A stretch of DNA of 36,124 nucleotides from Klebsiella phage ST340-VIM1phi10.1. Positions 1-36,124 of this stretch are shown here, piece after piece. The notes beneath the pieces are model-generated. The model had not been told where the DNA came from. It did not search any database and worked only from the letters and a program-made list of their open reading frames with translations. A program made the translations under genes and the position numbers. Where the stretch lies: sequence record MK422455.1; one strand, 5' to 3'. How positions within the stretch are numbered: position 1 is the first letter of the stretch; the number at the start of each line of letters is the position of its first letter.

Positions 1-774
1 TTAAAATCTCTCTCCCCATGACCCGCGGTCGAAACCAGCGATATAGTCATTTTCGATATCGAAGCCAAAAAACTGATAACCATCACTGACGGTCTCTATT
101 TCACGGACACGAACTCCGGCGGCCTTAACCGTCATATAACCGTTTTGAATAGCCCACCATAGTTCGCTGTTAACCTGGTCAATTGGGTTAATGTCATAGC
201 GCGATGGTACGTAACCTGCCGGTAATGCGATAAAGGGGCCTTTATTGACGGCGCTATCCAGAATTAACCGGTCTATTTCACTTAGGGCTACCGATGGGTC
301 ACCGAGTATCCAGATAGAAATCGACATATCCTGGTTGTCGACAATAGCCATTCGGATCCCGGACCCGGCAAGGGCGGTATCAAGAATTGGAGGAAGCGAG
401 TCGTTCTGTCCATCCCAGTTGTTTATCGCCACTTTCACCTTCAGCATTAGCCGATATATTTCATCGCTTAGATCGATAAAACCGTCGTTTGGGTCATATG
501 GGCCCTGCCAGACCCCCTGGTCCCAGCCAACCCGCTCGGTGTCCCACGAAAAATAAATCCCGGTTACCGGTGTGGCTACGCGCCGGGAGCGCCCAACCCA
601 TTCACCCACAACGTCGAGTTGCACGCCTACGGCGGTATCAATATCAAAATCGGGTATTAGCCGTGACATGGCATCGGAAACATCACTCAGTGGCCTGGTG
701 GATAGGTCGACGTGGGCAAAGAACTTTGGTTTACCGGCGTGGTAGTTTGTTATGCGGTCAGTGTATCTGCTCAT
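1..774 (-). CDS. Baseplate/tail protein at the Mu gp48 / P2 gpI position
   Basis: Complete ORF with stop at 1-3, immediately downstream of the baseplate J-like gene. No diagnostic motif seen; call rests on gene order. Confidence 0.4.
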   Translation of the reverse strand: MSRYTDRITNYHAGKPKFFAHVDLSTRPLSDVSDAMSRLIPDFDIDTAVGVQLDVVGEWVGRSRRVATPVTGIYFSWDTERVGWDQGVWQGPYDPNDGFIDLSDEIYRLMLKVKVAINNWDGQNDSLPPILDTALAGSGIRMAIVDNQDMSISIWILGDPSVALSEIDRLILDSAVNKGPFIALPAGYVPSRYDINPIDQVNSELWWAIQNGYMTVKAAGVRVREIETVSDGYQFFGFDIENDYIAGFDRGSWGERF

Positions 775-1967
775 GAGACCACCAGATTAATATTGCTGAC
801 GGCGCAGGATGCTGACTGGTCAAAGGCAATATCCACGTTTGCCGCGGCTACGCCACCGGCAGACGTCCCGATCAGCAACTCGGTAATGTCGTAATACCTG
901 GCATTACCACCACTGACAACACCAAGGTTAGCCGGTGAGTAAACGCGACTGAGAAGAACGCTGGCGCCGATTGCCAGTGAGTTAATGTAGGCAGATACAG
1001 CCGCCTTTATCTCTTCGCCAACCTGGGATGTGTAGCCCGTAAGAGGTTCGATAGTGATTTTGACGTAAATGGGTACATCGACCGGCCTTGAAAAACCTAC
1101 CGAGTGAGGGTTTCCGTACTTATCAGGCACAACAATCACCGTACTACCGTAGGGTGTTACGCCCTGCCCTTTCACACCACGAATGCTGTTTGCAATGACC
1201 GTCGCATCACCACCTTCTACAATGGCGGCGATTGAGTGCGGAGGCAGGCCATTTGCATCAGTGGTATCTGTATCGTTCTCATACAGCTTGTGTCGCGTTA
1301 CGCCGCTGATATTTGCTATCGCGCCATCTACCGCCTCAAACGGCGTCAGAGACGGTAAAGCAACGCTCTGTGATTGCCGGACACGCAATTCAGCATTTGT
1401 TTCGGCAGCAACGCCTACCGTAGCCGCTTGCGGGTTAGTTACTGATACCCAACCACGTGTCGGGGTGTTTATCTTATTGACTGACCCGGCAGGGGCGGCC
1501 ACAGCACCAGCAACAGAACACGTCGCTGTAGCAATAACCGTCCCATCAATACCAATTGTCACCTGAGCAGGAAGATTCCAGATGATACCGTTGGCATCTT
1601 TCACAGACCCGTTTGTGATCAACGTTCCGGCCTCACCTTCGATCAGCTCATCTACCGTAGAGTTTGTCGCAGCACGGCGAGTGATGCCGTTAATTTTGAC
1701 GTTACTGGTTAATGCATCGTCCAGCGCCGTCGACGGAGAAAATGACCGGTAAACGGAAATGGCCGTGTTGTTGGCATCGTGAATGGCCAGAGCCACCAGA
1801 GCGACCATCTGGCCGTCTTTGCTGTCCGGGTCAAGATAGGCATCACTGCCATAAATCTGCTGAAAATAACCAGTGATGGTGTCCAGAACGGTCTGGTAGT
1901 CGGGCGCACTTATCCCCTCAGCGGTTACCGTTGCCGATAAGCCGAGCGTGTCGAGGTCCAAAGACAT
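771..1967 (-). CDS. Baseplate J-like protein (Mu gp47-like)
   Basis: 398 aa; start overlaps the upstream stop; position and size match baseplate J family; remembered similarity of the N-terminal region. Confidence 0.6.
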   Translation of the reverse strand: MSLDLDTLGLSATVTAEGISAPDYQTVLDTITGYFQQIYGSDAYLDPDSKDGQMVALVALAIHDANNTAISVYRSFSPSTALDDALTSNVKINGITRRAATNSTVDELIEGEAGTLITNGSVKDANGIIWNLPAQVTIGIDGTVIATATCSVAGAVAAPAGSVNKINTPTRGWVSVTNPQAATVGVAAETNAELRVRQSQSVALPSLTPFEAVDGAIANISGVTRHKLYENDTDTTDANGLPPHSIAAIVEGGDATVIANSIRGVKGQGVTPYGSTVIVVPDKYGNPHSVGFSRPVDVPIYVKITIEPLTGYTSQVGEEIKAAVSAYINSLAIGASVLLSRVYSPANLGVVSGGNARYYDITELLIGTSAGGVAAANVDIAFDQSASCAVSNINLVVS

Positions 1968-2320
1968 TACGCCTCCGAAGTTACTGTGGTTGTCCCGTAG
2001 ATGGTTTCCACCGTCGCAGTGAACGTTACACGGCGCGTGGTACCGTCAACAGTGGTATTAAATGCAGTGATTGAGCTAACCCCCTGCGTTTCGAGGATCC
2101 GCTTACGGATAGCGAGGTTGTAGGTATCCGGCTTTTGCTTACCCAGAACGGACTGAATCCATGGCGTACCTTCTGTGGTGTCCAGAAACCACTGTCCGTA
2201 CCAAAGCAGAAAGCGAGTTTTTATGGCCTGCGCGACAGCCTCGGGGGAGTTAACCAGCCAGGTATCATCGCCCTGACCGAAGGTGTAATCCCCATCGTCA
2301 TCTTCTCGACGGTATCGCAT
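1967..2320 (-). CDS. Baseplate protein, GPW/gp25-like (Mu gp46 position)
   Basis: Start re-assigned to the ATG at 2320, 5 nt after GGAGGA and directly after the stop of the upstream gene. The tool start at 2398 would overlap by 77 nt. Confidence 0.5.
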   Translation of the reverse strand: MRYRREDDDGDYTFGQGDDTWLVNSPEAVAQAIKTRFLLWYGQWFLDTTEGTPWIQSVLGKQKPDTYNLAIRKRILETQGVSSITAFNTTVDGTTRRVTFTATVETIYGTTTVTSEA

Positions 2321-2321
2321 A

Positions 2322-2975
2322 TCATCCTCCGAGTGGTGCTGTACTGCTGCCACCAGGTTCAACGCCACCATGCGTATGCTTATCAACGATTGAGCCATCC
2401 ACCAGCTGCAGGCGGCCGTCCGAAAGAATTTTAAGCCCGTTCAGGTTAAAACCTCCCGGCGCCGTGCCGTTGATAGCTCCGCTGGCAGGATTAAGGCTCA
2501 ACTTTGTTTCCCCGTCATCGCTGCGCAGCTCTACCGCACTGGTGCTGATACCGCCGATTTTTTTCGCCTGAGACTGAGGGCCGACAATGCAGAAGGCATC
2601 CGACAAATCATGCATGCGCTCGTCTACTGGCTCCTGAATACCTCCACTTTGCCACCAGAAATCGATACAGCGGTCTGCAAAGATAACAAGGCATTCATCA
2701 CCAGGCTTAACAGGAAAAGTCAGCGTACAGCCTCCGCCACGAGGGAAAACGACAGGAACGTCCACCAGCAGTGGGAGGTTTACCGATACCTGGGCGCCGG
2801 ATTCGTCCTTCTCTGCGCCTTTAATGGCTGGCTGAACAACAGCGGTGACAGCATCCGGATCAAACGACTGAATGATGCCAGGCATGGAGACGCGCATTGC
2901 AGACATGATCGCCTGCGCCAGTTGTGCGTCTGCCTGCTCTTTACTGCCGAGCTGGGAGTTTAGTGCTACGGGCAT
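2322..2975 (-). CDS. Baseplate spike / assembly protein V-like (Mu gp45 position)
   Basis: 217 aa, GC-rich, follows the moron block; gene order hub - spike - W - J. Confidence 0.5.
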   Translation of the reverse strand: MPVALNSQLGSKEQADAQLAQAIMSAMRVSMPGIIQSFDPDAVTAVVQPAIKGAEKDESGAQVSVNLPLLVDVPVVFPRGGGCTLTFPVKPGDECLVIFADRCIDFWWQSGGIQEPVDERMHDLSDAFCIVGPQSQAKKIGGISTSAVELRSDDGETKLSLNPASGAINGTAPGGFNLNGLKILSDGRLQLVDGSIVDKHTHGGVEPGGSSTAPLGG

Positions 2976-3028
2976 TTGGTTTACTCCGGCATTAAAAAAC
3001 CCGCCGGAGCGGGCTTCTTAACTATAAG

Positions 3029-3595
3029 CTAATAAGAAGGGAGTCTTATCTTACTTTCTATGAACAAGGTTTTGAGAGTATCAGGAGTTATCTCTATAAC
3101 ATCACCGATGTTCAAAGCTTTATCTTTTGCATAATTTCCAACAGAATCAAGGAAGTCATGATGCATTCTGACTAACAATTTAACGTCGTTCACAATAGGA
3201 TTAAATTCGTACTCCCAATCACCTTTACTCTCAAGGCAATTATAATAAAAGAAATATATCTCTTCGGCTTTCCAAAAATCAGAATACGCACCACCTGTGC
3301 GCCCCATCTCACGCCCTATTCTTTCATAGTCAAAATTATATCCATCATAACCATCAGCATATGCACCACAATAGAGCACCTTAACTCTGCCACGAGCGTA
3401 ATCTCTGACATCACATATAGTCTCTAAATTTACTTTATAGGCGCATAACGCATAGCCATAATGACTATTTTCCGAGCTGGGAACTTTTAGTTCAATTTTT
3501 TTTGGATCCCATCCCAAGATGTAGGCTGCAAGCCAATGACCAGCCTCATGCCTTGCTATCCGGTAAACTGCTTTCTTGTAGTCGTAAGCGTTCAT
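3029..3595 (-). CDS. HEXXH zinc-metallopeptidase-like protein (moron)
   Basis: HEAGH motif at residues 16-20 (ARHEAGHWLAAY) resembles the FtsH/M41 and ImmA/IrrE active-site helix. A GGAYSD motif follows ~85 aa later. GC is about 33-35% against ~55% in the flanks. A strong AGGAGGGG ribosome-binding site precedes the ATG at 3595. Confidence 0.55.
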   Translation of the reverse strand: MNAYDYKKAVYRIARHEAGHWLAAYILGWDPKKIELKVPSSENSHYGYALCAYKVNLETICDVRDYARGRVKVLYCGAYADGYDGYNFDYERIGREMGRTGGAYSDFWKAEEIYFFYYNCLESKGDWEYEFNPIVNDVKLLVRMHHDFLDSVGNYAKDKALNIGDVIEITPDTLKTLFIESKIRLPSY

Positions 3596-3597
3596 TT

Positions 3598-3626
3598 CCC
3601 CTCCTGTTTTTGAAACAGATTAGGGG
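3598..3626 (-). promoter_or_regulatory. Hairpin that buries the HEXXH gene's ribosome-binding site (CCCCT-C-CTGTTT-ttg-AAACAG-at-t-AGGGG)
   Basis: Perfect 6-bp stem CTGTTT/AAACAG plus an outer 5-bp stem CCCCT/AGGGG. On the mRNA strand the AGGAGGGG ribosome-binding site lies inside the stem. Confidence 0.35.
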
Positions 3627-3637
3627 ATTAAATGAGC

Positions 3638-3820
3638 TTAATCACTACCGCTTGGTGTTTTAACGTTAAATGCATTGTCGGCGGGATTTTCTGGGGAAAA
3701 TCTTTCTCCATTAACGGGGTAATTAATAAAAATATCCCCCGTTCTCTCCTGTTCACATTTCAGGTCTTCGCAAGGGATAGGCGGATGATCAATTTTTACA
3801 CCGGTGAGAAAATTTGACAT
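3638..3820 (-). CDS. Small hypothetical protein (60 aa), part of the moron block
   Basis: Same orientation as the flanking moron genes, in the gap between 3870 and 3595. An antisense ORF of equal size exists on the plus strand. Confidence 0.3.
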   Translation of the reverse strand: MSNFLTGVKIDHPPIPCEDLKCEQERTGDIFINYPVNGERFSPENPADNAFNVKTPSGSD

Positions 3821-3869
3821 AACGCTTACCTACCCTGCCTTTAAGCACATAAAATAGCGAGCAACCAGA

Positions 3870-4211
3870 TTACTTCACCTTCCGACAGTCGTACGTCCAG
3901 AACTCTCTGGGCTCGTCCATGTTCTTGCGGATCACTTCGACGTTGAGGATGGCCTTATTGTTGCGCTTAACGTAGTCGAGACCTAGCCAACGCCCTGTTT
4001 TGGCGTCTGGGAGCATCCATTGCATCATGACGTTATCGAAGTCGTCTTTTTGCTTGAGGAAGGTCATTTTCTGCGTTTCAGGGGCTTGTCCGTTGATATG
4101 CATCAACCCATCGCTTTCGCCCTTTAAGAAAAAAGGTCCGCATTGAGTGGCAGAAAAAGCTCCGCAGGAATAAAACACCCCAAAGACCAAAAATATTCCT
4201 AATTTTTTCAT
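3870..4211 (-). CDS. Small secreted protein with N-terminal signal peptide (113 aa)
   Basis: MKKLGIFLVFGVFYSCGAFSA signal-like N-terminus (AFSA-TQ cleavage or a possible lipobox Cys). Lower GC than the neighbours. Its stop overlaps the hub gene start at 4211. Confidence 0.55.
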   Translation of the reverse strand: MKKLGIFLVFGVFYSCGAFSATQCGPFFLKGESDGLMHINGQAPETQKMTFLKQKDDFDNVMMQWMLPDAKTGRWLGLDYVKRNNKAILNVEVIRKNMDEPREFWTYDCRKVK

Positions 4212-5239
4212 CAGCCAACCTTGTTTAAAGTGCTCAGGCTTTGCAGTTCTCTAGCCCCTTTCGCCAGACACAGCAGGTCCATATACCACGCCTGCCCGCG
4301 AGTATCGCCAGTATAGTCAATGCTGCCGACAATGTAATCACCGTCGGTATTGATTGCCGCCAGCTGCGACCCGGGAAGCCCATCGACATAGATGTTACCG
4401 TCTGTGGTACTTTCGCCTAATAGACCTGGTGACTGACCAACCTGATCATTACCGAGAGCCTGACGATATACAGAAGCCTGATCCAGCCTGATAAGCCCCC
4501 CAAGCTTAATATTCGGGTTTATCAGACAGCGCACATTTACCCCGGCGCCCATCGTCTGCTGAGGCATACCGATCAGGCCCGTATTGGCGTTCAGCACAAT
4601 CGCTTCCTGTATGTACTTATCATCAGGAACGATATGCACCTGGTTGTTTTCGTACCACCAGTTAGCCTTGCACTGCCCTGCAAGGCTGTACATAAGGCGT
4701 CCAGTGTTCTGATAAATAGTGCGGCCGCGGGGGAATACAGTTGGACCAAAATCCGGCCTGCTTCCCTCTGTAATGCCATAAGGGCTAAGGGACTGCATAC
4801 CCAAATCAAACAGGTCAGCATGCTTCCAGCCTGCCGACACTGTCGTTTTCACGCTGGCGTTGAGATGCCCCTCCCAGCCATCAATACACTGGATAAGCAC
4901 CCAACTATCGGTGACGTTATCTTTGCCGGTGACGGTAAAGCGAATATCACCGTTAAAGATGATCCCCACATTTTTATCAGGATAGTTGCCGCTGCTATCT
5001 GCTGTGCCGTTATACCCGGCAATAGCCCTTACACGAGTAAACTCTTTACCCATGATCCGGTTTTGAGTCTCCGGCGACAGATTGTAGATTTTGAAGTTAC
5101 CGACGAATCCGTTAAAGATAGTCGCGGGCATCTTCTGGATATTAAACGTCACCTTAAAATCCGACAGCGAAATCCCATCACCCTTATCATCAATAAGCTG
5201 CAGCTCAAAGTGCCGCATCCAGTTCTGAGACATAATCAC
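4211..5239 (-). CDS. Baseplate hub protein (GPD / Mu gp44-like)
   Basis: 342 aa, positioned between the tape-measure-proximal small genes and the spike; size and position typical. Confidence 0.45.
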   Translation of the reverse strand: MIMSQNWMRHFELQLIDDKGDGISLSDFKVTFNIQKMPATIFNGFVGNFKIYNLSPETQNRIMGKEFTRVRAIAGYNGTADSSGNYPDKNVGIIFNGDIRFTVTGKDNVTDSWVLIQCIDGWEGHLNASVKTTVSAGWKHADLFDLGMQSLSPYGITEGSRPDFGPTVFPRGRTIYQNTGRLMYSLAGQCKANWWYENNQVHIVPDDKYIQEAIVLNANTGLIGMPQQTMGAGVNVRCLINPNIKLGGLIRLDQASVYRQALGNDQVGQSPGLLGESTTDGNIYVDGLPGSQLAAINTDGDYIVGSIDYTGDTRGQAWYMDLLCLAKGARELQSLSTLNKVG

Positions 5240-5538
5240 TCCGTTACTGCGTAGAGATGGCTTTTAATGCCGAGGTCTGTTTGGGTTGGATTATCATTTG
5301 CCGGGTCGTCGCAATTGACATAGAGCGAAAAGCCAAGCCCGAGATAGCGATACTGCGCCAACAGGTTGGCGCCGGTGATAAGCGGGATCCCCTTTATCAG
5401 GTCGGCCCCGGTACTGTCCATGATATCCAGACACCAGAAAGCAGCACGCCAGGTGACAGCCATTTGCAGACTTTGACCTGCCACAGATATGGAGAATCGC
5501 TGGTTTTCTGGTGACAGAGGGATTTCTGAAACAGCCAT
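5236..5538 (-). CDS. Phage tail/baseplate protein (100 aa)
   Basis: Tightly coupled ORF in the tail operon; no recognisable motif. Confidence 0.45.
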   Translation of the reverse strand: MAVSEIPLSPENQRFSISVAGQSLQMAVTWRAAFWCLDIMDSTGADLIKGIPLITGANLLAQYRYLGLGFSLYVNCDDPANDNPTQTDLGIKSHLYAVTE

Positions 5539-6138
5539 TTAACCTCCCGAGATGAAGCCGACAAACCGGCTTAGTAGCGACTCATCTTTCGGAGTCGGCG
5601 TCTTTACTCCTGAATTTTGCACCGCTGACGTGTTTACCCCCTCTTTCATATTTTCCTTCGCTGCCACGCTGACTGTCTGCGTTTGGCTGGTGATTATTTC
5701 CCTCAGTGTAACTGTCGCCATCAGTACGTTTTCGCTGGTACGTTCGGTCGTCACATCCAGAGAGCGGATCACCATATTGGTATAAAGACGTTTCCCGGTG
5801 GTCACATCAAGCAATTGCCTTTCCTGCTGCATTTTGAGCAGCTCAGCATAGACTTCCTTAGGCCCCATGTTGTTAAGGGGCGTAGACAGCCCGATGCCTG
5901 CTGTATCATAAAAATCCAGCAAGGAACCACCACCAGCAAAGCCTATCTCCATAACGACTTCTGACGGGCGCCGATACGCATGGTCTGCAATGAACCCTGT
6001 GCCTGCGCTTGTAGGCCTTTCAACTGGATGCTCTGTCACCTCCAGAGCATCGCTATGACGCTCTGAAACCACCACATCGGGTATCATCAGACCAATACGG
6101 CGGCTCCGCTGCTGGAAAATGGTTGAAAGAATATCCAT
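5539..6138 (-). CDS. Phage tail protein at the DNA-circulation-protein position after the tape measure
   Basis: 199 aa, start abuts the tape measure stop; call by position only. Confidence 0.4.
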   Translation of the reverse strand: MDILSTIFQQRSRRIGLMIPDVVVSERHSDALEVTEHPVERPTSAGTGFIADHAYRRPSEVVMEIGFAGGGSLLDFYDTAGIGLSTPLNNMGPKEVYAELLKMQQERQLLDVTTGKRLYTNMVIRSLDVTTERTSENVLMATVTLREIITSQTQTVSVAAKENMKEGVNTSAVQNSGVKTPTPKDESLLSRFVGFISGG

Positions 6139-8141
6139 CAGCTCGGCCCCCGGGTTAGTTGCTGGGTAGCGCGTGCATTAACGTTGCCCTGGCTTTCAGA
6201 GACGATTTTCCCCGCCTCTCTCGGATCGCTGACACCAGAAATGTTGATAACGGTATTCTGGTTCAATGTCGCCCCAGCCCCCGGCATATTGCTCAACACT
6301 TTCGGGATATATTGCCTGGTTTCCTGCGGCATCAGCGCCATGCCGTACTTCTGCACATTACCGATGCCCCAGTTATAGGAGGCCAGAGTTTTATTCAGAT
6401 CACCGCCGTTCTTCTGCAGGAGCATCGAAAGATATCGCGCCGCTGCTTCCGCTGACTTGATCGGGTCGAAGACATCATTCCCGCGTAGCCCCATATCCCG
6501 AGCGGTTCCAGGCATAAACTGGAACAATCCCTGTGCGCCAGCACCAGAAACAGCGAACTGGTTACCGCCAGACTCTGTAAGGGCTACGCTACGCAGCAGG
6601 CCCGCAGGGAGGTTGTACAGCGCTTCCAGCTTACCCATCATCGGAGCCATCCAGCCCAGCAACTGAGCGCCTGCTTTAGTGGCCTGAGGTCGTTTAACAG
6701 ACTGCCCGTATTGAGTAGCGTCAGCGCCAAACCAGCCAGTAACGGCTTGACCAATACTGCGAGGGTCAAACCCGGTTTTATTCTGAATCCAGTCCGCAGC
6801 TCTATTGGCGCTGTCTGTCACCGCGTTTGATGGTGTCGGCTCGCCGCCCTGATTCAGCAGCTGTCTGGCGTAAGCTGCCGCGTCTGACCAGCGACCTTCA
6901 TCAATCGCATTGAGAAGCTTGCCTATGGTATCCAGCATCTTGTTCAGCTCATTGAACTGCTTCTTCAGACTGTCGAATTCGAACTTAATCGACCATGTTT
7001 TAGGGTCGATACCGAAAAGCTTAATCAGCTCATCTTTAAGGCGCTTCACACCAGTCCATAGTTTTTCAATGGCGTTAAGCGCCAGAGTTATCGCCGGTTC
7101 CCACGACTTCCAGTCGATGAGGCTTTTACCGCCTTCCTTCCAGGTCTTGTAATCGTCGTACAGCACCAGGATGGCGCCTGCGAGCGCCAGCACCCAGGTA
7201 ATCGGAGAGGCAAGCATTGCCGCATTCAGCAATCGCCAGGCTACAAGCAAGCCACCAAGCGTCTGAATAAGCTTTTGTGTGTCGCTATCCAGCCCGATCC
7301 ACCAGGCCCGGATATCACTGGCGGCCTGAATAAGGCGGTAAATTACCCTGCCTACCATCTCACCAGCCCAGAGAATTCCTTTCACGGTACCGGTTATTGC
7401 GCCTTCAATTTTCGGGAAGTTTTCCAGAATTTGTCGACGCAGCCTGTCCAGAGAGCCAGCAAGGCCATCAGCGAGGCTGGAGCCTATTTTATCCCGCGCC
7501 ATGCCTGCCATCAGCCCAAAGGAGCGCAGCGAGGTCATGAATTTATTAGAGCTGACGGCGGCCACATCGGCGTTATAGCCGATCGCCTTCGCCATCGCGG
7601 TGTATTCGCCACTAAACTGGCCGATACCGCGACGCATTGCCATCAGGGTGTTTTCATCCAGACCCAGCATTTGAGCGTACTGGTTCGCGCGGTAATACGG
7701 CATGCTGCTAAGACGCTGGCCGACGCCGGTAAAGATCGTCGCCATGTCCCGCATATTGCCGCTGGCATCACGCGTTTGAACCCCCAGCCGGTTCAGGAAA
7801 CCTTCCGCGCCTGGGTTATTGCGGATAAACCGTGCCAGATTCTCAAGCGATCCACGCGCTGAGTCGGCGCTGCCGCCTACCTGGCTAACTGCATACCCGA
7901 TTTGCTTGATGCCCTCTACCGTCGCTCCGGTGCGCTGAGAGGCCCAATAGAGGTTGTCGAGGCTGCTGGCTATTTTGGCGGTGAACGCGACAACAGAAAG
8001 CGCTGCCGCTTCGACCTTGACGCCTAGCTCAATCGCTTTCAGCGTCGTACCCGCCACTACAGCATCGAACTTTTTAGCACCGGCCTCATCAACGTTAAAC
8101 CCAAGCGAGATCAGAAAGTCCTTGAGCGTTTCAGCGTTCAT
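6138..8141 (-). CDS. Tail tape measure protein with C-terminal soluble lytic transglycosylase (SLT) domain
   Basis: 667 aa, helical/repetitive N-terminal two thirds. C-terminal segment reads AGLLRSVALTESGGNQFAVSGAGAQGLFQFMPGTARDMGL ... AAARYL, the SLT catalytic Glu-Ser and GLMQ-like motif. Confidence 0.75.
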   Translation of the reverse strand: MNAETLKDFLISLGFNVDEAGAKKFDAVVAGTTLKAIELGVKVEAAALSVVAFTAKIASSLDNLYWASQRTGATVEGIKQIGYAVSQVGGSADSARGSLENLARFIRNNPGAEGFLNRLGVQTRDASGNMRDMATIFTGVGQRLSSMPYYRANQYAQMLGLDENTLMAMRRGIGQFSGEYTAMAKAIGYNADVAAVSSNKFMTSLRSFGLMAGMARDKIGSSLADGLAGSLDRLRRQILENFPKIEGAITGTVKGILWAGEMVGRVIYRLIQAASDIRAWWIGLDSDTQKLIQTLGGLLVAWRLLNAAMLASPITWVLALAGAILVLYDDYKTWKEGGKSLIDWKSWEPAITLALNAIEKLWTGVKRLKDELIKLFGIDPKTWSIKFEFDSLKKQFNELNKMLDTIGKLLNAIDEGRWSDAAAYARQLLNQGGEPTPSNAVTDSANRAADWIQNKTGFDPRSIGQAVTGWFGADATQYGQSVKRPQATKAGAQLLGWMAPMMGKLEALYNLPAGLLRSVALTESGGNQFAVSGAGAQGLFQFMPGTARDMGLRGNDVFDPIKSAEAAARYLSMLLQKNGGDLNKTLASYNWGIGNVQKYGMALMPQETRQYIPKVLSNMPGAGATLNQNTVINISGVSDPREAGKIVSESQGNVNARATQQLTRGPS

Positions 8142-8373
8142 TGTCCTCTCTCCATTTCGCTATGCGGTATTCGTTATCGGCTTTTAGGTCCAGCCAGTCA
8201 TTCATGCGGGCAACATCGGCCAGGTCGACCGAGCCGTCTTTAAGTGCGGTGTAAGTGATGTATCCGGCATCAACCGGGCGCATCAGGAAGCTTTCGCCTT
8301 CAGGAAGAGTTTCCAGCGTCAGGCCACTGGCGGGGTGGACGTCTCGCTGGCGGGGAGTTCTTTCAAAAAATTT
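8131..8373 (-). other. Programmed -1 frameshift extension of the tail assembly chaperone (G/GT-like)
   Basis: Slippery heptamer T_TTT_TTG at 8364-8370 (minus strand) sits 16 codons before the chaperone stop. The -1 frame is open for about 78 codons and stops at 8131-8133, just inside the tape measure start. Confidence 0.5.
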
Positions 8374-8744
8374 CCCAGACTATCGGCGACCACCCGCGCC
8401 ACCAGCTGCAGCATGGTAAACAGGTCCGTATCGTCGAACATCAGTACGCCCTGATCGAACACCTTCGTCCAGCCCTTTTCGTGCTGGCGGGAAACGACGC
8501 TCAGGCACGGATAAATCACCGCGTTAACGTCCTCATCCGGCAGCGCGGCCAGCGTATCGGCAATTTTCGGCAGTACGCTTTCCAGCACTGCACCAGAGTT
8601 ACCCGCAGCGGCCTGCGCTTTCAGCGTGGAAAATTCACTAACGAGCCCGGCCAGCACCGGCAGCAGCTTACGGCTGACCTTCAGTTGCTGGAATACGTCA
8701 AGTTTGGCGGTTCGGTAATTAACCCCTTTGATTTCAAATTCCAT
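8319..8744 (-). CDS. Tail assembly chaperone (frame-0 product)
   Basis: 141 aa between tube and tape measure; acidic C-terminus; has the frameshift extension above. Confidence 0.55.
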   Translation of the reverse strand: MEFEIKGVNYRTAKLDVFQQLKVSRKLLPVLAGLVSEFSTLKAQAAAGNSGAVLESVLPKIADTLAALPDEDVNAVIYPCLSVVSRQHEKGWTKVFDQGVLMFDDTDLFTMLQLVARVVADSLGNFLKELPASETSTPPVA

Positions 8745-8747
8745 CTG

Positions 8748-9188
8748 TTAAAACTCCCCCAGCAGTTGGTCAATCTTGCCGCAGTCAAAAACCCACGACA
8801 CTGTGTTACCAACCTTTGCGTTGGCGTGATCCGGCTGTTTCTGGAAGGCGCAGGAACGCGCTGTCGAGATGTCGCCAGAGACTTTGTTTCGCACTACGAT
8901 GACGTTGTTACCCCAGGTGGCTGAAGACTGGCTCTGTGCGTTGTACATCAGAGACAGTTTTTTGTTGACCGGGGAGGTCTTAAGCAGCGTTACCGTGATG
9001 GTGCCGCTCTTACCGGCGTGAAGGCTGTGCATCACTTCCCCGTCGGCGCCTACGGTCATGGTGTTTTTTGCCTCTGCCATGACTACGGTGATCCCCTCTT
9101 CGGAGTTCGCCGAGCCGTAACCCAGATCGATACTGCCGGTCGGGCCCGTCAGGGATGCAGAGACGTCAATAAAAGAGTAAGTAGACAT
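8748..9188 (-). CDS. Tail tube protein (DUF3277-like)
   Basis: 146 aa directly downstream of the sheath-like gene; remembered family resemblance. Confidence 0.5.
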   Translation of the reverse strand: MSTYSFIDVSASLTGPTGSIDLGYGSANSEEGITVVMAEAKNTMTVGADGEVMHSLHAGKSGTITVTLLKTSPVNKKLSLMYNAQSQSSATWGNNVIVVRNKVSGDISTARSCAFQKQPDHANAKVGNTVSWVFDCGKIDQLLGEF

Positions 9189-9198
9189 TTAGTTCCCC

Positions 9199-10344
9199 TT
9201 AACGGACCACGTTGATCTGCACGTCGCCATAATGAATAGCGCCAGCCAGCTTGATCGCCGCCTGAATTACCGGCGACTTACGCGCTTCCCTGTCGGATTG
9301 AGCCTGGTTAGCTACCGCGTCGGCGTAGACGTAGTAACCCTTGGTCAGGGTATCCCCGGATTCAATCTGGCCAATCGGGCCACCGTTCCAGACACCCGGA
9401 GCAATGAGGCCGTTATTTACCGCCTGATCCAGTGAGGCTTCGACGTTGGTCATTAACCGGGTTACGCCTGCGTCGGTCTGCGGGATTTTGGTGGCCGAGG
9501 TGTAAAGCAGGTTATAGAGATTGGTCTGAACGTAGTTCTGCAGCCAGTCCAGGCCATGCCGCTCATCAAAGAAATCACCGTTCGCCATCACACCCTGCTG
9601 GATAATCGCTGTATCGTTGGCGTAGTAGACGTAGACGTTACCGTTAATAGCATCAATAGCGGACGCCTGTGCGGTCGTCAGCGTTTCGTGCGTCACGCCC
9701 GGCTCGGTTTTGAACTTCAGGGTGATCGTGGTGTTGTTGCCGGTGAAATTCACCGTAAACGCACGGCCAAATGCCGAGATAGCGGCGTATTTGCTGCTGG
9801 AGCTGTACTGCCAGAACGTACGGCTGTAGCCGGCGGCTTTCAGCTTATAGCCGATGTTGTCGGTATTCCCCGAGACCAGCACATTCACATCAGCAGTGGT
9901 AACGGCCAGAATGCGGCTTAAGCTGGATGCCTCAATAGCAGCAGCAACGGAAATCACGTCAGCCTCAACCAGATCGGCGCTGTCGGCAATTGCCAGCCCG
10001 TACCAGTTGGTATACTGAAGGCAGGCATTAACGGCCTGTAGCAAGGTTTCCACCGCCCCGGCCTCTCCTTCCGCCAGCGTCTTCGCCCAACGGCCGATAT
10101 AGACCAGCGTGGGTTTTGGTGATTGTGAAAAGAAGATGGTCGCTGCTTCGTATTCCGGGGAGTCAGCGCCAAAATCATCGCCGATATCTTCAATGGCCGA
10201 ATACTGGCGAATGCGCTCGGTAACCGGAATAACGGTAGAGGTTCCCAGAATGAGGAGCGCACCGAAGTTTCGCCCCGTTGCCGCTACCGGTGACATGATG
10301 ACGTCAACGTTAACGACATTGGAAACAGGTAAGCCCTGTGCCAT
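9199..10344 (-). CDS. Tail sheath-like protein (DUF3383-like)
   Basis: 381 aa preceding the tube gene; remembered family resemblance. Confidence 0.5.
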
Positions 10345-10347
10345 GTT

Positions 10348-10971
10348 TTAATCTCCAAAAAATTGCACTGGCGCGTCGACCAGCGATTGAATGCCGTACT
10401 GGCGGATGATTTTGCGGCGCAGGTCAACGCTGATATCGTACCGGCGCACCCACTGGTTATTGATGAGTTCGGGCAGATTGAGGATCCGCCCATGCTGCAG
10501 AAATGTCAGGCCAGAGCGGTTGAGCTCGTCATTGTTCTGCGAGACCAGCAGACCGTCACGAAAGCGCGTGGCCATTGCCAGCCCCTGCGGGCCATAGAAG
10601 CACAAGATCAGGCTCACGGTCTCATGCGACCACTGTTCGGTGTTCTCTTCGCCCTGCACGTACGCCGGGTTGAAGTCCTCCTGAATGCCGGTGATACCGA
10701 ACGCGCACCAGGTGGTGCCGTTTTTGGGTATCTGCTTTTGCGGGTCAGTCCAGCGTGGGTAAACCAGCGTGGCAGCCAGCCCTGTCACACCCCGTATCCA
10801 GCGGCTGATTAGCCGTTCCAGATCCTCATCGTAGGGCGGTGAATCACCGACGGGGGTCAGATATCCCGCCGTTGTGCTGTCGTTACTCAATTGGCGTTCC
10901 CCCGTCGAATTCCAGAAGCTCGCAATGCGCCTGAACGAACCCGGCACCGTACGCCGTATACGGGTCGACAA
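10348..10971 (-). CDS. Tail completion / head-tail joining protein
   Basis: 207 aa ORF in the connector block; positional call. Confidence 0.4.
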   Translation of the reverse strand: MSTRIRRTVPGSFRRIASFWNSTGERQLSNDSTTAGYLTPVGDSPPYDEDLERLISRWIRGVTGLAATLVYPRWTDPQKQIPKNGTTWCAFGITGIQEDFNPAYVQGEENTEQWSHETVSLILCFYGPQGLAMATRFRDGLLVSQNNDELNRSGLTFLQHGRILNLPELINNQWVRRYDISVDLRRKIIRQYGIQSLVDAPVQFFGD

Positions 10972-11268
10972 ACGTCACACGATAATCTCGCCCGCGGTAG
11001 GTTACGATATCGGCATCTAATCCGGGTTGCCCCTGAGTCAGCCTGAACTGCGTCACGATGAGAATGGCCCCGTTGATGTTCTGTCCGGCGGCCATACGCT
11101 TCGCTTCCAGTGAACGGTCGACGGTTACGACACCAGAGAACGGAATAGCCTGCACGGTATTGGTTGGAAAATTATCTTCGTCCACTGTCTGCACCTGTCG
11201 ATAACACACCAGAGACAGGTCGACAAAGTCCGGATCAAGCAGAACATCCGTCACATCGAGAAACGGCA

Positions 11269-11269
<1 letters not shown>
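10883..11269 (-). CDS. Head-tail joining protein
   Basis: 128 aa, coupled ORF; positional call. Confidence 0.4.
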
Positions 11270-12450
<1,181 letters not shown>

Positions 12451-12480
12451 TCATGAGCGGCCCTTTCGGGCCGCCGCAGG

Positions 12481-13422
12481 TTAGATGCCGTCGACGTAGG
12501 CCAGAGTTTCCGGATAAACCGGCTCTACTGCACCCAGCTTGCCGTAATAGGTTACGAGCTGATACAGGCCGCGATACTGGATCGGCACGCTCATCAGCGG
12601 AACCATCGGGAAGCGAACGTATTTCTTGTCGTTGGTGTAGAACATCATGCGATCAGAGTTCGACACGCCACGACCTTTCGCCCATTTCACCGGACGGATG
12701 TTCAGAGGACGCCCGTTCTGGTGGTATGCGATGGTGTTGGTTTCCAGATAGGTCAGCAGGGACTGGTTACCAGCGCTGGATACGATGGTGCTTGCCAGCA
12801 GAGAGAACTGCTCCGGCGGGATCAGCATGTCCGTCGGTACCATGGAGTAAGCTGAGTTGGCCCACGCAGCACTCAACCCGGCATTAATGCTCGCCCGGAT
12901 TTCGTCAGCGGTGGAGGTCGCCCAGGTCTTCGCGGCGTTGGTCGGCGTTACCTGCGTCAGGTTCAGCAGGCCTTTAACGTTCAGACCGGAATCGCCGATA
13001 TAAACCTGCTCGTCCGTGTCCATGTTCCACTTCAGCTGCATGCCGTCGTACTTCTGCGTGTCGATCGGGCGACCAACCTGCGCAGCTGCCTGCAATTCAG
13101 GAACGGTCCAGCCAAGCTCCATACCCCACAGTGTGAGCGGGAAGCCAGTTTTTGCGATGTCGACGTTAAGTCCAGCCATCGCGGTCGCGGCTTTGCTAAG
13201 CCAGTTTTTACCGTTAGCATTCGGCGTACCGGCAGCAGCAAAAGTGGTGTTAGTGAACGAGCTGATCTCATCAGCAATAGACACGTCTTCACGCAACTGG
13301 ATATCGCGCGACCAGGTGAAATTCACCAGCGGCAGATTCAGTGTCTGATCGAGACGCTCCAGCTCATGGACAAGAAAGGCACCAGTGCCGTCGACTGTCG
13401 CCTGGTCAAATGTCATTGGCAT
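12481..13422 (-). CDS. Major capsid protein (DUF2184-like family)
   Basis: 313 aa, the largest head ORF downstream of the scaffold and decoration genes; remembered family resemblance. Confidence 0.6.
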   Translation of the reverse strand: MPMTFDQATVDGTGAFLVHELERLDQTLNLPLVNFTWSRDIQLREDVSIADEISSFTNTTFAAAGTPNANGKNWLSKAATAMAGLNVDIAKTGFPLTLWGMELGWTVPELQAAAQVGRPIDTQKYDGMQLKWNMDTDEQVYIGDSGLNVKGLLNLTQVTPTNAAKTWATSTADEIRASINAGLSAAWANSAYSMVPTDMLIPPEQFSLLASTIVSSAGNQSLLTYLETNTIAYHQNGRPLNIRPVKWAKGRGVSNSDRMMFYTNDKKYVRFPMVPLMSVPIQYRGLYQLVTYYGKLGAVEPVYPETLAYVDGI

Positions 13423-13433
13423 TTGCGATTTCC

Positions 13434-13928
13434 TTAAATATTGAAGGCCAGCTCAATGTTGCCGCTGGTGTCGCCAGGGCCATTGAAGTAAGCGTTAGTG
13501 ATCTGGACGGTATTCGAGCCATCAGCGGCGGCAAGGAACGCGCCGAGAGGGCTTGAGGCGGATGGTGTGGCCACTCGCATGTAGACCGGGCCATGCAGAG
13601 CAACGCTGGATGCATCCGCGCCGATGTTTACCGTGACGTAACCACGTACCAGGCAATCGCCGGTGAAGTTTTTACCGCTGCCTACCTGCTGGACTTTATC
13701 CGGCTGGCTGGCGGTCGGATACGGACGAACATAAATGCCCACCAGCACCGACGCTGTATCGCTCGCAGCGATTGGCACAAATTTCCCGGAGGAAATCTTG
13801 CCGCCAAGGCCGTAAGCGGGGAAAAGGTTGGAGGAGTCCAGCAGTTGAGGTTCAACCGTCAGATCCTGCGGACGAGAAATTGCCCCGGCGATGCCCGCTG
13901 GCATCCGGTAAAGAAATGTATTACCCAT
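13434..13928 (-). CDS. Head decoration/structural protein
   Basis: 164 aa between the scaffold candidate and the major capsid protein; positional call. Confidence 0.4.
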   Translation of the reverse strand: MGNTFLYRMPAGIAGAISRPQDLTVEPQLLDSSNLFPAYGLGGKISSGKFVPIAASDTASVLVGIYVRPYPTASQPDKVQQVGSGKNFTGDCLVRGYVTVNIGADASSVALHGPVYMRVATPSASSPLGAFLAAADGSNTVQITNAYFNGPGDTSGNIELAFNI

Positions 13929-13931
13929 TAG

Positions 13932-15134
13932 TTAGCCTCGTTTAGACCAGAATTCCTGCGCGGCCTGATTCATACCGGCAATGGTTTTAACAGTGGTGGC
14001 AGTCTGCGTTTGCAGGCTGTCGACGGTTTTGGTATTGCGGTTTTTCGCCAGCTCAGAAACAGCCGTGAAAGCCATATCTACCGTGGCTTTTTTCAGCTTG
14101 CTGATATCGGCATCACCGACAATAGAGCGAACCAGAGATTGATCGGCAGAGGCAAGCACCTGGCGCTTGAATGCTGTCGGCTTCGCCTTTTCTGGCAACT
14201 GGATGCCTGGCTGAATCAGATCGGCACGATAAGCGGCATCGCCGGTAACCTTACCCTCCTCTTCCTTTTTCTCCTCTTCATCCTCGGCATCGCCGGTACC
14301 AGGAGCAGCTGCCGCAGGCGTGAGTTTGGCCACCGCCTCAATCAGCGCCTTACCCCATGCAGGAATTTCTTCCTCACCATCGCCAGTACCAGGCAATGCC
14401 GGGCCGGGAAGCGGATTTTGCGGTGCAAGGTTGATGACCACTCCGCCGGGTGTCATAGAGGTCGATACATCGTTATCGCCCGTGACATCATCAGGCGGGT
14501 TATCAATGAGACTTGCCATTTCGGCAGCGTCCCCGGTTTTACGGGCCTTCAGGAGCCGGGTAAACCAGTTTTTAGTAGTGCTTGGCATAGAATCCCCTAT
14601 TGCACAACGGAAACCGGCCCGCCCGTTAGGGACAAGGGCCAGATGGTTAGCGGTAATCGCAGATTGCTTTGCGAGACCAGGTGAAATCTGTTCGTAATCG
14701 GCGTCGTACCCGCAGCTGACCTCGTCATCACCATCATCAATGGCCTGCAGGGCTTCCGGGGTTTTGACGATGACATCAGCCAGCAGCAGATCGATTTTAT
14801 CGTCCGTGCCACGTCGTACGTTCTGGATGTGCCCGTGAGCCAGCTGGCGCCAGTTATCAGGGGTAACAAAGATGATCTGCCCGTCAAAATCTCGCGGATG
14901 GCCGATAGTGACTGCCATTCCTTCGAATGACGCCATGGCTCGCTCGCTGAACACCTCTTCTGGCATCCGGCGTACGATGACCTTCCCTCTGTCGTTTGGG
15001 ACAAGCTCAGGCCGCTCTGTGGCGTCGTACTCCTGCTCACCAGTCCTTGCGATCGGGACGTCCTTAAACAGGACAGACCCATCAGCAAGTTGAAAGCGGG
15101 TATTACCCAGGCGGGTTTTAAAGAAATATTTCAT
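13932..15134 (-). CDS. Scaffold/prohead-protease candidate with acidic-lysine low-complexity repeat (DUF2213-like position)
   Basis: 400 aa. Internal repeat PGTGDGEEE ... [17 protein letters not shown] (direct DNA repeat near 14290-14400). Located between MuF and capsid genes. Confidence 0.45.
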
Positions 15135-15185
15135 GGGTTACCTGCTGAATTGCGGGCATTGAAAAGGCCGCTCATTGGCGGCCTG

Positions 15186-15953
15186 TTATTTTACAGGGTC
15201 AGGTATTTGCACTTCCGACCAACACTTGCAGTTAGGCAGGCACCCGGCGTGTCCAGTCATGCCATCGAGCGTTGGCGGGCTATCCCAGCGCACAAACTTA
15301 TCTTTCATTTTTCGGTGTGAGGGCCTGGTGCCTGCACCTTCAATGCGCCACCAGTATCCCTCTGATCCAACTGCCAGAGCCCGTGCCTGGGTCAGTGCGC
15401 CAGTTGCGCGCCCTATCTCTGTGCGGGCTATCATCCGCGCCCTGCTGGCCGCCACGTCACCGGATTGCATGATCATCTCGTAAAGCTGATCGGGGCGCTC
15501 ACCATGGATGACAGCCTGTATCGCACGCTCCTGAATTTCCCTGACACGTCCGGCCGCCTCTAATGGCAGAGACTTCATGTAGCGAATCTGTCGGTAAACG
15601 ATGTCTTGCGCCACCATGCCGACAGGAGTGTTACCAATCACGTCACGCAGACCAGCGGATATTTCTTCCGAAACAGAGCGCCACTGATTCCACTCTTCAC
15701 GCTCCACCTGGGCAAACATCTTTCGACCGACCATTTCGGCCCAGTCGTCGATCACCCCGGAGTAGTCAACAAGCGATTTAGCAATGCTCTCAGCGCTTGC
15801 CTGTGAACCATCGTAGGAACCCGTGACGATTTGATTTATCTGGTCGACTATCGCCAGTAGGCTTTTCTGATACTGGACCTCCGATCGGCGGCGGAGGGCT
15901 GGTTTCAGATTCAGTCTCCTGCCACTGTTTCGCCGCATTCTGGATATCCTCAT
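15186..15953 (-). CDS. Phage head morphogenesis protein, MuF / SPP1 gp7 family
   Basis: C-terminal GHAGCLPNCKCW matches the conserved HPNC[RK]C motif of Phage_Mu_F. Only ATG starts available are 15953 or 15938, giving a ~150-165 nt overlap with the portal 3' end. Confidence 0.75.
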   Translation of the reverse strand: MRISRMRRNSGRRLNLKPALRRRSEVQYQKSLLAIVDQINQIVTGSYDGSQASAESIAKSLVDYSGVIDDWAEMVGRKMFAQVEREEWNQWRSVSEEISAGLRDVIGNTPVGMVAQDIVYRQIRYMKSLPLEAAGRVREIQERAIQAVIHGERPDQLYEMIMQSGDVAASRARMIARTEIGRATGALTQARALAVGSEGYWWRIEGAGTRPSHRKMKDKFVRWDSPPTLDGMTGHAGCLPNCKCWSEVQIPDPVK

Positions 15954-17241
15954 CGCTAATTGAAGCACCGATGCCGGTAACGTCAGACAGCTCGCGCAAA
16001 TCAGTCAGAGCAGCAGCCGGCGACATGCCCAAATCACGCACCGCGGTTGCAAGAGCGGTAGTTGTGTTGGTTGCCACCGTGGAGCGATCGGTGTCGCTCA
16101 TCTGCCACAGGGGGTTAAACTCAAAGGTGAAATCTTGCGGCAACGGCTCGCCAAACTCTGAGCGATGCAGTACATCGAATAACAGGCGGATGTGAGGCCG
16201 TAAATCTCGCTCCTGAAGCGCTCCCACGTCGTCGTAGTAGTTCGCGAGGTCAGCGTCACCGGTTGAAAAACCCTTCGGTGACTGGCGGAACAGACGGACA
16301 AGAGGAATGCCAACAGCACCCGCGATATCCTCTTTAAACTCGCTAAGCAGGTCAGACAGCCCTGCGAAAGAATAGGAATGTGTTTCAAATTCGTCCTCCG
16401 AATCAAACAGGGACATACCCTCGTTCGTCTGGTACTGGCGGACCATCTCCATATTCTTGATAAGCGCCTCAAACGCTTTACCGCCTGTGGCGATAATTTC
16501 ACGCAGCTTTTTAATCTTTGCCGTTCGCAGATGTGCCTTGTAGGCAAGCTGGGCGGCGCCGACGCTGGTGCTATCGTAGGAAGTCAGGCGATCGAAGATG
16601 CGCTCGACAATGGACATCCCCCATTCGTTTTCGGTGATTTTCTGCTGATACGGCAGTTTCACACCATCCATGCGGATCAGGCGGCTGTGGTGAACAGTCC
16701 ACGCAGGCAGCCCCTGCGCCGTTGTCACGATGTCATAGAATTCAGGCTTGCCGAGGTTAGGACCAAGTGCCTTAATGCGCCTGGTGAGCTGTGGGTTAAT
16801 CATCCAGCGGTCAAGTACAGCCAGACCTTTAAAGCTGCCCTTGCCAACCTTATCCAGCACCAGCGGCGTCAGCGGTGCCTGACCTTCAATCAGAATCAGT
16901 GCCACCGCCCCGCCATACAGCCGGGACCATTTCAGCGTCTCGTTGATGCAATCCCAAAGCTGAAGCTCATCGAACCGTGATTCCAGAATGCCACGACGTT
17001 TCGGGTCAATCTCACTGGTGATCCGCACGCCCTTTTTGGTCATATCGTCCGCTTTCGAATCGACTGCGGCGCCAATAATCCAGGAGGAACGATAAGCCCA
17101 CTCGATGAGCAGGCGGTTGCGGCTGGTATAGTTCGCCCTGTAGGTCGATGCGGCATGCTGATTAGGCTGCTGCATACCGACACGGGCAACAAAGTTATCG
17201 TACGAATCCGCCGTGGCGACTCGTCCTGTTTTCTTCGCCAT
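15790..17241 (-). CDS. Portal protein (Mu gp29 / DUF935-like)
   Basis: 483 aa, first head gene after the terminase, followed by MuF; GGAGA ribosome-binding site before ATG 17241. Confidence 0.6.
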   Translation of the reverse strand: MAKKTGRVATADSYDNFVARVGMQQPNQHAASTYRANYTSRNRLLIEWAYRSSWIIGAAVDSKADDMTKKGVRITSEIDPKRRGILESRFDELQLWDCINETLKWSRLYGGAVALILIEGQAPLTPLVLDKVGKGSFKGLAVLDRWMINPQLTRRIKALGPNLGKPEFYDIVTTAQGLPAWTVHHSRLIRMDGVKLPYQQKITENEWGMSIVERIFDRLTSYDSTSVGAAQLAYKAHLRTAKIKKLREIIATGGKAFEALIKNMEMVRQYQTNEGMSLFDSEDEFETHSYSFAGLSDLLSEFKEDIAGAVGIPLVRLFRQSPKGFSTGDADLANYYDDVGALQERDLRPHIRLLFDVLHRSEFGEPLPQDFTFEFNPLWQMSDTDRSTVATNTTTALATAVRDLGMSPAAALTDLRELSDVTGIGASISDEDIQNAAKQWQETESETSPPPPIGGPVSEKPTGDSRPDKSNRHGFLRWFTGKR

Positions 17242-17478
17242 GGTGACTATTCTCCGGCTTTTTTGGTACTCGTGGCGGATAGGATAATTTGTTAAAAAAC
17301 GACCCGATTTAACATAATGACTGTTACCCGCACCAGCCGGATCCCTCCCATGATGAAATGTCCGCCAAAGGCTTATTTATCGGGGTTAAGTGGCTAAAAG
17401 CGCGTGAATAAAACATGCATAAACAGGGTCGAAAAATGAATAGCGTGAATTTTGCGTGAAACGGTTATTTCCAGGTAT

Positions 17479-18879
17479 TTAGCTGTTTCCCAGCGCTTCC
17501 CAGATATCCATTGCCGTATCGGTTGGAGCAAACGCCATGATGAACGCGTCGGCCACGTTCGGCGATGGTACGTCACGCTTGGCGAGGTCTTTCTTGCTTT
17601 CCACCATCACGCGACCGTTTTTGTCAAAATCACGGTGCGGGGTGGTAAGTTCCAGCTTGAGCTTTTCCAGCAGCGGGCAGGATGAGTCAATGCTAATCAG
17701 CTCATCTACCGGGTACTGCTCGCCGTTCTTTACCGCGTTGAAGGTGTTACGGAAGCGATCCGCTACCAGCCACCAGGCTTGCGCTTTGAGGTTGGCGAAA
17801 AAATCCTTGTTCGGGATCCCACTATATTCGTAGTCCGGCTCATTCACACCAGCGCCTGCATTGAATCGCTGATAATTGATGCGGGATGCATTCATGTTTT
17901 CGCGCTTACGATCCTCATTAATTTCTGAGAATTTCGCGCCAGCAGATGCCCCAACGCCGATTGAGTCGTAGACGATATCAGCATCGCGCTCCAGTGCTGC
18001 CTGATACGTACGCTGGCAGCTCTTCAGCAATTCGTCTTCTTTCGCCTTCCACTCATCCGCCCAATACACGACGGAGCCGTGACGATAGACGTTAGCGCAC
18101 TTATCGGCGCCGCTATCGGCGACGTCGAAGCCAATACGCTTACGCCCGCTTGGCTCGAAATTCAGGATTTTGTGGGCATCAACAGCCGCCTCAATCCATG
18201 ACAGCTTGATAATGGCCGCATCATCATCCGACTCTGGCACGCCTTCGTAGACGTGCTTAAACCCATCCGGATCCCGGCGCTTAGCGGCTTCGATAACCTT
18301 CAGCATCGTGTCGGACAAAAAGGGGTTTTCATCGTAGTTGATTTTGCGTATCAGCGTACCTTCTGGCGGATCGACCACAAAGTTACGCCAAACGAAATCA
18401 GTCACCAGTCCGGGGTTAAAGATAAACCAGCACTCTGAGCCCTCTTTACGGATGGTAGGCTCCAGTATCTTCCACTGGTACTCCGTCAGCGCGTGGGCCT
18501 CTTCAAGCCACAGAACGCTGATACCTTCCAGAGACTTAATCTCTTCAATGTTGCGCCAGAGCCCATAAAACACGAATTCAGACCCGGTCACCCGGTTAAT
18601 GATTTTGTTGTTCAGAATGCGGAAACGATGCCGCAGGCCAAAGCGGTCAATCTGAATTTTGAGCAGGGTATACACCGACTCTTCAATTTTGTTCTGGATC
18701 TGACGCGCACAACAAAAGCGCAGGCTGTATTTATTTGACAGGAATATGGCGATGCCAGCAGCATCCCATGACTTTGACGATGACCGGCCACCATAAAGCA
18801 CTTTGTTACGCGCCTGCGTCGTCCAGAAGCTACGCAGGACCGGATTCAGCGTCGGTTTGGATGTCAGAGTAGAAGTCAT
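17479..18879 (-). CDS. Terminase large subunit
   Basis: ATPase and nuclease architecture (KVLYGGRSSSKSWDAAG Walker A-like; FDVADSGADKC nuclease Asp motif). Start set to ATG 18879 (MTSTLTSK, GGAGAG upstream); the tool's extended N-terminus overlaps the small subunit gene. Confidence 0.85.
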   Translation of the reverse strand: MTSTLTSKPTLNPVLRSFWTTQARNKVLYGGRSSSKSWDAAGIAIFLSNKYSLRFCCARQIQNKIEESVYTLLKIQIDRFGLRHRFRILNNKIINRVTGSEFVFYGLWRNIEEIKSLEGISVLWLEEAHALTEYQWKILEPTIRKEGSECWFIFNPGLVTDFVWRNFVVDPPEGTLIRKINYDENPFLSDTMLKVIEAAKRRDPDGFKHVYEGVPESDDDAAIIKLSWIEAAVDAHKILNFEPSGRKRIGFDVADSGADKCANVYRHGSVVYWADEWKAKEDELLKSCQRTYQAALERDADIVYDSIGVGASAGAKFSEINEDRKRENMNASRINYQRFNAGAGVNEPDYEYSGIPNKDFFANLKAQAWWLVADRFRNTFNAVKNGEQYPVDELISIDSSCPLLEKLKLELTTPHRDFDKNGRVMVESKKDLAKRDVPSPNVADAFIMAFAPTDTAMDIWEALGNS

Positions 18880-19582
18880 TGAGGTCACGCTCTCCGTTGC
18901 CATCATCAATACCAGCATCACGGCGAAGACGATCGGCCTCCAGCGACACCTTATCAGTAGCAGCCTTGCGATAGTCTGTATCAGCAAATATTTTGCCTAC
19001 CGTCGCAAGCGTGCCGACGATGGACTCAATACGAACGGTATTGCGCATCATCGCCTTCTCGGCGGCGCTGATATTTTCCATCAGCACCTTTCTTTCCTGG
19101 TCCCCTTCAGCATCATCCAGCTTGGTCAACCACCGGCCAATATTCTCTGCGGCGACAAGGTTGTTAGCCCGAAGGCGAAATAATTCGTCTTCGAGTGTCA
19201 ACGCTTTCGCGTCTTCAATGACCTCATCTTTAAGCAGAAGACGGCGGGCATAACCACCGTGTTTTAACGCCTGCTGGTTGCCGGGTTGAAATGGGTTAGT
19301 CGGCGGATCGGTACGCACCCCGCGTATCGGTTTCGTATCTGGTGGAGGTTCGGCTTTTGGTTGCGTACGGCCAGAGCTGGCAGGCTTTTCGCTGGTACGC
19401 GCCTTACTCTTTTGCGTACCATTTTTGCGTACCTGCGTACTGGCCTTGCGTACCCAATCAAACTTTTTAGCCCTCTTCCTGATAGCCCCTTCAGTAACGC
19501 CGTATTTATCGCCTATATCACGGAGACTAAGGACTCCGGCCCGGTATGCCGATTCGATGGCCTCCCAGTCCGGTGTTGCCAT
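18830..19582 (-). CDS. Terminase small subunit with N-terminal HTH
   Basis: 250 aa. N-terminus LSLRDIGDKYGVTEGAIRKRAKKF is HTH-like. Directly upstream of the large subunit. Confidence 0.6.
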   Translation of the reverse strand: MATPDWEAIESAYRAGVLSLRDIGDKYGVTEGAIRKRAKKFDWVRKASTQVRKNGTQKSKARTSEKPASSGRTQPKAEPPPDTKPIRGVRTDPPTNPFQPGNQQALKHGGYARRLLLKDEVIEDAKALTLEDELFRLRANNLVAAENIGRWLTKLDDAEGDQERKVLMENISAAEKAMMRNTVRIESIVGTLATVGKIFADTDYRKAATDKVSLEADRLRRDAGIDDGNGERDLNDFYSDIQTDAESGPA

Positions 19583-19642
19583 AATTTTGTCCTCGCCTTG
19601 ACATTATCGAGCCACCTCTGGAAGTGGCTCTGTAATGCCCAT

Positions 19643-19663
19643 AAAAAAACCCGCCGCAGCGGG
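19643..19663 (-). terminator. Rho-independent terminator downstream of the GrlR-like moron
   Basis: Minus-strand RNA forms CCCGC-ugcg-GCGGG followed by UUUUUUU (plus-strand 19643-19649 is AAAAAAA). Confidence 0.55.
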
Positions 19664-19683
19664 TTTGGGATAAAGAATACTCT

Positions 19684-20004
19684 CTAAACCAACTCACCAA
19701 TGAATTTTGCACTTACCCTAAGCCGAGCTTGAGGAATTCCTTTAACGGCCCCTGATAAAAGGTAACCCCCCTGCACTTCTACAATGCTCATTTCCATCGT
19801 GTAGTCATTTACACCTTGAATGACATTCACCGCCTGAGGATTATGCTGAGAAACATGCAAATCTAATGTATCGCCCTGAATATGGCCTTGGTAAGTGAAC
19901 CCGAAATCACCACCGTTGATGGCATTGTCTTTTACTACTACAGTGCCTTGTCCAACATCATGGTTATTGCTGCTGAAGGTTACGAAGTAAATACCGTTTT
20001 TCAT
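19684..20004 (-). CDS. GrlR-family protein (moron)
   Basis: MKNGIYFVTFSSN ... GGDFGFTYQG ... LDLHV ... VSAKFIGELV aligns by eye with EPEC GrlR (MKDGIYSIIF ... GGD ... YQG ... LHV ... VYAKFIEPLV). Low GC; AAGGTG ribosome-binding site 6 nt before ATG 20004; own terminator. Confidence 0.6.
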   Translation of the reverse strand: MKNGIYFVTFSSNNHDVGQGTVVVKDNAINGGDFGFTYQGHIQGDTLDLHVSQHNPQAVNVIQGVNDYTMEMSIVEVQGGYLLSGAVKGIPQARLRVSAKFIGELV

Positions 20005-20096
20005 GTCACACCTTATGTTGTAGCCAATCGGCAAAGGCATTATAGACACGCTACTTACGGGGAGAAAGATGGCATTTTAATAACTGCCGGATATGA

Positions 20097-20354
20097 CTAA
20101 TTTTTCCCTCTAAATATTTCAGACCGACGTATGTCGGCCTTATCCCGGTTGCACTGCCCCAGCGCTGATAGCAGACTGACGTTTAAATCAAGGCTCTGGC
20201 CCCACGTCATCTTGTCCGGTATATCAGGATAAGGCGTTTCAGCTGTCAGGCTGGAGGGTAGCGGCACTACCGGAACGGTGACGTAAACTGTCTTTGTATT
20301 GCTGCAACCGCTTAACTGCGCCAGCAGGAATACCAGCGGGAGCGCAATCATCAT
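20097..20354 (-). CDS. Rz1-like o-spanin lipoprotein (overlapped architecture)
   Basis: MMIALPLVFLLAQLSGC signal with lipobox, then a proline-rich mature peptide. It lies in the +1 frame across the 3' end of Rz and extends beyond it. Confidence 0.55.
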   Translation of the reverse strand: MMIALPLVFLLAQLSGCSNTKTVYVTVPVVPLPSSLTAETPYPDIPDKMTWGQSLDLNVSLLSALGQCNRDKADIRRSEIFRGKN

Positions 20355-20628
20355 TCGCAACAGCCACTTTGATATCCGCCGCGGCTCCCGATGCGTCCAG
20401 TGCGATCTGCTCTTTGGCATTTTTGTTGGCCTCCGCGATGGAATTGAATATGGTCATGGTGGTAAGAACGTTGGCTGTGATGGCCTGAGTGCTGTTTACC
20501 TGCTGCTCGGCGCCATCGGCTCGGGTTTTCTGCTCAGCAGCAGCGTTGTGGTAATGCATTACCAGCCACCCAAGGCAAACCATCAGGCAGATCACAACAG
20601 CGCTGATAATGGCTGCTAATCGGCTCAT
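20239..20628 (-). CDS. Rz-like i-spanin
   Basis: N-terminal transmembrane segment (LAAIISAVVICLMVCLGWLV) then coiled coil; ATGA start/stop overlap with the endolysin. Confidence 0.6.
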   Translation of the reverse strand: MSRLAAIISAVVICLMVCLGWLVMHYHNAAAEQKTRADGAEQQVNSTQAITANVLTTMTIFNSIAEANKNAKEQIALDASGAAADIKVAVANDDCAPAGIPAGAVKRLQQYKDSLRHRSGSAATLQPDS

Positions 20629-21155
20629 TCATCTATCCCCCAACATGCCAGTGCGCTTTCCTGATCACGACGAGAGACCTGGCCGTAACAATTGTTCGAA
20701 CGCACGCGGCAATCTTTTCCGCCATCAAAAATCCACCGGCGAATTTCAGCGCAGGCGCCTTTCCGGTCACCGGCATTCAGCTTGCGGTAGAAGGTGGAAG
20801 GAAAGCATTTACCGGGCCCGATGTTATAGGGGCAGAAACTGGCAATCCCGACCTTTTGAGGGGGTGTCAGAGGAACACGCACATTCTGATCTACCCATGC
20901 CAGCGCCTTATTGCGCTCGACGGCATTAACCTGATCGCATTTGGCCTGGGTTAACTTCATTCCCTGGGTTACAGGTCTTCCATCTACCTGGGTAACTCCA
21001 CGACATATCGTCCATATGCCGGCGCCATCGCGGTATGACGTGAGGCTTTTGCCCTCTTTCTCATTCAGGAACTGGTCCATAAGAACGGGAGCTGAAGCGC
21101 CAGCAGCGATAAGCGCCAGCATGGCCGAACTGAGTTTCGTTTTCAGGTTAGCCAT
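20625..21155 (-). CDS. SAR endolysin (GH24 T4-lysozyme fold, phage 21 / P1 Lyz type)
   Basis: N-terminal signal-anchor-release segment LSSAMLALIAAGASAPVLM, then the catalytic region E ... DGAGIWTICRGVT. Confidence 0.85.
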   Translation of the reverse strand: MANLKTKLSSAMLALIAAGASAPVLMDQFLNEKEGKSLTSYRDGAGIWTICRGVTQVDGRPVTQGMKLTQAKCDQVNAVERNKALAWVDQNVRVPLTPPQKVGIASFCPYNIGPGKCFPSTFYRKLNAGDRKGACAEIRRWIFDGGKDCRVRSNNCYGQVSRRDQESALACWGIDE

Positions 21156-21157
21156 CG

Positions 21158-21415
21158 CTATTCATCCTGCGGTGGCGGGCCACCATAGCCACGATCGAGG
21201 GATTGCTGATACATCTTCGTCCAGCGGCGCTTAAAGTAGAGATTGGTCAGATAAGTCGCTACACCGATTATCACGCCACTGGCCAGGGCAATAAAATTCC
21301 AGTCAAGGCCATGAAACCAGTCATAGGTCCTTGCCAGCCCGGTGCATATCAGGCCGCCTGACGAGCAGTACGAGGCCGCCGAAAAGATTTTGTCAGGCAT
21401 TTTCATAGTCTCCAC
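21158..21415 (-). CDS. Pinholin (S21-like class II holin) with possible dual start
   Basis: Two transmembrane segments. ATYLTNLYFKRR matches S21 LTYLTNLYFKIRE. N-terminus METMKMPDK resembles dual-start antiholin/holin motifs. Confidence 0.75.
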   Translation of the reverse strand: METMKMPDKIFSAASYCSSGGLICTGLARTYDWFHGLDWNFIALASGVIIGVATYLTNLYFKRRWTKMYQQSLDRGYGGPPPQDE

Positions 21416-21670
21416 CTCCGATAATGTTCGGGGTGCTATCTGTAGTCAGTAAAAGGTTCAGGGCCGTCGGGCTGGATTTAACAACGAAGCGTGTCGATGA
21501 TGATTCCCGTGAGCCTGAAATGAAAAAGGCCACGCAAATGCGCAGCCTGTAATTGTCGCGGGTAAAATTTAATTGTCGCTCGTTGGACGCTAACCCGCTT
21601 TTGACAACGCGCCCATCCAGAGCGCGGCCTCAATGGAGGTCTTCCAGTCGGCCAACTTTTCAGTCGCCAG

Positions 21671-21696
21671 AAACAAAAAACCCCGCCGAAGCGAGG
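21671..21696 (-). terminator. tR'-like late terminator between Q and the lysis genes
   Basis: Minus-strand RNA forms CCUCGC-uucg-GCGGGG (UUCG tetraloop, one GU pair) followed by UUUUUUGUUU. Confidence 0.6.
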
Positions 21697-21740
21697 TTTC
21701 ATGTTTTAATTTCGTACGGGCGTTATATCCCACGATTGAA

Positions 21741-21770
21741 AGCATACTAGACACTTTTATGCAAAGTCAA
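21741..21770 (-). promoter_or_regulatory. Candidate late promoter pR' (TTGACT -35; TAGTAT or TATGCT -10)
   Basis: TTGACT at 21765-21770 (minus strand), 40 nt after the Q stop; -10 candidates sit at 15 or 18 bp spacing. The predicted transcript to tR' is about 60 nt. Confidence 0.3.
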
Positions 21771-21811
21771 TACTATCATGCAAAAAATAGCCGATATTTG
21801 TTCCGATCATA

Positions 21812-22594
21812 TTAATAACTTGTCGCTTTCTCAAATTCTACTGCAGCCTGACGCTCCCCCTGACGCAGCATGTCCACCAGCCCCTCATAGAACGGTTTCC
21901 AGTTGCGTGACCACGAAGACTGATGGAGATCCGGGAGACGCTTCAGAATGGCGCGGTGAACCGTCGCTGAGGGTACAACAGAGAAGCCATTTCCAGAGCA
22001 GCGCTCACATGTTTTGAAAACCGGTGCGCCAAGTTCTTTGGTCGCTTTGCGATCTAACACCTCCCCTTTACCACCACACCTGCATCGCGCATGGATCACT
22101 TTCTTTCCTCCACACACTCCACAGACCCTTTTCACCAGTTCATTTCTAATCTTTGGGGCCTTCACCTCGACACCGTCTGCATCGAAAATACCAGGGTGCT
22201 TAATTACATCTTCATGGCTGGAAATAAAGCCGGTTCCGCTGCAGCTGTGACACGTTGCGCTGGTGGCCGCCGAACGTGAGTACTCCGCAAAAGCAAATTG
22301 TGCCAGCGTCAACATGCAGGTGCCGAGCTTGTCACCGGCGGCTTTGCGGACATTTTTAGGAGCGTTTTTGATGGCAAACTGCGCCAGCGCCTGAATTGCA
22401 AGCTGTTCATCCGTTTTGCTGATACCAGCCTTTCCGAAGAAAGCGGCCAGGCCGAAGCGTGCCCTGCTGCTGGTCACACCGATCCCGGTCATAATGTCTG
22501 TGCCATTCAGGCGATTCGGGGATGTGCTTTTCGCGTCGTCGGTGATATGCATGCCCTGAGGGCTAAAGTGTTTGAGGGAGGCTTCCAGTTTCAT
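21812..22594 (-). CDS. Q: Late antiterminator Q (phage 82 / Phage_antitermQ type)
   Basis: Cys-rich zinc-binding motifs (CHSCSGTGF, CGVCGGKK ... CRCGGKGE, CERCSGNGF). Located immediately upstream of pR'/tR' and the lysis genes. ATG 22594 overlaps the upstream stop as ATGA. Confidence 0.8.
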   Translation of the reverse strand: MKLEASLKHFSPQGMHITDDAKSTSPNRLNGTDIMTGIGVTSSRARFGLAAFFGKAGISKTDEQLAIQALAQFAIKNAPKNVRKAAGDKLGTCMLTLAQFAFAEYSRSAATSATCHSCSGTGFISSHEDVIKHPGIFDADGVEVKAPKIRNELVKRVCGVCGGKKVIHARCRCGGKGEVLDRKATKELGAPVFKTCERCSGNGFSVVPSATVHRAILKRLPDLHQSSWSRNWKPFYEGLVDMLRQGERQAAVEFEKATSY

Positions 22595-23067
22595 TCTTCG
22601 CACTCCCCGACCAGGTTCAAAATAATGCGATCAAACAGCGAATCCCGTTCCTCAAAATAGTCACATGCCAGTAACCACTTGCAGACTGTTAATGCTTCAG
22701 CCCGGGTAACTGGTTTCATGGCGCACAAAAGGTCAGTGAGCCACCCGCGCCGATCCCAGATAATCTGGACGTAGCCATCGCCATTTTGTGTTTTATACCT
22801 GTGACGAAGTACGGATTCCCAGTAATCCCATTCAATGGTTACATCGCTTAATGTCCAGGGAGAGAGGAGGATGTTTTTAAAACCTTTAATTTCTCTTACG
22901 CGAAGTTCTTCCGCCTCACGACTTAAGTTTTTTTCATCGGCCCAGTTTGCATAAATATGACTGAAGCGCTCCATAACAAGGCGCTCAGCATCAGTAATTT
23001 TCTCAGGCGAAAAGTCCTGTTCGATGGTGAAGAATTGGTTATGTTGCAGATTGTTATTGTTCATCAT
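22591..23067 (-). CDS. Hypothetical protein (158 aa) in the nin-like region
   Basis: Coupled by ATGA overlaps to the primase upstream and Q downstream; no motif recognised. Confidence 0.45.
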   Translation of the reverse strand: MMNNNNLQHNQFFTIEQDFSPEKITDAERLVMERFSHIYANWADEKNLSREAEELRVREIKGFKNILLSPWTLSDVTIEWDYWESVLRHRYKTQNGDGYVQIIWDRRGWLTDLLCAMKPVTRAEALTVCKWLLACDYFEERDSLFDRIILNLVGECEE

Positions 23068-24041
23068 GCTGCCACCTTTTTATAGAAAACTTGTTCACGA
23101 ACCTGATCGCCGTTCATAAGCATATCATTGAAATCTCCGTTATCCGGCCAGCGTATGCTGACTTTCACCAGGTCGTTTTTCGCCAGCAGGTTTGCGTGGG
23201 CGCACTCGAACGCCGCGGCATGTCCAGTTGCAGAGTGCTTGTCCATGTCGGCAAAAATAATCAGATGCTTCACACCTGCCGGGACCCGGAATTTCTTCAT
23301 AAACCCGCTGTTGATTACCGCCCAGGTGTTGACGCCATAAACCTGATAACAGGAGAGTGCTGTTTCGATACCTTCGGCAATGCCGATCGTCGTTGATACC
23401 GGAAACATGCGAATGGCCACAGAGCGGGCGTGATCCAGATAGCTGTCCTCTTGAAGCGACTTAAGACGTTTGGCGCTATCAATATCTGCCTTCCTGTCGC
23501 CGTCCAGCAGCGTCTGGTGCAGGTAACAAAGCTCAGCTTTGTCATCGGTAGCCAGGGCATACAGAGCTTGATAAACGCGCCCCGCATGGCGTTGGCGGTC
23601 ACAAAAACGGATGCCTTCTGCCGGCAGGCGACTTATCCCACGTTGAAGAAGGTAACCAGCCGCGCTAGTTCCCCGTAAATCGAGCAACTTGGAAAACTTA
23701 CTGATGACTCGCTGGCGCTGCCGCGCCGCCGAACTGTTAGAAGGCACGTTGATGCGCTGATAGTTATTCCCGATGAGCTGGTCCACTTCTGCGCAGATGG
23801 CGGAAAAGCTTTTTGACTGGGTCAGGGTCAGCAGCTTCATCCCGTCACCGCTACCGCATACACAGATCCATGTACCCTGACCGTCACGGTCATCAACGCG
23901 ATACTTCCCCCGCGCCTTACAGACCGGACATTCTCCCTTGTAATGGTTTTTCCCGGTGATAGGCGGCAGCCCGTAATATTCAAAAATTTCTGACCACCGG
24001 CCTTTTGCTGCTTCTGCTGTTTTCATATCACTGACTCGCAC
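23064..24041 (-). CDS. DNA primase (zinc ribbon + TOPRIM)
   Basis: CPVCKARGKYRVDDRDGQGTWICVCG zinc ribbon; TOPRIM motifs IAEGIETALS and IIFADMD. Confidence 0.75.
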   Translation of the reverse strand: MRVSDMKTAEAAKGRWSEIFEYYGLPPITGKNHYKGECPVCKARGKYRVDDRDGQGTWICVCGSGDGMKLLTLTQSKSFSAICAEVDQLIGNNYQRINVPSNSSAARQRQRVISKFSKLLDLRGTSAAGYLLQRGISRLPAEGIRFCDRQRHAGRVYQALYALATDDKAELCYLHQTLLDGDRKADIDSAKRLKSLQEDSYLDHARSVAIRMFPVSTTIGIAEGIETALSCYQVYGVNTWAVINSGFMKKFRVPAGVKHLIIFADMDKHSATGHAAAFECAHANLLAKNDLVKVSIRWPDNGDFNDMLMNGDQVREQVFYKKVAA

Positions 24042-25686
24042 TATTTACGTTTTTCTGGAGTTTTCGTTTTGCTTCGATAATTAATTGCCCGTCGCTGCCC
24101 TCAGGAGGCTCATAGTTGATACTGGCGCTCGGAGGTGGAAATAGATCCTGGTCAGGTTTCTTCCCCATCTGCTGCAGGCGTTCGCGGCGTTTAGCAAATT
24201 TGATAAGTTTGTGTTTGATGTGATTGCTGACCTCCGGTGTGATCTCCATTGGAAAGTCGCTTAAGCCGTTGGGCCATTCGCCGAATTTCTCCTGAAAGGT
24301 ATGAGCACACCAGCCATCGCTGACAGGTTTCCCCTGCGCCGCACGATGACGCTGGTAAAACTTGATCTGACTCCACCAGGACTGCTTGTCGCTTTTGGTA
24401 TAAACCGTTTCGTGCTTGCTCATTTTTTTGATGTTGCGGGTGCCGTCAGTCTCGACGTCCTGACCAACGAGCGGTTTAAATCCGCACTTTGGGCAGACGT
24501 AAACGCCGGATGGCTTCATGAAATGACATTCGGGGCATTCTTTCGGAAGTTTTTCTTCGCGCTCCTTAGTTGCGCCGGCAGCGGCCGCTTTCATGCCGTC
24601 GTTTGTGGATGGCAGATCGTCGTATTCGATGGAGTCAGGGAAGCCGAGGCGATGCACAGTGCCACTGTGATCAAAAATCAGGCAGGCATCTTTCCCGGGT
24701 GCAGTTCGCAGTCCGCGGCCCAGCGCCTGCAGCCAGCGAATTTCACTTTTTGTCGGACGGGCGTAGATAATGCAGCGAACATCACTATCAAAACCGGCCA
24801 CCAGCACACCCACACTGACGATTATTTTTGTGGCGCCAGTCTCGAAGCGGTGGATCATCGCCTGCCGTTCTTCGTGGGGTGTTTCTGCGACCATCACCTC
24901 AGCGTTAATGCCCGCCTTGTTAAACTGCATGGTTACAAAGTTTGCGTGGGCCTTGTTAACGCAGAACGCCACCGTAGGAAGGTCACGACCATGACGAAGC
25001 CAGTTATCGACGATATCGCCCACCAGGTCAGAACCGCACATGATTTCCGCCAGCTGGGACTCGTCGTAATCAGTACCGAACTCTATAGATGGCTTCGTTT
25101 CTACCCCGCTAAGATCCGGTTTTGTTGGGGCGAAAAATTCGTACTTACTGAGGTCACCACGCTGGATCAATTCGCCAATCGTCGTTGGCTTAATCAGGTG
25201 TTGATAGTAATGGCCCAGGAACGGCGCAAAAGGGGTACCAGATAAACCGATAACCTTCGCTTTTTTCTCCGCTGTGATCCGTTCGATTTCTTTCAGGATA
25301 CGGCGTTTACGCAGGTGCGCCTCATCGACAATAAGCAGATCGATGTTTTTGGGAAATTCACGCCTAATGAGCGTGTCAGCGCTCGCAATCTGGATCAGCA
25401 GATTTGGGTCGTAGTTCGGGTGATCACGCCAGATAAAACTAATCTGGTCTTCCGGCAACCCGTATTCTGTAAAGCGCTGGGCGGTCTGGTTAATCAGGAT
25501 CGTATACGGGGCGACAAACAGAACACGCATACCACGACTAACCAGGCCGGCGGCGATAAACGCAGCCAGGCCTGTTTTGCCGCTTCCGGTCGGTGCGTAG
25601 ACCATGAAGGAATCGTGCGCCTTCCAGGTGCGCCGCAGCATGTTAAGCCCACGTTCCTGTGCAAAGTTCGGTGTGATGTTAAGCAT
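24028..25686 (-). CDS. SF2 DEAD/DEAH-box replicative helicase with C-terminal zinc ribbon
   Basis: Walker A APTGSGKT, LIVDEAH, helicase C motifs, and a C-terminal CPECH ... CPKCG zinc ribbon. Confidence 0.8.
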   Translation of the reverse strand: MLNITPNFAQERGLNMLRRTWKAHDSFMVYAPTGSGKTGLAAFIAAGLVSRGMRVLFVAPYTILINQTAQRFTEYGLPEDQISFIWRDHPNYDPNLLIQIASADTLIRREFPKNIDLLIVDEAHLRKRRILKEIERITAEKKAKVIGLSGTPFAPFLGHYYQHLIKPTTIGELIQRGDLSKYEFFAPTKPDLSGVETKPSIEFGTDYDESQLAEIMCGSDLVGDIVDNWLRHGRDLPTVAFCVNKAHANFVTMQFNKAGINAEVMVAETPHEERQAMIHRFETGATKIIVSVGVLVAGFDSDVRCIIYARPTKSEIRWLQALGRGLRTAPGKDACLIFDHSGTVHRLGFPDSIEYDDLPSTNDGMKAAAAGATKEREEKLPKECPECHFMKPSGVYVCPKCGFKPLVGQDVETDGTRNIKKMSKHETVYTKSDKQSWWSQIKFYQRHRAAQGKPVSDGWCAHTFQEKFGEWPNGLSDFPMEITPEVSNHIKHKLIKFAKRRERLQQMGKKPDQDLFPPPSASINYEPPEGSDGQLIIEAKRKLQKNVNSASQ

Positions 25687-25994
25687 TGTCAGCCCTTTTT
25701 GAGTTCTACTCTTCCAGGAAGAAACATTCCTGACCTCTTGCCGGGATACCGTGTACCAGTTTGCTAGTGCGCCGCTCTTTTATGGTTCTGCCTTCAAGAT
25801 CGGTACCTACCTAACCCATGTACCTGTCTGTTGGAAAAGGACGCTATTCCTGCCCTAACTCCCAACTCCCCCCAACCCCCCTCTTCCCTCTTCCCCATCC
25901 CATGTACTCGCAAGCTGGTACAAAGAACAAAAAACAGTCAAGGATTGTTCCCTGCTATCACCCGGCACCTTTAAGCCCGGTGACCAACGGATCG

Positions 25995-26288
25995 TTACTG
26001 AGATCCGGCCAGGGGTGGCTGGGTCGTATACCCCTGCAGTGCGCGTCCGTGTGCATCCACGAATCTGCGAAGCCTCACATTGGCTTCATGCCTTGCCCGG
26101 TTCTCCTTGCGGTATGGAACGGGCTCGGCTTCGAACGATTCCTGATACACAGCTGCATAACGCTGAATGGCTTTTTGTCGTGCTGCTGGCGTCAGGCTCA
26201 GTAACTGCTGCTTGATCCATTCTTCATCTGCAGATGCGTACACAGATGGGAGCAAACCGTGGTCAGGCCTCATCCCGTGCAACATCAT
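25995..26288 (-). CDS. Hypothetical protein at the cII position
   Basis: 97 aa immediately downstream of cro; basic C-terminal half; function not recognised. Confidence 0.4.
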   Translation of the reverse strand: MMLHGMRPDHGLLPSVYASADEEWIKQQLLSLTPAARQKAIQRYAAVYQESFEAEPVPYRKENRARHEANVRLRRFVDAHGRALQGYTTQPPLAGSQ

Positions 26289-26484
26289 CTGAAAATACCT
26301 CGTCCAAACTTGTATTCAGGCCAAGCTGTTTAAACGCGCTGACGATCCGCTTTCCGACTGCAACATCAGGAATCCTTCTTCCTGTTTCGTAGTGGCTAAC
26401 GGCCCCCTGGGAGCTATCAATCAGCGCGGCCAGCTCTCCCTGAGTTACCTTTGCTTTGCGTCTAAGGCTCTTGATTCCACTCAT
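26263..26484 (-). CDS. cro: Cro-like HTH (XRE family) regulator
   Basis: 73 aa from ATG 26484. HTH VTQGELAALIDSSQGAVSHYETGRRIP. Divergent from cI. Confidence 0.7.
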   Translation of the reverse strand: MSGIKSLRRKAKVTQGELAALIDSSQGAVSHYETGRRIPDVAVGKRIVSAFKQLGLNTSLDEVFSDDVARDEA

Positions 26485-26581
26485 TCGATTAGTCTCGCAT
26501 AAATAATACATAACGTACTATACACGGTCACAAGAATAATACAAAATGGAAGTTGCTCAGTAAATACGGAATGTAATAATC
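26485..26581. promoter_or_regulatory. OR-like divergent promoter/operator region (pR / pRM)
   Basis: 97-bp cI-cro intergenic region. ATAATACA at 26503-26510 and 26536-26543, a related GTAATAAT at 26572-26579, and AATACATAACGTA at 26505-26517. Confidence 0.5.
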
Positions 26582-27250
26582 ATGGCTATGAAACAGAGAT
26601 GGCAGGACCTGGCCAAAACCAGGATGAAAGAAGTCGGCATGACTCAAGAACAGCTGGCAGAGGCGCTCGGCATAACGCAGGGCGGGCTGGGCCATTGGTT
26701 AAACGCCAGACGTGAACCGAACTTAGAGGTTATAGCTAAGATTTTTAACATATTGAAAATGCCCGGCTTCGTAGTAAATGCTGACGGCACTATCAGCGAC
26801 TCAAGAGCCGATCACAATGTAAGTTTTAATAGCATTAACGAATCCAAGGGAAGCTACCCTGTTATAAGCTGGGTTAGCGCTGGAGATTGGATGGAAGCTG
26901 TAGAACCGTACCACCGTAGAGCGATAGATCGATGGTATGACACCACCGTTGAATGCTCTGAGGATTCGTTCTGGTTAGACGTCAGAGGCGATTCCATGAC
27001 ATCACCAGCAGGGCTGAGCATACCGGAAGGGATGGCGATACTTGTCGATCCCCAAGTGGAAGCAATCAACGGAAAATTGGTTGTAGCGAAACTTGACGGT
27101 GACAATGAAGCCACTTTCAAAAAGCTTGTTATCGATGCCGGTCAAAGATTTCTCAAACCCCTCAACCCCCAATACCCAATAATCCCTATCAATGGCAATT
27201 GCCGTATTATCGGGGTTGTAGTCGACGCAAAAATCACCAACCTCCCATAA
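26582..27250 (+). CDS. cI: CI-type repressor (N-terminal HTH, C-terminal LexA/S24 autopeptidase domain)
   Basis: HTH MTQEQLAEALGITQGGLGHWLN. S24 domain with GDSM Ser and KLVVAK Lys motifs. Confidence 0.85.
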   Translation: MAMKQRWQDLAKTRMKEVGMTQEQLAEALGITQGGLGHWLNARREPNLEVIAKIFNILKMPGFVVNADGTISDSRADHNVSFNSINESKGSYPVISWVSAGDWMEAVEPYHRRAIDRWYDTTVECSEDSFWLDVRGDSMTSPAGLSIPEGMAILVDPQVEAINGKLVVAKLDGDNEATFKKLVIDAGQRFLKPLNPQYPIIPINGNCRIIGVVVDAKITNLP

Positions 27251-27254
27251 ATTG

Positions 27255-27277
27255 GCCGCGAAAGCGGCTTTTTTTTT
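27255..27277 (+). terminator. Intrinsic terminator after cI
   Basis: GCCGC-GAAA-GCGGC hairpin followed by T9, starting 5 nt after the cI stop. Confidence 0.7.
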
Positions 27278-27371
27278 GCCTCCAACACCCCACCAGAAAC
27301 TAAAAAACCTTGAAAAACAAAATGATGTGAAATAACACACCAAAATACTCCATTTTGTATTGATCTTATTT

Positions 27372-27386
27372 AATACGTTATGTATT
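27372..27386. promoter_or_regulatory. OL-like operator: inverted copy of the OR motif (AATACGTTATGTATT)
   Basis: 13 contiguous bp TACGTTATGTATT are the exact reverse complement of AATACATAACGTA in OR (26505-26517). Internally palindromic (AATAC-N5-GTATT). Confidence 0.45.
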
Positions 27387-27420
27387 GTTTATGCATTAGC
27401 GGATTAATGGAGTGCAAAAG

Positions 27421-27735
27421 ATGAGTACAGAGAAATTTTTTCAACTGGTAACTATACCTGATTACCGTTTCTCTTCCGATAAAGAGCAATGTCAAAACAT
27501 TGATTTCGACAAAATTGCTACTGATTGCGATACAAAAACAATATCTATTTTGCAAGCCATCAATCATATAGGGGTTAGCATAATGAGTGAGGCAGAAGAA
27601 AAGAGATTAAATAAAGATAAAATAATGATGCTTTCTAGTGTGGTTGCAGACCTCGCTGAATTAGCAATAGCAACAAATAAAATAGCTAACTCAGCAACAT
27701 ATTCTTCCGGTTATAAGGATGCTAAAAATGTCTGA
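27421..27735 (+). CDS. Small acidic hypothetical protein (104 aa), AT-rich moron
   Basis: GGAG 8 nt before ATG 27421; about 35% GC; no recognisable domain. Confidence 0.5.
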   Translation: MSTEKFFQLVTIPDYRFSSDKEQCQNIDFDKIATDCDTKTISILQAINHIGVSIMSEAEEKRLNKDKIMMLSSVVADLAELAIATNKIANSATYSSGYKDAKNV

Positions 27736-27916
27736 TATCACTTTGCAAAAAGCAGCATCAAAGGCTTACCAGGCTGAGATTGTGGCGAGGATGCTTGAGA
27801 ACTACCCTCATAAACTGACCGACTCAGACGTGGAATCTGTCGCCTCACTTTTGGCTGATCTGATTGGGCCAGTTGCAGCGTACCTTATTGAGGAAGAGTC
27901 TAAAAACCCGGCTTAA
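27728..27916 (+). CDS. Small acidic helical hypothetical protein (62 aa), translationally coupled to the upstream gene
   Basis: AAGG 8 nt before ATG 27728; 8-nt overlap with the upstream stop; net acidic. Confidence 0.5.
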   Translation: MSDITLQKAASKAYQAEIVARMLENYPHKLTDSDVESVASLLADLIGPVAAYLIEEESKNPA

Positions 27917-27984
27917 AAATTTAATTAGTAATTTTAATTACAGGAGTAATCCCGGGGATTTCTGCAATCAAATTAAGGGTAACC

Positions 27985-28083
27985 ATGATTAATAAACAAG
28001 CATTTAAAACAGCTCAGTTATTTGTCTCTCTTGGTTATTGGTCTATAGCCATGCTTTATTTAAAAAAGGCTTACGGTAAATAA
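27985..28083 (+). CDS. Possible 32-aa hydrophobic peptide (MINKQAFKTAQLFVSLGYWSIAMLYLKKAYGK)
   Basis: AAGGGT 5 nt before the ATG; its stop lies 2 nt before the next gene's GTG start. Confidence 0.2.
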   Translation: MINKQAFKTAQLFVSLGYWSIAMLYLKKAYGK

Positions 28084-28085
28084 AA

Positions 28086-28451
28086 GTGAATAATTTAATT
28101 AGCACTTATAGACGCAGAATTTTAAAAGCGGCCTTGTTACGCCACCAGCGAAAGACTGGGAGTAGCTTACTTGTCATTAAGCTCAACAAGGGTGGGATTA
28201 GTACTATCGAATTAACTGAGATTCTTCTTGATGGATTGTTGCGGAAATTCGAGCGACTGGCGCTCGGTGAATACGGAAATGTGGAAGGTGTGAAAGCTCT
28301 TAAGGGAATTTACAGCAACTCTGTTGATGTTAATGGCAGCGGCGAATTCCTCACAGAAAGCGGGAAAGAGTTAATCGACGAGCTTATTTCTGAACTGGTT
28401 GAGTTCGTCAAAAAGCAGAAACCAGTTACTGCGGAGTCCGGCAATGAATAA
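28086..28451 (+). CDS. Hypothetical protein with N-terminal arginine-rich motif (candidate N-like antiterminator; weak)
   Basis: STYRRRILKAALLRHQRK near the N-terminus; located downstream of the OL-like site; GTG start; C-terminal half acidic, unlike lambda N. Confidence 0.4.
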   Translation: MNNLISTYRRRILKAALLRHQRKTGSSLLVIKLNKGGISTIELTEILLDGLLRKFERLALGEYGNVEGVKALKGIYSNSVDVNGSGEFLTESGKELIDELISELVEFVKKQKPVTAESGNE

Positions 28452-28698
28452 CCAGCAAACAATGCTCTATCAGGGTGTGCTGATCCCCCGCCCCGTGTTG
28501 AACGTGGATCTGCATGTCCTCCCTGATTTTACCGGGCGGGTAGTCTTGCACATCGAGAACGGGAGGGTGATATGCGACCGCCAGCTGTTCGACGACGAGC
28601 ACATTTGCACACTGGCCACGTTTATCGAAATGGCCCGCGACGCGGGGTTGAGGATCGAGGAGGAAGCTGGTGGCACTGACAGCGATACGAATTCCTGA
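28444..28698 (+). CDS. Hypothetical protein (84 aa), start overlaps the upstream stop (ATGAATAA)
   Basis: ATG 28444 overlaps TAA 28449-28451. Confidence 0.4.
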   Translation: MNNQQTMLYQGVLIPRPVLNVDLHVLPDFTGRVVLHIENGRVICDRQLFDDEHICTLATFIEMARDAGLRIEEEAGGTDSDTNS

Positions 28699-28884
28699 GA
28701 GGGTTCACCTGCAGGCGCTGCAGGTCCTGCTGCGGTATCGGCGCCGGCGGATATTCCCGCGGCGAATGCGCCGCACCGGCTACCTCAGCCTGAAGGTTAA
28801 CCCACGCTGGCGCCTGTTATCGAAAGACGATGGCCGGAACTGGGAAGTTATGAGTCATGAAACCTATAACCGGGAGAAAGACAA

Positions 28885-29310
28885 ATGATTGACAACAGAA
28901 CTGTCAGCGCCATTGACCTGGCGTTGCAAAAGCACCCAACGCCAGTTGGTGATCTGTTCGCCGCGATCCGCCACGGACGCATGAAGCGGTGCTTCAGCCG
29001 GGATACCGCAATTCGTTACCTGGCGTTCTTCATGACCTCCCGAGCTTTTGGGCGTTCTGGTTTCAAGCAGCGTTATCCGGACGTGCAGGTAATTCATCCA
29101 CTGAATCCAGAACTGAGTAGCTGGCAACGTGGCGCCGTGACCACTGAGTATTTTAACGCCCACCAGCGCACCGTTCGCCGGCTGCGTCGCATCCTCGCCC
29201 GCAAAAGAGAAATGCAAAAGTGGTGCAAAAAGTGGGATGCCATGCACGACCGCTACGTGAAAGAGCGCGAAGAACTACAGGCCTGTAAGCCTGGAGGGCT
29301 GAGTCGATGA
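28885..29310 (+). CDS. Basic hypothetical protein (141 aa)
   Basis: GGGAGAAAG ribosome-binding site before ATG 28885. Confidence 0.45.
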   Translation: MIDNRTVSAIDLALQKHPTPVGDLFAAIRHGRMKRCFSRDTAIRYLAFFMTSRAFGRSGFKQRYPDVQVIHPLNPELSSWQRGAVTTEYFNAHQRTVRRLRRILARKREMQKWCKKWDAMHDRYVKEREELQACKPGGLSR

Positions 29311-29501
29311 TTGCTTACTTACGCATTGTTCTATCGGTGGTGATTGTCGCCAGCGTTTATGGGCTGTTCGTTCCGATCCTCATTTCGATGAAGGACACGA
29401 CAGCAGTTATATCCGGTTTTGCCCTGGCGATTCTGACCCCGCCGTGCATCTACGCCATTTGTAAGGGTCTTGTGCTTACCGTAACGAAGGAAAAGAAATG
29501 A
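29307..29501 (+). CDS. Small two-transmembrane-segment membrane protein (64 aa), coupled to the SPFH gene
   Basis: Two hydrophobic helices; ATGA overlaps with both neighbours. Confidence 0.45.
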   Translation: MIAYLRIVLSVVIVASVYGLFVPILISMKDTTAVISGFALAILTPPCIYAICKGLVLTVTKEKK

Positions 29502-30325
29502 AAAAAGCAATTATGGCTTCAATTATCGCACTCTCTGCCATCGGCCTTGTTGGTTGCGATCGAGTTGAGCCCGGCAACGTGGGTATCAAGGTGAATAAGT
29601 TGGGCGACGATAAAGGCGTTGGTGAAGTCGTCGGCGTCGGCCGCTACTGGACCGGCTGGAATACCGAGGTTTATATCTTTCCGACCTTCAAGCAGATGAA
29701 AACGTATGAAGACGCTTTCAACTTCCAGATGAGCGATGGAACCACCATCGGCTACCACATCGGGGTCGCGTACAAGGTTGATCCGACCAAAGTTACAACC
29801 GTTTTCCAGACCTACCGTAAAGGCGTGGACGACATCACCGACACCGACCTGCGGCAGAAAATTGCTGACGCCCTTAATCGTCTCGCAAGTCGGATGAGCA
29901 CCGATAAATTCATTGACGGCGGGAAAGCTGAGCTGCTTGAAAACGCACTGAAAGAGATCCAGTCCGATATGGGGCCGGTTGGTATCCAGGTGATCAGCCT
30001 TTCTTACGTTGGCCGTCCGGAATACCCGCCGACAGTGATCGAAAGCATCAACGCCAAAGTTACGGCCAACCAGAAGACGCTGCAGCGCGAGCAGGAAGTT
30101 AAACAACGTGAAGCTGAAGCCAACATGTTACGAGCCGAAGCCGATGGCCAGGCGGATGCAAAGCTGAAATTGGCTGAAGCAGAAGCAAAGTCTATCCAGA
30201 TCCGTGGGCAGGCCTTGCGTGAGAACCCTGAGGTACTGCAACTGGAGGCCATCAACAAATGGAATGGCACCCTGCCCCAGTACATGACCAGCGGAACAAA
30301 CACCCCTTTTATCCAGGTTAAATGA
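29498..30325 (+). CDS. SPFH/band-7 (HflK/C-prohibitin fold) lipoprotein
   Basis: Signal peptide with lipobox LVGC; SPFH core followed by a long coiled coil (EQEVKQREAEANMLRAEADGQADAKLKLAEAEAKS). Confidence 0.75.
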   Translation: MKKAIMASIIALSAIGLVGCDRVEPGNVGIKVNKLGDDKGVGEVVGVGRYWTGWNTEVYIFPTFKQMKTYEDAFNFQMSDGTTIGYHIGVAYKVDPTKVTTVFQTYRKGVDDITDTDLRQKIADALNRLASRMSTDKFIDGGKAELLENALKEIQSDMGPVGIQVISLSYVGRPEYPPTVIESINAKVTANQKTLQREQEVKQREAEANMLRAEADGQADAKLKLAEAEAKSIQIRGQALRENPEVLQLEAINKWNGTLPQYMTSGTNTPFIQVK

Positions 30326-30369
30326 TCCACCAGCCCGGCGACAAGCCGGGCACATATGAGAGGTTCGCA

Positions 30370-30948
30370 ATGCTTCAGAACATGCTTAACCCGGAACCAA
30401 CCTCAACAGGGATCCGGTCTGGAAACCGGGTGATTGGCTACTCCGCTGCTATTCGCCTGCTGGATAACGGTCGCTATGACAAACACCTTGCCGATGGAAT
30501 GGAAATTCTGGCCTGCATCATGGAAGCGGTAGAAAGCAACTGGATCACGCTCAATATCGAAAAAGAGTTGATCCTCTGGCGCTGGTTACTGGCTGCCGTG
30601 TTCATCACTGAGGAGCTGGAGAAAAACGGAACTGTCGACGTTCCGAATGATACTGGCGGTGTTGATACTGCTGTTATCTATTCCAGCAAGCATGGCGCCA
30701 TTAGCGTCTATCCGGGACCTGAACGCTTTGCACTCGCCAACCATATTGAGCTGGGGGCAATCGAGAAATATGGGCCAGAGGTTGGCCAGCAGCTGGCGCT
30801 GCGGATGTATCAGGACATGGTTATTGCTGACGAAGAATTTGGGTTCAGGTTATCAGCACTTGGCCGGGAGGGGCTTAACCTCCTCCATGACAGCTTTATC
30901 GAACACATCCAGATCGAAGGTGTGCCCGAAGCACCGATTATGCATTGA
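30370..30948 (+). CDS. Hypothetical protein (192 aa)
   Basis: GAGAGG 6 nt before ATG 30370. Confidence 0.45.
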   Translation: MLQNMLNPEPTSTGIRSGNRVIGYSAAIRLLDNGRYDKHLADGMEILACIMEAVESNWITLNIEKELILWRWLLAAVFITEELEKNGTVDVPNDTGGVDTAVIYSSKHGAISVYPGPERFALANHIELGAIEKYGPEVGQQLALRMYQDMVIADEEFGFRLSALGREGLNLLHDSFIEHIQIEGVPEAPIMH

Positions 30949-30953
30949 GGGGA

Positions 30954-31664
30954 ATGATGATGAATAACTTGATCACTAACAAACCATCCATGACCAGCCT
31001 TGAGATCGCCGAGCTGGTAGAAAAACGCCACGACAACGTGAAACGCACGATTGAGACCCTGATTATGCGTGGCGTTATTACTTCTCCTCAAATTGAGGAA
31101 AAGCCTACTGCCGGGCGCCCCACAACAATTTACGTTTTTGAAAGTGAAGAAGGGAAGCGTGACAGCATCATTGTGGTCGCGCAACTCAGCCCCGAGTTTA
31201 CCGCCAGACTGGTAGATCGCTGGAAAGAGCTGGAAGAAGAACGCTCCCGGCCAAAATCGCAGGCAGAGCTGATCGCTGAAATGGCCCTGCTGAATGTTGA
31301 GCAGGAACGACGCCTCTACCAGGTTGAAGAACAGGTGGAAACCGTAGTCGAAGCTGTCGAAAACATTAAGCGTGGAAATATGCGGGCCGGGTATGTCGGT
31401 TATCGCCAGGTGGTCGCAAAAAGCGGCATGACCGATGCCAAGTGTCGAAACCTTGTTAACGCATACCGTATCCCAACCGATACACACGAATTCATGACGC
31501 CTGATGGTTTACTGTCTCGCCGGGCGATCGTGGAGTTTGAACCTTTTATGAAAGCATTCCGCCAAATGATGGCAGAAGCCGAACCACGTGGGACCCGTTG
31601 GTATCACCCGAAAATGGGACTCTTTCAGGCTATCGGATGGGAGGAAAAACATTGTGAAAATTGA
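30954..31664 (+). CDS. rha: Rha-family phage regulatory protein
   Basis: N-terminal MTSLEIAELVEKRHDNVKRTIETL matches the Phage_pRha signature; GAGGGGA before the ATG run. Confidence 0.7.
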   Translation: MMMNNLITNKPSMTSLEIAELVEKRHDNVKRTIETLIMRGVITSPQIEEKPTAGRPTTIYVFESEEGKRDSIIVVAQLSPEFTARLVDRWKELEEERSRPKSQAELIAEMALLNVEQERRLYQVEEQVETVVEAVENIKRGNMRAGYVGYRQVVAKSGMTDAKCRNLVNAYRIPTDTHEFMTPDGLLSRRAIVEFEPFMKAFRQMMAEAEPRGTRWYHPKMGLFQAIGWEEKHCEN

Positions 31665-31878
31665 GTTTAATGATCAAGGGTCGGTTTCAGTTATCACGGT
31701 CACCAGCACCGTGTTTGAGTTCCGCCGGCACAACCGGGCGATTGATGTCGCGTTGTTCCTCACGCCTGAAATTACCAGCCAGAGCAGCGGTTTTTTCATT
31801 ATGAAAACGATCTTAAGCGGGAAGACACATCACGCGCTGCGGGCCTATAAACATCTGATCCGGGAGGCTAAGCAATGA
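31654..31878 (+). CDS. Hypothetical small protein (74 aa) starting at GTG with GAGG ribosome-binding site
   Basis: GTG 31654 lies 9 nt after GAGG; overlaps the Rha stop by 8 nt. Confidence 0.35.
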   Translation: MKIEFNDQGSVSVITVTSTVFEFRRHNRAIDVALFLTPEITSQSSGFFIMKTILSGKTHHALRAYKHLIREAKQ

Positions 31879-32087
31879 GAAACGGCCAGCATTATGCATA
31901 CCCAAATCCAAGCAACGCAACGCCTGGTGGTATGACTTATCGTCAGTATCTTATCGCAAAAATTGCACCAGTTATGATCACGAACTTCTTCAGCAACGAT
32001 GCTTGGACGGATTACGACGACCTCGCCAGAACTCTGATGATGGCTGTGGATGCCATCATCGAAGCTGAACAGGAGACAGCTGAATGA
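31875..32087 (+). CDS. Hypothetical small protein (70 aa)
   Basis: Coupled ORF; no motif recognised. Confidence 0.35.
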   Translation: MRNGQHYAYPNPSNATPGGMTYRQYLIAKIAPVMITNFFSNDAWTDYDDLARTLMMAVDAIIEAEQETAE

Positions 32088-32563
32088 CAATCTGCGAAAA
32101 ACGGCTTAAAAGAATCGCCGGCGGTGAACCTTTCTTCCCGGGCGAGGTGGTTGCGATGGCTCTTGAGCTTCTGGCGAATTCTAAAGAAACATTGCGGCCG
32201 GAATACCCTGAAACACTCCCCTGCCCGGTCATTCTTGAACCCGGCTTCCGGTTTGGCAAAGGCGTTGGCACTCACCTGGTTCTGCGAGCACTTAACAACA
32301 GGGCTAAACGTTACGCTGAATTGGATGCCATGGGTCCAGAGGCCCGCGCAGAGCATGATGCCGCTATCGTTGAACTTCGGGAAAAACTGGGTTTTGGTAC
32401 CCAAGCAAAAACAGCTGTGCAGGTGAAGCTTCCGGGACTGCCGCAGCTCGGATCTAACGCCGAATGGTATCAGGGATTTGCTGCTGGTGCAGGAAGCATG
32501 CGCGAAGCATGTGCGGCCGCTCTGATTTCTGCGGGTATTGAAATTATTGGGGAGACAATGTAA
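32084..32563 (+). CDS. Hypothetical protein (159 aa)
   Basis: Coupled ORF (ATGA overlap); no motif recognised. Confidence 0.45.
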   Translation: MTICEKRLKRIAGGEPFFPGEVVAMALELLANSKETLRPEYPETLPCPVILEPGFRFGKGVGTHLVLRALNNRAKRYAELDAMGPEARAEHDAAIVELREKLGFGTQAKTAVQVKLPGLPQLGSNAEWYQGFAAGAGSMREACAAALISAGIEIIGETM

Positions 32564-32635
32564 TGGACTGGCCAACAGCATTTTGCATCGTCGGTTGTGC
32601 GTTTGCCATAGCCTGGCTGTTTCGGAGTTAGTGTC

Positions 32636-32782
32636 ATGAATAGAGAATTTGAGATATGGATCAGACTGCGCTACGGCGGCCGCTATGACCTAACGCGAGA
32701 CGGTCACGGCTACTACAGCCGGGAAGTAGTTAAGCGGATGTATGAAGTGTGGTGCCACTGCCGTGGCCTGGAAGTGGTGTGA
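32636..32782 (+). CDS. Possible 48-aa protein with CHC motif
   Basis: GGAG 8 nt upstream; ends 10 nt before the xis start. Confidence 0.25.
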   Translation: MNREFEIWIRLRYGGRYDLTRDGHGYYSREVVKRMYEVWCHCRGLEVV

Positions 32783-32792
32783 GGTGAGTAAT

Positions 32793-32984
32793 ATGGTAGA
32801 CATTGAAATGATTGACGAGGAAGAGGCGATGCGGATGATCCGAGTATCTTCACGCGTGACCATCCGGAAATACACCGAGCGCTATAATTTCCCCAAGCCG
32901 GTCCGGACCTACCCTAAACAGTATCTGCGCTCTGCTATTGTGGAGTGGATCTTAAACGGGGGAGTCAACCAGAAATCTTCCTGA
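32793..32984 (+). CDS. xis: Excisionase (AlpA/Xis-like HTH)
   Basis: MVDIEMIDEEEAMRMIRVSSRVTIRKYTERYNFPKPV; GAGGTGAG before ATG 32793; convergent with and overlapping the int 3' end. Confidence 0.6.
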   Translation: MVDIEMIDEEEAMRMIRVSSRVTIRKYTERYNFPKPVRTYPKQYLRSAIVEWILNGGVNQKSS

Positions 32985-34146
32985 TATGCCAGAATATCTT
33001 TTCAGCATACAGATCGTAGGCGTCTTTCTGTTCGGCAATCCAGTCATGCTTGTTATAGACAGAAAGCACGCCACCAAGCTCATGCCCCAGCATTTTTTCG
33101 ATGACGTGCGGGGCAACCCCCTCTTCGGATAGCCGGGTTGCCAAGGTGCGCCGGAAATCATGTGAAGTAAACTCACCAAACCCCAACGAGTCTTTGATTC
33201 TTCTCAGAAATTTATTTGCACCAGAAATAGTTATAGGGCTTTTCAGGTCCTCGCCCGGGAAAAGTATATCCCCATACGTCATTTCAGCTTTTTTCAGCAA
33301 ATCATCTGCCGCGGAGAAAATTGGGCGCCTGATAATTTTGTTGGTTTTGCTTTTCTCTGCCGGAACAACCCATAACCCCTCCTCTCGGTCAAATTCACCC
33401 CTTATAGCCAGCCGAAGTTCGCTATTCCTGGCGCCGTACAGCATTAGCAATTGATGAAGCAATCGGTTAGAAGTTGACCCTCGACTTCTTTCTATAGCCA
33501 TCCAAATTTTGGCAAGCTGGTTATAGCTGAGTGTGGTCTCTCCAATCACAGGTTTAACACCGATGTCTTTCGGCTGCAAAAGCATGAGCTCGGTTGTGCT
33601 AACGAACTGTCGCCGCGTACACCAACCAATGGCGGACCTGAGCTGTATCAATAAATGCCGGGCTCGGCGAGGATTGATTTTCTCCTCTTCGGTAAACCTC
33701 TCAACCCACAAGCGGACTGGGATATCCTCAACCGGAATACCGGGAAAAGCGTCACGCATGTGCTTTATAACCGTTGACTTATAAAGCGCTATCGTCTTAG
33801 CCCTTAACGTTACGTCAACGTAATTTTCCTTCCAGTAATCCAGGCAATCCTTTACCGTTGGCTTACTCTTGGATTTGTTGCCACCAGCCAGCGTTCGGGG
33901 GTCAATGCCTTTGTCTGCCGACTCCCTCAGGTCTGCAACGATATTGCGGGCATCGCGCAGCGTCAGCGCTGGGTAGCGTCCAAGCCCCATTCGGTTCTGC
34001 TTTCCTTCCCATCGGAACCTAAACTGAAAGCTGATCACGCCTTTGGGGGTTATGCGAACTCCAAGCCCGTCAGAATCCGTAATTTCAGCAGGCCCAGAAT
34101 ATGGTTTACCATAGATAGAGCGAAGCTTTGTGTCACTGATTGCCAT
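32965..34146 (-). CDS. int: Tyrosine integrase (P4-like, N-terminal arm-binding domain)
   Basis: 393 aa; C-terminal catalytic region with HDFRRT ... HELGG ... Y signature. Confidence 0.85.
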   Translation of the reverse strand: MAISDTKLRSIYGKPYSGPAEITDSDGLGVRITPKGVISFQFRFRWEGKQNRMGLGRYPALTLRDARNIVADLRESADKGIDPRTLAGGNKSKSKPTVKDCLDYWKENYVDVTLRAKTIALYKSTVIKHMRDAFPGIPVEDIPVRLWVERFTEEEKINPRRARHLLIQLRSAIGWCTRRQFVSTTELMLLQPKDIGVKPVIGETTLSYNQLAKIWMAIERSRGSTSNRLLHQLLMLYGARNSELRLAIRGEFDREEGLWVVPAEKSKTNKIIRRPIFSAADDLLKKAEMTYGDILFPGEDLKSPITISGANKFLRRIKDSLGFGEFTSHDFRRTLATRLSEEGVAPHVIEKMLGHELGGVLSVYNKHDWIAEQKDAYDLYAEKIFWHIRKISG

Positions 34147-34149
34147 GTT

Positions 34150-34340
34150 AGTTTTCTGTACTCATCACTTTGGTATTTTATGTACTTATTCTGTACTCAA
34201 TATCGCATGAACGAACATAAACAACAATATCAAATCATGTACAACCATGCGCAACAATTGGCAGCACAACTAAAATAATAATAAAAAATCATATACATAA
34301 ACATCTAACCGTATTCATTCTTGTCTGAACAATCTCAACC
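34150..34340. repeat. att junction region with arm-type direct repeats TT[CA]TGTACT[CT]A x3
   Basis: TTCTGTACTCA at about 34154 and 34189, TTATGTACTTA at about 34178; AT-rich; lies directly between the int start and the truncated host gene. Confidence 0.4.
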
Positions 34341-34342
34341 AT

Positions 34343-34891
34343 GTGCAAAGCCCACACCTTGCCGAAGATTACGAAACGATGGTTCCTTTTCAGGCACTGC
34401 AGATGATTGGACACCAGGTCGATGCCGTCTGCCCGGATAAAGCCGCTGGCGACTATGTCATGACCGCAATCCATGACTTTGACGGCGCCCAGACTTATAG
34501 CGAAAAGCCGGGCCATCGCTTCACGCTGAACGCTGACTTCGCCGCAGTAAAGGCCGAGAACTACGATGCGCTAGTGATCCCCGGCGGCCGGGCGCCGGAG
34601 TATCTGCGCCTGAACGAGGAGGTTATTAAACTGGTACAGGCCTTCGACGCCGCGCGTAAACCTATCGCCGCCGTCTGCCATGGCCCACAGCTGCTGGCCG
34701 CCGCCGGTATTCTGCAGGGACGGACCTGCAGCGCCTATCCCGCCTGCGCTCCGGAAGTGCGCCTGAGCGGTGGGCACTATGCGGATATAGGTATCGACCA
34801 GGCGCATGTGGACGGTAACCTGGTTACCGCCCCCGCCTGGCCGGCTCATCCACAGTGGCTGGCGAAATTCGCCGCCCTGCTGGCGGAATAA
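34343..34891 (+). CDS. DJ-1/PfpI family protein (YhbO-like), 5'-truncated relative to the family (possible pseudogene)
   Basis: Conserved ICHGPQLL nucleophile elbow and [15 protein letters not shown]. Alignment by eye to YhbO/PfpI shows about 10-12 N-terminal residues (first beta strand) missing. Only a GTG start is available. Confidence 0.55.
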
Positions 34892-35028
34892 CCATACTGA
34901 GCCGGCGTTTTTATTGAGCCACCCGCTCCCCTGCGGGAATCTATGCCTCAGCGCGGTGTTTAGTCTCGGGTAAACGCGCTGTTGTATGTTATGCCGATGG
35001 CGGGGATGCGCCACGATTTACCGCTTAT

Positions 35029-35085
35029 CTTCAGGGGCCGGTTAAAAAACCAGCCCCTGATAGATTTATCGCTGCCCTGACGGGC
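35029..35085. terminator. Bidirectional terminator-like hairpins between convergent genes
   Basis: 8-bp inverted repeat TCAGGGGC ... GCCCCTGA (35031-35060) with an A6 loop, plus GCCC-tgac-GGGC. Confidence 0.4.
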
Positions 35086-35089
35086 ATCA

Positions 35090-35566
35090 TCAATTCAGCA
35101 ACGCGATCTGCTTGACCACTATTTCATTGATTTTATAGATTATTTCAGGAGTTACGCGTTCTTTGATATCGCGGTCAACAAATACCCGAATGCAATATTT
35201 GATGATTTGATACTGATTTAACTTATCACCACATTCAATTAACGGTTTTATTTCGTAGCGGTTCTTAAGATCTTTCACCAAAAGCTTAACTTCGGTTTTA
35301 TCCAAGTCTTTAAAGGCGCAGTCGGAGACAATATCAACGGCAAATTCATGTGGTTTGAAATGAGGCTGTAATACAGAAGTCAATAACCCGGTGAGTTGAC
35401 TCTTCCACGCCTTATTTTCCTTGTCAGCGATGTTAGCTTTATACACAGAGTGTTTGGCCTCATAGACCTTCGACCATGGGTGTCGGTTAATAATGTCATC
35501 AAGTATTTTTTTATTAACCGCCTCGGTATCGCTGATATCTATCCATTCACCAACCTTGTCATTCAA
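35090..35566 (-). CDS. Hypothetical protein (158 aa), downstream partner of the HD-domain gene
   Basis: About 33% GC; 24-nt gap from the upstream gene; no motif recognised. Confidence 0.5.
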   Translation of the reverse strand: MNDKVGEWIDISDTEAVNKKILDDIINRHPWSKVYEAKHSVYKANIADKENKAWKSQLTGLLTSVLQPHFKPHEFAVDIVSDCAFKDLDKTEVKLLVKDLKNRYEIKPLIECGDKLNQYQIIKYCIRVFVDRDIKERVTPEIIYKINEIVVKQIALLN

Positions 35567-35590
35567 AAAATAATCATCACTGCACGCCAG

Positions 35591-36124
35591 TTAAAAATCC
35601 TTCAGCGCGTCGATGAAGCTTTCATCGCTATGGTCAACGATACGGTCGGTAACGTCAGCGATAATGACATTTTGTGGATCCTTGCTTTGCATAATCTCAC
35701 ATAATGTGCTCAACATCGTCGCAAAGGCGCGGTTTGTTTTATGGTAATATACCTGCGAAAAAAGGCTGGAGCGCGCCCCAATAAACTCAGCGATCGAATC
35801 AATCCCACTCTCTTTGTAAGCAAGGTACAATTTTCCCTGTTCCTCGACCGGGACAATTGACATAAACAAGCGATTGTAATCGTAGATGCCACACTTGACG
35901 CCGGAGAAATAGCCATCTCTGAGCAAGTAATCCATCCGGTCGGCATCGATCGGACAGGAAGAGATGATCGAGGTCATTAACGGCAGGATATCTGTTGCCT
36001 TTCCATTAATTTCCTCAATGATCTGTTGGTCACCGTATCTTTTTTCGATAATTTTTAACACATTTTCGATATTTATTTCGTCATCGACCTTACCTTGTTT
36101 TCTCAGATCATGATAAATCATCAG
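35591..36124 (-). CDS. HD-domain phosphohydrolase, dNTPase-like (C-terminal part; N-terminus outside window)
   Basis: DADRMDYLLRD matches the DxDRxDYLxRD metal-binding motif of SAMHD1/Dgt-type HD dNTP triphosphohydrolases; AT-rich. Confidence 0.55.
   Translation of the reverse strand: MMIYHDLRKQGKVDDEINIENVLKIIEKRYGDQQIIEEINGKATDILPLMTSIISSCPIDADRMDYLLRDGYFSGVKCGIYDYNRLFMSIVPVEEQGKLYLAYKESGIDSIAEFIGARSSLFSQVYYHKTNRAFATMLSTLCEIMQSKDPQNVIIADVTDRIVDHSDESFIDALKDF

What the first reader, a model, noticed from the sequence alone, without database searches (positions are those of the whole stretch)
19643..20050. GrlR-family regulator as a self-contained moron between the lysis cassette and the terminase
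The 106-aa product aligns by eye along its whole length with GrlR, the LEE type III secretion negative regulator that binds GrlA. The ends (MKNGIYF... and ...VSAKFIGELV) match as well. The gene is AT-rich, has its own AAGGTG ribosome-binding site, and is followed by a clean intrinsic terminator. This is the classic moron architecture in the Rz-to-terminase gap where lambdoid phages carry bor, lom or cor-type conversion genes. A prophage-borne GrlR homologue could titrate a GrlA-like or other host transcription factor and rewire host virulence or motility regulation from the lysogen.
Basis: partly seen in the sequence, partly recalled or inferred. Interest (0 to 1): 0.55.

Follow-up and report, generated by a model that had tools for sequence, protein, structure and literature searches.

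The report
Prophage cargo gene with GrlR fold
A Klebsiella prophage carries, between its lysis genes and its DNA-packaging genes, a small self-contained cargo gene whose protein has the same fold as the E. coli virulence regulator GrlR but lacks GrlR's partner and partner-binding motif, so it is a real but already-annotated accessory gene of unknown target.

Summary
On the minus strand, ATG 20004 to stop 19684 encodes a 106-aa protein. It is a full-length GrlR-family member: Pfam PF16518 scores 28.0 bits against a 26.8 cutoff, it is 33% identical to LEE GrlR, and the AF2 model (pLDDT 93) superposes on GrlR at TM 0.88. The gene lies in a 490-bp low-GC cassette (19641-20130) that is absent or replaced in related phages. 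The cassette carries an invariant TATAAT, an AAGGTG ribosome-binding site and a strong terminator, so the moron architecture is supported.

The protein is not a GrlR orthologue. It scores 41 bits against the 205-bit equivalog cutoff. It lacks the EDED motif needed to bind GrlA. No grlA-like gene lies nearby in about 120 loci. CaiF/GrlA proteins were found in Salmonella, E. coli and Citrobacter, but not in the genera that carry this clade.

It matches phrog_2483 ("unknown function") and is already labelled "GrlR family regulatory protein" or "negative regulator GrlR" in public records.

Most likely it is a dimeric cytoplasmic beta-barrel, expressed from the prophage, that sequesters a broadly conserved partner other than GrlA. 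The mechanism is inferred, not shown.

Verdict: new member of a known kind, of modest interest.

The parts
19641..20130 (-). Variable cargo cassette (moron) of 490 bp: leader, gene and terminator. It also supplies the last ~11 codons of Rz1.
   Evidence: Homology to GZ7, E. coli ST540 and ECONIH4 prophages stops at 19639/19640 and resumes at 20131. ST540 has only 27 bp in this slot. GC is 42-43% against 51-56% in the flanks.
20039..20044 (-). Candidate sigma-70 -10 hexamer, TATAAT (perfect match).
   Evidence: Read. It lies 28-33 nt upstream of the ATG in 8 divergent leaders. It is the main invariant block in alignment A9, whose mean column identity is 52%. Promoter function has not been shown.
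20061..20066 (-). Weak candidate -35, TTCTCC (3 of 6 matches, 16-nt spacer).
   Evidence: It is poorly conserved between relatives, so this assignment is tentative.
20023..20032 (-). Short leader stem-loop, GCC-GATT-GGC, starting about 7 nt after the -10. That would place it at the predicted 5' end of the transcript.
   Evidence: GCC...GGC is invariant in A9. On its own the hairpin is weak: -3.8 kcal/mol, z = 0.2. Its role is unknown.
20009..20014 (-). Shine-Dalgarno sequence AAGGTG, 4 nt before the ATG.
   Evidence: An AAGG/GGAG-type motif is conserved at this position across the clade.
19684..20004 (-). Coding sequence: 106 aa plus stop. GrlR-family eight-stranded beta-barrel, phrog_2483.
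19640..19666 (-). Intrinsic terminator: 8-bp stem AAACCCGC/GCGGGTTT, loop TGCG, then a T-run.
   Evidence: The region folds at -20.5 kcal/mol, z = -4.6. An equivalent terminator follows the gene in about 46 of 50 non-redundant loci, with different stems. The empty ST540 slot has no such terminator.
20097..20420 (-). Upstream neighbour: the Rz1/LysC o-spanin reading frame, embedded in Rz. Its C-terminal tail differs between cassette variants.
   Evidence: Pfam LysC, E 1.4e-17. Junction alignment A2.
20239..20628 (-). Rz-type i-spanin (DUF2570-like), the last backbone lysis gene.
18830..19582 (-). Downstream neighbour: small terminase subunit, named from annotation of near-identical relatives.
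   Evidence: It has no Pfam hit. It overlaps the large terminase gene at 17479-18987.
21812..22603 (-). Antiterminator Q. It heads the late operon that reads through the cassette.
   Evidence: Pfam Antiterm, E 2e-46. Promoter-like and terminator-like sites lie just downstream at 21834-21527.

Best explanation
This is a single-gene, horizontally mobile cargo cassette (a moron) in the late region of a lambdoid Klebsiella pneumoniae prophage.

Shown by sequence:
- The cassette runs, in order: perfect -10, short leader, Shine-Dalgarno, 106-aa ORF, strong intrinsic terminator.
- It is inserted exactly between Rz1 and the small terminase gene.
- Its GC content is low and its coding sequence is under strong purifying selection.
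- The protein is a cytoplasmic eight-stranded beta-barrel of the GrlR family (phrog_2483).

Inferred:
- In the lysogen the gene is transcribed from its own promoter, and transcription stops at its own terminator. During lytic growth, Q-modified RNA polymerase reads through it.
- The protein forms a GrlR-like homodimer and acts by binding and sequestering a partner, not by binding DNA.
- The partner is not GrlA bound through an EDED patch. It is a factor conserved across Enterobacterales, possibly the same unknown factor behind GrlR's GrlA-independent repression.

The cassette and fold parts of this statement deserve about 0.9 confidence. The sequestration mechanism deserves about 0.3.
For: - Family and fold.
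- Cassette boundaries, and empty or alternative slots in relatives.
- Low GC.
- Terminator strength, and its co-transfer with the gene across clades with different stems.
- Footprint of the -10 hexamer in divergent leaders, while synonymous sites in the gene are saturated.
- In Enterobacterales the same gene sits between the spanin and terminase genes of phages with unrelated terminases (GpA, Terminase_2, Terminase_4/TerL) and unrelated holins. In distant phages it sits at other late-region junctions: inside the tail module in Acinetobacter phage qsb1, and after Q in Pm34. This is how morons behave.
- It is dispensable and rare: 7 of 50,697 phage records, and 14 of 5,426 complete E. coli genomes for one variant.
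- All five residues of GrlR's hydrophobic dimer cluster (I7, I23, I25, V39, I107; PMC1868957) map to invariant or >=90% conserved positions here (I5, T21, V23, T37, I102). My estimate of the chance probability is about 0.008.
- GrlR can repress without GrlA, even in E. coli K-12 (PMC9979310). A GrlA-free member could therefore still be regulatory.
Against: - No experiment shows promoter activity. The -35 is weak (3 of 6), and the simple promoter scan did not call the site.
- The E. coli, Enterobacter and Salmonella clade of the same family has no recognisable sigma-70 promoter in its leader. Autonomous transcription may therefore not be general.
- Two of the five dimer-interface hydrophobic residues are Thr here.
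- No partner is identified. The regulator-sequestration idea rests only on homology (33% identity) to one characterised protein, whose specific binding motif is absent.
- The wider family has 478 clusters and sits in varied contexts (phage, defence-island-like, T6SS, fimbrial). No single role emerges from these.
Confidence: 0.45

Rival explanations
1. It is a small-molecule or hydrophobic-ligand binding barrel, for example a sponge for an immune signalling molecule or a lipid binder. It would act in phage-host or phage-phage conflict and not in transcription control.
For: - GrlR has a lipocalin-like barrel with a hydrophobic cavity, which held Triton X-100 in the crystal (PMC1868957).
- The model has weak fold resemblance to lipocalins and to the Cap15 cyclic-dinucleotide receptor barrel, TM about 0.5.
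- In a Kosakonia prophage the same Rz1-to-terminase slot also holds an Acb2/Tad1 hairpin-domain gene, E 1.6e-18.
- A Serratia prophage with this gene carries KwaA nearby.
- Distant family members sit next to TIR-domain genes in Stenotrophomonas and in L096, and near GmrSD, PLD and HEPN genes.
Against: - There are no matches in PADLOC or to known sponge families.
- Fold matches other than GrlR are weak.
- The three TIR neighbours come from related genomes, so they count as about one event.
- A self-terminated cassette in the late region, with its own promoter, is not the usual early-expressed arrangement for anti-defence genes.
- I could not examine the cavity, because no model coordinates were available.
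Confidence: 0.2
2. It is an ordinary late-operon passenger, expressed only by Q-dependent read-through. It would serve the lytic cycle, for example in lysis timing, packaging or virion-associated function, and have no role in the lysogen.
For: - The gene is always co-oriented with the late genes.
- In Enterobacterales it directly follows the spanin genes.
- The other clade lacks a recognisable sigma-70 promoter.
- The -35 in the window is weak.
Against: - Close relatives do without the gene (empty slot), and it is rare.
- It occurs with unrelated lysis and packaging modules, and at different junctions in distant phages. This argues against a module-specific lytic role.
- The invariant -10 and the dedicated terminator, which is absent from the empty site, are unnecessary for a mere passenger.
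Confidence: 0.15
3. It is a true functional GrlR: a negative regulator of a type III secretion system that binds GrlA or a close GrlA homologue of the host.
For: - The Pfam and fold matches to GrlR.
- Existing database labels read 'negative regulator GrlR'.
- GrlR-like genes paired with GrlA do occur outside the LEE, in Salmonella and Citrobacter: at a T3SS cluster and at a fimbrial operon.
Against: - NCBIfam GrlR equivalog: 41 bits against a 205-bit cutoff.
- The EDED motif is absent, and is unique to the LEE cluster among about 200 representatives.
- No grlA-like ORF occurs in the window or in 1.16 Mb of family loci.
- CaiF/GrlA hits are confined to Salmonella, E. coli and Citrobacter in the best 120 of 168. 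The phage clade lives in Klebsiella, Serratia, Yersinia, Enterobacter, Cronobacter and Kosakonia.
- The GrlA-paired relatives are 39-53% identical to GrlR, while the phage clade is about 33% identical.
Confidence: 0.03

Closest known systems
[quoted passage not shown]
   Same: - Same Pfam family.
- 33% identity over the full length.
- Same eight-stranded barrel with a long 'plug' loop (TM 0.88).
- Conserved N-terminal MK(D/N)GIY, (N/T)GGD...YQG and C-terminal AKFI motifs.
- The positions of the dimer-interface cluster are conserved.
- Acidic to neutral pI (5.7 here, 5.0 for GrlR).
   Different: - No EDED motif.
- No C-terminal tail (106 aa against 123 aa).
- No adjacent grlA gene.
- Prophage late-region context instead of a T3SS island.
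- Far below the NCBIfam equivalog cutoff.
- The host genus lacks the LEE (my own knowledge, not tested here).
GrlR-like proteins paired with CaiF/GrlA-family regulators in Salmonella enterica and Citrobacter (LEE-like T3SS; fimbrial operon)
   Same: Same family. These proteins show that the GrlR fold is used outside the E. coli LEE.
   Different: They keep a CaiF/GrlA gene in cis and are closer to GrlR (39-53% identity). The phage clade has no cis partner.
Classical lambdoid morons (lambda bor and lom, HK97/HK022 morons; concept of Juhala and Hendrix, cited from my own knowledge)
   Same: - A single gene inserted between two backbone genes that are adjacent in relatives.
- Its own terminator and a candidate promoter.
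- Lower GC than the backbone.
- Located at a module junction of the late operon.
   Different: The cargo is a cytoplasmic GrlR-fold barrel, not an outer-membrane or exclusion protein. Expression in the lysogen has not been shown.
phrog_2483 (PHROGs v4, 'unknown function')
   Same: Full-length match, positions 1-106 of 106, E 9e-62. This is the phage family to which the gene belongs.
   Different: Nothing differs. PHROGs assigns no function, and it does not record the link to GrlR.

Membership tests
LEE GrlR orthologue (NCBIfam NF010652 equivalog) | Score at or above the curated equivalog cutoff (205 bits) | tested here: not met
   41 bits.
LEE GrlR orthologue | Surface EDED (E46-D49) acidic motif, required for GrlA binding and repression | tested here: not met
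   EDED aligns to G44-D45-(gap)-T46, and the position is variable across the clade. Only the LEE cluster, P0155, has four or more consecutive acidic residues among about 200 representatives. The motif requirement comes from PMC1868957.
LEE GrlR orthologue | Encoded in an operon with grlA (CaiF_GrlA, PF07180) | tested here: not met
   tblastn with GrlA against the window plus about 120 loci (1.16 Mb) found no hit better than E 6.4. No PF07180 gene appears among the called neighbours. The LEE arrangement is shown.
LEE GrlR orthologue | Located in a LEE or T3SS island | tested here: not met
   It lies in a prophage late region, between Rz1 and the terminase.
LEE GrlR orthologue | Binds GrlA and represses the LEE1 promoter | not testable with these tools
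   This needs pull-down and reporter assays.
GrlR family (Pfam PF16518) | Full-length match at or above the gathering score | tested here: met
   28.0 bits against 26.8, residues 1-105 on profile positions 1-110 of 110. The margin is narrow, but the match is backed by phmmer against PDB (E 4e-10).
GrlR family (Pfam PF16518) | Eight-stranded antiparallel beta-barrel with a long plug loop | tested here: met
   The AF2 model has 8 strands and a loop at residues 54-66, pLDDT 93. Foldseek gives TM 0.88 to 4kt5/2ovs.
GrlR family (Pfam PF16518) | Homodimer through a hydrophobic surface cluster (GrlR I7, I23, I25, V39, I107) | tested here: inconclusive
   The equivalent residues are I5, T21, V23, T37 and I102. 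All are invariant or >=90% conserved in the clade, but two are Thr. No multimer prediction was possible.
Phage moron | Inserted between two genes that are adjacent in related phages | tested here: met
   The ST540 prophage has 27 bp between Rz1 and terS where the window has 490 bp. GZ7 and ECONIH4 hold other cargo in the slot.
Phage moron | Own transcription terminator | tested here: met
   The terminator is absent from the empty site.
Phage moron | Own promoter | tested here: inconclusive
   A perfect TATAAT is conserved as a phylogenetic footprint. The -35 is weak, the generic scan did not call the site, and no activity data exist.
Phage moron | Base composition differs from the backbone | tested here: met
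   GC is 42-43% against 51-56%.
Phage moron | Expressed from the repressed prophage | not testable with these tools
   This needs lysogen RNA-seq or TSS mapping.
Known anti-defence sponges (Acb2, Tad1, Tad2 type) | Sequence or fold similarity to a described sponge family | tested here: not met
   GrlR is the only Pfam hit. Neither PDB nor BFVD gives a fold match to a sponge. PADLOC gives no hit, but it covers defence systems, not anti-defence proteins.

The most novel reading that the evidence does not exclude
The 106-aa phage-borne clade represents the ancestral, GrlA-independent activity of the GrlR fold. On this reading it is a prophage-expressed, trans-acting barrel that silences a broadly conserved host factor. 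The GrlA-paired GrlR proteins of the LEE, the Salmonella T3SS and the fimbrial operons would then be domesticated derivatives of such mobile cargo. Studying the phage protein would expose the unknown mechanism by which GrlR represses without GrlA.
Probability: 0.12. Interest if true: 0.6.

Novelty: new member of a known kind. Interest (0 to 1): 0.35.

Why it matters
If the protein is made in lysogens and targets a conserved host factor, it would be a lysogenic-conversion function. It is carried by prophages of carbapenemase-producing K. pneumoniae clones; the window is 100% identical over the 901-bp query (19400-20300) to ST512-KPC3phi13.5.

It would also give a GrlA-free handle on the unexplained GrlA-independent repression by GrlR reported in 2023 (PMC9979310).

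Two practical points follow:
- The database label 'negative regulator GrlR / T3SS negative regulator' on these phage genes overstates what is known. 'GrlR-family protein, function unknown' would be accurate.
- The 118-aa start used in MN166823 is probably too far upstream.

Tried and rejected
1. True GrlR/GrlA system: rejected.
2. Partner gene in cis: none recurs among the neighbours of 19 distant loci or in the phage loci.
3. The broad family alignment A5 was too diverse for a genome scan. I narrowed it to A6, which gave 27 loci.
4. GrlA single-sequence search: it found only close relatives. The profile search A10 reached Salmonella, E. coli and Citrobacter, but 48 weaker hits were not listed, so the absence from Klebsiella is not proven.
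5. Rfam scan of the whole window: no family matched.
6. PADLOC: no hit.
7. BFVD viral fold search: nothing below E 0.02.
8. The Padavannil 2013 paper on the GrlR-GrlA complex is not held. I therefore could not map the GrlA-contact residues other than EDED.
9. Model coordinates are not exposed to scripts, so cavity and surface-conservation analysis was not possible.
10. The window's leader hairpin is not significant on its own (z = 0.2).
11. Literature searches found no functional study of phage-borne GrlR homologues. The only mention is a remark that uncharacterised 'orthologs' exist in Klebsiella, Serratia and Salmonella.

Full report
**What is there.** The feature lies on the minus strand. 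ATG 20004 to TAG 19686-19684 encodes a 106-aa protein, MKNGIYF...AKFIGELV. Longer readings are possible from ATG 20040 (118 aa, used in GenBank MN166823) or GTG 20049 (121 aa). They are unlikely, because all 50 full-length homologues are 105-107 aa and begin MK(D/N)GIY. The surrounding gene order, in the direction of transcription, is:
- antiterminator Q (21812-22603);
- promoter-like and terminator-like sites;
- holin (21158-21415), lysozyme (20625-21155), Rz (20239-20628) and Rz1/LysC (ends at 20097);
- this gene;
- small terminase (18830-19582), large terminase (17479-18987) and portal.

The window is a lambdoid prophage of Klebsiella pneumoniae. Over the 901-bp query (19400-20300) it is 100% identical to phages ST512-KPC3phi13.5, P12620-1 and P18-100. 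It has an integrase at 32965-34146 and a host DJ-1/PfpI gene beyond it.

**Checking the observation.** Each descriptive claim holds.
- The protein matches Pfam GrlR (PF16518) end to end at 28.0 bits, just above the 26.8-bit gathering score.
- It matches the GrlR crystal-structure sequences at E about 4e-10.
- It is 33% identical to Sakai GrlR over 109 columns, with both termini aligned.
- An AlphaFold2 model built from 51 homologues has mean pLDDT 93.1. It shows eight strands and a long loop at residues 54-66.
- Foldseek puts GrlR chains 4kt5_B, 4kt5_A and 2ovs_A first, at TM 0.88 and 2.1-2.3 A. Nothing else exceeds TM 0.6.
- GC falls to 42-43% over the gene, against 51-56% on both sides.
- AAGGTG lies 4 nt before the ATG.
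- The terminator (stem 19666->19647, then a T-run) folds at -20.5 kcal/mol, z = -4.6.
- The gene is under strong purifying selection: dN/dS is 0.02-0.05, and synonymous sites are saturated against relatives that are 85% identical in protein.

**It is a mobile cassette.** Related prophages match both flanks but not the middle. Homology to Klebsiella phage GZ7 and to the prophages of E. coli ST540 and ECONIH4 stops at window 19639/19640 and resumes at 20131.
- In ST540 the slot holds 27 bp, so Rz1 is followed almost directly by the terminase gene.
- In GZ7 the slot holds a 142-aa ORF, and in ECONIH4 a 232-aa ORF. Both are unrelated to this gene.
- The upstream junction lies inside the last codons of Rz1, whose C-terminal tail therefore differs between variants.
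- The downstream junction lies just past the terminator.
- The empty site has no terminator, so the terminator belongs to the cargo and not to the backbone.

I also examined 50 non-redundant loci, taken from IMG/VR, from assemblies and from the window itself.
- About 46 have a strong hairpin plus T-run within 0-40 nt of the stop codon. The stem sequences differ between clades, so it is the feature that is conserved.
- In the clade that contains the window (58-100% protein identity), a perfect TATAAT lies 28-33 nt upstream of the ATG.
- In an alignment of ten such leaders with 52% mean column identity, the invariant blocks are that hexamer (window 20044->20039), a GCC...GGC stem, the Shine-Dalgarno G and the ATG.

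This is a phylogenetic footprint of a -10 element. However, the -35 is weak (TTCTCC, 3 of 6) and promoter activity is unproven. In the E. coli, Enterobacter and Salmonella clade I found no canonical sigma-70 promoter.

**Where the family lives.** Close relatives (44-92% identity, 106 aa) occur in Klebsiella, Serratia, Kosakonia, Cronobacter, Yersinia, Enterobacter, Leclercia, E. coli, Salmonella, Citrobacter and Sodalis. NCBI names most of them 'GrlR family regulatory protein'.
- In Serratia, E. coli, Salmonella and Yersinia prophages, and in Escherichia phage SKA5, the gene again follows the spanin gene and precedes the terminase. Those phages have unrelated terminases (GpA, Terminase_2, Terminase_4/TerL with HNH) and unrelated holins.
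- In more distant phages it sits at other junctions of the late region: between a minor tail gene and a tail-fibre gene in Acinetobacter phage qsb1, and just after Q in phage Pm34.
- It is rare: 7 of 50,697 deposited phage records, and 14 of 5,426 complete E. coli genomes for one variant.
- PHROGs holds it as phrog_2483, 'unknown function'.
- A profile search of 1.84 billion representatives finds 478 clusters, almost all single-domain proteins of 105-115 aa.
- These lie in varied settings: prophages; next to TIR-domain genes in Stenotrophomonas; near GmrSD, PLD and HEPN genes; and next to TetR and a VgrG cluster in Acinetobacter baumannii. No partner recurs.

**Is it GrlR?** No.
- It scores 41 bits against the 205-bit NCBIfam equivalog cutoff.
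- The surface EDED motif is needed for GrlA binding and for repression (Jobichen et al. 2007, PMC1868957). It aligns to G44-D45-(gap)-T46 here and is variable across the clade.
- Among about 200 family representatives, only the LEE cluster itself has four consecutive acidic residues.
- LEE grlR is co-transcribed with grlA. tblastn with GrlA finds nothing in the window or in 1.16 Mb around about 120 family genes.
- GrlR's nearer relatives do keep the pairing. A Salmonella/Citrobacter protein 53% identical to GrlR sits in a LEE-like T3SS cluster directly upstream of a CaiF_GrlA gene. A Salmonella protein 41% identical sits beside a chaperone-usher fimbrial operon, with a CaiF_GrlA gene 750 bp away.
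- The phage clade is about 33% identical to GrlR and has no such neighbour.
- A profile of GrlA-type partners retrieved 168 proteins. The best 120 are from Salmonella, E. coli and Citrobacter, and none is from the genera where the phage clade is found. The search depends on shared words and 48 weaker hits were not listed, so this is suggestive and not conclusive.

**How it most likely works.** The architecture is shown; what follows is inferred.
- In the lysogen a sigma-70 polymerase would start about 7 nt after the TATAAT, transcribe the 106-codon gene and stop at the cassette's own terminator.
- In lytic growth, Q-modified polymerase would read through. This is established lambdoid biology, stated from my own knowledge.
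- The protein has no signal peptide and is near-neutral to acidic: pI 5.7, clade median 5.8.
- The five residues that form GrlR's hydrophobic dimer cluster all map to invariant or nearly invariant positions (I5, T21, V23, T37, I102). This fits a conserved dimer, although two are Thr.
- GrlR acts by protein-protein sequestration. Lara-Ochoa et al. 2023 (PMC9979310) show that it also represses LEE promoters without GrlA, even in E. coli K-12.
- The cassette moves alone between phages of many Enterobacterales, so any partner must be broadly conserved.

My best reading is therefore a prophage-expressed dimeric barrel that sequesters a conserved host factor, or possibly a factor of an incoming phage, other than GrlA. 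I put about 0.9 on the cassette and fold and about 0.3 on this mechanism.

The main rival is a ligand-binding or sponge role (0.2). It draws on the lipocalin-like cavity of GrlR, on the Acb2/Tad1-type gene sharing the same slot in Kosakonia, and on the defence-island-like neighbours of distant members. It has no direct support.

A purely lytic passenger role (0.15) is disfavoured by the gene's dispensability, its mobility between modules, and its dedicated terminator and -10.

**Novelty and verdict.** GenBank already labels the gene 'negative regulator GrlR', and PGAP labels it 'GrlR family regulatory protein'. PHROGs catalogues it as unknown. One paper notes that uncharacterised 'orthologs' exist in Klebsiella, Serratia and Salmonella, without mentioning phages. 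I found no functional study.

This analysis adds four things:
- the exact cassette boundaries;
- the co-transferred terminator and the -10 footprint;
- the systematic phage late-region location;
- evidence that the determinants of the GrlR-GrlA interaction are absent from the phage clade but retained in a Salmonella/Citrobacter subclade.

It is a new member of known kinds (a moron, and the GrlR fold family), real and tidy but not surprising. I score interest at 0.35.

Noticed in passing
window 19609-19630 (minus strand): An inverted repeat, GAGCCAC(T)-TCCAGA-(G)GTGGCTC, lies between the cassette and the small-terminase start. It is conserved in GZ7 and ST540. In ECONIH4 it is replaced by a different but still complementary stem (GAAGCCC...GGGCTTC), with identical flanks (ATTACAGA...CGATAATGTC). 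It looks like a functional backbone hairpin upstream of terS. No T-run follows it.
   Followed up: partly
L007, L035, L038, L047, L052, L058, L063, L065, L067 etc., 20-35 nt upstream of the GrlR-like ATG: The E. coli, Enterobacter and Salmonella clade has a conserved leader hairpin, GCACC-N7-GGUGC. Three of its pairs show compensatory changes, for example GCACU/AGUGC in L058 and GCAUC/GAUGC in L031 (A8). A second possible hairpin, CUUUCA-UUU-UGAAAG, overlaps the Shine-Dalgarno sequence. It also has a conserved TTGAnT...CCCAATAAATA box with no clear sigma-70 -10. This could be an attenuator, a translational switch or an operator.
   Followed up: partly
window 3001-4200 (minus-strand ORFs 3029-3595 and 3870-4211): A second low-GC island (40-45%, against about 54%) lies inside the tail module. 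It holds a 188-aa ORF with an HEAGH motif and a 113-aa ORF with an N-terminal signal-like sequence. Neither has a Pfam hit. These may be further moron-type cargo.
   Followed up: partly
window 27001-28200 (plus-strand ORFs 27412-27735, 27719-27916): A third low-GC island (38-40%) lies immediately downstream of the CI-like repressor gene (26582-27250; HTH plus Peptidase_S24). It contains small ORFs of unknown function.
   Followed up: no
window 20097-20130 (minus strand): The last ~11 codons of Rz1/LysC lie inside the variable cassette. The o-spanin C-terminal tail is therefore swapped along with the cargo...RRSEIFRGKN here, against ...RQAESKRQ in ST540.
   Followed up: partly
window 20005-20049; GenBank MN166823 CDS 10703-11059: The deposited annotation starts the gene at ATG 20040 (118 aa). 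The conserved 106-aa length, the Shine-Dalgarno position and the TATAAT at 20044-20039 all indicate that ATG 20004 is the true start.
   Followed up: yes
L113, L115, L118 (Stenotrophomonas), about 2805-3900; L096 21-521: A TIR-domain protein of about 340 aa is divergently transcribed about 170 nt upstream of a distant GrlR-family gene in three related Stenotrophomonas genomes. Another family member lies 2 kb from a TIR_2 gene and next to a PIN7 gene.
   Followed up: partly
L011/L012 (Acinetobacter baumannii) 6001-6938: A 47%-identical family member lies outside any phage. It is convergent with, and overlaps by 4 nt, a TetR-family gene, directly upstream of a VgrG/Tli4 type VI secretion cluster.
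   Followed up: no
L013 (Kosakonia cowanii) 4796-5077; L005 (Serratia) 1818-3213: Other cargo occurs in the same prophage hot spots. An Acb2/Tad1 hairpin-domain gene (E 1.6e-18) lies between LysC and the GrlR-like gene in Kosakonia. A KwaA gene, with a KwaB-sized partner, lies between Q and the holin gene in Serratia.
   Followed up: partly
L130 2730-4345 (Salmonella enterica); L129 4001-4850: GrlR-like/CaiF_GrlA gene pairs exist outside the E. coli LEE. One is in a LEE-like T3SS cluster of S. enterica subsp. salamae and Citrobacter. Another is beside a chaperone-usher fimbrial operon in S. enterica, where several sources mislabel the GrlR-like protein 'nucleoside transporter'.
   Followed up: partly
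window 29498-30325 and 30945-31664 (plus strand): The early-left region encodes an SPFH/Band-7 protein with a lipoprotein-like N-terminus (E 8e-32) and a Rha-family regulator.
   Followed up: no
L002 (phage GZ7) 2231-2659: The ORF that occupies the equivalent slot in GZ7 matches phrog_162, labelled 'endolysin' (E 2.9e-13). However, its only Pfam similarities are weak matches to membrane proteins, so the label is doubtful.
   Followed up: no

Follow-up and report, generated by a model that had tools for sequence, protein, structure and literature searches.

The locus that follows the repressor gene of a Klebsiella pneumoniae lambdoid prophage raises the question of when its two small genes, here termed A and B, are expressed, and what their products do for the phage. 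The reading that we favour, with moderate confidence as a whole, is that A and B form a cassette driven from the early-left promoter-operator (pL/OL), that this cassette is one of several alternative cargoes of the same position, and that its products would be host-directed binding proteins. The parts of this reading differ considerably in strength, and this should be considered when referring to each of the results below.

Organization of the locus

The window, by which we mean the whole analyzed stretch of 36,124 nucleotides, is a Klebsiella pneumoniae lambdoid prophage. Over the 2.3 kb surrounding A and B, its sequence is the same as that of phages ST512-KPC3phi13.5, P12620-1 and P18-100 (100% identity), while the identity to KPP5665-2 is 98.5%. 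The genes and the terminator of the locus are as follows.

Left end of the locus, - strand: primase and helicase genes
25995-26288, - strand: ORF in the cII slot
26263-26484, - strand: cro-like HTH gene, transcribed divergently from cI and encoding 73 aa when read from the ATG at 26484 (Pfam HTH_3, E 1.4e-10; annotated as an XRE regulator in KPP5665-2)
26582-27250, + strand: cI-type repressor, 222 aa (Pfam HTH_3, E 9e-12, and Peptidase_S24, E 8.6e-30; phrog_4)
27254-27278, + strand: intrinsic terminator 3' of cI (GGCCGC-GAAA-GCGGC at 27254-27269, followed by T9)
27421-27735, + strand: gene A, 104 aa (phrog_2583), its ATG preceded by GGAG at 27409-12
27728-27916, + strand: gene B, 62 aa (phrog_1478), its start overlapping the stop codon of A
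27985-28083, + strand: conserved 32-aa ORF, unannotated in phage records, at the downstream edge of the variable slot (weak phrog_2180 match)
28086-28451, + strand: 121-aa gene (phrog_1737, function unknown), a more constant neighbor, with which the AT-rich island ends

As had been described in the original prediction, two small coupled genes lie between the cI terminator and the remaining early-left operon, and both the genes and their coordinates stand. A hairpin and T-run equivalent to the cI terminator are also found in six other loci (L002, L003, L005, L008, L011 and L176; loci are referred to here by their L numbers). A and B do not, however, make up the self-contained two-gene operon that had been proposed, but are instead the head of a long operon reaching xis. 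In this operon, B is followed on the same strand by the 32-aa ORF, the 121-aa gene, an 84-aa gene, a ParE-like gene, a 141-aa gene and a gene for a small membrane protein, while the later part holds an SPFH lipoprotein gene, a 208-aa gene, an Ant-like gene, three small ORFs and xis. The integrase gene is found on the strand opposite to the A/B operon. The 32-aa ORF is present in 76 of the 78 loci that contain A, with amino-acid variation around AFKTA...GYW.IA.LYLKKAYG. On the other side of the immunity region, the cII-slot ORF is separated from the helicase gene by a terminator-like site (25954-25939, - strand). Another terminator-like hairpin on the - strand, at 27342-27323, was rejected, as L002 does not conserve it and such hairpins occur at a frequency close to chance.

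The base composition differs from what was initially stated. Rather than about 35% GC against an average of about 55%, the pair has a GC content of 38.7% (33.7% for A, with a GC3 of 27%, and 47.1% for B), as compared to a window mean of 51.7%. The AT-rich island spans positions 27251-28451 (38% GC) and takes in the 32-aa ORF and the 121-aa gene, in addition to A and B.

An inverted copy of the OR region upstream of gene A

The starting observation was a 13-mer from the cI-cro intergenic region that recurs, inverted, upstream of A. The match is exact, at 26505-26517 on the + strand and at 27374-27386 on the - strand. It is, moreover, the core of a larger inverted match of approximately 55 bp, located 25-70 bp upstream of A. 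Upon ungapped extension, one arm of this match covers 34 nt with 82% identity (26497-26530 against 27361-27394) and holds the -35 and -10 hexamers of the cro promoter, while the second covers 19 nt with 89% identity (26532-26550 against 27349-27367). When the OR region was compared to the spacer between cI and A in a dinucleotide-shuffle test, the z-score was 9.0 and none of 200 shuffles reached the observed score. The elements of both regions are listed below.

26497-26577: OR region, in the 97 bp between the cro-like gene and cI, with operator-like sites and the cro promoter
26505-26519, 26539-26553 and 26563-26577: operator-like sites of OR (AATACATAACGTACT, AATACAAAATGGAAG and AATACGGAATGTAAT, respectively)
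26531-26526 (-35, GTGACC) and 26508-26503 (-10, TATTAT), - strand: cro promoter, from the promoter scan
27347-27361: OL-b, an operator copy that, read as its reverse complement (AATACAAAATGGAGT), corresponds to the OR site at 26539-26553; abuts and overlaps the -35 of pL
27360-27388, + strand: pL promoter, with -35 TTGATC (27360-65), a 17-nt spacer and -10 TATTGT (27383-88); mirrors the cro promoter
27372-27386: OL-a, an operator copy (AATACGTTATGTATT) with perfect AATAC/GTATT half-sites, lying in the spacer of pL and overlapping its -10; contains the 13-mer

The pL promoter was identified by mapping the inverted repeat onto the cro promoter. It lies 33 nt upstream of gene A and is directed into it. 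The promoter scanner does not list pL because its score is 8 of 12, one below the cut-off, and relatives present TTGACG or TTGACA, a 17-nt spacer and TATTGT or TATTAT at the same position. Transcription from pL would start near position 27395, such that the predicted leader would be only about 25 nt long.

Operators upstream of A change with the immunity type

If the sites upstream of A are indeed bound by the phage's own repressor, they should be specific to each immunity type. By-eye inspection revealed that in six immunity types, the spacer upstream of A shares half-sites with the OR of the same phage, and that these sites differ by type. The half-sites found are listed below by locus.

AATAC..GTATT: the window and E. 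coli DX6
ACATAWTATGT: L003
TACT..AGTA: L005 and L008
TGTACATTAYGTAGT: Erwinia L011
ACAAGTT/AACTTGT: Serratia L176 and L041

In an ungapped mirror test of 25 repressor groups, the observed score was matched by no more than 1 of 200 shuffles in 11 groups, including the type found in the window and its close variants. This crude test was not significant in the remaining 14 groups, where the operators are short palindromes. Among the IMG/VR loci found with A, a repressor-sized ORF (220-260 aa) ends 143-206 nt upstream of A in 75 of the 76 that could be evaluated, with a G[DNE]SM motif being present in 70 of these 75 ORFs. The N-termini of the repressors upstream of A are, at the same time, of some two dozen different kinds.

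As the half-sites of OR recur upstream of A in six immunity types, we read positions 27347-27388 as pL/OL, and A and B as its first cistrons. This covariation with OR is the strongest available non-experimental evidence for the site upstream of A being OL. By sequence comparison, then, the segment is the early-left promoter-operator, and A and B are very probably subject to CI-type regulation. The proposals that A and B are controlled by the same repressor, and that they are the first transcription unit of pL/OL, are both supported: the former is very probable from the mirrored promoter, the two correctly oriented operators and the half-sites that change together with OR in six types, while for the latter, the mirrored promoter and its operators point into A.

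A and B are coupled yet separable genes

When compared to their counterparts in E. coli DX6, A and B gave dN/dS values of 0.075 and 0.02, respectively, with synonymous sites being near saturation. These values indicate that A and B are real genes under strong purifying selection. In the window, the two genes overlap by 8 nt (ATGTCTGA), and the start of B overlaps the stop of A by 8-20 nt in 77 of the 80 loci surveyed. The divergences of A and B are correlated as well (r = 0.84 for 55 unique intact pairs). Comparison of the loci marks the two as a translationally coupled pair.

The expected co-occurrence of the two genes holds only in part. While the overlap is nearly constant, A is found without B, B is found without A, and other cassettes occupy the same position in relatives. 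Thus, A is intact in all 80 loci, whereas B is truncated in four and carries a premature stop in L003 and L004, where A is intact. In Yersinia phage YP3, a minimal operon of cI, A, a 122-aa gene, xis and int has no B, and in a remote Serratia relative, A comes first after cI, with B being found 1.3 kb downstream. Conversely, 10 of the 80 loci found with B do not contain A, these being P4-like or other integrative elements. In such elements, B resides within arrays of small acidic two-helix proteins, beside which homologs of the 121-, 84-, 141- and 208-aa genes of the window are found. As A and B are separable, an A-B heterocomplex is not obligatory.

The pair is also widespread. Proteins identical to A and B are encoded on at least 1000 contigs, including that of K. 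pneumoniae HS11286 (A0A0H3GRU6 and A0A0H3GSA4), and Salmonella Fels-1 carries both genes (STM0898.7n and STM0898.6n) at the same position after the repressor. Two annotations should be noted in this context. In the Fels-1 record, A appears as an over-called ORF of 183 aa that overlaps the repressor, and the KPP5665-2 record labels A as a 'recombination-related exonuclease', a label that is unsupported by any search (Pfam, PHROG or NCBIfam).

A variable slot behind pL

The first survey was anchored on A and B themselves and is hence circular as to their presence. A second sample was, therefore, drawn through the neighboring helicase gene. In the A/B-anchored survey, A would seem a core, position-locked gene (80 of 80 loci); this reading was rejected, as A is found in only 14 of the 67 evaluable helicase-anchored loci, while 34 have neither A nor B but retain the 32-aa and 121-aa genes. 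In 62 loci, the slot, taken as the interval between the stop of cI and the 32-aa ORF, measures 650-1782 bp and is never empty, and its genes fall into 24 ORF clusters. The position directly after cI is taken by families C1 (about 100 aa, 23 loci), C0 (137 aa, 18 loci) and A (14 loci) and by several singletons, while the second gene in the slot is B (13 loci), a member of a 141-aa family (16 loci), a stand-alone S24 domain (7 loci) or other genes.

As the slot is never empty and is filled by several unrelated families, it is a variable-cargo hotspot in which A-B is one cassette among several. We thus hold with good confidence that the slot directly behind pL is an accessory site of this kind. 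The claim of a hotspot at this position is in this way upheld, given that A occupies only 14 of the 62 slots sampled through the helicase and that the remainder hold unrelated families of unknown function. No known function, and no known anti-defence gene, was found among the other slot occupants, and so guilt by association is empty here.

Two further candidates were considered for the slot and rejected. The alternative occupants are not distant relatives of A or B according to hhalign; the lone 70% match, between A1 and C1, is due to the translation of a shared leader. This leader, CATCGGCAAACAACGGAGC, was itself considered as a conserved RNA element, yet it is present in only some sublineages and is also found upstream of unrelated first genes; a module-junction sequence is the better reading.

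Features of the A and B proteins

The AlphaFold2 model of A (pLDDT 81, with a core above 90) comprises a low-confidence N-terminal segment and a long antiparallel two-helix hairpin formed by residues 29-59 and 65-103. The N-terminal segment is conserved, with the consensus QLVDIPDYR. B is modeled as a compact two-helix hairpin of residues 6-25 and 32-59 (pLDDT 91). The description of the two proteins as acidic is correct as far as their pI values go (5.04 for A and 4.49 for B), although the acidity is only mild, with D+E making up 14% of A and 16% of B (K+R account for 12 of 104 and 5 of 62 residues, respectively).

It had also been stated that neither protein shows a recognizable domain. This is true for Pfam, NCBIfam and PADLOC but not for PHROG, where both are full-length family members: A belongs to phrog_2583 (E 2.4e-64, residues 1-104 of 104) and B to phrog_1478 (E 2.7e-35, 1-61 of 63), with the function of both families being unknown. 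Pfam, NCBIfam, PADLOC and Rfam otherwise returned nothing meaningful for A or B, the sole PADLOC match being a 15.9-bit partial match to a Type I specificity subunit. A sequence-profile search of the PDB revealed no solved-structure relative of either protein, and Foldseek (A against the PDB and BFVD, B against the PDB) returned only generic hairpins, with best E values of 0.2 for A and 1.5 for B. The models contain no hydrophobic membrane helix and no nuclease, kinase or antitoxin-type DNA-binding fold. Homologs with an established function, which would have spoken for an ordinary phage role, were sought by these profile and fold searches and none were found. Likewise, no functional work was found in the literature under the PHROG identifiers, the phage names or the Fels-1 and Sakai locus tags.

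When 1.84 billion representatives were searched exhaustively with an HMM of A, only 30 matches were obtained. Two giant matches, of 2742 and 2018 aa, were discarded as homologs, as they are repeat proteins that score by accumulation. A and B are also not paralogs of one another (hhalign probability 0.1%). Finally, a metal site in A was rejected because remote members lack the Cys of 'DCDTK'.

Proposed role of the cassette and alternative explanations

Taken together with the predicted pL/OL, the locus suggests the following course of events. In the lysogen, the cI terminator would block read-through from the repressor transcript and CI bound at OL would shut pL, leaving the pair silent. Since the only visible promoter of A and B is covered by two operators, and given the cI terminator, repression of the pair by CI in the lysogen seems likely. 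From such repression, it would follow that A and B are made immediately upon infection or induction, in which case they would be among the first proteins made and would be translated as a coupled pair. As both are plain hairpins without a catalytic or nucleic-acid-binding fold, protein binding is their most likely activity. They would bind a partner protein stoichiometrically, probably in the form of small helical bundles, and this partner would most likely come from the host, with the pair serving host takeover or counter-defence in the early lytic programme. A patchy, swappable and early cargo suits such a role better than it suits lysogen-protective exclusion. We consider a protein-binding, host-directed function to be plausible but still somewhat short of an even chance. 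The intactness of A in all 80 loci and its retention in the minimal operon of YP3 count against it and would also fit a phage-directed regulatory role.

These same observations lead to the most serious alternative, namely that A, with or without B, is the phage's own developmental regulator. It could be an analog of CIII that protects the cII-slot protein, an unconventional antitermination factor or Rho antagonist that replaces N, or a modulator of CI or Cro. Like lambda N, A is promoter-proximal, no N-like or CIII-like protein is recognizable in the early-left operon, and there is a terminator-like site ahead of the helicase gene (25954-25939, - strand). That A comes first after cI in the remote Serratia relative, and is kept in YP3, points in the same direction. 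Yet about four fifths of the close relatives with the same helicase/primase module lack A and carry unrelated proteins instead, and A pairs with about a dozen or more immunity types, which is hard to square with matching to a cis-site or to a repressor. Both proteins are, moreover, acidic and devoid of an arginine-rich motif, and no nut-like sequence is common to the pL and pR transcripts: the lone sequence shared by the two is 12 nt long with one mismatch, which is at chance level. An N-like antiterminator in particular was rejected on these grounds, i.e. acidity, no arginine-rich stretch, no nut sites and free combination with immunity types. We thus regard a developmental regulator as unlikely, although it is the alternative that should be kept most in mind.

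A less probable explanation is that A and B are a module for exclusion, abortive infection or toxin-antitoxin function, like rexAB, sieB or BstA, expressed in the lysogen through basal transcription. The pair does adjoin the repressor gene, a known location of such systems, and consists of two small overlapping genes, the first of which is AT-rich. Still, a strong terminator stands between cI and A, and the sole visible promoter lies under two operator copies. No PADLOC match and no membrane segment, nuclease, kinase or antitoxin-type DNA-binding fold speaks for a defence role. The toxin-antitoxin-like pair that had been suggested fits poorly with a genome such as that of YP3, which has A without B, with the 10 of 80 loci that have B without A, and with those loci in which an intact A is followed by a B that is truncated or interrupted by a stop codon. 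We accordingly consider a module of this kind to be improbable.

The weakest explanation is that the inverted match is a chance similarity between AT-rich segments, and that A and B have an unregulated promoter of their own; while AATAC-N5-GTATT with up to two mismatches is not enriched window-wide (14 found as compared to 12 expected), and while two or more matches to the 13-mer, with up to two mismatches, were obtained in 12 of 100 shuffles, the actual match is approximately 55 bp long, collinear, correctly oriented and inclusive of both promoter hexamers, was beyond the reach of all 200 dinucleotide shuffles, and has its equivalents, with wholly different operator sequences, in the other immunity types inspected, all of which makes coincidence highly improbable.

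Returning to the host-directed cassette that we favour, the regulation is ordinary for a lambdoid phage and by itself contributes little. The useful result is a well-delimited hotspot, with pL on one side and the conserved 32-aa ORF on the other, the occupants of which are all uncharacterized small proteins whose synthesis is predicted for the first minutes of lytic growth. As the A-B cassette is very common (at least 1000 contigs, with homologs in Fels-1), knowing its function would improve the annotation of many clinical Klebsiella and Enterobacter prophages. Should the cargo turn out to consist of counter-defence or host-takeover genes, the slot would provide a simple positional rule for finding more of them. 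More speculatively, A-B may be a previously unrecognized early host-directed module of two coupled hairpins, for example an inhibitor of a host defence or housekeeping complex, with the pL-proximal slot being a reservoir of interchangeable counter-defence and host-takeover genes drawn from a pool common to the P4-like satellites that carry B and B-like arrays. We offer this last proposal only tentatively, as a possibility that is rather less probable than a host-directed function as such.

Comparison with known systems

Lambda Ral, CIII, Kil and Gam, together with T7 Ocr and ArdA, are small early proteins that bind host proteins and are not catalytic. A and B are likewise small and would be made from pL, and this is the functional class that is proposed for them. 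In contrast to these proteins, however, A and B show no sequence, profile or fold similarity to the class and are only mildly acidic (14-16% D+E), unlike the DNA mimics. The comparison to Ocr and Ral that had been suggested is, as such, not sustained, as A and B, two-helix hairpins of only mild acidity, match neither of them in sequence or fold. None of the features tested places the pair in the N, Ocr/ArdA, Ral or toxin-antitoxin families.

A second group of systems is found at the moron hotspots beside prophage repressors, such as lambda rexAB, P22 sieB and BTP1 bstA, which are expressed in the lysogen and protect it. The slot of A and B resembles these hotspots in lying beside the repressor, in having a content that varies between similar phages and in its atypical base composition. 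A and B are nonetheless without homology to rexAB, sieB or bstA (Pfam and PADLOC) and, unlike them, lie behind a terminator and an operator-covered promoter, so that silence in the lysogen and activity early in lytic growth are predicted for them.

The regulation of the locus has its counterpart in the pL/OL-OR system of lambda, although some differences exist. Here, pL lies directly after the cI terminator with no rexAB-type genes between them, the first gene is not an N-type antiterminator, and of the OL sites, which are predicted from sequence, two are clear and a third is doubtful. As in lambda, on the other hand, cI and cro diverge around a three-site OR, a second promoter beyond cI lies under operator copies of the same family and leads into a long early-left operon that ends in xis with int beside it, and the operator sequence changes with the immunity type. 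As far as its predicted elements go, the regulation of A and B is the textbook lambdoid OR/OL arrangement.

Boundaries of the variable slot

The variable slot behind pL, which in the window holds A and B (the first two cistrons, encoding proteins of 104 and 62 aa), is bounded on its downstream side by a short ORF:

27985-28083, + strand: 32-aa ORF, MINKQAFKTAQLFVSLGYWSIAMLYLKKAYGK, un-annotated in phage records

This ORF is conserved at the amino acid level in 76 of the 78 loci found via A, as well as in the majority of the loci that were sampled via the neighbouring helicase (helicase-anchored loci). The encoded peptide is hydrophobic or amphipathic in character, and is a candidate small membrane-active peptide.

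On the 5' side, the leader CATCGGCAAACAACGGAGC lies some 10-30 nt before the first pL gene in L003, L005, L008, L011, the Serratia locus L176 and many IMG/VR loci, and is near-invariant between several immunity types. Serratia retains this leader although its A protein is only ~36% identical to that of the window, and the same sequence precedes unrelated first genes belonging to the alternative slot families C1 and C16. The window itself carries a diverged version. The leader is probably a module-junction sequence that enables both cassette and immunity to be swapped.

Variants of the slot and immunity region in relatives

In seven helicase-anchored loci, the second slot position is occupied by an S24 peptidase domain that stands on its own (~131 aa; phrog_6201, annotated 'CI-like repressor'), found, for example, 698 nt after cI in L219. 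This protein lacks a DNA-binding domain and is encoded just downstream of a full-length repressor, with whose dimerisation or cleavage it could interfere. In Yersinia phage YP3 (L179), the early-left operon retains only A, a 122-aa gene, xis and int, and no cro-sized gene is visible in the 48-bp gap between the cII-slot ORF and cI; for an isolated phage, this immunity region is unusually stripped-down. The region around A and B also appears to be targeted by mobile elements, with an insertion of ~1.26 kb separating A from B in L073 and an IS-type transposase ORF replacing the repressor upstream of A in L068.

Two public annotations of A homologues are problematic. KPP5665-2 GP36 (L001) is labelled a 'recombination-related exonuclease', a name that no domain supports, while Fels-1 STM0898.7n (L178) is over-called as a 183-aa ORF that overlaps the repressor gene.

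Early-left genes shared with satellite-like elements

Tandem arrays of B together with several B-like small acidic two-helix proteins are found in four P4-like or integrative elements (L013, L122, L128 and L132), where they adjoin homologues of the 121-, 84-, 141- and 208-aa early-left genes of the window, pointing to an early-gene pool common to lambdoid prophages and satellite-like elements. P4-like elements also carry both of the following genes:

28444-28698, + strand: 84-aa gene (phrog_340)
28670-28888, + strand: gene for a 72-aa protein with a ParE-like toxin domain (PF24732, E 2.6e-20)

The two overlap by 29 nt, and the N-terminal part of the ParE-like protein is very arginine-rich (RYRRRRIFPRRMRR). 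They may form a toxin-antitoxin-like pair within the early-left operon.

Resemblance to known systems

Two further features of the window recall known elements:

25690-25994: gap separating the cII-slot ORF from the helicase
29307-30325, + strand, early-left operon: 64-aa membrane protein (phrog_1130, 'moron' category), then 275-aa SPFH/Band_7 lipoprotein (phrog_200)

The gap contains a long C-rich tract at ~25855-25895, the transcribed strand being G-rich, and a terminator-like hairpin with a T-run on the - strand (25954-25939). It looks like a tR1-like element, although no N-type antiterminator is recognisable in this phage. The pairing of membrane protein and SPFH/Band_7 lipoprotein, in turn, recalls membrane-associated exclusion modules.

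Follow-up and report, generated by a model that had tools for sequence, protein, structure and literature searches.

Among the Dgt-family defence dGTPases is Sp-dGTPase, reportedly described by Tal et al. in 2022. The enzymes of this family, to which E. coli Dgt and, described as Dgt-like, Ogmios also belong, are HD-superfamily dNTP triphosphohydrolases encoded by single genes and were proposed or shown to deplete dNTPs in infection. Ogmios is an integron cassette of V. cholerae and by description a homologue of the DefenseFinder dGTPases (10.1101/2024.07.02.601686). A dNTPase defence operon of two genes is Clover, which consists of the Dgt-like dGTPase CloA and the nucleotidyltransferase CloB, a Pol-beta-type NTase producing an inhibitory nucleotide (PMC12265719). 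The SAMHD1-type enzymes, like human SAMHD1, EF1143 of E. faecalis (2o6i, 3irh, 4lrl) and the Aquifex protein 2hek, are characterized by an H..HD..D site. In SAMHD1, the residues K116, Q142, and R145 are allosteric, and the allosteric nucleotide site is formed in part by R451 and K455. The C-terminal lobe of SAMHD1 supplies tetramer contacts and is needed for the active tetramer.

The window analyzed here is the whole stretch of 36,124 nt deposited for Klebsiella phage ST340-VIM1phi10.1 (MK422455.1). Two ORFs follow each other on the minus strand at its end. The N-terminal-side ORF (35591..36124 including its stop, minus strand) contains CPIDADRMDYLLRD and is open at the window end. The original prediction had described it, correctly according to the ORF list and the translation, as an HD ORF with the motif DADRMDYLLRD that runs past the window edge. 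The second ORF (35090..35566, minus strand) has a TTG start, codes for 158 amino acids and, as had likewise been reported, is found 24 nt downstream of the end of the HD ORF. Searches with the 158-aa ORF alone against Pfam, NCBIfam, and PADLOC resulted in chance matches only and assigned it to no family, which agrees with the earlier description of an ORF without recognizable domain. For the HD fragment of the window alone, the same three collections gave only a sub-threshold match to HD_assoc_2.

The pair had been interpreted as a system of an HD dNTPase and a small partner. This interpretation has to be given up, as the supposed partner makes up the last third of the HD protein itself, cut off by a change of Tyr344 to a stop. 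With a probability of about 0.9, the region 35090-36124 represents the 3′ two-thirds of a single chromosomal K. pneumoniae gene, which encodes a SAMHD1-type protein of 510 amino acids and is split by a stop at codon 344. Both ORFs share one reading frame and are divided by a single TAA (codon 344, 35591-35593, minus strand), for which the intact allele has TAT (Tyr), and by eight sense codons. From 35594 to 36124 (minus strand), the window carries codons 167-343 of this SAMHD1-like gene, including DADRMDYLLRD as the last metal-ligand motif. The window enters the intact gene, which has a length of 1533 nt, at nucleotide 499, and the codons 1-166 are located outside the window, past its end. What had been taken for an intergenic gap of 24 nt (35567..35590, minus strand) is a run of eight in-frame codons after the TAA (LACSDDYF), corresponding to residues 345-352. 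The 158-aa ORF comprises residues 353-510 of the intact protein and the stop codon.

Contigs of K. pneumoniae that continue outside the window were found by searching for the exact sequence of the 158-aa product. One of these loci (L008) is 100% identical to the window from 25090 to 36124 (11 kb) and reaches past the window end. Its upstream ORF is intact over 343 codons and is followed by the same TAA, which is common to the independent assemblies L001 and L008. Compared with the K. pneumoniae type strain ATCC 13883 (L024), the window shows 9 differences in 1035 nt and no indels. The coding changes are six synonymous exchanges, one I179V and one TAT to TAA at codon 344 (window position 35591), the last being the only disruptive change. 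Two further loci (L009, L010) have TAT at codon 344 and are thereby intact at this position like ATCC 13883, and TAT is also the codon of many more isolates. Hence, the gene has a premature stop which its intact orthologues at this locus lack and which recurs in independent assemblies, and is a recent pseudogene of the ordinary kind in the window lineage. The 158-aa ORF displays no decay, since only synonymous changes separate it from ATCC 13883. This fits a recent mutation and would also be compatible with a residual function.

A search with the read-through translation identified P0001, an “HD domain-containing protein” of K. pneumoniae with 510 amino acids (99% identity, 100% coverage), which represents a cluster of 3530 sequences and to whose C-terminus the 158-aa ORF is 99% identical. 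The gene is already annotated under this name and does not form a novel gene pair. In addition, more than 100 homologues with lengths of 498-530 aa were found at a query coverage of 95-100%, each covering both parts. They belong to genera like Dickeya, Serratia, Citrobacter, Proteus, Providencia, Aeromonas, Vibrio, Photobacterium, and Shewanella. A joint conservation of two genes, which the original prediction had proposed to check, is not what these homologues show: they are single ORFs of about 500-520 aa spanning both parts, and among those found in other genera no split homologue occurred. In an alignment of 52 homologues Tyr344 is invariant, as are D349 and F352 of the supposed spacer and the residues R380, W383, K385, F437, K438, D439, K450, L468, and R479 within the 158-aa part.

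The intact protein was assigned to the SAMHD1 type. In phmmer searches its N-terminal 310 residues matched 2hek (E 5.5e-28), EF1143 (2.4e-24), and SAMHD1 (about 1e-21), and the family profile matched PDB sequences with E-values from 3.7e-43 to 1e-29, reaching SAMHD1 residue ~557. The metal ligands H60, H113-D114, and D228 are invariant in the 52 homologues; D228 alone lies within the window, and H60 and H113-D114 were read from L008 and P0001. The ligand motifs align with FEHSLGV, HDLGHGPFSH, and DVDKWDY of SAMHD1. The protein thus has the same H..HD..D site as the SAMHD1-type enzymes and shares with them the motifs FEHSLGV, HDxGHGPxSH, D(A/V)D(R/K)xDY, and YxHK. It differs from SAMHD1 by its low identity of about 22%, by the lack of a SAM domain and by an Asn and a Phe aligned with D137 and H370, respectively.

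In contrast, the NCBIfam Dgt models were far from being reached, with 19.7 bits for TIGR01353 (cut-off 152.35) and 16.9 bits for PRK04926 (cut-off 405). The dGTPase model of PADLOC gave 20.4 bits and covered only residues 54-126, approximately 70 residues around the HD motif. By this partial match, the protein and the Dgt-family defence dGTPases belong to different HD subfamilies. Searches with family models gave no match to a YfbR-type family either. Of the original classification as a SAMHD1/Dgt-type HD dNTPase, the SAMHD1 part was therefore retained (E 1e-20 to 1e-43, TM 0.62-0.69) and the Dgt part was dropped (17-20 bits vs. 152 and 405), and the protein did not turn out to be a housekeeping enzyme of Dgt or YfbR type. 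It corresponds over positions 1-510 of 511 to phrog_35128 (PHROGs v4, 1095 bits), a full-length single protein of about 511 aa from phage genomes, whereas the window copy is interrupted. PHROGs gives this family no function.

Based on the conserved active site and the SAMHD1-like architecture, the best inference is that the intact enzyme would be a metal-dependent dNTP triphosphohydrolase. By analogy to SAMHD1 and to EF1143 of E. faecalis, its activity probably depends on nucleotide-driven oligomerization. In the family profile alignment K10, Q35, and R38 align with K116, Q142, and R145 of SAMHD1, and R380 and Tyr344 match R451 and Y419, respectively, so that the window copy is cut at the equivalent of SAMHD1 Y419. 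The allosteric-residue matches K10, Q35, R38, and R380 may hint at nucleotide-dependent oligomerization, which is suggestive only.

An AF2 model of the intact protein showed one compact fold (pLDDT 89.2, pTM 0.90). In a Foldseek search of this model against the PDB, human SAMHD1 chains ranked at the top with E-values of about 1e-17, around 530 aligned columns and TM scores of 0.62-0.69. The SAMHD1 fold is matched over the whole length of the protein, including the C-terminal lobe. The 158-aa ORF modeled alone reached a pLDDT of 89.1, and its best 50 PDB matches were all SAMHD1 chains (human, pig, and the fungus Rhizophagus), with a best E-value of 2e-4 and a TM score of only about 0.4. The family profile aligns to human SAMHD1 from ~307 to 557, in which the 158-aa region corresponds to ~420-557. 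Due to these fold matches and the profile alignment to the C-terminal region of SAMHD1, the “unknown partner” turns out to be the SAMHD1-like enzyme's own C-terminal lobe. According to the model, the predicted helix 335-346 contains the stop and the helix 349-363 contains the TTG. As both lie within helices, the break does not coincide with a domain linker.

For the intact family, depletion of dNTPs directed against phages seems the most likely role, which is proposed with modest confidence from the genomic settings of the homologues. An anti-phage role is favored by homologues that are carried on mobile elements. P0005, which is 67% identical and has a GC content of 0.33, is located in P2-like prophages of Klebsiella on at least four distinct contigs, with tail-fibre genes on one side and tail genes on the other, which corresponds to the variable Z/fun locus in P2. 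A copy was also found in the Klebsiella phage Kp4861-1, and in V. cholerae a homologue is part of an integron-like array in which short cassettes occur together with RelE/ParE/YoeB toxin-antitoxin modules. The family therefore occurs as mobile-element cargo in P2-like prophages, in phage Kp4861-1 and in the V. cholerae array. Its distribution is patchy, with 50 species matches over many phyla. Co-location with known defence genes was not observed: PADLOC gave no meaningful defence match for ten neighbours of the Proteus, Aeromonas, and V. cholerae homologues. In a literature search, no paper testing the SAMHD1-type family for phage protection was found, and the P2/P4 hotspot paper by Rousset et al. 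mentions no HD protein or dGTPase. A defence role of the intact protein is given somewhat less than an even chance. Whether it serves in defence or not, the intact protein would be a single-gene system.

The intact protein could also be a housekeeping regulator of the dNTP pool in K. pneumoniae with no part against phages, whose loss would be neutral drift; the odds are somewhat against this tentative reading. It agrees with the location of the gene, which in every K. pneumoniae locus seen is the same chromosomal site with metabolic genes around it, and with a GC content which, at 0.42 compared to 0.27-0.33 elsewhere, appears partly ameliorated and suggests a long residence. The lack of known defence genes near the homologues in PADLOC and the failure to match the dGTPase model of PADLOC outside the HD motif point in the same direction. 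However, the patchy distribution over the 50 species matches speaks against it. A megablast search with the region 34900-36124 in the complete E. coli genomes (all 5,426) gave no match at the DNA level, so no annotated E. coli counterpart exists. Furthermore, the prophage cargo P0005, the copy in Kp4861-1, the V. cholerae homologue within a toxin-antitoxin array, the membership in phrog_35128 and the strong AT-richness in every host all argue against a housekeeping function.

Members of phrog_35128 were seen as cargo of P2-like prophages, within an integron-like array and on small islets of the chromosome. Tentatively, the family may be a true bacterial counterpart of SAMHD1, a stand-alone anti-phage dNTPase distinct from the Dgt type, and its repeated inactivation in lineages of K. 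pneumoniae, of which the TAA allele of the window is one case, might then reflect the cost of carrying an enzyme that depletes nucleotides. The idea of an anti-phage function is a lead which bears on the family and not on the broken copy of the window. The intact family of SAMHD1 type, mobile, rich in AT and uncharacterized, is a reasonable candidate for a single-gene nucleotide-depletion defence. As the intact or broken state differs among clinical K. pneumoniae lineages, it could matter for phage susceptibility.

By the exchange of TAT to TAA at codon 344, the gene is divided into an N-terminal ORF of 343 aa and a second, apparent one of 158 aa. The 343-aa product would retain the catalytic H..HD..D residues and would be without the C-terminal lobe, the source of the allosteric residues R451 and K455 and of tetramer contacts in SAMHD1. 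Because of this loss and by analogy to SAMHD1, the truncated product most likely has no activity. Useful amounts of the 158-aa product are probably not made, as its ORF has a TTG start, begins in the middle of a helix and shows no Shine-Dalgarno-like sequence ahead of the TTG.

The lesions of other strains were compared with that of the window. Several loci have other lesions within the same ~30 nt, namely a shortening of T6 to T5, a deletion of 1 nt and a deletion of 4 nt, some of which give rise to a stop/start overlap of the form TTGA at the same TTG (L002, L004, L007). This resembles a hotspot and could point to a selected split. However, these loci were retrieved via their identity to the 158-aa product, and a gene caller yields exactly this product only where a break directly precedes the TTG, so that such breaks were selected for. 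Cluster members that were sampled without this bias showed other alleles, among them a stop after residue 418 (19 contigs), an altered tail from residue ~486 (11 contigs), a chimera with ClpV after residue ~305 and an in-frame deletion of 42 aa. A programmed or phase-variable split, which the junction lesions had suggested, was rejected as the principal explanation on account of the retrieval bias and of the breaks at ~305, 418, and ~486 together with the 42-aa deletion. From the other K. pneumoniae alleles broken at other positions, we conclude that the HD gene decays recurrently in K. pneumoniae, the window allele being one recent instance.

As a less likely variant, the fragments resulting from the split at codons 344-353 would still form a working enzyme. 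In such a functional split enzyme, the 343-aa product and the 158-aa product, the latter made by reinitiation at the TTG eight codons past the stop, would assemble non-covalently and be active or differently regulated. Both frames are intact and near-identical to the intact allele, the TTGA overlaps at the same TTG can permit translational coupling, and a 352-aa variant was found on 7 contigs. Nevertheless, this is very unlikely. The TTG lacks a Shine-Dalgarno sequence, the break points lie within predicted helices instead of a linker, and other genera have no split homologue. The clustering at the junction is explained by the retrieval route, and the lesions at ~305, 418, and ~486 and the 42-aa deletion point to general decay.

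A sequencing or assembly error, by which the TAA would be an artefact and the gene intact in the strain, is even more improbable. Related assemblies (L003, L005, L006) do contain many frameshifts, as is typical of low-accuracy long reads, but the change at codon 344 is a substitution and not a homopolymer indel. Moreover, the TAA was found again in L008, an NCBI assembly that occurs in four samples, and in L001, a Logan assembly of independent origin. Only the TAA allele yields the 343-aa product, which occurs on 3 contigs, while the exact 158-aa product is found on 45 contigs which include other junction-lesion alleles.

A genuine two-gene defence system, in which an HD dNTPase effector is combined with a distinct regulatory or sensor partner like CloA with CloB, is suggested by two adjacent co-oriented ORFs 24 nt apart and by the existence of two-gene dNTPase systems such as Clover (PMC12265719), but is practically negligible, since residues 353-510 of the HD protein make up the partner, which is part of the SAMHD1 fold, no nucleotidyltransferase or conserved neighbour is present in the K. 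pneumoniae, P2-like prophage, Proteus, Aeromonas, and V. cholerae contexts, and intact alleles and homologues with a single ORF already refute it. Whereas Clover has a separate partner gene, the HD locus has no second gene and its “partner” is its own C-terminal lobe. This removes a false lead, as the supposed new two-gene HD-dNTPase defence is one annotated gene with a nonsense mutation. In practice, adjacent co-oriented ORFs should be tested for a common frame before an operon is called.

The region had also been placed in a defence-island context next to a prophage junction. In the K. pneumoniae loci seen, the HD gene is flanked by an SDR/LysR pair on one side and by a convergent gene for a DJ-1/PfpI protein on the other. 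In the window, the DJ-1/PfpI gene is located at 34343..34891 (plus strand; Pfam DJ-1_PfpI E 1.6e-39, TIGR01382 178 bits). The full-length protein has 188 aa in L002, L004, and L009, and in the window lineage a prophage with a tyrosine integrase is inserted in the 5′ end of the gene. The homology to prophage-free loci stops at window position 34360, the boundary between chromosome and prophage, so that ~35 nt of the DJ-1/PfpI coding start are replaced. The neighbouring gene is thus truncated as had been stated, having lost ~35 nt of its 5′ end. A deposited prophage record labels this same junction with the words “coding region disrupted by phage integration.” A search of a phage collection matched the prophage/DJ-1 junction and not the HD gene. 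In prophage-free strains a T6SS cluster lies beyond the DJ-1/PfpI gene, and the HD gene is found at the same site. A link between prophage and HD gene was rejected for this reason; the HD gene is outside the prophage and its nearness to the junction is incidental. With LysR, SDR, DJ-1/PfpI, and, in prophage-free strains, T6SS genes as neighbours, the context is not that of a defence island.

The region 35090-36124 has a GC content of 0.409 (HD ORF 0.429, 158-aa ORF 0.386), compared to 0.517 for the whole window, ~0.57 for the chromosomal flanks and 0.614 for the DJ-1/PfpI gene. It is AT-rich relative to its surroundings as described originally, although the proposed value of about 33% GC was too low. 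The homologues in other hosts have gene GC contents of 0.27-0.33 at host GC contents of 0.32-0.61. The horizontal acquisition assumed before is in line with these values, and the low GC content of the K. pneumoniae HD gene (0.42 vs. 0.57 in its flanks) is consistent with an acquisition that may be old.

The bases preceding the TTG, the apparent start of the 158-aa ORF that forms the C-terminal part of the split SAMHD1-like HD phosphohydrolase gene, differ among K. pneumoniae-complex assemblies. They comprise either a T6 or a T5 run, and the sequences GATTTTTATCTGG, GAGATTTGG and GGTTATATTTGG were found. These variants were seen in five of the loci retrieved by exact match to the 158-aa product (L002, L003, L004, L006 and L007), at locus positions of about 9960-10004, the equivalent of window positions 35564-35600. 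Some of them give rise to TTGA stop/start overlaps. The variation is partly accounted for by retrieval bias and low-quality assemblies.

P0017, a K. pneumoniae protein of 481 aa, is chimeric: the HD-protein residues up to about 305 are joined to the C-terminal region of a ClpV-like AAA ATPase. Some strains must accordingly have lost, in one deletion, the remainder of the HD gene together with the DJ-1/PfpI gene and the initial genes of the T6SS cluster. A 617-nt contig (L038, NZ_JBHSON010000294.1) of an Actinomadura rugatobispora assembly codes for a segment that shares 99% identity with the K. pneumoniae HD protein over residues 102-306; it is almost certainly a Klebsiella contamination within this assembly.

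An intact, 67% identical homologue (P0005) is encoded at positions 8001-9533 of the loci L011-L014, within P2-like Klebsiella prophages. Its gene has a GC content of 0.33, compared to 0.55 in the flanks, lies directly after the tail-fibre genes and is followed by an inverted U-T-E-FII-FI tail block. This location is a cargo position, and superinfection exclusion is a candidate function.

The convergent neighbour of the HD gene is a DJ-1/PfpI (YhbO-like) ORF (34343-34891, plus strand), which carries the boundary to the prophage at position 34360. The first approximately 35 nt of this gene were replaced through the prophage integration. The GTG at 34343, at the 5′ end of the ORF, lies partly in phage-derived sequence and could serve as a substitute start, giving a predicted product of 182 aa instead of 188 aa. 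Between the two convergent genes, an inverted repeat (CAGGGGCTGG-TTTTTTAA-CCGGCCCCTG, coding strand, 35035-35062) was found by eye. It is probably a terminator hairpin common to both genes, and it was absent from the list of a consensus terminator scan.

The prophage immunity region (26263-28451) contains a Cro-like HTH ORF (26263-26511, minus strand) divergent from a CI-like repressor with HTH and Peptidase_S24 domains (26582-27250, plus strand). The repressor is followed by two AT-rich ORFs (GC 0.38-0.43) of 107 aa (27412-27735) and 121 aa (28086-28451), for which family searches gave no credible match.

A further AT-rich ORF of 188 aa (3029-3595, minus strand, local GC 0.38) is flanked by prophage baseplate and tail genes. 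It contains an HExxH-like motif (HEAGH) and matches phrog_36675, a family of unknown function, end to end, while Pfam and PADLOC yielded no family. The ORF may represent cargo of the prophage, its motif resembling that of metalloproteases. The adjoining 113-aa ORF (3870-4211, minus strand), for which family matches were sought and none obtained, has a hydrophobic, signal-peptide-like N-terminus (MKKLGIFLVFGVFYSCGAFSA).
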